Assembly (NCBI GenBank): GCA_002269645.1
Contig: NIVC01001206.1
Coordinates: 1-64,000, forward strand
Direction of reading: 5' to 3'
Origin: Macrostomum lignano
Taxonomy: Eukaryota
DNA: 64,000 nt
Shown here: piece after piece, positions 1 to 64,000 of the stretch
Position numbering within the stretch: the first letter of the stretch is position 1
Layout: every line of letters begins with the position of its first letter
Translations under genes and position numbers: made by a program
Notes under the pieces: generated by a model
Seen by the model: only the letters and a program-made list of their open reading frames with translations
The model's database searches: none
Told to the model about the DNA's origin: nothing

Positions 1-42
1 ACACACACACACATCTACCTACCTATCTACTACCTATCTACA

Positions 43-91
<49 letters not shown>

Positions 92-144
92 ATCTATCTA
101 TCTATCTATATCTATCTATCTATCTATCTTTATCTACTACCTAC

Positions 145-179
<35 letters not shown>

Positions 180-217
180 CCTACCTACCTACCTATCTAC
201 CTACCTACCTACCTATC

Positions 218-248
<31 letters not shown>

Positions 249-290
249 CCATCTATCTATCTATCTCTCTATCTATATCTATCATCCATC
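1..290. repeat. (CTAT)n/(CTAC)n microsatellite
   Basis: Tetranucleotide array read directly from the sequence. Confidence 0.95.
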
Positions 291-669
291 TAAATTGACA
301 AAAATTGCTCATTGAAGATCCTGAGAAATTTGTAGCAAAAATGAAGGCACGGGTTTCTGCTTCTCTGTATTTAATAATGTTGTTATTTTTATCTCAGACA
401 AACTCTCGCGTATACGGCAATTGACTCGGGGAGGGCAGTTGAAAAAAAAACGTTAGAAAACGCTAATGGTATGTTACCAGACAGTGCCTGGGCGTGAGTG
501 CTCACAATCCGTATTAACGTACTTCTGTCCGAGACCGCGCGGCGAGAATCGCATCGAGAAAAAGCAAATTATGGACGTTAGTTACAAAGCTCGCCGATCC
601 TAAGCAAACGACGGCTTTAAAAAATTTTTTGTTTAAATGCGGAGCAAATTAGAAAAAAAAAACTAATGA

Positions 670-1407
670 TTAGAAAGCCGGTAGGGGCGGCCCGTCTGTC
701 TCCTTGTCCGGACTCGGCCAGCTCTCAGATATCCGGCAGCAGCTGGCGGCCGGTGCTGAACCCGGGCGCCCCGACTGCCACGCGGACGGCTGCGCTGTCG
801 CACTGGACATCCCCGGTGGTCTGAGGGTCGCGTTCGGGTCGAAGTTCGCCCAGGCGTTTCTCTGCGGATCTTCTGGCAGCCAGCCGGCTTCGCAGCCACC
901 GCCGCCGCCTCTTCCAGAGCCGCCGTTGCCGCGGCTGCCGCCGCAGTCGCCGGAGGTGCCGCAACCGCCGTCGCGGCCGAAGTACATCTCGTCGTCCATG
1001 ATGAGCCGCTGCAGCGAGCTGTCGTCGTACCAGCCGCAGCCGCTGTCCTGCCTGTCGCCAGTGTCGAACATTGACGACTGAGGCATCAGCTGAGGATTCA
1101 TTGGGATCGGAGGCGGCTGATGCCGCGGCTCGAAGTACATGAAATTGTTTTGAAACGGCTTGAAACCGCTGCTGCTGCTGCTGTTGTTGCTGTTGTTGCT
1201 GAACGGTTGCTCTGTGGGTTGCGGGAACGGCGGCAACAGGGGCTCATCCGGCATCTGCGACTGCTCCGGGTTCATCATGCCGTAGAGCATCTGCGAGGAT
1301 CCGGACGCTGGCGGATCGAAGCTCATGCCGTAGACGGGCGGGGGTGGTCCGATGTCTTCAGGGAAACTGCTGTTCAACCACGCATCCGGGTTCATTATTG
1401 TCTGCAC
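670..1407 (-). CDS. Large terminal or single coding exon; low-complexity Pro/Ser/Gly-rich protein of unknown function
   Basis: 245-codon ORF that begins right after a CAG acceptor (1410-1408). First ATG is at 1395 (MNPDAWLN...) and the TAA stop is at 672-670. The composition is not satellite-like. No recognisable domain. Confidence 0.55.
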   Translation of the reverse strand: MQTIMNPDAWLNSSFPEDIGPPPPVYGMSFDPPASGSSQMLYGMMNPEQSQMPDEPLLPPFPQPTEQPFSNNSNNSSSSSGFKPFQNNFMYFEPRHQPPPIPMNPQLMPQSSMFDTGDRQDSGCGWYDDSSLQRLIMDDEMYFGRDGGCGTSGDCGGSRGNGGSGRGGGGGCEAGWLPEDPQRNAWANFDPNATLRPPGMSSATAQPSAWQSGRPGSAPAASCCRISESWPSPDKETDGPPLPAF

Positions 1408-1739
1408 CTGTGGCCGCTTATCCTGTCGTTAACCTTGGCTGGTATAAGAAAAAGGCACTAATGAAGCGGGGAGGCAACTGGCACATTAACTAGGTGGACC
1501 CTATGGCTGCATCGGAGCAAAGTCCTTCTCGGCTTAGCTTGGTTCTGCCGAACCGCCTAGAGGTTTTGCCCATAGACAGAAAATGACTGACAATAGAAAT
1601 GCAGTGATCAGTGCTAGTTCTGGGCTGAGCCAATACGGAAATAATCTGATTAATGAATTCACAGTAATAATCTTAGATTATTGAGATAATTCACGTGTAG
1701 ATTCAGTCATCTACTGCTCAGATTCTCAAGGAGATTCTG

Positions 1740-2520
1740 GAGATTGTCAGCATTTCAACTGTGAGATTCTTGAGACTGACAGCATTTCAACTGTGAGGTC
1801 CTTGGGATTGTCAGCATTTCAACTGTGAGATTCTTGAGACTGATAGCATTTCCACTGTGAGATTCTCGAGATTGACAGCATTTCCACTGTGAGATTCTCG
1901 AGATTGACAGCATTTCCACTGTGAGATTCTTGAGACTGATAGCATTTCCACTGTGAGATTCTCGAGATTGACAGCATTTCCACTGTGAGATTCTCGAGAT
2001 TGACAGCATTTCCACTGTGAGATTCTTGAGACTGATAGCATTTCCACTGTGAGATTCTTGAGACTGAGAGCATTTCCACTGTGAGATTCTTGAGACTGAC
2101 AGCATTTCAACTGTGAGGTCCTTGGGATTGTCAGCATTTCCACTGTGAGATTCTCGAGATTGACAGCATTTCCACTGTGAGATTCTCGAGATTGACAGCA
2201 TTTCCACTGTGAGATTCTTGAGACTGATAGCATTTCCACTGTGAGATTCTCGAGATTGACAGCATTTCCACTGTGAGATTCTTGAGACTGATAGCATTTC
2301 CACTGTGAGATTCTTGAGACTGATAGCATTTCCACTGTGAGATTCTTGAGACTGATAGCATTTCCACTGTGAGATTCTTGAGACTGATAGCATTTCCACT
2401 GTGAGATTCTTGAGACTGATAGCATTTCCACTGTGAGATTCTTGAGACTGATAGCATTTCCACTGTGAGATTCTTGAGACTGATAGCATTTCCACTGTGA
2501 GATTCTTGAGATTGACAGCA
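1740..2520. repeat. 32-bp tandem repeat (GCATTTCCACTGTGAGATTCTTGAGACTGATA), about 24 copies
   Basis: Head-to-tail copies without spacers. It produces the spurious ORFs at 1755-2542. Confidence 0.95.
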
Positions 2521-2672
2521 GGCTCAAGTAGTTTTCAACCAAATAACATTCATAGTTTTTGAGTTTCCAAGAATACCTTGTTTGGGAGGGAGCTTATTGT
2601 GTGGTTTTTTGGTAATTTTGGGCACACAAAAAGTGAGTAGTGTTTCATTTCCTACCCGAACCAATTTTCCAG

Positions 2673-2957
2673 ACGCTCATATTTCTATTGGAAAACTTCT
2701 CGATAAGCGTTGGCCGAATTTCGCTGGCAGAAAATGAGCAGATCTCGCAGCAGAGTCTCGGCGCCATCGCCAGCCTCCTGGCAGCTCAGCGAGCTCGCCA
2801 TCGAGTTGCCGAAGGTGTCGAAGAGACGGACTTTGAGGACAATGATGATGATGGGGAAGAGAATGGATTGGGCGCTAGCGACGACTGGACTGTGGTCAGC
2901 GATCTGGGGGCCTCGGGGGCCACGGCTGTGGATGAGATGCCGAGCTTCAGAGGCTGA
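2673..2957 (+). CDS. Probable terminal exon of an unidentified gene (TLIFLLENFSISV...acidic tail...SFRG*)
   Basis: Acceptor ttttccag at 2665-2672, phase 0, open to TGA at 2957, with a natural-looking acidic C-terminus. Upstream exons not located. Confidence 0.45.
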   Translation, partial: TLIFLLENFSISVGRISLAENEQISQQSLGAIASLLAAQRARHRVAEGVEETDFEDNDDDGEENGLGASDDWTVVSDLGASGATAVDEMPSFRG

Positions 2958-3100
2958 GTGACTTCAGAGGCTGAGTGACTTCAGCAAGGGCTGAGGGATT
3001 TCAGGTTCAGGGGCTGATCGAGTGACTTCAGGGGCTGAGTAACTTCAGGGGCTGAGTGACCTCAGAGGCTGAGTGATTTCAGCAGGGGTGAGTGACTTTA
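2950..3100. repeat. Short degenerate tandem repeat built on CTGAGTGACTTCAG
   Basis: About 8 imperfect copies just after the stop codon. Confidence 0.7.
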
Positions 3101-3973
3101 GTGGCACAATTTCAATTTATACCCTCTAATGCTTTTTAATGAAAGCTCTTCAAGTAGTTCATCACTTTTTATATTTTTCATCCAAATTGTGCAATCAATG
3201 CTGAATTCATTCTTGCAATGTTAAATCTCTTCTAAGCTTTATGATTTTATTGTTTTGCTTAGTTTAAACAGTTGTAGGCAACGCAATGTACCGAGATTTG
3301 AAGAATTTCTAATTTCTTTAAAATCATTCTAAAAACAGAACTTTATTTTATACATCGATTTATTATCTTTAAATTTTATAAATCTAGTTAAATTTTGCAG
3401 ACCAAGTCGTTTTAATTCCAAACTCAAGCTTCGCATTTCTTTAAAAATAATATAGACTGCTGCACTTTAGTAAGCTTCTGTTATATTTTTGGACTTAAAA
3501 TGAGTACAGTATGCAAATTATAGGTTGTTCTCAAGTTGTTAGAATATTAAAAAATAATCTGATTGGAGGTATAAATAATTTTTTCGTTTTTCTTACACAA
3601 ACATAAAAATTTAGTAGAACTAACTTTATAAGATTTAATAGTGGTTCATTAAATTTATAGTTTTAAATTAATTATTACTAAGAAACAAGTAAATTTATTT
3701 AATTTGACAAATTACTTTTTAAAAAGAAACAGTTAATTTTTTATTTATTGTGGTACAAAATAAACTGCATGTATGTAAGTTTTGAATTAGAAAAATAGTC
3801 CGTCAGTCAGTTATTTACTTTTAAAAAGCAACTTATTAGAATGTTTAGCCATGCAATTAAAGGCAGAGATTTTAATTGGTTTTATTTAATTATCATTCAA
3901 GACCTATTCCCCACCAGTCAACCAGAGTGATGCCCATCAATGTAACAAAGAATTCAGCAAAATCCAGCTAAGT

Positions 3974-4854
3974 TCACTTGTCTGCGGAGTACTGATCCTT
4001 ATTCTTGAGCAAAAAAGCAGCCAAATATTCAATTGGATTTGGTGGTCGCTCCTTGGATAGCACTGCCAGGCCCTGCAGCAGCACAGGGACCACTGTCTGG
4101 TCCAGGTAGGCTCGGGTTGGCAGGGCTTGAACTGCAACTCTAGGCTTCTTGGCTGAAGCACTTGCAGCAGCATCAGCATGTTCAGCATCTGACATTCGAG
4201 CTAGGCCTTCAGGCACTGTGGGTGGCTGCTGCTGTTGCTCAGCTGCTGGCATGGGCTGATCTTGACTGGCATCGGCTGGGTCTCCAGTGACGGCTGGTGC
4301 GGGGGCAGCAGCAGGTTCCGCTGTTGAATCTGTGGCTAAAAAGTTAGTAATTTTTATTTTGTTACATCATTCATCAGCTTCAGAATAATATCCATATACT
4401 AAAAATGTTGTAAGCTAAAATTGAAAATAACAAAGCTATAAAATATTTACAGCTTGAATATTGCTACCTTAAACTCCAGTACTTTTTCTTAAAAACATTA
4501 AATAAAATCTTGAAAAAATATGAAAAAAATAAGAAAAACTTTTGAATTTTTTTCAGAAAATTTTTGGCCTACATTTAAGATCAACAAGTAAATTCAAGGC
4601 ACTTGTTATTCGTCCACGCCACAGCAATACGAGCTTGGTGTTAGGACTATAAAAATCACAGATTGGTTTCATTCTTACATTCATTGCAAAATAAGGTTTC
4701 AAAAATGGCTCATTTCGAGAGCACAGTTCCAGCGACCAATCCAAGTGCCAGTACATTCACATAGAGTAGTATCAACGTTAAACAAACTCTTTCGGATAAT
4801 AGTCTAAACGATAATATATCGCAAAGCGCAATACTCACTTGATTTAGCGTCCAT
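3974..4854 (-). CDS. DPY30: Dpy-30 homolog (COMPASS/SET1 complex subunit), 2 exons
   Basis: Exon 1 is 4854-4839 (ATG GAC GCT AAA TCA A|gtgagt). Exon 2 is 4335-3974 (ttttag|CC), phase-1 compatible. The C-terminal [42 protein letters not shown] is the Dpy-30 motif. Confidence 0.95.
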
Positions 4855-6133
4855 GTTTAAGCGTTTCTTCGTTCAGTGGTAAATGAAGTAATCCAATTTG
4901 CCTTTTAAGTATAAAAGAAAAAAAGAGTTCTGACGTATTCAAATTTGCAAACATTGTTATGGAATACAAACGTAATAATAAGAATTTTTTTGATTAACTT
5001 TAAACTAAACTTTAAAAAATCACCATGAGCATTAAGTTTCTTCATGTTTTCAATCATAGTTTTCAAACTGTGACAAACGTTTTGTTATACTGTATAAAAA
5101 AATTACAATTATAGTCCGCAATATTTTCTCTTTTATTTAAGCTATGAGCTTAAGCCATGACTTCATTTTTTCAATTGTCTTGAAAATGTTATATAAAGCT
5201 TGTAAGCATTAGTGGTTTATCCTACGGGATTCTTGGCCCTAATGTAATTATATGCATGTACTAATAATATAAGTTCGAATTTCTTGTATATGTATACTGC
5301 ATAAAGGACCACAGTATAAGTAGGACGTAAAACTCAAAAAGTCGTTTCATTTTTTGGAGACCATAAAGTTGCATGCAGTAACTATGAATATATATATAGG
5401 AACTTAGGAACGTGTGTAGGAACTTTATGCATCGAAATGGAATTAATACATGTACCTACACAAATTTGTCTGTTTAGATCGAGTACACTGTATTTTGCAT
5501 TTTGAATACAATTGATTCAAAGAAGAACAAAATAAAAAGTCACTGTATGTATGATTTTTGTATTGTCAGTGTTATTGGCAATGAATGTCAATGAAATTTT
5601 TTTAAATGCAGACAAACAGTAGATGACAAACTATATGACAAATTAGGACTGACATGACAATCCTAAGATCGACATTCATCAGTGTACTGTAAAATGGCGT
5701 TGAATATTTGCAGTAAAACAAGTTGGAGAAATACATTAGGGAATATTAAAGCTGCACGGGGCTTGTAACTTTGATTAGAGTTTTTTATTCTAAATAATTT
5801 TAAATTCAATAATTGGGACAGCATGAATGTACGCGGTATCTATCTGATAAAAATTCGCGATTTCACTCATAGACTAAAACTGAACTGCATGGACGCGGTA
5901 CAGTAGTTGAACTAATCGTATGTACACACATGTATTTAATCCTGAACTGATTTAACCCGGCCATAGACGACGCAGCTTGCAAAATAAAGATTAATCCGAC
6001 TTCCTGATTGGCTGCTAACTTGAAAGAAGTACGTGTAGGGTGATTTAACTAAGGAAGCGGCAGTCGCATTTTAGGCGGGGGCCATAGACAAATCAACACC
6101 AAGTTCTGATCTGGGTTTTCACCACACGGAGGC

Positions 6134-6140
6134 TATATAA
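6134..6140 (+). promoter_or_regulatory. Putative TATA box of knottin-like gene 1
   Basis: TATATAA about 105 nt upstream of the ATG. The equivalent GATATAAG (11068-11075) lies in aligned context upstream of the paralog. Confidence 0.5.
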
Positions 6141-6242
6141 GTTTGGAATTTACTGAAACATTTCTCTGCTCAGCGCTACTTTGGACAGATTTTGCTATCT
6201 ATAATAGAGCAATAATTCAGCAAGCAGCCATTCTTCTTCGCG

Positions 6243-6515
6243 ATGAAGTACTTCATAATGCTGTTAGCCATTGTCATGGTCTTTGGTAAGTTTAGTTAGA
6301 AATCTTAGATGTGTTTGTAATTTATATAAACTATTGCGCAAAATTTTCTCACTGATATCCCCTACTACTCACCCGCCAAAGCAGGTTTTGGATCGCGCGC
6401 TTGTCGGCATTACTGCATCTATAATGGCCGTATGTGCGATACCGACTACAGCTGTTGCTCGGAGAAGTGCAAACGGTCGACACCGTCATCGAGGAAGGGC
6501 AAATGCGTACCTTGA
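6243..6515 (+). CDS. Secreted cysteine-rich knottin/ICK-like peptide 1 (58 aa), 2 exons
   Basis: Exon 1 is 6243-6285 (G|gtaagt); exon 2 is 6382-6515 (aaag|CA, with an in-frame NAGNAG alternative). Protein: MKYFIMLLAIVMVFAGFGSRACRHYCIYNGRMCDTDYSCCSEKCKRSTPSSRKGKCVP. It has a hydrophobic signal peptide, a C-x6-C-x5-CC-x3-C-x11-C framework and one extra N-terminal Cys. ATTAAA at 6644-6649. Missing from the ORF track because it is spliced. Confidence 0.85.
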
Positions 6516-7384
6516 GGCAGCCCGCCTGCATGGTCATGAGTACTATAGCTATGACTAAACCGTTAATACCGACTTAAGAATTTATCATTGTTCTTAAAAT
6601 GTTGCATGAGTGCTGCAAGGTACTTTTTGTGTTGCAAGGACAAATTAAAATGTTTTCATTACGTTTTTGTGTTGTCAAAATTGTTATAATAATATGAGTG
6701 ACGAAATTGAAACGTAGTGATCATCTGAGCAAATCTTTTTGGCTTTTGGGACTTGACATGACTGACAGTTTACAGGGTTTACTGTCGATTTGCCTTTTGT
6801 TTGTGGGTAAAGTTGTTCTATATACATGTATGAATAATTTACGAAAGTCTGGATGTTGCTGCTTCTACTTGTCTATGGTCGGAACCAAAATAATAATGTA
6901 CATGTATTAATCGATTGCATGCAGTTATAATATTCGTGTTTTTTTAATCAAATTTTAACAAACTACGAGCTAACTAAGAGCTAACAGTATATTATTTACC
7001 CCTGCTATATGGGCAGCACATTCAGTACTGTAATTTTACCATAGACTATATGTGGCAGAGCTGTACCTCGGGTTTATGGCTTTTTTAAACTTCGGGTTTG
7101 TGAAATTTCCGGTGTGTGAAACGCCTAATATATAAAAATTACTCAATTAGGGGGGTCAGGGAAGAAAAGAAAAGGAGGGGGTGGAGGTGCGCGACGAACG
7201 AAAGAGGCGAGTTAAAGAGCCAATCAGAAGGCATCGAGGGAGAGAGATAAAGAATAACAAGACTGGGCTAGACAGAGGAGAGGAAACAGATCGTAAACAG
7301 AGACAAGTGAATGCAGATGACTAAACTAAGCAAGTCGCAACGCTAATAGATGAGAATTCTACAGAACCCTATTAGAGTCTCAAC

Positions 7385-7530
7385 TAGGGAATACAATCCC
7401 GGGATTTTGTTCCCCCCCCCACTACCCCAGTTCCCTTCCAACCCTAAATTCTAAATTACAATTCGAAAATCCTGGGATTGACCATCGGGATCCCGATCCC
7501 GCCTTGCAATAATTTAATCATTCATTCCCG
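7385..7530. mobile_element. Possible short hAT-like MITE remnant
   Basis: Ends TAGGGAAT...ATTCCCGA with internal AATCC(C/T)GGGATT palindromes. No TSD confirmed. Confidence 0.3.
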
Positions 7531-10500
7531 AATAGTAGTAGTATCTGCAGCTGAGCTGCTTGTCAGGTGAAAATCACCTACGTTGTCCTACTTTGATTTC
7601 TTAATATTTTAAGCATGCGCAGGCTAGTGAGTAGAATGTTAATACATGTAGGGCAGCAGGGATACAAAACAGAAGCTGTTAGAAGGTCGTAAGGGTATTT
7701 AGGGTGTAATAATTTGTAGATCTATACTTTAAGCAGTCCCTACTTTCAAAACTCCTTGGCCGTACTTGGGATTAGAACAGTGGGACCTTGCTATCGGACC
7801 ACGAATTCTCCATCTAGGGCGGGTGCCCCTGGGAGGGTGAGGTCTGATCCCCTTCCGCGACCCGTTCATTATTCTATGGCCTAAACGAGTTCCGCGATCA
7901 TTGCGTACAGCGTACCGATCATTCCGTACCGCATAGATGTTTTCATTGTTTAGCAATTTGACGATCATTATTCACATTTTTAATGAAAGACTAAAGGGAA
8001 GAGTTAGAGGCTATACGGTCGACCATAGACTATGATTTTCCTATACTAAATTGACTCTTTAAAGGGTTAGTTTTCTAAGGCAGGGCCAGGTTATAGGCAT
8101 ATTTTATATTTACATGTATGTACGAGCATATTCTCAATTGCCTAGTGTATTTATATAATTTATCGTCACTTCTGTTAAATAAACTGTTTTGTCTATGTGA
8201 TGGGTTTCGACCTTCGGGCCTCCACAAGGGGAAGTCTTCGGGCCTCAGGTCTCAGAAATAAATCAATTAGAGACCTGGCCCCCCACTCCTGTCAGATGGT
8301 CAGCCCCATGGTAGCTTGATCGTGTGGCGAGCAGTCTAGGTCCTATAGCTAAGAGAGGGACAGCGAGAGACGAGCAGGGAGAATTTTGAAAGTAGAAATT
8401 AGCTAATCCGCAGATCAACTAACTTGCTGCCACCAGCCCGTGCGCCCTGGCTCACCACACCGGGACTCTCGAAATCGGGCTTCCGACTAGAAGGGGCTTT
8501 GCACTTACCTGCCAACTAGTGTCTTTTTGCTGTCAATCTCGAAGTCATAGCCGATGATAAGGGACACTGCTGGGACTAGATCGCGATTCTATTTTTAGCA
8601 CAGACTAAGCACGTGACTGTGCACGCACTCTGTGCGTGGCCACTGACCTTGAGTCACGCCACTGCTGCGTGACAGGGTTGCCTTATTTGGAAGTTGGCCT
8701 TGGATCACGCGTCGCCCGCATGATTCCAATGCCCAAATAAGGAAGTTTCACGCGCTCACCGCATGAAACTCACGTGACTTTTAGGGGTCCGCTCGGCTAT
8801 AAATACGAAGCATCTGCGAGCCATTTTTCTCCAGATCGCGTCGTCCTGCCTGGGCTCGACCGGAGCTGCCTCTGCCTCCGAGCTCTCTCATTTCAGGTTT
8901 TACAGGTTTTCAGGTTCGAGCAGCATTCTACTAAGACGATCGACTGTCGAGACATTTTTCAGATTTGCCTTTGCTCCGAGCGACTTTGTTATTTTTCTTT
9001 CAGGTGACGGATAGACAACTCTGCCGACGCGTCGAGTCCGCACACCAAGGTGGCAGCAACCCTACCAAGTCACGGCAACGTTTTAGGTTCATTTTCAGGC
9101 AAATCGATAGGTAGTACTCCGATGCTATCTAGCTTCTTCAGGAGCAGCGGGTTTTATTTTCTAGGAACATCTTCGAGAACCCGAGAAGGAGAGGCACACT
9201 TTACAGAAGATATGTACTTTTGGCCTTCAACGCGCCAACTAGCCTCTCATAGCGCTGATGATAGACTAACTCGAACTTCAGAGACCGCATGATTCATTTA
9301 CCCGAGCCGCTTGGCTACCCTAGAATGCACAAAGTACATCTCTGGCGCCGATTCTGCACTTCTGGCAGTTTTGCTCACTGATTTGATAGATTGGTCGACT
9401 GAGAACTGCCTTGCCATTGGTCCACTGTGACCGGCGCCTACTAGCTTAGCTACTCATCTGAGCCATCGGCGAACAAAGAAATAAAACCGATAAAAATAAC
9501 TGTTAGATTTAACCTTCTCCTTAGTTCACTTCACACTTCAGATTGAATTGGAGTCTTAGACTACTAGCAGTATTATTGAATGATTTCTGCCTCAGCAACA
9601 GCACTATTGAACAAAATGAGCAAAAGTGTGCGCCTAATTCAGCTACTGCAACAGGGGACAGATAAGGGATCACCCAATCAAGCAAGTCTAGGTAGCCTCT
9701 CACCCAACCAATCAGAAACTCAACAGCCGGAGACCAGGTAATCCACAGTGACCGAATCGGCTCGATGCTCTGCAGCTGTAGACTCGGGATGATGCTGTCA
9801 CAATCTTCGCTGTTAGCTAGCAGGTGATGCTCTTAACTGGATGTTCGCTGCTGTCGACCGGGGGACTCGTCCTTGATGATGATGGGGGAAGTCGCAATCC
9901 GGGGATCAAGAAACGACGGTCGTGCTCCGGGAACCAGAAGTTGCGCGCTGGGCCCGAGCCAAAGTTGAGTCCGAGCGGGCCAAAAACACCGGTTTAAATA
10001 GCCGCCAACTGGACCGCAGTTTGTTATAATGGAACACGTCGATTCTGATTGGCTGAGCCGTTTTGTTAAAATGAGCGCCGAATTTTCTGATTGGCTAAGC
10101 TTGTTGCCACCCAGAATCACGTGAGACCGAGAGATCCTATTAGTTCCCACAGGGTCGTAAAAACAGGTGACAGGTGCGGCCATAAATCACTCAAAATCGC
10201 AACAAAATGATTTATGACCTTTCGCGTAGGATTGACAGAAATTAATGAAAAAATATACATTAGAAAGCTCTTATTAAATAGAAAGAGAAGATAATGAAGA
10301 GAAATCGCTAATCGCTAATCCCAAAGTACTTTTAGGGGTAAAACGCATAGCTGTCAAAGCTGTCACACGCTTGAGTGAACACAAACAATAGGCTCTGACC
10401 TCATAAATCTTGATGGCCTGTCAAAATGATGAGAAAAAAGCTACCGCCCGCATCCTCTCAGACCATCTGGCGCCCGCTTCAACACTGAGTGAGGCGCAGG

Positions 10501-11173
10501 TGGCTGTCAGACCAACTTTGAAAGCGATGATTTATGACCCAAAAAGCTGCGCCTATGTTATTATGACTACTAGTATGACCAGACATTATATCTAGTATAG
10601 ATTCTATGAAAATTCGCAGAAAAAGGATAAAAATGCACATTGCCCACTTTTAGTAGGCAAGTAAGTTTAGAGCCCATGTGCTAGCGCGGGATTTGGGAAA
10701 AAGTGCGTCCTCATCATATGGTTGAAATGCGCATTGGACGTACCTTGGACGTTCCTTGGACGTTCCTTGGACGTTCATTAGGGCTCGGGTAGGCCATAGA
10801 ATAATGTTTAGCAAACAGTGTGACCAGCTCCTTGTTGACTTTATAATGAAAGACTTGATCAGCCGTAATGAAGCCAGTTGAAATGTCTAGGTTCAAAACA
10901 CAAACAGAAATATTATAATTCATTATATAATTACATTTCTATCATATAATCCTGAACTGATAACCCGAGCATAGATAACACAGCTTGCAGAATGAAGATT
11001 AATCCAATCGAACTGTATTTTGGCCATAGACAATCAACAGCAAACTCTTTCCACACTAGACAGAGCCGATATAAGTTTGGTATTTATACTGAAACAATTC
11101 TCTGCATACACAACCCTAGCTATACTAGATTTTGCGTTCTAAAGCAACAAGCAAGCAGACCTACTTCTTTGCG

Positions 11174-11473
11174 ATGAAGTACTTCATAATGCTGTTAGCC
11201 ATTGTCATGTTCTTCGGTAAGCTCAGTTAGAAAGCTTAGATAGATGTGTTTTTAATTCAAAAAAATATTGCGCACATGTTTCTCATATACTACTCACCCG
11301 TCAAAGCAGGTCTCGGATCGCGCGCCTGTCCGCCCAAGTTCTGCACAAAGACCGGCCGTCTCTGCCAGTCCGACAATGACTGTTGTTCGAAAAAATGCAA
11401 CCCGATACTATCGAAGATGGGCAACTGCGCACCTGGTGGTAACCCGCCTGGTACTCAAGAGTACTATGATTAA
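11174..11473 (+). CDS. Secreted cysteine-rich knottin/ICK-like peptide 2 (69 aa), 2 exons
   Basis: Exon 1 is 11174-11216 (G|gtaagc); exon 2 is 11307-11473. Protein: MKYFIMLLAIVMFFAGLGSRACPPKFCTKTGRLCQSDNDCCSKKCNPILSKMGNCAPGGNPPGTQEYYD, with C-x6-C-x5-CC-x3-C-x9-C plus an extra N-terminal Cys. ATTAAA at 11587-11592. Confidence 0.88.
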
Positions 11474-11950
11474 CAAACTATCAATATACCGACTTAAGAA
11501 TTTATCATATTTCGTAAAATGTTGCACGATTGATGCAAGGTACTTTTGTGTCGCAAGTTTTTGTATTGTCAAATTGTTGCAAACTAATTAAAATGTTAGT
11601 TGACTAAATTGAAACTTAATGATCTTCAATTTCCTTTTTTCTTAGCAAGCCTGAGTATACACTGCACACGTAACAGTAAAGATGACAATTAACCTGCAGC
11701 TGTAGCTAGCAGTAATAAAAATCGTATCAAGCTATGAACGTGCGAAGTACATGTACACACACTGTAGCTGATGAATATTTCCGCTAGATTTTAAAACCAC
11801 TTGAAAGACTTATACAGCAATTGTTACACCGTAAATTTGACACAAATGTTATATAGCTAGTAACCCATCACAAAAAGACACTAATTACGAGTACTTTGTT
11901 TACTTTGTTGCCTGGCATCAGCGGATGATTGAGGTTATTGAGGTTAAAAG

Positions 11951-12690
11951 TCCCTTCCCTTATCTCCTTTCCCTTATCTCCCTTCCCTTACATGCATCTC
12001 CCTTCCCTTATCTCCCTTCCCTTATCTCCCTTCCCTTGTCTCCCTTCCCTTATCTCCCTTCCCTTATCTCCCTTCCCTTGTCTCCCTTCCCTTACATGTA
12101 TCTCCCTTCCCTTATCTCCCTTCCCTTATCTCCCTTCCCTTATCTCCCTTCCCTCATCTCCCTTCCCCTATCTCCCTTCCCTTATCTCCCCTCCCTATTT
12201 CCCTTCCCCTATCTCCCTTCCCTTATCTCCCTTCCCTTATCTCCCTTCCCTTACATGTATCTCCCTTCCCTTATCTCCCTTCCCTTATCTCCCTTCCCTC
12301 ATCTCCCTTCCCTTATCTCCCTTCCCTTATCTCCCTTCCCTATTTCCCTTCCCTTATCTCCCTTCCCTTATCTCCCTTCCCTTATCTCCCTTCCCTTATC
12401 TCCCTTCCCTTATCTCCCTTCCCTTATCTCCCTTCCCTTATCTCCCTTCCCTCATCTCCCTTGCCTTATCTCCTTTCCCTTATCTACCTTCCCTATTTCC
12501 CTTCCCTTATCTCCCTTCCCTTATCTCCCTTCCCTTATCTCCTTTCCCTCATCTCACTTCCCTCATCTCCCTTCCCTCATCTCCCTTCCCTCATCTCAGC
12601 AAAAAATATCTCCCTTCCCTTATCTCCTTTCCCTTATCTCCTTTCCCTTATCTCCCTTCCCTTATCTCCCTTCCCTCATCTCAGCAAAAA
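11951..12690. repeat. 14-bp pyrimidine-rich tandem repeat (CCTTATCTCCCTTC)n
   Basis: Direct reading. Source of the ORFs at 11925-12776. Confidence 0.95.
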
Positions 12691-13101
12691 AATCAGCAAA
12701 AATCAGAATCAGTAAAAAAACTGGGGAAAACACTAGTTTAATGCTTCTGGTGTATGCCAAGCGAGTCTGTCAGTAACTCGCTTTCCAAAACTGCTGTCCG
12801 AATATTCATTTCCCTTTACAGGAATTAAGGGCACAGGGCGCACATACTTTGAGAATGAGAGAAGAACCGCGAAACACTTTTTATGATTTTTCTTGACAAC
12901 TTAAGGTTTGCTATCTGAGCCAGTCTGAGCAGCCTTGGCTTTTGACACTTGACACGACTGACAGTTTGCAGTTTGCTGTCGATTTGCCTTTTGTTTATGG
13001 GTAAAGTTGCTCTATATATGAAGATTTTTACAAAAAAATCAATCTACAAGTCGGAACCAAAATAATCATGTCTTTATCGATTGCATGCAGTTATGTAAAT
13101 A

Positions 13102-13212
13102 ATAAACGCCGTTTAATTCACATTCTGTGGTTAGAATGTCTGAGGCTGCGTTTGTCTGATTGCAGCCGAGGATATTCTAACCATAGACTATGATGAATTA
13201 AACGGCGTTTAT
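13102..13212. mobile_element. 111-bp palindromic (hairpin) module inside a ~260-bp insertion
   Basis: ATAAACGCCGTTTAATTCA...TGAATTAAACGGCGTTTAT with further inner arms. Absent from the aligned paralogous position near 6930. Confidence 0.65.
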
Positions 13213-13412
13213 CATATATTAAATTCGATTGCTCCTGATTTCGAGGAGATTATATGATATAATATCCTAGTTTTTGTTAAAAATTACCACAGACAACACA
13301 TTCCCGGCTCAGAATAGTACAATTTTTTAACGATTAAATAAGCAATCGTATTTTATATTCGTGTTTAAATTTTAATTAAAATTTGAACACATTGGCTACT
13401 AGGAGCTAACAG

Positions 13413-14329
13413 TATTGCTTTTGCCGCGCTATGTGGATCAGTGGGCATGCAAAACGGAACGGCCCATTAGAAAGAATTCTATGGCCAAGTGTTTGAATTA
13501 ACTTGAGAAAGTAAGCCATGGACAAGTCAATTTGTCATGCTATGTGGAACGATGAGCTAGAATAGATGGAACGGTTTGAGTTTTTTCACAGAGACAACAA
13601 GATGCTTACATTTTTCTGTCAGATACAAGCTAATTGACTTAAGCTATAATGGTTCCGCAAATTTCTGAACGCGATCGACAGCGTATCGTCGCCGCCTTGC
13701 ACGGTGCATGGACTGTCGATGAAGGATGTGTTAGTGTTGATAAGAGTATCCAATTCTTCTGATCCCCGCATTCAGTCAAAATTCGAACAAGCCGGCAGGT
13801 TGGAAGCTGCCAGCCACTTAGTTGACACCCCTTAGCAGACCGCTGCCATCAACTGGGCCTAACGGAAACTGGATAATTTTTTTGGATGGCCCAAATTTCC
13901 AACTGAAAAGAATTTTAATACGAATCCTGAGGGAGACACTTGAACAGTGGAGATTCATGTTACTCGAGCGAGAGGTGGCTGAAGCCGTTGGCCAAGCAAT
14001 CACTGCTGACAAGTGCTCTGGCTGGAAGCTGGGACATATTGTTTGAATTTTGTTTGCAGCGACATCTGTTTTAAGAGTTGACCTTTTGGAAATTTTGATG
14101 CTTTTAATTTGTGACAAAATATGCTTTATTGTGTCGGTTTTTATTCTTTCTGCAAAAAAACCCCAAACCGTTCCATCTATTCTGGCTCATTGTTCCACAT
14201 AGCATGACAAATTGACTTGTCCATGGCTTACTTTCTCAAGTTAATTCAAACCCACCCTTGGCCATAGAATTCTAATGGGCCGTTCCGTTTTGCATGCCCA
14301 CTGTTACACATAGCGTGACAAAAGCAATA
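13413..14329 (+). mobile_element. Internally deleted Tc1/IS630-like DNA transposon with ~150-175-bp inverted repeats
   Basis: The arms at 13439-13590 (CAGTGGGCATGCAAAACGGAACGGCCC...) and 14160-14303 are near-perfect reverse complements, and inverted similarity extends to 13413/14329. Internal remnants MVPQISERDRQRIVAALHG (HTH-start-like) and IIFLDGPNF...AVGQAITADKCSGWK resemble IS630/Tc1 termini. Confidence 0.7.
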
Positions 14330-14937
14330 TTACTATCTATGCTACATTGGCAGTGGTGAAGTCCTGTTTCTGCCATAGACAAGCGAATCAATGCAGCAGA
14401 TATTTACATGTACGCGCACTAGTGAACTGGGCCATTAACTTGAATTCCAGCTTCATATAACCATCCCTTCATTCAGACAATGCACTTACTACGTTGTACA
14501 CTGTACTTTTAGCAAAGCGTCATAGATCGAACAGACTACTATTTAACAACTTCTAGTTTGGTGGCCAAAGTGATGTTTTCAAGAATTCGCTGCATCACTG
14601 ATGCAAGTCAGAGGGAGCTGGCTCAGCAGAGAAGGCGAGGGCGCACGACAGGAATGAAGAGAACTGAAGAGAAGAAGCTGATGCGAATGAATGCTGTTTG
14701 AGTGGAGTTTTAAAGATTCAAGTTTTAACTTCCTAAATGAACTGACTGACTGGTTTTACATATAAAATCCGATTACTTATTTTATTGACATTTATTGGGC
14801 TCATTCTGAGCCAGGAAAGCCTAGTCTATGGTTTAAAGTGCTATAATTCCAAGCACATCAAATAATTTGATGGGCTCCAAAATGGAGACCATCAAATGAT
14901 TTGATGGTCCCTAAATGAAAGCAGTTTGAACCATAGA

Positions 14938-15636
14938 CTAAACAGAACTAGACAGTGTACTTGGATGCAACAAAAAAACTGTTATTATAAACTGTATAAC
15001 GAAGCAACAAAAAAACAATTTTCTAGCCAAGCCATGGACAATTGGTAGGGTTATATAGGAAGCATATTTAGTTTTTTTCAATAATAGGCAATGCATTAAA
15101 CGTTTCACAAACTCACTTAAACTGAATGTAGATTTTAGCTCCATCAATGATGATAGACTTGACACCGTGGTCAGTAATAGAAGCGCTGGAATCTCCAGAA
15201 GCGACAGGCTCACGTAAAAGTGTTGGATCATCGATACCAAGTTTTTCAGAGTTCCAGGCGGATATTTTTCGCCATTCTCCTTCCTCACCTCAAAAACGAA
15301 GAAGTGCAACAGTTCGTTGATCTCATTCTTTGTAAGCTCTTCGACAGGCTTAATCACCGCGAGTCCTGACAGACGGCCTTGCATTTGCAGTTGGACACGA
15401 TTCTCCTTCCACGTCCGGAACACATTCATCGCCCACTTTTCTTTTGCTCGTGTAGACTCAGGTAAGCTCTCTAGCATTCTGCGCTCCAAAGCGGTCTCAT
15501 CAAGCAACTCACCGAAACGAGAGCTAGGTTTGGTCGGCAGTGTTTTAGCGTTTCCGAGGGGCGGCGGAACTACATTTCCAGCAGGGGCTGGATCGAAAAA
15601 ATTAAAAAAGTTGTCGCTATCAAATTCTTCTTCCAT
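14938..15636 (-). mobile_element. Crypton-type tyrosine-recombinase-related ORF (DUF3504/ZMYM/KCTD1-like N-terminal part), apparently truncated
   Basis: From the ATG at 15636: STRAKEKWAMNVFRTWKENR...ELLHFFVFEVRKENGEKYPPGTLKNLVSMIQHF, matching the F..E.RK.DG..Y.P.TL..L...IQ pattern of this family. Possible donor at 15223. No catalytic C-terminal half visible. Confidence 0.7.
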
Positions 15637-18600
15637 CGCGGTGTGGTTCAAGAGAAAGCTACGAAAGAAGTAATTCGGATTTCGTCTAGCTAGTACTGTC
15701 TTAAATTTATGGAAAATTTGTCTATGGTTCCAATGTGGGGGCTTCGCCCCCACACCCCCAGTCGGGGCTTTGCCGACTGGCTGCACCGCATTCGGCCCGG
15801 CTCAAGAGAAAGCTACAAAAATAAGCAATTCGGATTTCATATAAGATCACGGTAGTTTAATGCGCATTCTATGGTAGAAAGTCCTCGGCCACACTTAACG
15901 GTCCTCGGCTCGCTTCGCTCGCCTCGAGACCATCAAATGCAGCCTCGGACTTTCTAACCCTAGAATGCGCATTAAACATCCATGATTATATACTTGATCG
16001 TTGCAAATGGGATCTTTTACTGCCTTTGATACTTTTTGCTTAATTATTTTACGCTAGTTGATACTACTGGCCACAGACTTCACAACAAAAGTAGTGTGGA
16101 CGATTTTTAATTCGGTTTTCATGAAAAATGCGAGATTGAACATTCTGTATTTATTCTGTGGGGTTATACTGGTCCATGAGATTTGCCCGCCGAAGTTTGC
16201 CCGCAATGCTTTTTTCCTGCAGCGCATTTAGTTACGTCACCGTCACGCGGCAGATTTGTCCGCATTGCCCCCAATGCTTAGTACATGTACATGTAAGTTT
16301 TAATAAAGAGATTTAGGGAACAAAGCAGCATGGGCATATGCATGAATTAGTAGCTCACCGATGTAACCCCGCATGTAAATATAGAAATGAATTTAGGAGC
16401 CAGTAATTCCCCAGTCAGCAATTCCCCAGCCAAACATACAAATTGTATTTGACACCTAAAGTTCGTTGTTATTTTAATGATGAGTTTCAGTTCTTGCTGA
16501 GTGATGAAGCAGCATTCGTGAATGCTTTGTGGAACTCAAATATTTTTGGTACTGCATTTTTCTAACAAACAGAGTGGCTTTGAATCATATTATAATTAAA
16601 TTATATGAAGCTGATGACTTTCTATTTAATTAATGATAAACAGTATGTTTCAATAGATACTAATCAAGATCAAAAAGCACATTCAATATTTATATTCATA
16701 GAAATCAATATGTACAGCAGTTGTGTACATCTCTGGCCCCGTGTGCAAGTTTTGTCTAGAATTAAAACAAAACACAAGTTATGATTTCATGGCTAAAAAA
16801 ACAAAACGGAAACAATTTGACAGACTATCCAATGCAGTTAAATTCCAACAAGAGCGGACATGCAATAAAAGTTACAAAAAATGAACTCCAGAAACAATGT
16901 CTGATTAATTTTTTATCAAACCTTTTGGAAATAAAACTGGCATCGGTAATTCCTTAATCTCTAAGTTATATGGTGATTGATGCTTAAAACAACTCAACAT
17001 TTGAACTGACTAATGGTGGGTGAAAATTTAAATCACAGAGCGGCTCTTAAAGAATTATAAAGCAAACATTATATCTATCTGACTAACTAAACTACTGACA
17101 AAAACCTTAACAGTAGTATAACGCAGAAAAAAATAATAAAACGCACTAGAAAAGTCAAGAAATACTGATTAAAATCAAAAGTATTTACTAATTACGCACG
17201 CACTAAAACCAACACCACAAGCATTTTCAAGATAATATAAGTTATCAGCCACCGTCGCTTGTAGATTTACTGTGCAGAGGTTACTGAAATAGAATTTGAA
17301 GAGTCGCTTGTCATTAAAAGCGGCAGAAAGCTTCAAGTATTGAAACAATATAATTTCGGTATGCAACGGGGGGGCCTTAAGGTCTAAAAGGCCGTTAGTT
17401 GTACAATCTGGCTTCGGCGGATGAATGACCACCCGGTGACAAAGAAAGTTTCATTCAGTTATTGTTTTTTCTTCAGAATCGTCAGTGACACCGGGCGAAC
17501 ATTAATCCGCCAATTAAGCTTAAAAGGATTTCAGTATCAGGCGAATCCTCTTGCAAGCCAGAGTCATCTTTAAAAGGGAATCATTAATAGCTAACTTCTC
17601 TCTTTCAAAGCAATTTAAACGTGAACTTACCATAATTTTATTAATTGTCCGCTTTGATCAATTTTTATTTGGGATATTTAGGTAGGGCCTTTCTTTCAGG
17701 CTATCCGGCGTCCCCAGAATAAGGGGGCACCAGAGGTGAACTGAAGGACGTTAGAGGTCGGACAGTTATAAAGAATTCACAATATATATTATAGGCACAG
17801 CTGGTGAGGGGTCGGACGAATTGGGGGTTGTTGTAATGTACACCCAGCACCTCCACCCCCGCTGATACACGCGCACGAGCAGCCGGCGCCGTTCAGCCTC
17901 CCCCTCCTCCCGCGGGGGGAGGGAATCTTTGCAAAAGGCCCAGCTATTTGGAGGGTGGGTTGTGGGGTCAGTGCGTGGCCCAATAGTGAATCGGGGAACC
18001 CCCATGGCGCGTTCTGTCCATTCCTCCCTCTCCTCGCTCTCCTTCTCTTTCTTTGGTTAAACCGCGCCCCCGTCCCCCTGGCCCTCAATTTTCAACCCCA
18101 ACTGTCCCGGCGTGACCCGGTCACGAACCGAACGGGGGTTACCTAACCACTTATATAACCAAAAACTCATAAGGCAAGCAAAAGGGGTAGAGAAGGAAGG
18201 GCAGAGAATGACCCGCCAGGAAGGGTTTTATACAAGATTAGGGGAGCTTTATACAAGAGTTAAGAAACTGAATAACAACAGCTTATAGATATGACGCACT
18301 CTCATGCTAAGGGTCAGTTGAGGTTAACGCCCTGGCCCTTCCTACAACCCTACTCCGTCCCGTGTAATCCCAAAACTTCTCTCTTAAACCTCTCCGCAAA
18401 GATCACGGTTATATCGATTGAATTGCTATTGATTCTGCTGCAGCGACAAAAGTAATGCCCCGTTTTCAAGCAACTCTCATTGATTTCTTTTGGGTTTGAT
18501 TTTTGCTCAACTCTGGAGGGAGGAAACATTTGATTTTGTTTTTTAAATTAAACTGTACTACTTATTAAGGCTCTTACGAGTGATTGAAGTATATAACATG

Positions 18601-18971
18601 CTGATAAGAGCAAATAATCTGGCAGTGCAACAACTGCAGAACTAGATAATTAGCAGAGCTGTTATCAGACTTTATGTGGGGGTTTAGGGGGTTGTTATTA
18701 TCATATTATTAGCTCACTGATGCAAATTTTGACTACTCATATCAAGCGCAAGAACTTCCTAATTTAGATTTTTGCTTTTTTGGTATGAGTCACAACAGAA
18801 GTAGATATTTGAAGGTGACGGACTGACGGCTCTTCTTGTCCCCAGAATGCCCTGCATACTGCATTGGAATTAGTTGTGCTGTGCAATCCAGCATAAAAAG
18901 TCTGTTAGCAATGGTTAGTGGCTCAAGTTTGTTAACTGAAACCAGTGATGGGATACAAGGCGTTCAAAACC

Positions 18972-19740
18972 ACACAGTGCCCCCTCAGTGTCCCAACAGT
19001 GCCCCCACAGTGCCCCCTCAGTGTCCCAACAGTGCCCCCCCACAGTGCCCCCTCAGTGTCCCAACAGTGCCCCCACAGTGCCCCCTCAGTGCCCCCGTGC
19101 CACCACAGTGCCCCCACAGTGCCCCATTAATACCAACACAGTGCCCCCACAGTGCCCCCATAATACCAACACAGTGCCCCCACAGTGCCCCCCATAATAC
19201 CAACACAGTGCCTCCACAGTGCCCCCCATAATACCAACACAGTGCCCCCACAGTGCCCCCCATAATACCAACACAGTGCCTCCACAGTGCCCCCCATAAT
19301 ACCAACACAGTGCCTCCACAGTGCCCCCATAATACCAACACAGTGCCTCCACAGTGCCCCCCATAATACCAACACAGTGCCCCCACAGTGCCCCCATAAT
19401 ACCAACACAGTGCCTCCACAGTGCCCCCCCCCATAATACCAACACAGTGCCCCCACAGTGCCCCCCATAATACCAACACAGTGCCTCCACAGTGCCCCCC
19501 ATAATACCAACACAGTGCCTCCACAGTGCCCCCATAATACCAACACAGTGCCCCCACAGTGCCCCCCATAATACCAACACAGTGCCTCCACAGTGCCCCC
19601 ATAATACCAACACAGTGCCCCCACAGTGCCCCCATAATACCAACACAGTGCCCCACAGTGCCCCCATAATACCAACACAGTGCCCCCACAGTGCCCCCCA
19701 TAATACCAACACAGTGCCCCACAGTGCCCCCATAATACCC
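18972..19740. repeat. Composite minisatellite (CCATAATACCAACACAGTGCCCCCACAGTGCCC, ~33-35 bp)
   Basis: Direct reading. Source of the ORFs at 18932-19830. Confidence 0.95.
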
Positions 19741-19941
19741 AGTTTTCCCCATCTCCACAGTGCCTACCACCCTCTTCTATCTCTCCTCTCTCTTACTCCA
19801 TATCTCCTCACCTTACATCTCTCCTCCTAGAGCCTCTCTCACCTCGATCGCCGCTTTCCTTTGTCTCATCTCCCCCTCCTCTTTCCTCTTCTCTCTCCTC
19901 TATTCCCTCTCCCTCGCTCTCATCTGTTCCTCTGTCACGAG

Positions 19942-20052
19942 CTGGATTTTTTATCTGGCCCTTGAGGTGAATAAGTTTGCTGATAAGTTTGTCCATCAAC
20001 TACATGTAATTAAGAAAGACAAATCAGATGAGTCACACACTACTTGTACCCG
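19942..20052 (+). CDS. Candidate isolated internal exon (WIFYLALEVNKFADKFVHQLHVIKKDKSDESHTTCTR)
   Basis: Pyrimidine-rich acceptor ...ctgtcacgag and donor CG|gtaatt, open frame, between two satellites. Partner exons not established. Confidence 0.3.
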
Positions 20053-20237
20053 GTAATTAGTAGCAACGCGCACATTCAAATCATATATACTTTTTTTCTG
20101 CGGAAAAATTACTTAGCGAACTTCCTCAAACTGTTATAAAACTTCGAGTATATCATAAAAGTTATGAATTTAATATATGTGGTGTGGAATATAAATAATT
20201 TTATAGATTTTAAAGATATGATCCCGTCTAAAAGGAA

Positions 20238-21680
20238 AGAATGATCCTATCTAACAGGGGAGAATGATCCTATCTAACAGGGGAGAATGATCCTATCTAA
20301 CAGGGGAGAATGATCCTGTCTAATAGGGGAGAATGATCATATCTAACAGGTGAGAATGATCATATCTAACAGGGGAGAATGATCATATCTAACAGGGGAG
20401 AATGATCCTGTCTAACAGGGGAGAATGATCCTATCTAACAGGGGAGAATGATCCTGTCTAACAGGGGAGAATGATCCTATCTAACAGGGGAGAATGATCC
20501 TATCTAACAGGGGAGAATGATCCTATCTAACAGGGGAGAATGATCCTATCTAACACGGGAGAATGATCCTATCTAACAGGGGAGAATGATCATATCTAAC
20601 AGGGGAGAATGATCATATCTAACAGGGGAGAATGATCCTATCTAACAGGGGAGAATGATCATATCTAACAGGGGAGAATGATCATATCTAACAGGGCAGA
20701 ATGATCCTATCTAATACGGGAGAATGATCCTATCTAACAGGGGAGAATGATCCTATCTAACAAGGGGAGAATGATCATATCTAACAGGGGAGAATGATCA
20801 TATCTAACAGGGGAGAATGATCCTATCTAACAGGTGAGAATGATCATATCTAACAGGGGAGAATGATCATATCTAACAGGGGAGAATGATCCCATCTAAC
20901 AGGGGAGAATGATCCTGTCTAACAGGGGAGGATGATCCTATCTAACAGGGGAGAATGATCCTATCTAACAGGTGAGAATGATCCTATCTAACAAGGGGAG
21001 AATGATCATATCTAACAAGGGGAGAATGATCCTATCTAACAGGGGAGAATGATCCTATCTAACAGGTGAGAATGATCATATCTAACAGGGGAGAATGATC
21101 ATATCTAACAGGGGAGAATGATCCCATCTAACAGGGGAGAATGATCCTATCTAACAGGGGAGGATGATCCTATCTAACAGGGGAGAATGATCCTATCTAA
21201 CAGGTGAGAATGATCCTATCTAACACGGGGAGAATGATCCTATCTAACAGGGGAGAATGATCCTATCTAACAGGGGAGAATGATCATATCTAACAGGGGA
21301 GAATGATCCTATCTAACAGGGGAGAATGATCCTATCTAACAGGGGAGAATGATCCTATCTAACAGGGGAGAATGATCCTATCTAACACGGGGAGAATGAT
21401 CCTATCTAACAAGGGGAGAATGATCCTATCTAACACGGGAAGAATGATCCCATCTAACAGGGGAGAATGATCCTATCTAACAGGGGAGAATGATCCTGTC
21501 TAACAGGGGAGAATGATCCTATCTAACAGGGGAGAATGATCCTATCTAACAGGGGAGAATGATCCTATCTAACACGGGGAGAATGATCCCATCTAACAGG
21601 GGAGAATGATCCTATCTAACAGGGGAGAATGATCCTATCTAACAGGGGAGAATGATCCTGTCTAACAGGGGAGAATGATC
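20238..21680. repeat. 23-bp tandem repeat (GAATGATCCTATCTAACAGGGGA), about 62 copies
   Basis: Direct reading. Confidence 0.97.
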
Positions 21681-21774
21681 CTCTCTAAAAAGTCTGTTAC
21701 AACAAGCAAATTGGGCTTGAAGATTTTCTTGTGTTTCTTTCGTTGCCAAAGAAGAGTGAATCTCCATCTATTGT

Positions 21775-23346
21775 CTATTTCTGGAACTGTCCTTCTTTGC
21801 TATTCGGCGACCTTCCCGGCGACCTGTCGAGCAGTTCCAGGTCCCCGCTGTCGATTATTCGTCTCTCCAGTCCATCGATAAAGTTGTTGAGCTCGAGTAT
21901 TCGCGATTCCAACTCAAGCTGCTGCTTCTCGGCCCGGTTCTCAGCGTCCAAAGCCGCCAGTTTGGCCTGTCTCAGCCTGTCGAAGGTCTCCTGAAGGCGC
22001 TGCTGCAGTCGCCGATTCTCCTCAGTCACCGTGAGCAGCTGAGTCTGAAGCAGCTGGCATCGTTGCTGCTGCTGCAACAGACGCTGCTGATGATCTGTCA
22101 ACTGCTCTTCCAATTGCTGCTTCTGTCTGCGCCAGTCTTCTTCCAGTTGTTCCAGTTGCTGTTTCTTAGTCTTCTGCCGTTGCTTTCGGTTGCTGCTCCG
22201 ACTGCCAGCTAAGCTGAGGATGCTCAGCCACTTTTTGCCCGATTTCGAAGCCGCTTCGCCTTCATCAGCGTCCAGTTCGACGGTCGAGTAGGATTCCACC
22301 ATGGAGTCTGGGCGGAACTCGCGATGATGAGGCGTTCTTGGAGGCTGGCTGAGTGAACTCAGCGTTGGCGGTGTGCAAGCTGAAAAGTTATGGCATGTGA
22401 TGAGTATGGCATGTGATGAGTATGGCATGTGATGAGTATGGCATGTGATGAGTATGGCATGTGATGAGTATGGCATGTGATGAGTATGGCATGTGATGAG
22501 TATGGCATGTGATGAGTATGGCATGTGATGAGTATGGCATGTGATGAGTATGGCATGTGATGAGTATGGCATGTGATGAGTATGGCATGTGATGAGTATG
22601 GCATGTGATGAGTATGGCATGTGATGAGTATGGCATGTGATGAGTATGGCATGTGATGAGTATGGCATGTGATGAGTATGGCATGTGATGAGTATGGCAT
22701 GTGATGAGTATGGCATGTGATGAGTATGGCATGTGATGAGTATGGCATGTGATGAGTATGGCATGTGATGAGTATGGCATGTGATGAGCATATGATTCAA
22801 TACAATTTGAATATGAAAAAAGTGAAAAGTCTATCTCCGTCGTGCATTTTACGGGGAAACCAGCCTCATCAACATTTTCTTAGAAAGGTAGTTTACCGTC
22901 CTTCAACTTGACTAGTCCTTGGATTGCGCACATGTAAAGCACAGAGAAACATGAAACCTACGTGCGCGGGAGCCATGGTTCTCCGGGTCCGCTAGGGCTG
23001 TTGCACCCTCCGTCGTGGCCTCGACAGTCAGCGGCCTGGGTCGACGGCAGAGTTCGCCGAGATCGCGGCTCAACCGCCTGCACTGCGCGTCGACATCTTC
23101 GACATTGTCAGCGTAGACGGTGGCTGCAGGATCCTGGTGGGCGGCCTCTCTGCCCAGATCAGCCATGGACATCCATCTGGCACTGGTCACTTGCGAAGTT
23201 GTCTGCTTTCGCTTGTTGTTGTTGTTGTTGCTTTGACAAATTTTGCGCCGCAACGATTTGAACATGGACGGGCCGCTGTCGATGGCGAGGACGTTGAGCT
23301 GCGGCGAGCTTAAGCACCGGGATGGCGGCGGCTGCTGCTGCTGCAT
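21775..23346 (-). CDS. Coiled-coil protein of unknown function, at least 2 exons
   Basis: One exon ends at 22962 (C|gtaggt, phase 1) and joins exon 22379-21775 (ttttcag|CT). Glu/Gln/Leu heptad-rich C-terminus. The ATG at 23346 (MQQQQPPP) is the likely start; the frame stays open upstream to about 23491. Confidence 0.75.
22390..22790. repeat. 16-bp tandem repeat (ATGGCATGTGATGAGT), about 25 near-perfect copies, intronic
   Basis: Fills intron 22380-22961. Confidence 0.97.
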
Positions 23347-23411
23347 CTCGGACTCCCAGTGCAGCCAGCACTTGTAGAACACGGCTCCGGGTGGTCTCGA
23401 ACCGCCGCCTC

Positions 23412-26400
23412 CTACACGTCGGATTGGTTCGAGAATTTCATGACGCTCCTCGGCGTTGGTGACGCCGACAGCCAATTGGGCGATTCGCAGGCTGACCTGA
23501 CCGACTGCGGTGCCGCGGCACAGAATGCGGATGCGAAGACGGTCGTCCGGTTCGCTGACGTCGCGGTGTTTTGCTGGCAGGTTGCTTCAGTGTTTAGCAG
23601 AGCGGAGTGGGGGGGGGGTGCAGTGCTTGCTGGAACTCCCGTTCGCGGGCTTTGGCGATGTCGCAAATCAAAAAGCGACAGCTGACCCTCTACCTCTCTC
23701 TCATCTACCTCTCCCCCTTTACATCTCTCTCCCATCTACCTCTCTCTCCCATCTACCTCTCTCTCCCATCTACCTCTCTCTCCTATCTACCAATCTCTCC
23801 TATCTACCACTCTCTCCCATCTACCTCTCCCCCCTTTACATCTCTCTCCTATCTACCTCTCTCTCCCATCTACCTCTATCCTCCTCTACCTCTTTGTCCC
23901 ACTCTACCATTTTCCCCCTCCTCCTCTGTCCCCTCTCTATCTCTCTCCCATCTACCTCTCTCCGCCCTCAACCTCTCTCCCATCTACCTCTCTATCATCT
24001 ACCTCCCCACTCTACCTCTGATCCCACTTTTTCCCCTACCTCCCAACCTCTCGCCCACGGCCCCGAGCAGGCACACGGATACGTACAGAGACGACTGCCA
24101 GACAGTCTTCATTGCAAAAAATGCAGATTCAAACAGATTTGACTCATATAGGCTAGAGATAAACACACAGATAAGAGAGATAAACACAGATAAGAGAGAT
24201 AAACACAGATGAGTGAGATAAACACAGATAAGAGAGATAAACACAGATGAGTGAGATAAACACAGATAAGAGAGATAAACACATAGATAAGAGAGATAAA
24301 CACACAGATAAGAGAGATAAACACAGAGATAAGAGAGATAAACACACAGATAAGAGAGATAAACACACAGATAAGAGAGATAAACACATAGATAAGAGAG
24401 ATAAACACACAGATAAGAGAGATAAACACAGAGATAAGAGAGATAAACACACAGATAAAAGCTAGCTTACAAAGTAGCGGCAGTGTCCCACACTGGGTTG
24501 CCATTGATGGCCTCCACGTCTACAGGTGAGACTCGTTTCTCCCGGCCGAGACTGATCATAACGCGCCATCTGGCGGTTTTGTTAAAATCTAAAATCATTT
24601 TAGACACTTTTTATTACACTGCTGTGTCTCACTAAATATTATCTAAAACAAAGCAATGAAACGAAATTCAGAAAATCAGGGGTCTTATTACTGAATGGCG
24701 ACGTCGGAACGCGAAGTCCCACTGCTCGAAAAACTGTAATTATGAATGGAATGATTGTCATGGAAACTACTATTGATAATACCGGGTGTACTTTTTGCAG
24801 TTCAATTGGCACATAGAATTTACAACTATAGGCTTCGTTGGATGTGTTGATCGAGAGGTAGGTTCCTTGAAGGAGAGTATTGAGCTAGAGAGAGAGGGAA
24901 AGGAAGGTAAAGGGAATAGGGAGATAGAGACGGAGAGAGGTTGAGAGGGACGTAGGTAGAGAGGAGAGAGTTAGAGGGGAGAGAGGAGGTGGGGGTAGAT
25001 GTAGATGGAGTGAGAAAGTTAGATGGGAGAGAGATAGATGGGAGAGAGGTAGATGGAAGAGAGGTAGATGGGAGAGAGGTAGATGGGAAAGAGATAGATG
25101 GGAGGGAGGTAGATGGGAGAGAGGTAGATGGAAGAGAGGTAGATGGGAGAGAGGTAGATGGGAGAGAGAGGTAGGGGGAGAGAGAGTTAGAAGGGAGAGA
25201 GATAGATGGGAGAGAGATAGATGGGGGAGAGGGATAGATGGGAGAGAGATAGATGGGGGAGAGAGATAGATGGGAGAGAGAGGTAGATGGGAGAGAAGTA
25301 GAGGGGGAGAGTGGTAGATGGGAGAGATAGATGGGAGAGAGGTAGATGGGAGAGAGGCACAGGGGAGAGAGGTAGATGGGAGAGAGGTAGATGGGAGAGA
25401 GGTAGATGGGAGAGAGATAGATGGGAGAGAGGTAGATGGGAGAGAGTTAGATGGGAGAGAGGTAGATGGGAGAGAGGTAGATGGGAGAGAGGTAGAGGGG
25501 AGAGGGAGAAATAGACTGAGAGTGTTAAGAAGCAATACCAATCTATGACCCCCCTAGTCTCAAGCTGTGCTAAATTCTAAGAAAGTCGCAGGTGTGCAAC
25601 AGACAAGCAGCTTCACTCACCAATAACGGTGACCGCAGCGCCAGGCTGCCAGCCAGGAGGGCAGTCGCTGTTCATGTTTTCAGAAACCCACAGAATCCGA
25701 CACAACTAAGCCGGTATTTTATACAAGTGTAGCATGAGCCACGGCAGTCTAAATCTTGCAATTAATATCAATTAATGTTTTTCTAGCTCTTGTTAGACCG
25801 AAAATGACATTCGATACAATTAGTTAGTTAACTTTTCGCAAGTTGGAATTGGCGCTGTATGAATTACACTCGTCAGGTGTAACTATAATACTCAATGGAA
25901 TTAAACTAATGAAGCTAGCGTGAGTCATCTGCATGCAACGAAGTCCATTGGTGTATTAAATTATGCCAATTTTGGTTACTTGTGTAATATTTGCACTATA
26001 AAGTTTACTCGTTAGACAGATTTATGTATATTGTGCTTGAATCTCCCTTCGCCCGCCGACATTTTCCCACCGACTCTTCCCTAACGACATTTACCCAACG
26101 ACATTTTCTAACCGTCATTTACCCACCGACATGTAACCAACGACATGAACTCACTGACATTTACCACCGACATTTACCACCGACATTTACAATCCGACAT
26201 TTACAATCCGACATTTACCCTCCGACATTTACCCTCCGACATTTACCCTCCGACATTTACCCTCCGACATTTACCCTCCGACATTTACCCTCCGACATTT
26301 ACCCTCCGACATTTACCCTCCGACATTTACCCTCCGGCATTTACACAACGAAATTTACCCACCGACATTTACCTACCGACATTTAGCAACCCACATTTAC

Positions 26401-29097
26401 TCACCGACACTCACCTTCGACATTTACTCACCGAAATTTACTCACCGACATTTACCCTCCGACATTTGCCCACCGCAATTCATAGATCAATTTTAGCTTA
26501 GCCTAAAGAGTTTTCGCTTACGACGTACATGTAATTTACTGTCCTATGCGAGAATACTGTCCTTTGCTCTTATAGACGGACTCCATAATTCTGTATTTGA
26601 GCTTTCTTATGTAGACTCCATTTTTTGGGACGTTTGCCTGTGGGAAGTTTGCCAGCTGACGTTTGCCAGCCGACGTTTGCCTGCGGGACGTTTGCCTGCC
26701 GACGTTTGCCTGTGGGACGTTTGCCAGCCGACGTTTGCCAGCCGACGTTTGCCAGCCGACGTTGCCAGCCGACGTATGCCTGCGGGACGTTTGCCAGCCG
26801 ACGTTTGCCAGCCGACATTGTCAGTGATACTGAATTTGATACTGAAATATTTTCAGTTTAGCCGTTTGAAAAAAAACGGTTTTTTAGTCCAACTTTTTAA
26901 CGATTATTCGCATGTATAAAAGTTCCGAAAGCAAAATCTATGCAAATTATGCAGTTCATCAGTCTAGCATCCAGTTTAACAACAATTTCTTTGAATGTGA
27001 AAATATTATAAAGTTTACTTCTGAGTTAAGCATATATAGGCGAGACTAGGCCAATACCATTATGGATGTCTCAGTCTTTTCCCATTTAGCTTGTAAGCAC
27101 TTAGCTTGTTTGGCCACTGAGATGGAAAATGTCCATTCCATGGCATTCATAGATATCAACCGTGACAATGGAAACTCCTATTTTGTATTTTTACCTTTCT
27201 ATTTAGGCAGACAAGAGCAATAACTTCAATAAGCCTGAACAGTAGTTTGTTAGTAACCTGTATATTTAATAGCAGTAGTAGGGAGCGAGGTGAAATTAGA
27301 TTAGTGCTGTGTCCACAGCTTTCAAATGCAAATACATGTAAGCCTAGAGAGGGCGTACTTCTTTCACCAATTGCCGCCTGCAAATGTCCGGCAGGCAAAC
27401 GTCGGCTGGCAAACGTCCGGCAGGCAAACTTAGTAGACCCATTTCTTTACTTCAAAGAAGCTTCAACAAGACAAAACTGTTTACTTAAAAATTGCTGACC
27501 CCGTTACTTAGAGTTACGGGAAAATTATCATTCCAAGTTGCCTGCTATAAAACAGATTTCATTCTCCTTGGCATAAACAGAAATACATATTTATTTTCAG
27601 CTACTGCAAGTAGTTAGCAATAATTCCAAATTAAATACATGTGACACATTTTACAGAGTTCATAACGCCAAATATTCTCTCGTGTTAAACAAGAAAGTAA
27701 AAAATATAGGCTAGGAAAAGTGTGTGGCAGGCAAAAGTCGGCGGGCGAATTTCGTTGGGCAAATGTCGATAGGTAAATGTCGGTGGGTAAATGTCGATAG
27801 GTAAATGTCGGTGGGTAAATGTCGATAGGTAAATGTCGGTGGGTAAATGTCGATAGGTAAGTGTCGGTGGTTAAATGTCGGTGGGTAAATGTCGGTGGGT
27901 AAATGTCGGAGGGTGAATGTCGGAGGGTAAGTGTCGGTGGGTGAATGTCGGTGGATGAATGTCAGTGGGTGAATGTCGGTGGGTAAATGTCGATAGGTAA
28001 ATGTCGGTGGGTAAATGTCGGTGGGTAAATTTCGGTGGGTAAATGTCGATAGGTAAATGTCGGTGGGTAAATGTCGATGGGTAAATGTCGGTGGATAAAT
28101 GTCAGCGGGTAAATGTCGGTGGGTAAATGTCGGTGGGTAAATGTCGATAGGTAAATGTCGGAGGGTGAATGTCGGAGGGTAAGTGTCGGTGGGTGAATGT
28201 CGGTGGATGAATGTCGGTGGGTGAATGTCGGTCGGTAAATGTCGGTGGGTAAATGTCGATAGGTAAATGTCGGAGGGTGAATGTCGGAGGGTAAGTGTCG
28301 GTGGGTGAATGTCGGTGGATGAATGTCGGTGGGTGAATGTCGGTCGGTAAATGTCGATAGGTAAATGACGTTGGACAAATGTCGGAGGGTAGGGTCGGTG
28401 AGTAAATGTCGATAAGTAAATGTCGGTGGTTAAATGTCGGAGGGTAAATGTCGGTGGGTCAACGTCGGTGGGTAAGTGTCGGTGAGGTACGGCGGGTGTA
28501 TGTCGATGGGCAAAATTCCGGCATGCAAACACTCTTCATTTTCATTATCAACTTCCTCTCCCTCTCGCCCCCCCCGCTCCGCCTGCCACTCTGTCCATAG
28601 CTGTAATTATATAATGTCCCTGATTGAAATTTTTCTTGTATTATTGAACAATAGTTCCCCAAGTTCATGTTTTGTATTCGGCAGCCCATTCATACAGGTA
28701 TTTTGTTGCTCAGAAATTTGATGCGGGAAAATCCATGCAAGCTGGCGGGTGAGCAGTTCCCGTAGAGGATTATCGCCCCTATCCCTATGCCAAGTTCGAA
28801 TTTCTAAGACTCAGTCAGCTGAGGGTGCGAAAACAGATGGGGAACGAAAACAGGGGGAGCCGATAGAGAGAGGATAAATTTCCTTTTTTCATTTATTATT
28901 ATCCCAGCACTGAGAACCAACTCATCTAAAACACAGTCGCTAATCCTCGAATACACAGCCTGAGCGGGTCTGAGTCTTCGTGGGGATTTTCTCCCCCCCC
29001 CCTCCCCTGACCTAAACTGACCCCAGAGCGGCCCTCGTGGCACACTTACCGGATACTCGTCCAGTCAGAGATATAGAGGCCTGGCAATGCGATATAT
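23412..29097 (-). CDS. Candidate micro-exon gene of unknown function
   Basis: Phase-compatible GT-AG exons: 29097-29050, (27234-27195), 25706 or 25667-25621, 24519-24471, 24094-24040, 23681-23412. They give ...LPGLYISDWTSIR...DCPPGWQPGAAVTVIDVEAINGNPVWDTAATFRLC...WELSLFDL.... Donors are good (gtaagt, gtgagt, gtaagc, gtaggg); the last acceptor is purine-rich and weak. Confidence 0.35.
23690..24035. repeat. CT-rich repeat (CTACCTCTCTCCCAT)n
   Basis: Direct reading. Reverse complement of the array at 24890-25510. Confidence 0.9.
24150..24460. repeat. 19-21-bp repeat (AGATAAGAGAGATAAACAC[AC])n
   Basis: Direct reading. Confidence 0.92.
24890..25510. repeat. GA-rich 15-bp repeat (GATGGGAGAGAGGTA)n
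   Basis: Direct reading. Confidence 0.92.
26050..26470 (+). repeat. 14-bp minisatellite (CCGACATTTACCCT/A)n
   Basis: Direct reading. Inverted partner at 27725-28515. Confidence 0.92.
26628..26818 (+). repeat. 14-bp minisatellite (GACGTTTGCCAGCC)n
   Basis: Direct reading. Short inverted partner at ~27380-27430 (GGCAAACGTC...). Confidence 0.9.
27725..28515 (-). repeat. 14-bp minisatellite (AAATGTCGGTGGGT)n, reverse complement of 26050-26470
   Basis: Direct reading. Confidence 0.92.
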
Positions 29098-29489
29098 CTA
29101 GAATTTGATTCTACTGTAGGCGCTCACCAAACTGCGAAAGTAGGAAAATATAGATAGTGATTGATTTTTTATAGTTTCCCTCAGTTATTTCCTAACCCGA
29201 GAGATACTATTCTTATTGCTCTTAATTGCGAAAGAGACTCAAAATGGTCGACGGTACTATCAACGAATTGTGAAAAATTCCGTTTTTTACCTGTTGCTCA
29301 GCCGTTATTTGACACGTGCTGTTAGAAAAAAGGACAGGAAAACTTTTAATCCTGTAGATTTAATAAGGATAAGTTGGGCTATAGTCAACACAAATTTCAG
29401 ACTGAGAAACTGGATTTTAAAAAAGCTATATATAGTGAAACCATTAACTTTTTACGGTTATATTTTAAAAAAAGATTTCTGAATAGTTA

Positions 29490-29712
29490 CATCAGATTCT
29501 ATTTTTAGAACTTGCTGGATAATTACGTCAGATTCTATTTTTAAACTTGCTGGATATTTACGTCAGATTCTATTCTTAGAACTTGCTGGATAATTACGTC
29601 AGATTCTATTTTTAAACTTGCTGGATAATTACGTCAGATTCTATTCTTAGAACTTGCTGGATAATTACGTCAGATTCTATTTTTTAAACTTGCTGGATAA
29701 TTATCAGATTCG
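29490..29712. repeat. 35-36-bp tandem repeat (CAGATTCTATTTTTAGAACTTGCTGGATAATTACGT), about 6 copies
   Basis: Head-to-tail, no spacers. Confidence 0.9.
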
Positions 29713-30719
29713 ATTATGAGACGCAATTATTCGCTAGAATTTTTATGACAGGTTCAATACACAGTGTTTTTGCTACTGTATTGGACTACCAATGTTACTA
29801 GAAGTGGCAAACTTCTATCCACCAACATTACTTGCGCAAGTCAAGGTGACAGTCGACAGTTCGACGAATTTGTCTATGGTAAAACCCCATTTTCTAGAGA
29901 GAACTAAATGCACTTAGCATTATCGCAACCATGCCTGATCCAATACTCTCTGTTTTAAGTTAACTATGCCAATTAGTAAGCAGCCAATCCAAAAGAAGAA
30001 AATTAAAACTCTATTTATTTTAAACATCTGGACACGACAATATATTTTTGTTTAGAACTTTTCTTCTGGATAATAAACCAATTAAGAAACATAAACAGCT
30101 TAGCTGACCCACAAAACCAGCTCGTATAAAGTATGATATAATAATGATATATAGACTGCAAAACAAGCAGTCATAGGGTCGGGAATCAGCCTCAAGACAA
30201 ATATTAAAAGCGTTAGACTTGCACGAAACGAACAAATATTTGAAATTGATTGCGGATGGAAATACGAAAAAAACACAATTAACATGGGAAAAAACTTCGA
30301 AAAGAATTCTAAAAGCAAGCACAAAAATCACAATGGACCAACTCATAGTCAGAGGATAATTGTTGGCCTCTAACTAAAAAAAATTCACGAGTTGTCCATG
30401 GTCCCAAGTTGTTAACAATGCTAATTCAGTGTGGCAATCTTAAATTATTAAGTTGTTGAATTTTGTTACTACCAGAAATATCCTTAAAAGAATCACAAAA
30501 CAGGAAGTAAACAAGTACAAAACTTTACAAACAAAAAAAAAAAAAAACGCACGCTAAACTAAAAACAATGAACAATTTAAATTGTTTGCGGAAACAGAAC
30601 TCACATGTCAAAACAACTTTAAATTTTATTTCTTTGTTTTCTTTTTTCTGTTACCTAAAGTATGCTTGCGATTTTCTTATATATCTTACGGTATCCCAGT
30701 TCTCTTACCCTTTTCGTAC

Positions 30720-30940
30720 GATATCCCAATACCCTCCAGCGATATCCCAATACTCTCTAACGATATCCCAATACCCTCCAACGATATCCCAATAAACTCC
30801 AAAGATATCCCAATACTCTCTAACGATATCCCAATACCCTCCAAAGATATCCCAATACTCTCTAACAATATCCCAATACCCTCCAAAGATATCCCAATAC
30901 CCGCCAACGATATCACAATACCCTCCAAGGATATCCCGAT
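30720..30940. repeat. 21-bp tandem repeat (GATATCCCAATACTCTCTAAC)
   Basis: Direct reading. Abuts the stop of the M13-like gene. Confidence 0.9.
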
Positions 30941-30954
30941 TCCCACAAAATCGT

Positions 30955-33870
<2,916 letters not shown>

Positions 33871-34109
33871 GATTATCTTTGAGTTAGTCAGTCCAGTAAG
33901 GAAGAGATTCTGGGTAGGGTCCGGAGGTCTCTGGCGATATAGTTTCTTAGAAATGCCAGCAATGCGTCCCTAGACGGTTTCTGATTGGCTGAGAGCTTTC
34001 CAAGCCTATGACTGTTGAGTGACAGATCCGGGTGAGGGAGAGAGAAGAATTTATGGAATCTAGGATTCTGTTGAATTTGATTCTGAAATCATACGCCAGA
34101 AATGGCGGA

Positions 34110-34875
34110 TTGGGCGCCACACGACTGGTAGATAAGGCGCCAGATTGATGGTAGATTAGGCGCCAGATTATTGGTAGACTGGGTGCCAGATTAATGGTAG
34201 ATTAGGCGCCAGATTAACGGTAGATTAGGCGCCAGGTTGACGGTAGATTAGGCGCCAGGTTGACGGTAGATTAGGCGCCAGGTTGACGGTAGATTAGGCG
34301 CCAGGTTACCGGTAGATTAGGCGCCAAATTAATGGTAGATTTGACGCTATATTAATGGTAGACTGGGCGCCAGATTATTGGTAGATTAGGCGCCAGATTA
34401 ATGGTTAGATAAGGCGCCAGATTATTGGTGGACAGGGTGCCAGATTAATGGTAGATCAGGCGCCAGGTTAATAGTAGACTGGCGCCAGATTAATGGTAGA
34501 TCAGGCGCCAGGTTAATAGTAGACTGGCGCCAGATTAATGGTAGATTAGGCGCTAAATTAATGGTAGATTAGGCGCCAGATTAACGGTAGATTAGGCGCC
34601 AGATTATTGGTAGATTAGGCGCCAGATTAATTGTAGATCAGGCACCAGATTAATGGTAGATCAGGCGCCAGGTTAACGGTAGATTGGCGCCAGATTAATG
34701 GTAGATCAGGCGCCAGGTTAACGGTAGATTGGCGCCAGATTAATGGTAGATTAGGCGCTAAATTAATGGTATATTAGACGCCAGATTAATGGTAGATTAG
34801 GCGCCAGATTATTGGTAGATTAGGCGCCAGATTATTGGTAGATTAGGCGCTAGATTAATGGTAGATTAGGCGCCA
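34110..34875. repeat. 22-23-bp tandem repeat (GGCGCCAGATTAATGGTAGATTA)
   Basis: Direct reading, about 33 diverged copies. Confidence 0.93.
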
Positions 34876-35189
34876 TCGTCAACGTTCAGATCAAAGTTTC
34901 AATACAGAGTTATAACAAACTTGAACAAAGGCAAATTCAGCTGTAACAGTTAGCTAATTAATTATTCCTTTTAGTCATTTTTAACGCCGTCTTAATCTCT
35001 TTATAGCGATAGCTTCAATTCTGTACCAGATCAGTCCAGCTACTCTTCATTAATAAATAATTTTTTACACTCAAAACACAGTTACTTAATCAGAGGGTGG
35101 AACGGTTTCCCAGTACATGTATTTAGATGGGTTTAAAGGAGCCATAGGTATGGGGAACGGAATGAAATAGAAATGAAGAAGGAGAGGTG

Positions 35190-35945
35190 GAGGGGAGCAG
35201 AGAGGGAAAAGAGAGAAGAACAAAGAGGGGAACAAAGAGTGGAGCAGAGAGGGGAACAGAGAGGGAAGCAGAGAGGGGAGCAGAGAGGGGAGCAGAGAGG
35301 GGAGCAGAGAGGGGAGCAGAGAGGGGAGCAGAGAGGGGAGCAGAAAGGGGAGCAGAAAGGGGAACAGAGAGGGGAACAGAGAGGGGAGCAGAGAGGGGAG
35401 CAGAGAGGGGAGCAGAAAGGGGAGCAGAGAGGGGAACAGAGAGGGGAACAGAGAGGGGAGCAGAGAGGGGAGCAGAGAGGGGAACAGAAAGGGGAGCAGA
35501 GAGGGGAACAGAGAGGGGAACAGGGAACAGAGAGGGGAGCAGAGAGGGGAGCAGAGAGGGGAGCAGAGAGGGGAGCAGAGAGGGGAGCAGAGAGGGGAGC
35601 AGAGAGGGGAGCAGAGAGGGGAGCAGAGAGGGGAACAGAAAGGGGAGCAGAGAGGGGAACAGAGAGGGGAACAGGGAACAGAGAGGGGAGCAGAGAGGGG
35701 AGCAGAGAGGGGAACAGAAAGGGGAGCAGAGAGGGGAGCAGAGAGGGGAACAGAGAGGGGAACAGAGAGGGGAGCAGAGAGGGGAACAGAGAGGGGAGCA
35801 GAGAGGGGAACAGAGAGGGGAACAGAGAGGGGAGCAGAGAGGGGAACAGAGAGGGGAGCAGAGAGGGGAACAGAGAGGGGAACAGAGAGGGGAGCAGAGA
35901 GGGGAACAGAGAGGGGAACAGAGAAGGGAACAGAGAGGGGAACAG
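35190..35945. repeat. 12-bp purine repeat (GAGAGGGGAGCA/ACA)n
   Basis: Direct reading. Source of the ORFs at 35086-36002. Confidence 0.95.
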
Positions 35946-36118
35946 GGGCTGAAGTGAGTGCCAAGAGTGGAGAGGGAGATGATGTGAAACGCAACCAAGC
36001 ACACTAATGATGAATGCCCCGTAAACTTCAATCCATTTTCTTTTCCTAACAACCCGTCAAATATTTCTCCGAGAGGTGTTGTTGCTAACGCGGAAACCAA
36101 TTTTTGCCAGACAATTTG

Positions 36119-38710
36119 TCAGCTGATGGAGTATGGAAAATCCGTGTGAGTTTGGAACCGGGCGGTACTGTTGGTCAGCTGTCTCTCACTGGAAACTGCT
36201 TGTAGCTTCGATACGAGTGGAAACAAAGGCAGCATTTCGTTGGCAAACAATGAATCTGTTTGCTTTTTGGCTACTTACCATGCAAGCAGATTGTCTTTGT
36301 TGCCAAGGTGCGTTTTTTTCTACTCTGAATAAGTAAGGTAATGTAAAAAACACATCAAATCCCTTGGCAAAACTAAGATGAAGGCTGATAGTGGCAATCT
36401 CCGGCTTATCAGAGGACTAATAATTGCGCTGGAATCTGCATGCTGCCTTACAAGCATATCTCTGCTTGGCTGAGAGTATTTCTCAACTGTATAACTTATT
36501 AGCCTGCCAGCCCGAGGGTGGAACGCTATATTGCATGTGTTCTGAGCAATTTCCACTGTTGCTGTGTGCTGGCTTTGCAATCCAATCTCTCTCTGCTTCT
36601 CTGTGAGTCTCCTCCCCTGGACCTGTCCCCTCTTCTCTCCCCTCCTCTCTCTTCTCCTCTCTCTTCTCCTCTCCCCTCCTCTCTCTTCTCCTCTTCCCTC
36701 CTCTCTTCTCCTCTCCCCTCCTCTCTCTTCTCCTCTCCCCTCCTCTCCCTTCTTCTGTCCCCTCTCCTCTCCCCTTCTCTCCCCTCCTCTCATCTCCTCT
36801 CTCTCCTTTCTCTCCTCTCCTCTACTCTCTCTCTCTTCTTTCCTCTCCTTTCTTCTCCTTTCCTTTCCTCTCAAACTCTCAATCTACAAACTCGCCAGCT
36901 GCGCACAGCTCCTGTCACAGAAACTCTACATTACTCTCTACATGACTCTCTACATTACTCTCTACATTACTCTCTACATGACTCTCTGCATTACCACTCG
37001 AACTGCTATCCAGCCATCACTATGAGCCGAATAAGACATTGAGAATCAAACTTGACTGCCCAAAGGTAACAAAAATCACACCGAGAGCTAGGGGCTAAGT
37101 GTAGTTGAAAGGCCCCTCAAAAAACCCGCAGGGCTCAGGTTTCGATTACGTAACAGCAATGAGCTGAGGGCTCAAGCTCGTTGGAGCGGGGCTTGTGCTA
37201 TCTCACTAAGACTAACCCTCAGGCCTCTGCAACTACCTTTAAAAGCTTCAACGAAAGAAAACTGCTAGCTTAAATCTGCTTTAGTAGGGACACAAAAATG
37301 GCTGAAGCAACAGTTCTTGACATAGGGCTGATGCCGGGATCCAATCTCCGAGAAGACGTTTCATAACACCGCCTTTATAGTGTTCAAATTTTGTTACTCT
37401 TAACGAGTTCCAGGTCAAGTTTGACAAGACTAAAATTTAACAAGAAATGTCCCAGTCCGTGTTGTCTTGTTCTGAGTTTAATTATTGCAGCTGCTTTCGG
37501 CCAACACAGATTCCTTGATTCAGTCTTGCATGATATCTGTTGGCAAGAAAATGAGTTTAGTTTAGCTTCATCTACTTTAGTATAGCTTAGTTTATTTTAA
37601 GTTAAGATAAGTTTAGTTTAGTTTCATAAGGACTATTTTATGTTATTTTAATTTACTTTAGTTTAGTTTAGTTTAGTTTAGTTTAGTTTAGTTTAGTTTA
37701 GTTTAGTTTAGTTTAGTTTAGTTTAGTTTAGTTAACTTTTTTTGATTTAGGCTAGTTTGTTTTAGTTTAGTTTAGTTTAGTTTATTTTAGTTTAGTTTAG
37801 TTTAGTTTAGTTTAGTTTAGTTTAGTTTAGTTTAGTTTAGTTTAGTTTAGTTTAGTTTAGTTAACTTAGTTTGATTTAGGCTAGTTCGTTTTAGTTTAGT
37901 TTAGTTTAGTTTAGTTTAGTTTAGTTTAGTTTAGTTAACTTAGTTTGATTTAGGCTAGTTTGTTTTAGTTTAGTTTAGTTTAGTTTAGTTTAGTTTAGTT
38001 ACCTTAGTTTGATTTAGACTAATTTATTCTAGTTTAGTTTAGTTTAGTTTAGTTTAGTTTAGTTTAGTTTAGTTTAGTTTAGTTTAGTTATTTAACTTAT
38101 TTTGATTCAGGCTAGTTTGTTTTAGTTTAGTTTAGTTTAGTTTATTTTAGTTTAGTTTAGTTTAGTTTAGTTTAGTTAAGTTTAGTTTAGTTAACTTAGT
38201 TTGATTTAGACTGTTTTGTTTTAGTTTAGTTTAGTTTAGTTTAGTTTAGTTTAGTTAACTTATTTTGATTTAGGCTAGTTTGTTTTAGTTTAGTTTAGTT
38301 TAGTTTAGTTTAGTTTAGTTTAGTTTAGTTTAGTTTAGTTAACTTAGTTTGATTTAGACTAGTTTTTTTTTAGTTTAGTTTAGTTTAGTTTAGTTAAGTT
38401 AACTTAGTTTAATTTAGACTAGTTTGTTTTTAGTTTAGTTTAGTTTAGTTTAGTTTAATTAACTTAGTTTGATTTAGACTAGTTTGTTTTTAGTTTAGTT
38501 TAGTTTAGTTTAGTTAACTTATTTTGATTTAGACTAGTTCGTTTTAGGCTAGTTTATTTTAGTCTAGTTTAGTTTAGTCTAGTGTAGTTTATTCTATTTT
38601 TTTATTTTAGTCTTGTTGACTAACTATTCCGCTTAGTTTCAGTTGCCCGCAGGTATCACTCCAGCCCCCGGGCTTGACCAGTTCTTCATGCAGATCAGGC
38701 TGTATTTTGA
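36119..38710 (-). CDS. Candidate multi-exon gene of unknown function
   Basis: Best-supported joins: exon ending 36452 (RDML|gtaagg), exon 36324-36279 (ttattcag|SRKKRTLATKTICLH G|gtaagt), and exon 36198-36119 ending in TGA; phases agree. Possible upstream exons near 37524 (ttttcttgccaacag|) and 38625-38700. No domain recognised. Confidence 0.4.
36600..36870. repeat. CT-rich low-complexity tract
   Basis: Direct reading. Confidence 0.85.
37590..38600. repeat. (TTTAG)n pentanucleotide array with periodic TTGATTTAGACTAG interruptions
   Basis: Direct reading. Confidence 0.95.
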
Positions 38711-39753
38711 CACTAGAAATTGCATAACCAACTGACATGTTAGAGTTGGAAATCAAGTAGACTTGTGTAAACCACAGAATATACACAGAATGGCGAATCC
38801 CGCATTTTGAGAAAATTTCTTGCACAAGAATCACATTCTATACTAGCTACTCTTGTTCTGAAGAAAAACTAAGTAGACTGAAGGGCACTTTACCAATTCT
38901 TTGCCATTTATTGCGGGGTTTGTCCCACAGAATCTAGGAAAGGAAGGCTTGATAGAACCAACCCACCCCCTTTCTAAACTGTGCTATTTTTAGAAACTAC
39001 CTGTAGAAATGTAGAAAACAGGTTTTTAAACGTTTAACCCTAACGCGCTCAAGCAGAAGTGGCCGAGAGCGGATTCGAACCCGGGGACGCAATTTATTAT
39101 GATTTTTTATTATACTTTTTGCTTTTTTCCGGAAATGTTCAAAGAAAAGGAGATTAATGAAAAATATTTTGTCATCGAGTGTTGTTATAATTATAACTTT
39201 AAAATATTAACAGTAACTAGACAAATAACTATGCAAGTCAACACCATTGCGTGTATTTTGACGACGCTTTTGCATTAATTAATTAATTAATTTGCGGTAT
39301 ATTGTTAATATTAGCTAAGTAGAGAATTGGGTCCACTGAAAATGCACCTGGTCAATAATAGTATATAATATTATCTATTATTATATTCTCTTGAACTATT
39401 GTATTCAAGTATTAGAGATTTAAAATAAATGGTTTCGTTTATCTGGGTTTGGGCAGGGCCTGCGGGTGCATTTGAACAAAAGCAAATTGAAGATCAGCGC
39501 CAATTCGAAATTTCATTCATCTGCAAATTCAAGTCCCTAAGTGTGCTTGTGCGTAAATTTCTAGAGAAAGAGTTAAGCATGCATCACATTACAATATCGT
39601 GGGCAGGTGTGCAGTTACGCAATTTTACGAATTATGATTCACTTGGATTATACGGGGATAATATTAGCCGCATCTGAGTACAAATATGTTTAGCTGTTAT
39701 TAGGAAAAATTAATAATGTTCATGTCAATGTCAGCCGCCGAATCAACTCGATC

Positions 39754-42700
39754 TCAGACTTTGTGGATGGTCGCAGTTAGGCCCGTCTTCACCTTGATGC
39801 AGTTCACCTTTGCTTTGGCATAGCTCTCCAAGTCACCGTCCCTGGCATTCGTTATCGGCTCATCCACTTTGGCTTCGCAGCAGTCCAGCTTCTTGTTGGC
39901 CAGATTGTCTGTTATGGCGGTCTTCACTACCTCGGGCGGCACAGGTACGATTGGGGTGGGCTTGGCCGCTGCCATGGTAACAGGGTGGCGATTCGCGATG
40001 CGTGAGTTTCAGGCAAGATCTTCATTAACCTGTGTCTCTCCTTGTCTGTCTCTCCCTGTCTGTCTCTCCTTGTCTGTCTCTCCCTGTCTGTCTCTCCCTG
40101 TCTGTCTCTCCCTGTCTGTCTCTCCTTGTCTGTCTCTCCCTGCCTGTCTCTCCCTGTCTGTCTCTCCCTGTCTGTCTCTCCCTGTCTGTCTCTCCCTGTC
40201 TGTCTCTCCCTGTCTGTCTCTCCCTGTCTGTCTCTCCCTGTCTGTCTCTCCCTGTCTGTCTCTCCCTGTCTGTCTCTCCCTGTCTGCCTCTCCCTGTCTG
40301 CATCTCCCTGTCTGTCTCTCCCTGTCTGGATCTCATTGTCTGCATCTCCCTGTCTGTCTCTCCCTGTCTGCATCTCCCTGTCTGTCTCTCCCTGTCTGGA
40401 TCTCATTGTCTGCATCTCCCTGTCTGTCTCTCCCTGTCTGGATCTCATTGTCTGCATCTCCCTGCCTGTCTCTCCCTGCCTGTCTCTCCCTGCCTGTCTC
40501 TCCCTGTCTGCATCTCCCTGTCTGCATCTCCCTGTCTGTCTCTCCCTGTCTGCATCTCCCTGTCTGTCTCTCCCTGTCTGTCTCTCTCACTGTGTGTCTC
40601 TCCCTGTCTGCATTTCCCTGTCTGTCTCTCCCTGTCTGTCTCTCCCTGTCTGCATCTCCCTGTCTGTCTCTCCCTGTCTGTCTCTCCCTGTCTGTCTCTC
40701 CCTGTCTGTCTCTCCCTGTCTGCATTTCCCTGTCTGCATTTCCCTGTCTGTCTCTCCCTGTCTGCATCTCCCTGTCTGTCTCTCCCTGTCTGCATCTCCC
40801 AGTCTGCATCTCCCTGTCTGCATCTCACTGTCTGCATCTCCCTGTCTGTCTCTCCCTGTCTGCATCTCCCTGTCTGCATCTCCCTGTCTGTCTCTCCCTG
40901 TCTGCATCTCCCTGTCTGTCTCTCCCTGTCTGCATCTCCCTGTCTGCATCTCCCTGTCTGTCTCTCCCTGTCTGCATCTCCCTGTCTGTCTCTCCCTGTC
41001 TGTCTCTCCTTGTCTGTCTCTCCCTGTCTGTCTCTCCCTGTCTGTCTCTCCCTGTCTGTCTCTCCTTGTCTGTCTCTCCCTGCCTGTCTCTCCCTGTCTG
41101 TCTCTCCCTGTCTGTCTCTCCCTGTCTGTCTCTCCCTGTCTGTCTCTCCCTGTCTGTCTCTCCCTGTCTGTCTCTCCCTGTCTGTCTCTCCCTGTCTGTC
41201 TCTCCCTGTCTGCATCTCCCTGTCTGCATCTCCCTGTCTGTCTCTCCCTGTCTGCATCTCCCTGTCTGTCTCTCCCTGTCTGGATCTCATTGTCTGCATC
41301 TCCCTGTCTGTCTCTCCCTGTCTGGATCTCATTGTCTGCATCTCCCTGCCTGTCTCTCCCTGCCTGTCTCTCCCTGCCTGTCTCTCCCTGTCTGTCTCTC
41401 CCTGTCTGTCTCTCCCTGTCTGCATCTCCCTGTCTGTCTCTCCCTGTCTGTCTCTCCCTGTCTGTCTCTCCCTGTCTGCATTTCCCTGTCTGTCTCTCCC
41501 TGTCTGTCTCTCCCTGTCTGTCTCTCCCTGTCTGTCTCTCCCTTTCTGTCTCTTCTTGTCTGTCTCTCCCTGTCTGTCTCTCCCTGTCTGTCTCTCCCTG
41601 TCTGTCTCTCCCTGTCTGTCTCTCCCTGTCTGTCTCTCCCTGCCTGTCTCTCCCTGTCTGTCTCTCCCTGTCTGTCTCTCCCTGTCTGTCTCTCCCTGTC
41701 TGTCTCTCCCTGTCTGTCTCTCCCTGTCTGTCTCTCCCTGTCTGTCTCTCCCTGTCTGTCTCTCCCTGTCTGCATCTCCCAGTCTGCATCTCCCTGTCTG
41801 CATCTCACTGTCTGCATCTCCCTGTCTGTCTCTCCCTGTCTGCATCTCCCTGTCTGTCTCTCCCTGTCTGGATCTCATTGTCTGCATCTCCCTGTCTGTC
41901 TCTCCCTGTCTGGATCTCATTGTCTGCATCTCCCTGTCTGTCTCTCCCTGTCTGGATCTCATTGTCTGCATCTCCCTGCCTGTCTCTCCCTGCCTGTCTC
42001 TCCCTGCCTGTCTCTCCCTGTCTGCATCTCCCTGTCTGCATCTCCCTGTCTGTCTCTCCCTGTCTGCATCTCCCTGTCTGTCTCTCCCTGTCTGTCTCTC
42101 TCACTGTGTGTCTCTCCCTGTCTGCATTTCCCTGTCTGTCTCTCCCTGTCTGTCTCTCCTTGTCTGTCTCTCCCTGTCTGTCTCTCCCTGTCTGTCTCTC
42201 CCTGTCTGTCTCTCCCTGTCTGTCTCTCCCTGTCTGCATTTCCCTGTCTGCATTTCCCTGTCTGTCTCTCCCTGTCTGTCTCTCCCTGTCTGCATCTCCC
42301 TGTCTGTCTCTCCCTGTCTGCATCTCCCTGTCTGTCTCTCCCTGTCTGCATCTCCCAGTCTGCATCTCCCTGTCTGCATCTCACTGTCTGCATCTCCCTG
42401 TCTGTCTCTCCCTGTCTGCATCTCCCTGTCTGCATCTCCCTGTCTGTCTCTCCCTGTCTGCATCTCCCTGTCTGTCTCTCCCTGTCTGCATCTCCCTGTC
42501 TGCATCTCCCTGTCTGTCTCTCCCTGTCTGCATCTCCCTGTCTGTCTCTCCCTGTCTGTCTCTCCCTGTCTGTCTCTCCCTGTCTGTCTCTCCCTGTCTG
42601 TCTCTCACTGTCTGTTTCTCCTTGTCTTTCTCTCTTAGTCTGTCTCTCCCTGTCTGTCTCTCCCTGTCTGTCTCTCCCTGTCTGTCTCTCCCTGTCTGTC

Positions 42701-45700
42701 TCTCCCTGTCTGTCTCTCCCTGTCTGTCTCTCCCTGTCTGTCTCTCCCTGTCTGTCTCTCCCTGTCTGTCTCTCCCTGTCTGTCTCTCCCTGTCTGTCTC
42801 TCCCTGTCTGTCTCTCCCTGTCTGTCTCTCCCTGTCTGTCTCTCCCTGTCTGTCTCTCCCTGTCTGTCTCTCCCTGTCTGTCTCTCCCTGTCTGTCTCTC
42901 CCTGTCTGTCTCTCCCTGTCTGTCTCTCCCTGTCTGTCTCTCCCTGTCTGTCTCTCCCTGTCTGTCTCTCCCTGTCTGTCTCTCCCTGTCTGTCTCTCCC
43001 TGTCTGCATTTCCCTGTCTGCATTTCCCTGTTTGTCTCTCCCTGTCTGTCTCTCCCTGTCTGCATCTCCCTGTCTGTCTCTCCCTGTCTGCATCTCCCTG
43101 TCTGTCTCTCCCTGTCTGCATCTCCCAGTCTGCATCTCCCTGTCTGCATCTCACTGTCTGCATCTCCCTGTCTGTCTCTCCCTGTCTGCATCTCCCTGTC
43201 TGCATCTCCCTGTCTGTCTCTCCCTGTCTGCATCTCCCTGTCTGTCTCTCCCTGTCTGCATCTCCCTGTCTGCATCTCCCTGTCTGTCTCTCCCTGTCTG
43301 CATCTCCCTGTCTGTCTCTCCCTGTCTGTCTCTCCTTGTCTGTCTCTCCCTGTCTGTCTCTCCCTGTCTGTCTCTCCCTGTCTGTCTCTCCTTGTCTGTC
43401 TCTCCCTGCCTGTCTCTCCCTGTCTGTCTCTCCCTGTCTGTCTCTCCCTGTCTGTCTCTCCCTGTCTGTCTCTCCCTGTCTGTCTCTCCCTGTCTGTCTC
43501 TCCCTGTCTGTCTCTCCCTGTCTGCCTCTCCCTGTCTGCATTTCCCTGTCTGCATCTCCCTGTCTGTCTCTCCCTGTCTGCATCTCCCTGTCTGTCTCTC
43601 CCTGTCTGGATCTCATTGTCTGCATCTCCCTGTCTGTCTCTCCCTGTCTGGATCTCATTGTCTGCATCTCCCTGCCTGTCTCTCCCTGCCTGTCTCTCCC
43701 TGCCTGTCTCTCCCTGTCTGTCTCTCCCTGTCTGTCTCTCCCTGTCTGCATCTCCCTGTCTGTCTCTCCCTGTCTGTCTCTCCCTGTCTGTCTCTCCCTG
43801 TCTGCATTTCCCTGTCTGTCTCTCCCTGTCTGTCTCTCCCTGTCTGTCTCTCCCTGTCTGCATTTCCCTGTCTGTCTCTCCCTGTCTGTCTCTCCCTGTC
43901 TGTCTCTCCCTGTCTGCATCTCCCTGTCTGTCTCTCCCTTTCTGTCTCTTCTTGTCTGTCTCTCCCTGTCTTTCTCTCCCTGTCTGTCTCTCCCTGTCTG
44001 TCTCTCCCTGTCTGTCTCTCCCTGCCTGTCTCTCCCTGTCTGTCTCTCCCTGTCTGTCTCTCCCTGTCTGTCTCTCCCTGTCTGTCTCTCCCTGTCTGTC
44101 TCTCCCTGTCTGTCTCTCCCTGTCTGTCTCTCCCTGTCTGCATCTCCCAGTCTGCATCTCCCTGTCTGCATCTCACTGTCTGCATCTCCCTGTCTGTCTC
44201 TCCCTGTCTGCATCTCCCTGTCTGTCTCTCCCTGTCTGGATCTCATTGTCTGCATCTCCCTGTCTGTCTCTCCCTGTCTGGATCTCATTGTCTGCATCTC
44301 CCTGTCTGTCTCTCCCTGTCTGGATCTCATTGTCTGCATCTCCCTGCCTGTCTCTCCCTGCCTGTCTCTCCCTGCCTGTCTCTCCCTGTCTGCATCTCCC
44401 TGTCTGCATCTCCCTGTCTGTCTCTCCCTGTCTGCATCTCCCTGTCTGTCTCTCCCTGGCTGTCTCTCTCACTGTGTGTCTCTCCCTGTCTGCATTTCCC
44501 TGTCTGTCTCTCCCTGTCTGTCTCTCCTTGTCTGTCTCTCCCTGTCTGTCTCTCCCTGTCTGTCTCTCCCTGTCTGTCTCTCCCTGTCTGTCTCTCCCTG
44601 TCTGCATTTCCCTGTCTGCATTTCCCTGTCTGTCTCTCCCTGTCTGTCTCTCCCTGTCTGCATCTCCCTGTCTGTCTCTCCCTGTCTGCATCTCCCTGTC
44701 TGTCTCTCCCTGTCTGCATCTCCCAGTCTGCATCTCCCTGTCTGCATCTCACTGTCTGCATCTCCCTGTCTGTCTCTCCCTGTCTGCATGTCCCTGTCTG
44801 CATCTCCCTGTCTGTCTCTCCCTGTCTGCATCTCCCTGTCTGTCTCTCCCTGTCTGCATCTCCCTGTCTGCATCTCCCTGTCTGTCTCTCCCTGTCTGCA
44901 TCTCCCTGTCTGTCTCTCCCTGTCTGTCTCTCCTTGTCTGTCTCTCCCTGTCTGTCTCTCCCTGTCTGTCTCTCACTGTCTGTTTCTTCTTGTCTTTCTC
45001 TCTTAGTCTGTCTCTCCCTGTCTGTCTCTCCCTGTCTGTCTCTCCCTGTCTGTCTCTCCCTGTCTGTCTCTCCCTGTCTGTCTCTCCCTGTCTGTCTCTC
45101 CCTGTCTGTCTCTCCCTGTCTGTCTCTCCCTGTCTGTCTCTCCCTGTCTGTCTCTCCCTGTCTGTCTCTCCCTGTCTGTCTCTCCCTGTCTGTCTATAGA
45201 AGAAAACGCAACTATGTACATTAGAAATGCACTTTAAGCACTTACTGTTTTTCCTGCACAGCCCATTGTTGCCTGGCACAGCTGTGTACACTGTGGCGAT
45301 AATTTTGCCGCCGCTGTCTCTCTTGACTGGCTTCAGCACGTGCACTTTAGAAGAATCTAGGAAGTCCATCGGGCCGGAGGTTGGTAGGGTACCGGAGCCG
45401 CAGCATTTGATGTAATTTTCTTGGTTCCTCTTGCAAAATTTGTTTACCTCGTCGGCGACTTTGTTTTTTAGTTCATTAATTATCTTGGGGAGCTGGAGAG
45501 AGGGCAGATGTTGCTAAAAATTAGACTATAAAATTGGGTATTAAGATTTGTTCAATTGTAGGTTGTGGGTTTGTGGGTTAAATATACCGACTGCAGATAT
45601 TAGAGTAGATAGTCGGGTAGATAATATGGTAGAGAGTAGGATGCGTATAGTAGGTTAGATGGTTTAGTAGATAGTAAGTAAGATTTATAATAGGGTCGAT

Positions 45701-48700
45701 GATATGATAAATAGTTGAGTAGATAATAGGGTGGGTGATAGGGTAGATAGTAGGGTAGATAGTAGGGTAGCTAGTAGGTAGATACATGTAGTTCGGTAGA
45801 TACTCGGGGTACATAATCGGCAGTACGCAGTCGGGCAGGCTGCTTACATCGCTGTCAGGGATGGCTTTGTCCCCTTCAGGGGCGACTGGCACCTTAAGGC
45901 CGCCGCTAATCAACACTTCGGGTATTTCACATCGCTCGCCAAAGAAGCCGGTGTGGCACAGGCATTTGCACGGCTCCGTTGGCGGCCCGGCGTCCCGGCC
46001 GCCGTTCAGGCAGGGTGTGCCTTTTCTGCGACAAGCGCCGCAGGTTGGCGACACGGTGCCGCTGCCTCCTTCATTTTGAGGGAGACAAACAACTGATGAA
46101 CACCTGATCTTATTTATTAACTATGCCATCGTCTATCCAACTATTATGTCAATATCTACCTCATTATCTACCCCATTATCTACCTCATTATCTACCCCAT
46201 TATCTACCCATTATCTACCCCATTATCTACCCATTATCTACCCCATTATCTACCCATTATCTACCCCATTATCTACCCATTATCTACCCCATTGTCTACC
46301 CCATTATCTATCCCATCATCTACCTCATTATATAACTAACTATCTACCGAATTATCTATGCAATTAATTATCCTATTATGTACGCCCTTTATTGTCTACC
46401 AAACTATCTAATTTATCGTCTACCTCATTATCTACTACATTATCTACCTGTTTATCTCAGTATAGAAATAAAAATTTACCTGAGCAATCGAGCCCTGTAA
46501 AGCCTTTCGTGCAGTGGCAGGAGCACACATTGTCCACATCCTTTCTTTCACCGCAGTTCATGCACGGAGCGTCGCAAGCTTAAGAAAAAATCATTTACGT
46601 AAAGTTAAATTAATATGTTCTATATTTTTAAGCGGCAGTAGACAACAAAAAATGAAAAGTGGATATTATGAAAACTTACTGACAACGGCTGATGGATTAT
46701 CGCGGATTATTTCGGCCTTCTCAGATCCGCTGACGCACAACTTTTTGTAACAATAACCGCGCTCTTTAGGGCACAGCTGGCACGGAGTGGACTCTTGGTA
46801 CAACATACCGGTAAATACTTTGGGCATCATGTCGTCCCTGTGAATGTGGATGTGACAAAACTATTGAAGCCAGGTTGTGCACGCCGAATAGATACCTTAT
46901 TGACGCCTATTCCAAACATCCTGGCCCAAAGCATTCGTCCGACATAGGGTAACCGCTGAGTTGCCCTGCCCACCGATGCCAACCCCACCCCATTCCTGTC
47001 TGTCTCTTATCATTTAGCCACCGATGCTACCCCACCCAATTCCTGTCTGTCTCTTATCATTTAGCCACCGATGCTAACCCCACCCAATTCCTGTCTGTCT
47101 CTTATCATTTAGCCACCGATGCTAACCCCACCCCATTCCTGTCTGTCTCTTATCATTTAGCCACCGATGCTAACCCCACCCCATTCCTGTCTGACTCTTA
47201 TCATTTAGCCACCGATGCTAACCCAACCCCATTCCTGTCTGTCTCTTATCATTTAGCCACCGATGCTAACCCCACCCAATTCCTGTCTGTCTCTTATCAT
47301 TTAGCCACCGATGCTAACCCAACCCCATTCCTGTCTGTCTCTTATCATTTAGCCACCGATGCTAACCCCACCCAATTCCTGTCTGTCTCTTATCATTTAG
47401 CCACCGATGCTAACCCCACCCCATTCCTGTCTGTCTCTTATCATTTAGCCACCGATGCTAACCCAACCCCATTCCTGTCTGTCTCTTATCATTTAGCCAC
47501 CGATGCTAACCCCACCCCATTCCTGTCTGACTCTTATCATTTAGCCACCGATGCTAACCCCACCCCATTCCTGTCTGTCTCTTATCATTTAGCCACCGAT
47601 GCTAACCCCACCCCATTCCTGTCTGTCTCTTATCATTTAGCCACCGATGCTAACCCCACCCCATTCCTGTCTGTCTCTTATCATTTAGCCACCGATGCTA
47701 ACCCCACCCCATTCCTGTCTGTCTCTTATCATTTAGCCACCGATGCTAACCCCACCCAATTCCTGTCTGTCTCTTATCATTTAGCCACCGATGCTAACCC
47801 CACCCAATTCCTGTCTGTCTCTTATCATTTAGCCACCGATGCTAACCCCACCCCATTCCTGTCTGTCTCTTATCATTTAGCCACCGATGCTAACCCCACC
47901 CAATTCCTGTCTGTCTCTTATCATTTAGCCACCGATGCTAACCCCACCCCATTCCTGTCTGACTCTTATCATTTAGCCACCGATGCTAACCCCACCCCAT
48001 TCCTGTCTGTCTCTTATCATTTAGCCACCGATGCTAACCCCACCCAATTCCTGTCTGTCTCTTATCATTTAGCCACCGATGCTAACCCCACCCCATTCCT
48101 GTCTGTCTCTTATCATTTAGCCACCGATGCTAACCCCACCCCATTCCTGTCTGACTCTTATCATTTAGCCACCGATGCTAACCCCACCCCATTCCTGTCT
48201 GACTCTTATCATTTAGCCACCGATGCTAACCCCACCCCATTCTTGTCTGTCTCTTGGCTTACTGACACCTTACATGTATTGACACCTTGCTAACACTTCA
48301 GTCCCTGTAACAACCGAAACAATTCAACAAATTAGAACTAAAAAAAACAATTTGCACCAGCTTCTTACTTTCCGCGAAAATCGCAATAAATTCTGTAAGG
48401 CTTATTGGCACCTTCGCAAGTAGACCTGGCGCAGGCAAATGTCATAGAAACGTTCTGCATCATGTTCCGATAGAACATGCACGGCCGATAGAATTCGTTG
48501 AGTTTGCATTTCCCCGCAGCCAAAGCTACTTTGCCTTCCTTTGCTATGATCGAAATGGCCTCCGAATAAGTTATCTTTGTTTTTGAAGCCACAAATGTTG
48601 ACAATCTGGTTTGCAAGGAGGAGTCGCAGCGCTGCGATTGCCAATGTGCGTCGACAGTTTCGTCCCAGGTCTGCCGAGGTAGATAGCGATAAGCGACTGC

Positions 48701-49292
48701 TATTATTAGATCCTATTGAGCTTTACCAAGCTAAAATATTGCACTTTCTAGAGAGCTGAATGAGAATCGGTGGCTGACTGATAAGAGACAGACAGGAATG
48801 GGGAGGGGGTAAGCATCGGTGGCTGACTGATAAGAGACACGCGGGAATGGGGTGGGGGTAGCATCGGTAGCTGACTAATAAGAGACGGGCAGGAATGGGG
48901 TGGGAGTAGGCATCGGTGGCTGACTGATAAAGAGACAGACAGGACTGGCATCATCAGGTTGTGAATTTGGAGCAGCCAGGGCCCAAAGCAAGGCTTACCA
49001 GATATCCCATGTCGCCAGCTGGAGGATCAGCATTTGCGCGAAAATTGTTCATAGTATCGATGGCGTCCTCCCTCTCTTTGGCCGTATCCTTGTCGACGAC
49101 ACCGTAAAACGGCCGATCTCTGGGGTCGAACCTAGCGTCTCCTTTTTTTCCAGGAACCAAGTCGATGACGTCGGTGTACCAGAACACAGTCAGGGTTTCC
49201 TCAGCCGCAACGTTTGGCTTGCTAATAGCCAACGCAATTAAAAGCATCGATAGATGCTTTAGTACCAATCGCATGGTTATTTGCTTGTCCAT
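39754..49292 (-). CDS. Secreted CAP/SCP (venom-allergen/CRISP-like) domain protein with two EGF-like domains and an unassigned C-terminal region (~519 aa), 7 exons
   Basis: Exons 49292-48999, 48670-48369, 46837-46680, 46578-46480, 46092-45848, 45492-45246 and 39968-39754. All are GT-AG, all six junction phases match, and they total 1560 nt. Signal peptide [27 protein letters not shown] hallmarks: [30 protein letters not shown]...IYCDF, and the [11 protein letters not shown]...CYKKLC hinge. EGF repeats: CMNC...[14 protein letters not shown] and CLNGG...[14 protein letters not shown]. Confidence 0.9.
40030..45195. repeat. 5.2-kb 14-bp satellite (CTCTCCCTGTCTGT and variants) filling intron 6 of the CAP gene
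   Basis: Direct reading. Source of nearly all ORFs at 39869-45224. Confidence 0.98.
45600..45805. repeat. Degenerate GTAGATA(A/G)TAGG repeat, intron 5 of the CAP gene
   Basis: Direct reading. Related in reverse complement to 46130-46460. Confidence 0.7.
46130..46460. repeat. 11-12-bp repeat (CTACCCCATTAT)n, intron 4 of the CAP gene
   Basis: Direct reading. Confidence 0.85.
46960..48260 (+). repeat. 48-bp tandem repeat (CATTCCTGTCTGTCTCTTATCATTTAGCCACCGATGCTAACCCCACCC), about 27 copies, intron 2
   Basis: Direct reading. Confidence 0.97.
48765..48950 (-). repeat. About 4 diverged inverted copies of the same 48-bp unit, intron 1
   Basis: GCATCGGTGGCTGACTGATAAGAGACAGACAGGAATGGGG is the reverse complement of the intron-2 unit. 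Confidence 0.9.
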
Positions 49293-49669
49293 CGGCGTCT
49301 TCAAAACAATGAAAAGGCTTATGTTTAGCGCTTTGACTTAGTCAATTTTTTGATGTTGCGATTCTCTGTCAATACGACAATAGGTCTTGTTTAGTTGATT
49401 ACTAAACAAATTGCCGCTACTTGAGCCAGCGGACCGATGCTCGAACAGGGACAGGATCGGCTTTGGCCACAGACTTTGCAGAGCTGTTTGAAAAGAACTC
49501 GATTTTTTGTCTATGGGCGCACGGAGGAGCGATAGAGCTTTACGAAGCGATGTACTTTTAACCGAAGCTGGAAGATGATTGTGCATGAGACCTTGTAATT
49601 TAAGAATTTGAAACATAGCTTTGAAACCTTGTCCTTGTAAGTCTTTTCAAATCCTTTCAAGCTTCAAAA

Positions 49670-49970
49670 CAGGGGCGCCCACCATGAGACAGGGGCGCCC
49701 ACCATGAGACAGGGGCGTCAACCAAGAGACAGGCGCACCAACCAAGAGACAGGGGCGTCAACTAAGCGACGGGCGACGGGTGCCTAAACAGAGACAGGAG
49801 CGCCTAAACAGAGACAGGGGTGCCTAAACAGAGACAGGGGTGCCTAAACAGAGACAGGGGCGCCTAACATGAGACAGGGGCGCCTAACAAGAGACAGGGG
49901 CGCCTAACATGAGACAGGGGCGGGGCACCATGTGGTCAAGAGATAGGGGCGCCCAACAAGAGACAGTTAG
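49670..49970. repeat. 20-21-bp repeat (GAGACAGGGGCGCCTAACA/AACA)
   Basis: Direct reading. Confidence 0.85.
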
Positions 49971-49994
49971 ATCTCGGTATTGAAAGTTTCTCTG

Positions 49995-50447
49995 TCATTC
50001 CTGCTTCGCACTTTCTTCGGTTTCCTCAGCAGCTGATCGATGTCGGCCGTCATGTCGCAGCATCTCGACACCCAAGTGGCTGTTAGGACAGCGGCAGTAT
50101 GTACGATCTGTTTGAAACATCCGTCTCAGACACAGATAGGCTCTGTACGATAACCTCAGAGGTACATGTTGATTTAGGTAACTCAGGCAGGCTCCCGCTG
50201 CACAGACGAAGAAGTGCGTCGGCGTGTTTGGCGTGGACGCTGATGACCTGCACGCTGGAGAGGCGGCTGGACTTAATTCAACCGAAGCTTCTCCGGTCTT
50301 TAAAGCAGACGAGAGAGCCAAGGGCCCCCTACTATCGAAGGCACAGCTGCAACCCTCGTTCACCATCGTGGCGATGAGCCCCAGCCTCGGCAGAACATGT
50401 TGTCGCTCAATTTTCAGACCGGTCAGGCGACATGAGGTGGCTCTTGC
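49995..50447 (-). CDS. Candidate terminal exon of a cysteine-containing protein of unknown function
   Basis: Acceptor ctttctag| followed by ARATSCRLTGLKIERQHVLPRLGLIATMVNEGCSCAF...YCRCPNSHLG...KQE*, open for about 150 codons. Upstream exons unresolved. Confidence 0.4.
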   Translation of the reverse strand, partial: ARATSCRLTGLKIERQHVLPRLGLIATMVNEGCSCAFDSRGPLALSSALKTGEASVELSPAASPACRSSASTPNTPTHFFVCAAGACLSYLNQHVPLRLSYRAYLCLRRMFQTDRTYCRCPNSHLGVEMLRHDGRHRSAAEETEESAKQE

Positions 50448-50608
50448 CTAGAAAGATGCACATGTAAATGTACAATATAGGCTGGCCGTGTTGTGTTTGA
50501 ATTGGGAATTCATGCAATTACAACAAGCATTTAAAATATCCGAAGTGACCCCCACTGCCTCAAATATATAGCATCAATTCTTGACCTAAAGCGATGGCAT
50601 GTTTGCAA

Positions 50609-50890
50609 GGAGGTATCCTAGTGGTGAGATCGTAGGACTCACAACTTGAAGGTCAGGGATTGGATTCCTGATCCACTGGAACAGTTTGTGTCCTTGAGCA
50701 AGACACTTAAATTGCTTTAGTTCACCCAGCTGCAAAACGGGATGCAAGCAGCTGGGGTAATTGAGGGTGTGTGTGGGGACCCCCAGTCCATGGACTGAGC
50801 AGCCTTATAGGTACGCAGCCTTCAGATGCGCCGTGCAATAGGTGCGGCTGAGCTGTCGGTTGCACATCTGCTCATTAGAGCAGGTGCAAT
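50609..50890 (+). mobile_element. tRNA-derived SINE (CORE-SINE-like)
   Basis: Degenerate A/B boxes (CCTAGTGGTGAGA; GGATTCCTG) followed by GTGTCCTTGAGCAAGACACTT and GTTCACCCAGCTGCAAAACGGG, then an AT-rich tail. Same family as 59365-59620. Confidence 0.8.
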
Positions 50891-53800
50891 CAATTATTAT
50901 TAATAATATTAATTGCATGTACTACGATTTGAGCTACATGTATTAAGTTAGGTGTTGTCTCCCCCGCAAAATAAGAGTCCAGCGGCTCTAAGTGTGGTGA
51001 TGTTGGCAGCCAAGTGTCCACGCTCTCGTCACACCAGTTTTGGACGAGGTAGCTGTTGTGTGCTGGTGCTCCGACCATGCAGCGGAAAATCGAACCATAA
51101 ATGATGTACATGTACATACACATCGACCACACTGACTGGAGAAGTCCAGAGTAAGACCTGGATACTTGGATGTTGGTGGTCTAATCCTCAGCGGAAAATA
51201 TGTGGCAGTATCACACCCCAACACAGCGAGAAACATTTGCACAAGCACTCAGAGCTGCAGCGGATGTAATTCTTACACAGAGGAGATACAAAATCTTCCT
51301 TGTGATCGCAGCTGAATGAATAAGAATTCAATACGAAGGCAGGTGATTTTGATCGCCATTTGCCCGACAGTGGGTGCGTCAGTTAGTCCACATTTACATA
51401 TGCACATCTTTGATGTTGTCAAAAGACTCCAATCATGCAGCTACATGTATTTAAAAAATGCCTAAAAAATAAAAACATTAAAGGCACCGATTACAACGTA
51501 ACACCCCTTCCAAAGGAAAATTTTCAAGCGTACAATGTACATGTAGCAGCCATACCGTTAAGGTGAGTCAATTCGTCCACTGATCAAAATGCACTTGCAG
51601 GATTTATATGAGCAATTTAATTACAAACTTTGGCTGCCCCACGCAAGTTTTGCTTTCCACTAAACTATATAGGATAATTACTGTATTTTCAGCATTTTAA
51701 TTAAGCAGACGTTCTGTATAATTTTGACTGCTCTGTACGTGTCATATTTGAGCAGTCAGATACATGTACATGATAAATATGTAATGTGCAGGGAGTTAAG
51801 AAGCTGCAAATCCGATCGTATCGAAAATTGGATGTTAGATTCAGCAAGTGGCTTCATCATCACTTAAATTTTTTAACTTTAGAGCAGCTGCATGATCGGT
51901 AGCCGGATTCGAACGTGCAAATCAGATGCCGAATCTGTAAACGAATTTTGGAGCCATGCGATAGTATGTTAAAAATTATAATAACGATTTTGAATTACAT
52001 GTGCACGTGTGCATGTGTACTGCAGTACTGTACCAGATTAGAAAGAACTTTTTAGCATGCATGTACACTGTACCGGACTGCGGGCTTTAGCTCCGCCTTT
52101 GACAATAATGCAGTCTTTAGAATTCCTGCAATCTGACAGGAAACTGTATCGGTGTATAATTAAGTGCATAGCCATCTAGCTGTAAGTGAATGTGCACTTG
52201 AGTGAAATAAGTGAATTTTTGAACGTGCTATGCCATTCGGTCCATCTGGTTACACGCGTATAATACCTGTGATTTACGCATTTATGTTCTATCTACATGT
52301 ACATGTACAAATGTGATCAATTGGATTCACGTGCTTAGAAAAGGGTAATGAGTTCAGAAACTTTACATCACGTACGAACAGCTCAGTCCGCTTAATTTAA
52401 GGCGGAAAAAATTTATTAATATACGGCGATACATTAGAGCAATACTCAATGTTGCAACGACATATAAATGTCGATTCAAGTCACAGAGAGACAATATTCA
52501 ATACTTTACCTTTGCTGATCAGTCATATTGATTTTGCCTTCTGATTTTAAGTTGAATGAGCAAAGCCGGAATTTAGAATTAGAAAACTTAAACAAATTCA
52601 TTAATGCAGCCGTATTGCTACGGTAAATACAAACTAAAGTATTGACTAATACAGTAAAACTAAAGTTATTTACTTCTTGGTTTTACATAGGAAAACTACG
52701 TTTGGCATAATAGGGGGACTAAACCTAAACCCCGAAACTCCCGAAACTTTTTTTAATTAAGACCCATCACAATTTTTTTGCAATTACAGGCTTAGAACTA
52801 CAGGCTTAGACGGGACGGGTCCTAATAATTTGAATAATTACACTAATATATATATATATATATATATCGTTAGATGTTCATAAGTTTCATTTAGCTTATT
52901 AATTTGACTATTTAGCAAGATTACTGAATATACTTGTCTCTGCTGCTAGTTCGTAAAATTTCTTTGTTTTCTTGCAGCGCCTTTCTAAAAAATAAATGAA
53001 AGCTAGGCTAGGCCTAATTGCCAGTTTGATTGATGTTGTACAAGCCTACTAGGTCAAATTAGCTTGAGTTTAACGAATCCCCGCTTCGATCGACGCTTCT
53101 TGACTTGAGTGTCCAAGACATGGAGTCTATAGTTGGAGCTTGGAGACTTGGAGTACTTAGTGTAGGGCCTAAGTGTTGTCCATCCTTGAATCTTGGAATG
53201 TTTTTTTGATAGGCATAGACCTATCTTACTATCTTTTACTTTTGGCTTTGGCTTTAAGTGACAGATATTTCCACTAATTAGTAAATATTGCACTAGGCCT
53301 ATAATATAAATATTTTAAATTAAAATGAGAATATAATGGTAGACTATATTATAGTTTTGCATCTCACAAATCACAATGTAATATGAGCCTATTGAATTAA
53401 TTATGTTTTTATTATTTGAGGAAAACCAAGAAAATGAAAGCAAACATAAACATTCTCATTTTTTCTTTAATAATACAAAATTACAATTTATTAGGCCTAA
53501 TCTTCGTACTATATGTTTTGTTGACCAATCGGCATCTTTAGGCAAAATATATAGATGCAGAGAGATGGTAAATTTTTAAGTCTAGTAAGCCAAAATGATG
53601 CAAGTATGGGTTTTTTTATTGTTTTATAAAAATTATTAGTTTTTAATATTGTCTTTGTCTAGGCCTAGGCAGTATCCAGTCAATCTGGCAACAAGATGAT
53701 CTAGTGACATTATCAGTGGTAATCATCATTATCAATAAGTTTTTGTATTAGGGCCTACATAATCAACAGCTTTAAGTTTATCTTAAATTTAAAAACTTGA

Positions 53801-53990
53801 AAATTTAACTATAATAAATTAAATTAGGATTCATGCATATATCCTAGATTACAACAAGAGCATTTACTATATGCATATATAAATCATTACCTAGATGCAG
53901 TCTTTTAATTATAAAATCTACAAAAAAAGTTGTTAGATTGTCTATTGCCACTTTAAGTAATGGCTAAAGTTCCGGTAGGCCTACTGGAAC

Positions 53991-54586
53991 CCATAGTCAG
54001 GATGATGTATATTACGCTAGAGATTTCTGGCATATGATTGAAAATTTTACTTTTTTGGCATACAATTGGCCTAAAAAATGAGGCAAAATATATTTGGCAT
54101 ACCTTTTGGCATGACGCCATGGCATAAATATGCCAAGCAGCGTATGCCAACTCCAACCTTCACGCCAAAGTTAATATTAACAATTGTTGGCATAACGCCG
54201 TGACTTCAAAATCTAATTATAAAATCATAAAAACCACAAAACTTGTAAGATGAAAGTTCATTAACTATTCGTGATTTATAAAAATTTAAAATTCCACGCA
54301 AACTAATTGTGCAATTTTCTGAAGAAAACTTAAACAAAAAATTGATTTTTTTGGCATTATCTGTAAGCCAATTTACTTTAAATGAAAACCACACATTTGT
54401 TCAATTTTAATTGTTAAAAATTGTTAAAAAATGTGTAACACACAAAAAAGGTCATTTATTGTCGCAAAGCCTAAAAAACCTGGCATAAGTTCCTAGGACC
54501 TTGGTGTACATTTTAGTATGAAGTGGCATAGATTTTTTAGGGGACTTTTTTTTCCAGCGTATACCATGACATGATCCTGACTATGG
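53991..54586. mobile_element. 596-bp non-autonomous DNA transposon (MITE) with 16-bp TIRs and an 8-bp TSD (hAT- or P-like)
   Basis: TIRs CCATAGTCAGGATGAT and ATGATCCTGACTATGG (one mismatch). Perfect direct repeat ACTGGAAC at 53983-53990 and 54587-54594. Many internal TGGCATA/TATGCCA motifs. Confidence 0.9.
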
Positions 54587-54669
54587 ACTGGAACCCATTT
54601 TCTAATGGCTATGGATCCAACAGTCTTTTGCAGGCAGTTATCTATTAATGAAGTCTTTAAATATTATTA

Positions 54670-55944
54670 TCTGATTGTCGGGAAAGTTCTTTTACATGTA
54701 CATTCCAGAACATTCTATTTGTGCTTGTTCTTGGAACATTCTGGAAAATTCTCGATGTAATGTGCATATAAATAGTGAATAGTGTGCATACAAAAACTAC
54801 AATAGATACATGTAAACATTCTTTGCTTGACTATCTGAAATGGCAAAAGATACTCTGCTCTCGAAAGACCTGCAGCGCATGCTGCTTCTCTACGACTTTC
54901 GCTCTGGCAAGAGTGCAAGTCAGTTGGCCACCCACATCAATCCTGCATTATGTGCGGGAACCCTCACTCATCAGACTGCCAACAATTGGTTCAGGCGATT
55001 CAAAGATGGGGATGAGGGCCTCAAATACAAGCCACGCAGTGGCCGGCTGGCAGAGCTCAACGACAGTGCACTTGAGCAGCTGCTTGAGTGGGACACCCGG
55101 CAGACTACACGTGAGCTGGTGGCACAGCTGGGTGTGCATCACTCAACTGTTGCTGACCACCTTCACCGTCTGAACAAGAAGCCAAAGCTGGGATGTTGGG
55201 TGCCCCACCAGCTGACCGCCACTGACATGGACTGGTGCATTGAGGCCGCCCTCACCATGCTCTCCCGATCTCACTGTCCGGATTGGCTAGATGATGTGGT
55301 GACAGGTGACAAAAAATGGTGCCTCTATGTCAACATCCAACGCAAGCAACAGTGGGTTGATTCTGATGCAAAGCCAGAGCGAGAGGCCAAGGCTGAGCTG
55401 CACCCCAAGAAGGTCATGCTTTCAGTCTTCTGGGACAAAAGGAATAACAATGTGGGAGCTGCTGCCGAAGAACAAGAGCATCAATGCTGCCTTCTACCAG
55501 GAGCAGCTTGAGTGCCTGCAGCAGAAGCTGGCTGAGGTGTGCCCTGAACATCGCCAGGTCATCTTGCTGCACGATAATGCACCTGCACATAAGACACAGT
55601 CGACCCATCAGAAGCTGCTCGAGCTGGACTGGGAGATTCTTCCCTATTCACTGTACAGCCCAGATCTTGCACCCACTGATTATCACCTGTTTGCTGCCCT
55701 CGACCATTCTATGGCTGGCAAGGAGTTCAATGATGAGGATGACCTGAAGACCTACCTGACAAACTTCTTTGAGGGCCAGCGCCCAGAGTTCTACAGCCAG
55801 GGCATCTGCTCCTTGCACACACACTGGCAGAGGGTTATTGACCATGATGGTGACTACATTTAAGATTGATAAACCCATTGTCTAGAAAAGTGTTACATTT
55901 AATAAAATTTTGACAAATGTAAAAATTTTTTCCTAACAATCAGA
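54670..55944 (+). mobile_element. Mariner (DD34D) transposon, full length (1275 bp)
   Basis: TIRs TCTGATTGTCGGGAAA and TTTCCTAACAATCAGA, with TA on both sides (54668-69, 55945-46). It encloses the transposase remnant. Confidence 0.92.
54840..55863 (+). pseudogene. Mariner transposase with one frameshift
   Basis: Contains WVPHQLT, TGDKKW, HDNAPAH and YSPDLAPTDYHLF, with 34 residues between the second and third Asp. The frame switches near 55436-55445 (FWD|KGITMWELL). Confidence 0.93.
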
Positions 55945-58900
55945 TAAGTATCTTGTTTTAAATCTCATTATTTCATTTTGATCTTATCTTGAACAAAATC
56001 AGGTGCATTGCCAAAATGGCATATGACTAAGACTATTACACATTAAGACTACTATAGCTATTTGCTATTACTGGCTACTAGTATTGAGGGAGAGCTACTA
56101 ATCTTTTAGCATTGCTATTTCTCTCATAGGCTCTTCTCTTGCAGGCTTGTCCTGCTGGCTTTCCTAACCACTCATCTCTTTAGCATCATCCAACAACATA
56201 TTGAGCCAAATTACTTTCCTACCAGTAGTTCCTCAAGTATGGTATTCTTAGTGTATGGTAGTCTTAGTCCTACATTACCAGATTTCATGTCAGGGGAGGA
56301 CAGATGACCTTAAACTATCTCCAATGTTAGCAACAGAAGCAAAATACAAAGGCAATAAAAAATTTCCTTTCTAGGGAAGGATATATCCCCAGTATCCCTC
56401 CTTAGCTATACCTTTAAACAAAATCCCAATGTCAACTACCTATTAAAAAGTTATTATATTTTACCCATAGACTGCACTACTAGAATACCATTGCAAATCT
56501 ATAGCCATTAGAAAATGGGTTCCAGTGCCAGAACTCTAGCCATTGCCGCCACTTTAACTATCATTAGATTGTCTGTTGCCAGATTGACTTAAAACCCTCT
56601 AGGCCCTACTATCACAATGAGTGACATTGACAATGTCACTACAGTGACTATAATAGACCTAGAATTGTTTTATTTTTATATTTAATTTATAATTAGCTAG
56701 GCCCTAGTCTTGGCTTTTTTTATATATTAGTTGATATCTAAGTAGGGATGCCAACCCTGGGGAGTGTTCCTTGGGGCCCCCAGGGAGCTTGTTAAGTAAT
56801 ATTCCCCAAAGAGCTTATTGGGGAATAGTCCTCAAAAAATTAGATTGGGGACCCCAGAAAGAAAAAAATACATTTTTGACCTAATTTTTGCCATTTAAAT
56901 AAAAAAATTATTCACAAAAAGCTGATTGAAACTCTGTCTATGCTTTTGTATCACATAACTGCTTATTTCAATGTATTATTTCAAATGCAATACACATTTG
57001 AATGTTTTTTCACTATAAGTCTTTAAATCAAGCAAACTGCATGTAGAAACCCATCAGGAAAAAGAAACCTTACTATCTATTATGTTGGTCTGCATTGAAA
57101 GCTTAACACATTTGACGCAGGCATAGTGCTGGTCCTACATACGCAACCCCCCTGATTTACACTGGCCATGCAACTTACTTTTTGACCAAAAATGCGACTT
57201 ACCTGTAAAAGAAACCCTGATGCCAAAGTCCAAAGCTTAAATTAAAGTATATAAAATTCCACTTAAGATCTAAGTTATCCACAATTTTTTTACTTATTTT
57301 TTCTTTTCCCTGGGGTCTCAAGGAACAACAATAAATTCCCTGGGTATACATGCCCAACCTCAAAATTTTACCCATCTAGTGCAACTTAGTTTTGTCCAGA
57401 TTTGCAACTTACCTATGTGCTACTACACTGAATGAACAGGGGGGGGTAGCATACCTTGTGTTCTTGTGCTTATTGAAAAATGGAGGTACCTCATTTCTCT
57501 TCCCTTTCTCCTGCCCTCACTCTTTCCTGATTGATTTATCATTCACTTAATCTATATATGCACAACCTTGGGAATCACCTGGCCATTTCTATTGGCAACA
57601 TATATGTAAGTTGCTATTGGCTAAGAGCAGTCACATGGCTACTATTCTGTCCAATTTCTGTCCCAGTCTGTTTGTCTAGTCTGTCCTATTTATTGGCAGT
57701 GTCAACTGGGGAACAAGAAAAACCCACAGGTGGACCAAGCAAGAGAACAGAGTGATGTCAGGAAAAATATCACCAATAGGAAATTTTTTTGCACTAGAGT
57801 TTGGCCTCCAATCCATTCACCCAGTGGTAGTTTAGCCTACCACAAAATGCAAGTTTTAGAGGTATTTTTAAAGGGAAAATACAAATTTTTATGTTTGTCT
57901 TTTTTGCAAAAAAGTTTTAGCACATTGTGCAATCAAATTATTTTGGTAGGATTTGTTTTGGCACAGGTGTGCCATGATCCTGACTGTCAATTAACCAGTA
58001 GGCCATTACTAACCTTCAACCTATTTATGTATCTTACAGTGGCATACAGTGGCATAGCCAGAGTTAATGGCTTACTTTTGTATATTGCTATATATATTGC
58101 TATATATATATTATTGTGATAGTACATTTAAGCCATTTCTTTTATACTATTATTTATTTGTGTATAATATAGGCTAAATTTTATGTATATCTTATCATAA
58201 GTACTATTCTTCCTATACAAATTTACAATTGCGCAGCTAGATCTGCAATTCTTGATCAACTTATTCTTGATCCCATTTTTTAAATAAAATTCTTGTATGA
58301 TCTTGCTTAAAAACTAAAATCTGATCTTGGTTGGACTCTATTTGCTATTATCACCTGAGTCTTGACCTATTTGTTATTTATTATCTTATATTAGTGGTTT
58401 CATCATCTACCAATCAGACAAGTTAGAAGCAACCATGAAACAATTTGGTAAATTGGTATAATATAACACTTATAGGTGGGTCAAATATTTGAAAAACAAT
58501 GTTTTTCAATACTTTCAATATTTGAATGCACACATACTATGGGGCTTAGAGTGCTTAATATATAACTCTAAACAAGTAAAAATTCAATTTGAAAGTGAGT
58601 CAAAATTTGAAAACAATGCTTTTTTATGTTTTCAATGTTTAAATCTTGAATTTGAATGCCTCCATAGGGACTTAATGTGCTAGTACATTCATGAGAAAAA
58701 TATAACACACTTGGGGTATTATACCAATAGTGACTATAAAAGTTCAAAAGCTCTATGTAGTTTATTCAAAAATTTCTATTACTATCTTTGTTGCCTGCAT
58801 CCCTAATGTGGGGTGCTGATGGCTAGTCCTATATACTAAAAATGAGTCTCGAAAAATGAAATATGAGCAATTGATTTTTAGCAAAAATAGCTAACTGATT

Positions 58901-59006
58901 TTCTTCAATTTTTTTTGCATTAAAAGCCAATTTCTTTATGAATTTTTTCCTTGTCATTTGTTGCATTATAAAAGTTCATATCGAATAAAAAATATAAAAA
59001 TTTTGC

Positions 59007-62000
59007 ATGAGCATTTTCGGCAGTCAGCTTCTGTGCCTTGCGCGATTGCATAGACACTTAAGCTTTAAGGCCTATCTGAAATTGACAGCATCACGGTCAG
59101 CTTGCATGGCTGCTACTGTTGCTACTGCTGATACTACTGACTTTTCAGTAGTCACTACAGTAGACAATGCTGCTAATGCTTCTGAAGAGTCTAATATTAA
59201 GCCACAGTTCTACTTTGAAAATGGTCTTCGTAAAGTGAGTGCACTTTGGTTTTATGGGTTGTACTTGTATTAATAATTTATTGATGTACATGTTTATAAG
59301 AATAATCCTAAGGGATCTGGAAATCAAACTAATTTAGTGTAATAATAAATATATAAATTACTATTTATATGGCCAGATGTAGGCCACAGCTGTTGAATTT
59401 GAAGGTTGTGTATGGCTGTTCAGTCCAAGAACTGGGGGGTCGCCACACAAACCCCCAGTTACCCCAGCTAATGCTGGCACCCATTTTACAGATGGGTGAA
59501 CTGAAGCAATACAGAGTTAAGTGTCTTGCTCAATGACACAAATCGTTCCAAGTGGAATTGAGAATCGAACCCCCGACCTTTCAGTCGTGAGTCCGACGCT
59601 CTAACCACTAGGCTACAACCTCCACTAGATTATACTTTTTCAAGAATCGCCCCATAAACCTATTCAAGAATCGCCCCATAAACCCATTCAAGAATCGCCC
59701 CATAAACCTATCTAAGAATCGCCCCATAAATCCATTCAAGAATCGCCCCATAAACCAATTCAAGAATCGCCCCATAAACCAATTCAAGAATCGCCCCATA
59801 AACCTATTCAAGAATCGCCCCATAAACCCATTCAAAAATCGCCCCATAAACCTATTCATCGCCCCATAAATCAGCTGTCTAAACTTCTGTTCCCAACCGC
59901 AAATCGCCAGGTATACCCGTACTACTTTGTCTATTCAACCTACACCAAACGGCGTTGGTTGGGCAAGAAGCTGAAAGAAGTTCTTCTGGACGAGTACAGA
60001 GGCACTACGGAGGAGGCTCTGGTAATGACTTCGTCTCAGTTAGAAACCGATTGCTATGTTTTTTGTGTCGTTTTAAAAGAGCTGACTTTATTTTAATCCC
60101 TTGTTTCAGTTAGATCAGAGATTTTCAACTTAAACGAATCACGATTAATGGCGAGCCCGCTGCTGAGGGCCACGTTCTGGATCACAATGAGCACATTCAG
60201 AGAACTGTGCACAGGCACGAGCTGCCAGTGCTAGGTTAGTTACTAGGGGTATCATTGTATGTTCGTGTCTTTTGTGTCTTTTGTTCGCCCTTCTGTGTTT
60301 TTTGTTCGCCCTTCTTTGTATCTTTTGTTCGCCCTTCTTTGTGTCTTTTGTTCGCCTTTCTTTGTGTCTTTTGTTCGCCCTTCTTTGTGTCTTTTGTTCG
60401 CCCTTCTTTCTGTCTTTTGTTCGCCCTTCTTTGTGTCTTTTGTTCGCCCTTCTTTGTGTCTTTTGTTCGCCCTTCTTTGTGTCTTTTGTTCGCCCTTCTT
60501 TGTGTCTTTTGTTAGCCCTTCTGTGTGTCTTTTGTTCGCCCTTTGTATCTTTTGTTCGCCCTTCTTTGTCTTTTGTTCGCCCTTCTTTGTGTCTTTTGTT
60601 AGCCCTTCTGTGTGTCTTTTGTTCGCCCTTTGTATCTTTTGTTCGCCCTTCTTTGTCTTTTGTTCGCCCTTCTGTGTATCTTTTGTTCGCCCTTCTTTGT
60701 GTCTTTTGTTCGCCCTTCTGTGTGTCTTTTGTTCGCCCTTCTTTGTGTCTTTTGTTTGCCTTTCTTTGTGTCTTTTGTTCGCCCTTCTTTGTGTCTTTTG
60801 TTCGCTCTTCTGTGTATCTTTTGTTCGCCCTTCTTTGTGTCTTTTGTTCGCCCTTCTGTGTGTCTTTTGTTCGCCCTTCTTTGTGTCTTTCGTTTGCCTT
60901 TCTTTGTGTCTTTTGTTCGCCCTTCTTTGTGTCTTTTGTTCGCTCTTCTTTGTGTCTTTTGTTCGCCCTTCTTTGTGTCTTTTGTTCGCCCTTCTTTGTG
61001 TCTTTTGTTCGCCCTTCTTTGTGTCTTTTGTTCGCCCTTCTTTGTGTCTTTTGTTAGCCCTTCTGTGTGTCTTTTGTTCGCCCTTTGTATCTTTTGTTCG
61101 CCCTTCTTTGTGTCTTTTGTTCGCCCTTCTGTGTCTTTTGTTCGCCCTTCTTTGTGTCTTTTGTTAGCCCTTCTGTGTGTCTTTTGTTCGCCCTTTGTAT
61201 CTTTTGTTTGCCTTTCTTTGTGTCTTTTGTTCGCCCTTCTGTGTGTCTTTTGTTCGCCCTTCTTTCTGTCTTTAGGCTGTCCTTCTTTGCGTCCTGTTTG
61301 CCCATTTTGTCTTTAGCAAGTAGTGTATTTAGCCAGTCTCATCCCCATTCCCCCTATTCCTGCAGACGCGCCAGTGGACATAGTACACGAAGACAGCGAA
61401 GTCCTAGTCGTGAACAAGCCGCCAGGCCTGCCGATACATCCGTGCGGCAGATTCAATCGCAACTCTCTGTCCTATTTGTTAGAGTGCGAGCACAAGCGCA
61501 CCGGTCTGCATATTGTGCACAGATTGGATCGCATGACTTCTGGCGTTTTAATTATTGGCAAATCGTCTCAGAGAGCGTCGACTCTGTCTGGTCTGGTTCG
61601 CGATCGGGCTGTGCAGAAATGGTACCTGGCCAGGGTTGAAGGAAGGTAAGCTAAACTTTTTGGCATCACTTTTGGCATCTTAGCAACTTTACCATTGAGT
61701 CATGGCATCTCAGCATCTCCCCCATTGAGCCTATGGCATCTCAGCAACTCCCCCTTGAGCCTATGGCATCTCAGCAACTCCCCCTTGAGCCTATGGCATC
61801 TTAGCAACTCCCCCATTGAGCCTATGGCATCTTGAGCCTATGGCATCTCAGCAACTCCCCCATTGAGCCTATGGCATCTCAGCAACTCCCCCTTGAGCCT
61901 ATGGCATCTTGAGCCTATGGCATCTAGCGTCTCCCCCATTGAGCCTATGGCATCTCAGCAACTCCCCATTGAGCCTATGGTATCTCAGCATCTCCCCCAT

Positions 62001-63741
62001 TGAGCCTATGGAATCTCAGCATCTCCCCCATTGAGCCTATGGTATCTCAGCATCTCCCCCATTGAGCCTATGGCATCTTGAGCCTATGGAATCTCAGCAT
62101 CTCCCCCATTGAGCCTATGGCATCTTGAGCCTATGGCATCTCAGCAACTCCCCCTTGAGCCTATGGCATCTTGAGCCTATGGCATCTAGCGTCTCCCCCA
62201 TTGAGCCTATGGCATCTCAGCAACTCCCCCTTGAGCCTATGGCATCTTGAGCCTATGGAATCTCAGCATCTCCCCCATTGAGCCTATGGCATCTTGAGCC
62301 TATGGCATCTCAGCAACTCCCCCTTGAGCCTATGGCATCTCAGCAACTCCCACCTTGAGCCTATGGTATCTCAGCAACCCCCCCTTGAGCCTATGGCATC
62401 TTGAGCCTTTGGCATCTTACCGTCTCCCCCTTGAGCCTATGGCATCTCAGCAACTCCCCCTTGAGCCTATGGCATCTCAGCAACTCCCCCCTTGAGCCTA
62501 TGGCATCTTGAGCCTATGGCATCTCAGCAACTCCCCTTGAGCCTATGGCATCTTGAGCCTATGGAATCTCAGCATCTCCCCCATTGAGCCTATGGCATCT
62601 TGAGCCTATGGCATCTCAGCAACTCCCCCTTGAGCCTATGGCATCTCAGCAACTCCCACCTTGAGCCTATGGCATCTCAGCAACCCCCCCCTGAGCCTAT
62701 GGCATCTTGAGCCTTTGGCATCTTACCGTCTCCCCCTTGAGCCTATGGCATCTCAGCAACTCCCCCTTGAGCCTATGGCATCTCAGCAACTCCCCCCTTG
62801 AGCCTATGGCATCTTGAGCCTATGGCATCTCAGCAACTCCCCCTTAAGCCTATGGCATCTTGAGCCTATGGCATCTTAGCGTCTCCCCCTTGAGCCTATG
62901 GCATCTTGAGCCTATGGCATCCTGAGCCTATGGCATCTCAGCAACTCCCCCTTGAGCCTATGGCATCTTGAGCCTATGGCACCTCAGCATCTCCCCCATT
63001 GAGCCTATGGCATCTCAGCATCTCCCCCATTGAGCCTATGGCACCTCAGCATCTCCCCCCTGAGCCTATGGCATATCAGCACCTCCTCCCTGAGCCTATG
63101 GCATCTCAGCACCTCCTCCCTGAGCTTTTGGCATCTCAGCATCTCCCCCCTGAGCCTATGGCATTTCAGCATCTCCCCCCTGAGCCTATGGCATCTCAGC
63201 ATCTCCTCCACTGAGCATCTCAGAGAGCTCTTATTTTTCTCACCTTCTTAACGCCTAAATGTCAATAAAATTATAAATATCATAAAATAAAATAAATACT
63301 GTCAGTAGCTTATTAGCACATTTCGCTTCGTATAGAATGTGTCATATTTTATAAAATAAACCCGATAACAGTTCTGAGTTCGAATCTGCATCTAAAAATA
63401 TCTATTTTTCTTTTTAGATTTCCTGAAGCAGCAGAACTCGGGACAGAAGACGATTTAATTTCTAGAGAAGATGACGCAATCGTCTGCTCCGGTTCGCTTG
63501 GCCATCTGAGTCGAAAACTCGGTCTACAAGCCGTGCTTACGGAGGCCGAAGGCGGCAAACCCAGCAAGTCTTTGTTTCGTCGGCTGTCTTACAATGGCCG
63601 CACCAGTTTAGTTGAATGCCAGCCGCTGACTGGGCGGACCCACCAGCTGCGGGTGCACCTGCAGTACCTGGGCTTTCCTATCGCCAACGATCCGCTTTAT
63701 AATAGCGAGGTCTGGGGACCCGAGAAAGGCCGGGGCGGAAG
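59007..63741 (+). CDS. RPUSD2: RluA-family RNA pseudouridine synthase (RPUSD2-like); 5 exons in the window, 3' end beyond it
   Basis: Phase-matched exons 59007-59234, 59911-60021, 60114-60234, 61366-61645 and 63418-63741. Motifs: [37 protein letters not shown], catalytic HRLDRMTSG, and [26 protein letters not shown]. Confidence 0.93.
59365..59620 (-). mobile_element. tRNA-derived SINE (CORE-SINE-like) in intron 1 of the RPUSD2-like gene
   Basis: The minus strand reads GGTTGTAGCCTAGTGGTTAGAGCGTCGGACTCACGACTGAAAGGTCGGGGGTTCGATTCTC (A and B boxes), then GTGTCATTGAGCAAGACACTT and CAGTTCACCCATCTGTAAAATGGG, resembling the MIR CORE. Confidence 0.85.
59636..59870. repeat. 24-bp tandem repeat (CAAGAATCGCCCCATAAACCTATT), about 9 copies
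   Basis: Direct reading, intronic. Confidence 0.93.
60255..61300. repeat. 23-bp tandem repeat (GTGTCTTTTGTTCGCCCTTCTTT), intronic
   Basis: Direct reading. Source of the ORFs at 60255-61316. Confidence 0.96.
61695..63215. repeat. Composite 16/30-32-bp repeat (GAGCCTATGGCATCTT and GAGCCTATGGCATCTCAGCAACTCCCCCTT), intronic
   Basis: Direct reading. Confidence 0.96.
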
Positions 63742-63814
63742 GTGAGGGGCTGCGACAGCGCTGATTGACAGATAGAGCGATTGTAGATGTATATTGATTA
63801 ATTACTGGGTTTAT

Positions 63815-64000
63815 GGATAGATGAGATAGATAGATACATACATAAATAGATCTGTTCTATCTACTGGGCTGATTGATTGATGGATGGATAGATAGACTGA
63901 CAGATAGATAGACTGACAGATGGACAGATAGATAGATAATACAGATAGACTGACAGATAGATAGACAGACAGATAGATAGATAGATAGATAGATAGATAG
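63815..64000. repeat. (GATA)n/(GACA)n microsatellite, intronic
   Basis: Direct reading. Confidence 0.9.

Follow-up and report, generated by a model that had tools for sequence, protein, structure and literature searches.

Two tandemly duplicated genes of the flatworm Macrostomum lignano encode small cysteine-rich peptides that are likely knottins and are predicted to be secreted

The locus contains two paralogous two-exon genes of Macrostomum lignano, both on the plus strand, which we refer to as gene A (6243–6515) and gene B (11174–11473). All coordinates are those of the window, that is, the whole 64-kb stretch of DNA that was analysed. The two genes and the duplicated units to which they belong comprise the following features:

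5934–6133, plus strand: upstream region of gene A with candidate promoter elements; blocks of it are kept in copy B (5934–5997 against 10944–11005, 84%), with GGCCATAGAC..AATCAACA in common
6134–6141, plus strand: TATA-like box of gene A, TATATAAG, 109 nt upstream of the ATG and kept in copy B
6243–6285, plus strand: coding part of gene A exon 1 (43 nt), encoding the signal peptide, MKYFIMLLAIVMVF plus the first base of Gly15
6286–6384, plus strand: gene A intron (99 nt, phase 1, GTAAGT...AAAGCAG), 80% identical to the gene B intron
6385–6515, plus strand: coding part of gene A exon 2, including the TGA stop, encoding GFGSRA (the end of the signal peptide) and a 37-aa cysteine-rich peptide, CRHYCIYNGRMCDTDYSCCSEKCKRSTPSSRKGKCVP
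6566–6649, plus strand: 3'UTR of gene A, with a conserved block (6566–6627, 90% identity to B) and an ATTAAA (6644–6649)
6739–6928, plus strand: downstream end of duplicated unit A, a 74% match to 12935–13094
10944–11068, plus strand: conserved blocks upstream of gene B, homologous to the gene A upstream region
11069–11075, plus strand: TATA-like box of gene B, ATATAAG, conserved with copy A
11174–11216, plus strand: coding part of gene B exon 1, encoding the signal peptide MKYFIMLLAIVMFF plus the first base of Gly15
11217–11309, plus strand: gene B intron (93 nt, phase 1, GTAAGC...AAAGCAG)
11310–11473, plus strand: coding part of gene B exon 2, including the TAA stop, encoding GLGSRA and a 48-aa peptide, CPPKFCTKTGRLCQSDNDCCSKKCNPILSKMGNCAPGGNPPGTQEYYD
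11486–11592, plus strand: 3'UTR of gene B, with the conserved block (11486–11547) and an ATTAAA (11587–11592)
11951–12682, no strand assigned: minisatellite with a 14-nt period that interrupts duplicated unit B in its downstream part; homology beyond the insertion is regained at 12935–13094

In both genes the Gly15 codon is split by the phase-1 GT..AG intron, and the spliced products are 57 (A) and 68 (B) amino acids long, not 58 and 69 as given in a preliminary description in which the stop codon had been counted in. The remaining elements of that gene model, namely two exons, a common signal-peptide exon, a phase-1 intron, a TATA-like box (about 105–110 nt upstream of the ATG) and an ATTAAA (129 nt past the stop in gene A and 114 nt in gene B), were all borne out in both copies. 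Searches of the 64-kb window with tblastn and blastn recovered genes A and B and no further copies, and Rfam and tRNA scans of the same window found no non-coding RNA.

Public gene models independently give the whole of spliced A and the initial 64 residues of spliced B. Two M. lignano UniProt entries correspond to peptide A, A0A1I8H5G0 with 100% identity and A0A1I8HBK8 with near-identity, and residues 1–64 of peptide B make up the N-terminus of model A0A1I8H9W7, a chimera of 511 aa. We rejected the reading of B as the 5' end of this C2-domain protein: the rest of the model maps to the minus strand, from 26.8 to 22.2 kb and partly onto minisatellite, and gene B has its own stop, conserved 3'UTR block and ATTAAA, like gene A. 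The two genes had been thought to be overlooked by annotation, which is not wholly so: A is present in UniProt under the automatic name 'Toxin', and B is hidden inside the chimera. With one copy so named and the other fused to an unrelated gene on the opposite strand, the public models are inconsistent and the annotation of the locus needs correcting. A literature search with Macrostomum toxins and knottins, the UniProt accessions and the peptide string as queries found no paper on either gene, in keeping with the initial suggestion that the family may be undescribed. Exact-product look-ups with A, the chimeric model and the unspliced exon-2 open reading frame of B returned no contigs on record, and a word-indexed protein search with B alone gave no candidate.

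Each mature peptide carries seven cysteines in the arrangement C-x3/4-C-x6-C-x5-CC-x3-C-x11/9-C. The six-cysteine core noted previously is present in both, with loop lengths (6/5/0/3/11 in A and 6/5/0/3/9 in B, Cys III and IV being adjacent) that lie within the knottin range; what had been overlooked is the seventh cysteine, which stands 3/4 residues upstream of the core, is conserved in both paralogues and exceeds the canonical knottin count of six. A six-residue first loop together with adjacent Cys III–IV is described as typical of conotoxins and spider toxins in the KNOTTIN database paper (PMC2238874). When the 64-kb window is translated in six frames, the strict core pattern occurs in two places only, genes A and B, and it was found in 0 of 100 shuffles. 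At the N-terminus, Lys2 provides a basic n-region, residues 3–16 are hydrophobic (mean Kyte–Doolittle hydropathy about 2.6; 2.66 in gene A), and positions −3 and −1 before Cys21 are occupied by Ser and Ala. The products thus display the basic n-region, h-region and small −3/−1 residues of a signal peptide and are predicted to be secreted pre-peptides, in which the first cysteine directly follows the predicted cleavage site and there is no pro-region. Peptide A is a basic, single-domain peptide.

The two copies differ to very unequal extents along their length. Nucleotide identity is 69% in the mature core, in contrast to 95% in exon 1, 80% in the intron and 90% in the 3'UTR block (Fisher p = 2.6e-4). 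The dN/dS ratio between A and B is 0.16 for the signal peptide and 0.54 for the mature region, or 0.76 when the cysteine codons are left out, and all seven cysteines are kept, as against only 8 of the 28 other aligned residues (probability by chance about 1e-3). Judged from these alignments, the mature region has diverged faster than the intron and 3'UTR, with the signal peptide and cysteines kept, a pattern characteristic of secreted effector peptides. A kept scaffold with fast-changing loops is also the way in which families of toxins, antimicrobials and inhibitors diversify. With a mature dN/dS below 1 and a comparison of two sequences, positive selection is not demonstrated by these figures, and gene conversion could be an alternative cause of the higher conservation of the flanks.

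Family searches point to knottins at low scores. Peptide B matched Pfam Toxin_18 (PF08087) with 23.3 bits (E 6e-5), just under the gathering score of 24.3, and peptide A gave no match to this family; Toxin_27 (PF08099) reached 13.8 and 15.0 bits where 25 are required, Toxin_29 also gave a sub-threshold match, and none of the curated Pfam knottin families was matched at its gathering score. The best matches among solved structures, in a profile search of the PDB, were the scorpion calcins maurocalcin and imperatoxin A (E 0.011–0.016). Apart from the M. lignano entries, a HMMER scan of 1.84 billion representatives recovered only multi-domain proteins, either from arthropods or unnamed, each of which is composed of C-x6-C-x5-CCS-x2-C-xn-C units. 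Among them are the dipteran proteins U5EN92 (Corethrella) and A0A2M3ZDW9 (Anopheles), labelled at source as 'phenoloxidase inhibitor(-like) protein'. The whole-protein E values of these phenoloxidase-inhibitor-like relatives range from 1e-9 to 1e-4, but those of about 1e-9 are sums over 3–7 repeats and each domain contributes only 5–27 bits; likewise, hhalign against phenoloxidase-inhibitor-like segments returned a probability of 97.8%, but this figure is circular, the segments having been chosen as hits. AlphaFold2, run on mature B and mature A with a two-sequence alignment, gave models of low confidence (mean pLDDT 63.9 for B and 56.5 for A). The model of B has short strands at 7–9 and 35–39, a short helix at the DNDCC turn and a core pLDDT of about 70, and that of A, also at low pLDDT, has no strands. 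A Foldseek search of these low-confidence models against the PDB and BFVD returned noise only and no knottin. Knottins as a class are defined by disulfides I–IV, II–V and III–VI, the third of which threads the ring, and have a small antiparallel sheet or hairpin around Cys V–VI. This ICK fold, proposed at the outset, was not confirmed by the models; the six-cysteine spacing, the sub-threshold Pfam scores and the calcin matches speak for it, and the seventh cysteine, the pLDDT of 56–64 and the empty Foldseek search against it. On sequence grounds, A and B are nonetheless likely to be members of the knottins.

We consider it reasonably probable that the locus represents two tandemly duplicated, lineage-restricted M. 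lignano genes for small secreted pre-peptides of the knottin type that act as extracellular effectors. The gene structure, the paralogy, the species, the cysteine framework and the pattern of divergence are shown by the analysis; that the peptides are secreted, knotted and active as effectors is what we infer. Each pre-peptide would consist of a signal peptide of 17–20 residues, interrupted near its end by the phase-1 intron, followed by a single disulfide-rich ICK-type domain without a pro-region. After entry into the secretory pathway and cleavage behind Ser-Arg-Ala, the mature peptide would fold into a compact three-disulfide core, leaving the seventh, N-terminal cysteine unpaired and free for dimerisation or another linkage, and would be released as an extracellular effector, most likely a toxin-like peptide with a role in defence or against microbes, or a molecule that blocks a channel or an enzyme. 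Following the duplication, the scaffold of signal peptide and seven cysteines would have been kept and the inter-cysteine loops would have diverged quickly. A predatory venom role is unlikely because M. lignano feeds on diatoms. A more specific version, which we hold to be quite improbable, is that these knottins are restricted to the Macrostomum lineage, that their unpaired cysteine joins the two gene products into homo- or heterodimers, and that the bivalent product resembles calcins and serves as a defensive toxin or modulates channels; such a dimer, if real, would give M. lignano its first characterised peptide toxin.

Other readings have to be set against a secreted knottin effector. The peptides might be endogenous enzyme regulators, i.e., knottin inhibitors of phenoloxidase/tyrosinase or a protease that resemble the phenoloxidase inhibitor of the housefly; in a flatworm, such inhibitors could regulate how the eggshell or adhesive secretions are quinone-tanned. 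This agrees with the presence of dipteran 'phenoloxidase inhibitor(-like)' proteins, sharing the C-x6-C-x5-CCS-x2-C unit, among the only distant relatives, and with the listing of phenoloxidase inhibitors as a family in the KNOTTIN database (PMC2238874). However, the low per-domain scores, the summed E values and the circular hhalign probability described above, the multi-domain build of the insect proteins as opposed to single-domain A and B, and source names that are themselves based on homology make it unlikely. The odd number of cysteines, kept in both paralogues, together with the low AlphaFold confidence, the lack of a structural match and the sub-threshold status of every Pfam knottin match, would also suit a secreted, cysteine-rich peptide without a cystine knot, having some other seven-cysteine disulfide pattern or forming an obligate disulfide-linked dimer of another topology; as six of the seven cysteines, with the DCCS-x-KC motif among them, are spaced as in calcins and conotoxin-type knottins and the extra one lies outside the core, we regard this as unlikely.

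Peptides that are small, predicted to be secreted, lineage-restricted and fast-evolving in their mature region might be reproductive proteins that prostate gland cells secrete for transfer in the ejaculate and that evolve quickly under sexual selection. Prostate-limited secreted transcripts without homologues are numerous in M. lignano (PMC5977470), but the A and B sequences are absent from the supplements to the in situ screen of the prostate, and we judge this origin very unlikely. That the genes are non-functional, whether as chance open reading frames, decaying duplicates or artefacts of gene prediction, might be suspected from the clearly chimeric UniProt model of B, yet it is extremely improbable: the ATG, GT..AG sites, frame, signal peptide and seven cysteines are kept in both copies although about 31% of the core nucleotides differ, the dN/dS of the signal peptide is 0.16, and the core pattern is absent from shuffled sequence.

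To our knowledge, free-living flatworms have hardly been explored for peptide toxins and host-defence peptides, and the A/B pair may enlarge the knottin repertoire by a new scaffold. As a model animal, M. lignano is open to transgenesis and RNAi, and therefore a small secreted knottin pair could be easily localised and knocked down.

Known cysteine-rich systems share different parts of this arrangement. Baculovirus conotoxin-like peptides (ctl) have the C-C-CC-C-C framework in common with A and B, as the preliminary description pointed out; there were no viral matches in the BFVD fold search with the low-confidence models and none among nine origin-checked proteins. Flatworm sequences are filed as knottins in the KNOTTIN database, under a 'Trematoda' family (PMC2238874), and the HMMER scan of 1.84 billion representatives yielded no trematode protein reaching E 0.001, so that no relationship is detectable there. 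The insect phenoloxidase-inhibitor-like knottins (the mosquito multi-domain proteins, Microplitis and the housefly POI) resemble A and B in the unit C-x2-G-x2-C-x2-(D/S)-x-CCS-x2-C-xn-C, but consist of 3–7 tandem domains with linker peptides instead of one domain, lack the seventh cysteine and match at no more than 27 bits per domain. The O-superfamily conotoxins (framework VI/VII) offer the C-C-CC-C-C arrangement with adjacent Cys III–IV, tandem paralogues, and a hyperconserved signal peptide joined to a hypervariable mature peptide. Their precursors are organised as signal, pro-region and mature peptide, whereas A and B have no pro-region, two exons with a roughly 95-nt intron, seven cysteines and a signal sequence that is presumably unrelated. 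Membership of this superfamily, to which the framework had at first been compared, is rejected on the missing pro-region, the different signal peptide, the flatworm host and a Toxin_18 score below the Pfam threshold. The scorpion calcins, peptides that activate ryanodine receptors and penetrate cells, have a C6C5CC3C10C pattern that shares C-x6-C-x5-CC-x3-C with A and B and continues with x10 as compared with x9/x11 here; they also have the D-CCS/G-KKCKR motif and a single domain. Calcins lack the extra N-terminal cysteine and belong to a scorpion venom gland rather than a flatworm, and common ancestry is not demonstrable. On present evidence, genes A and B form a lineage-specific family of the ordinary sort, coding for secreted peptides rich in cysteine, rather than a new kind of system.

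Two paralogous genes, A (6243-6515) and B (11174-11473), lie in tandem on the + strand of the window. Both copies carry the elements named in the preliminary description: two exons, of which the first is a common signal-peptide exon, a phase-1 intron, a TATA-like box and an ATTAAA.

6243-6285, + strand: exon 1 of gene A, 43 nt, beginning at ATG and ending in G directly before GTAAG
11174-11216, + strand: exon 1 of gene B, 43 nt, beginning at ATG and ending in G directly before GTAAG
6134 (A) and 11069 (B), + strand: TATA-like boxes, ~105-110 nt 5' of the ATG

Exon 1 differs between the copies at 2 of 43 bases, and the introns (99 nt in A and 93 nt in B), which split the codon of Gly15, are closed by a conserved acceptor, CTACTCACCCG(C/T)CAAAGCAG. 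Downstream of the stop, the ATTAAA follows after 129 nt in A and 114 nt in B. Splicing yields a peptide of 57 aa from gene A, MKYFIMLLAIVMVFGFGSRACRHYCIYNGRMCDTDYSCCSEKCKRSTPSSRKGKCVP, and one of 68 aa from gene B, MKYFIMLLAIVMFFGLGSRACPPKFCTKTGRLCQSDNDCCSKKCNPILSKMGNCAPGGNPPGTQEYYD; the lengths of 58 and 69 aa first proposed had counted the stop codon in. The N-terminus of the peptides (Lys2, a hydrophobic core at residues 3-16 with a mean hydropathy of 2.6, and Ser-Arg-Ala preceding Cys21) reads as a plausible signal peptide, and a pro-region after it is absent in both A and B.

The six-cysteine core proposed earlier is present in both peptides, with loops of 6/5/0/3/9-11 residues, but a seventh conserved cysteine, 3 (A) or 4 (B) residues N-terminal to it, had been overlooked. 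Across all six reading frames of the window exactly two places fit the strict pattern C-x6-C-x5-CC-x3-C-x9..11-C, one in gene A and one in gene B; 100 shuffles produced none. Within the aligned mature region all 7 cysteines are conserved, compared with 8 of 28 other residues (chance, 9.6e-4). A first loop of six residues and adjacent cysteines III and IV are a hallmark of conotoxin and spider-toxin knottins (PMC2238874). Spacing and motif make a knotted fold likely for both peptides, though they do not demonstrate it. The extra cysteine, conserved in both, points to a covalent dimer or some other linkage. AlphaFold2, given an alignment of the two sequences only, returned models with a mean pLDDT of 56.5 for A and 63.9 for B (~70 in the core); the low-confidence model of B has a helical turn at 19-23 between two strands, 7-9 and 35-39. 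Foldseek comparison of the models with PDB and BFVD gave no meaningful match.

Pfam matches were all sub-threshold: Toxin_18 (23.3 bits against a threshold of 24.3, E 6e-5), Toxin_29 and Toxin_27 for peptide B, and AtDEF-like, Toxin_29 and Toxin_27 for peptide A. With a profile of both peptides, the best matches among solved structures were the scorpion calcins maurocalcin and imperatoxin A (E 0.011-0.016), over the region CxxxxxLCxxDxDCCSKKCKR. HMMER, run exhaustively against 1.84 billion representative proteins, gave 19 matches at E <= 0.001, two of them M. lignano entries and the remainder mostly multi-domain proteins, including mosquito proteins (named phenoloxidase-inhibitor(-like) by their source, or uncharacterised), Microplitis wasp proteins and unnamed proteins from SRA assemblies. 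All these relatives are made up of C-x6-C-x5-CCS-x2-C-xn-C units; their single-domain scores do not exceed 27 bits, which places the similarity at the level of a generic knottin unit; whole-protein E-values are low because repeats are summed in the multi-domain relatives. A profile-profile comparison (97.8% probability) is circular, its target alignment having been built from the same matches. The only single-domain match apart from the M. lignano entries is a secreted 71-aa peptide (P0019; L001, Logan SRR22388057 contig, 627-842) with a C-x6-C-x5-CCS-x2-C-x11-C unit.

The duplicated unit spans ~1 kb and lies at 5934-6928 for A and at 10944-13094 for B, where a minisatellite with a 14-nt period (11951-12682) splits it. 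Between the two units lie ~4 kb of unrelated DNA, and the window holds no third copy. Identity between the copies is 95% in exon 1, 80% in the intron, 90% in the 3'UTR block and 69% in the mature core, which is more diverged than the other three pooled (Fisher p = 2.6e-4; p = 0.07 against the intron alone). Nei-Gojobori dN/dS between A and B is 0.16 for the signal part and 0.54 for the mature part (0.76 excluding cysteine codons), values that do not prove positive selection, as only two sequences are compared. In the mature part dS (0.80) is well over intron divergence (0.23). A signal and scaffold that stay conserved while the loops change rapidly are what is classically seen in toxins, antimicrobial peptides and reproductive proteins. 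Alternatively, the pattern could come from gene conversion of the flanks. A 62-nt 3'UTR block (6566-6627 and 11486-11547), at 90% identity more conserved than the mature-peptide coding region, may have a regulatory function or mark a tract of gene conversion. The C-termini read GSPPAWS* in A and GGNPPGTQEYYD* in B: the TGA stop of A is aligned to a Gly codon in B and homology runs on past it (6513-6570 and 11435-11490), so either A has lost the 12-residue tail now confined to B, or B has acquired it.

The genes had been thought missed by annotation, which is not entirely so, since public entries exist for A and for the start of B. Peptide A is identical over its full length to UniProt A0A1I8H5G0 (M. 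lignano), named 'Toxin' by its source, and a second entry, A0A1I8HBK8, differs from it by T47R. B is mis-modelled: its residues 1-64 stand at the N-terminus of the 511-aa model A0A1I8H9W7 ('C2 domain-containing protein'), whose residues 65-502 match C2-domain gene exons at 22192-26831 on the - strand (72-97% identity), part of this match being translated minisatellite. With the rest of the protein on the strand opposite to B, that model is either chimeric or based on an assembly with another arrangement. We rejected B as its 5' part on these grounds and because B, like A, has its own stop, the conserved 3'UTR block and an ATTAAA. A literature search returned no paper on genes A or B or on any Macrostomum knottin.

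Elsewhere the window carries the following:

40033-45195: 5.2-kb minisatellite array, 14-nt unit, 368 copies
1731-2520, 11951-12682, 20218-21688, 46970-48255 and 60271-61273: examples of about 20 further arrays
54840-55863, + strand: Mos1/mariner-type transposase remnant, two overlapping ORFs with a frameshift (Pfam HTH_48 and Transposase_1)
3974-4252, - strand: ORF with a Dpy-30 motif (Pfam E 2e-19), probably an exon of a DPY30 homologue, just upstream of gene A
14938-15786, - strand: 282-aa ORF, near-threshold QRICH1-domain match (29.9 against 30.8 bits), possibly a domesticated gene or one derived from a transposon
30955-32457, - strand: 500-aa non-repetitive ORF with no Pfam match

Most of the long ORFs listed mechanically for the window arise from minisatellites, whose density here is extreme. 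Such a density agrees with the published genome of M. lignano, in which repeats make up more than half of the sequence and simple or tandem repeats 15% (PMC5730564).

Taken together, A and B are best explained as tandem genes for secreted effector peptides of knottin type, each with a single domain, and are restricted to Macrostomum as far as databases show. That the genes are non-functional is unlikely, since both keep their reading frames and splice sites, along with the signal peptide and the cysteines. Among candidate roles we place a defence or antimicrobial toxin first, solely on the grounds that toxins are the nearest matches in sequence and that the mature loops change rapidly; a seminal-fluid peptide and, by analogy with the insect phenoloxidase inhibitors, an enzyme inhibitor are further candidates. 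A predatory venom is unlikely in M. lignano, a diatom feeder.

Secreted knottin-like families with a conserved signal and a variable mature peptide are already well known; new here are only the uncharacterised flatworm pair, its seventh cysteine and the mis-modelled B. Whereas the insect phenoloxidase-inhibitor-like relatives are multi-domain, A and B are single-domain peptides.
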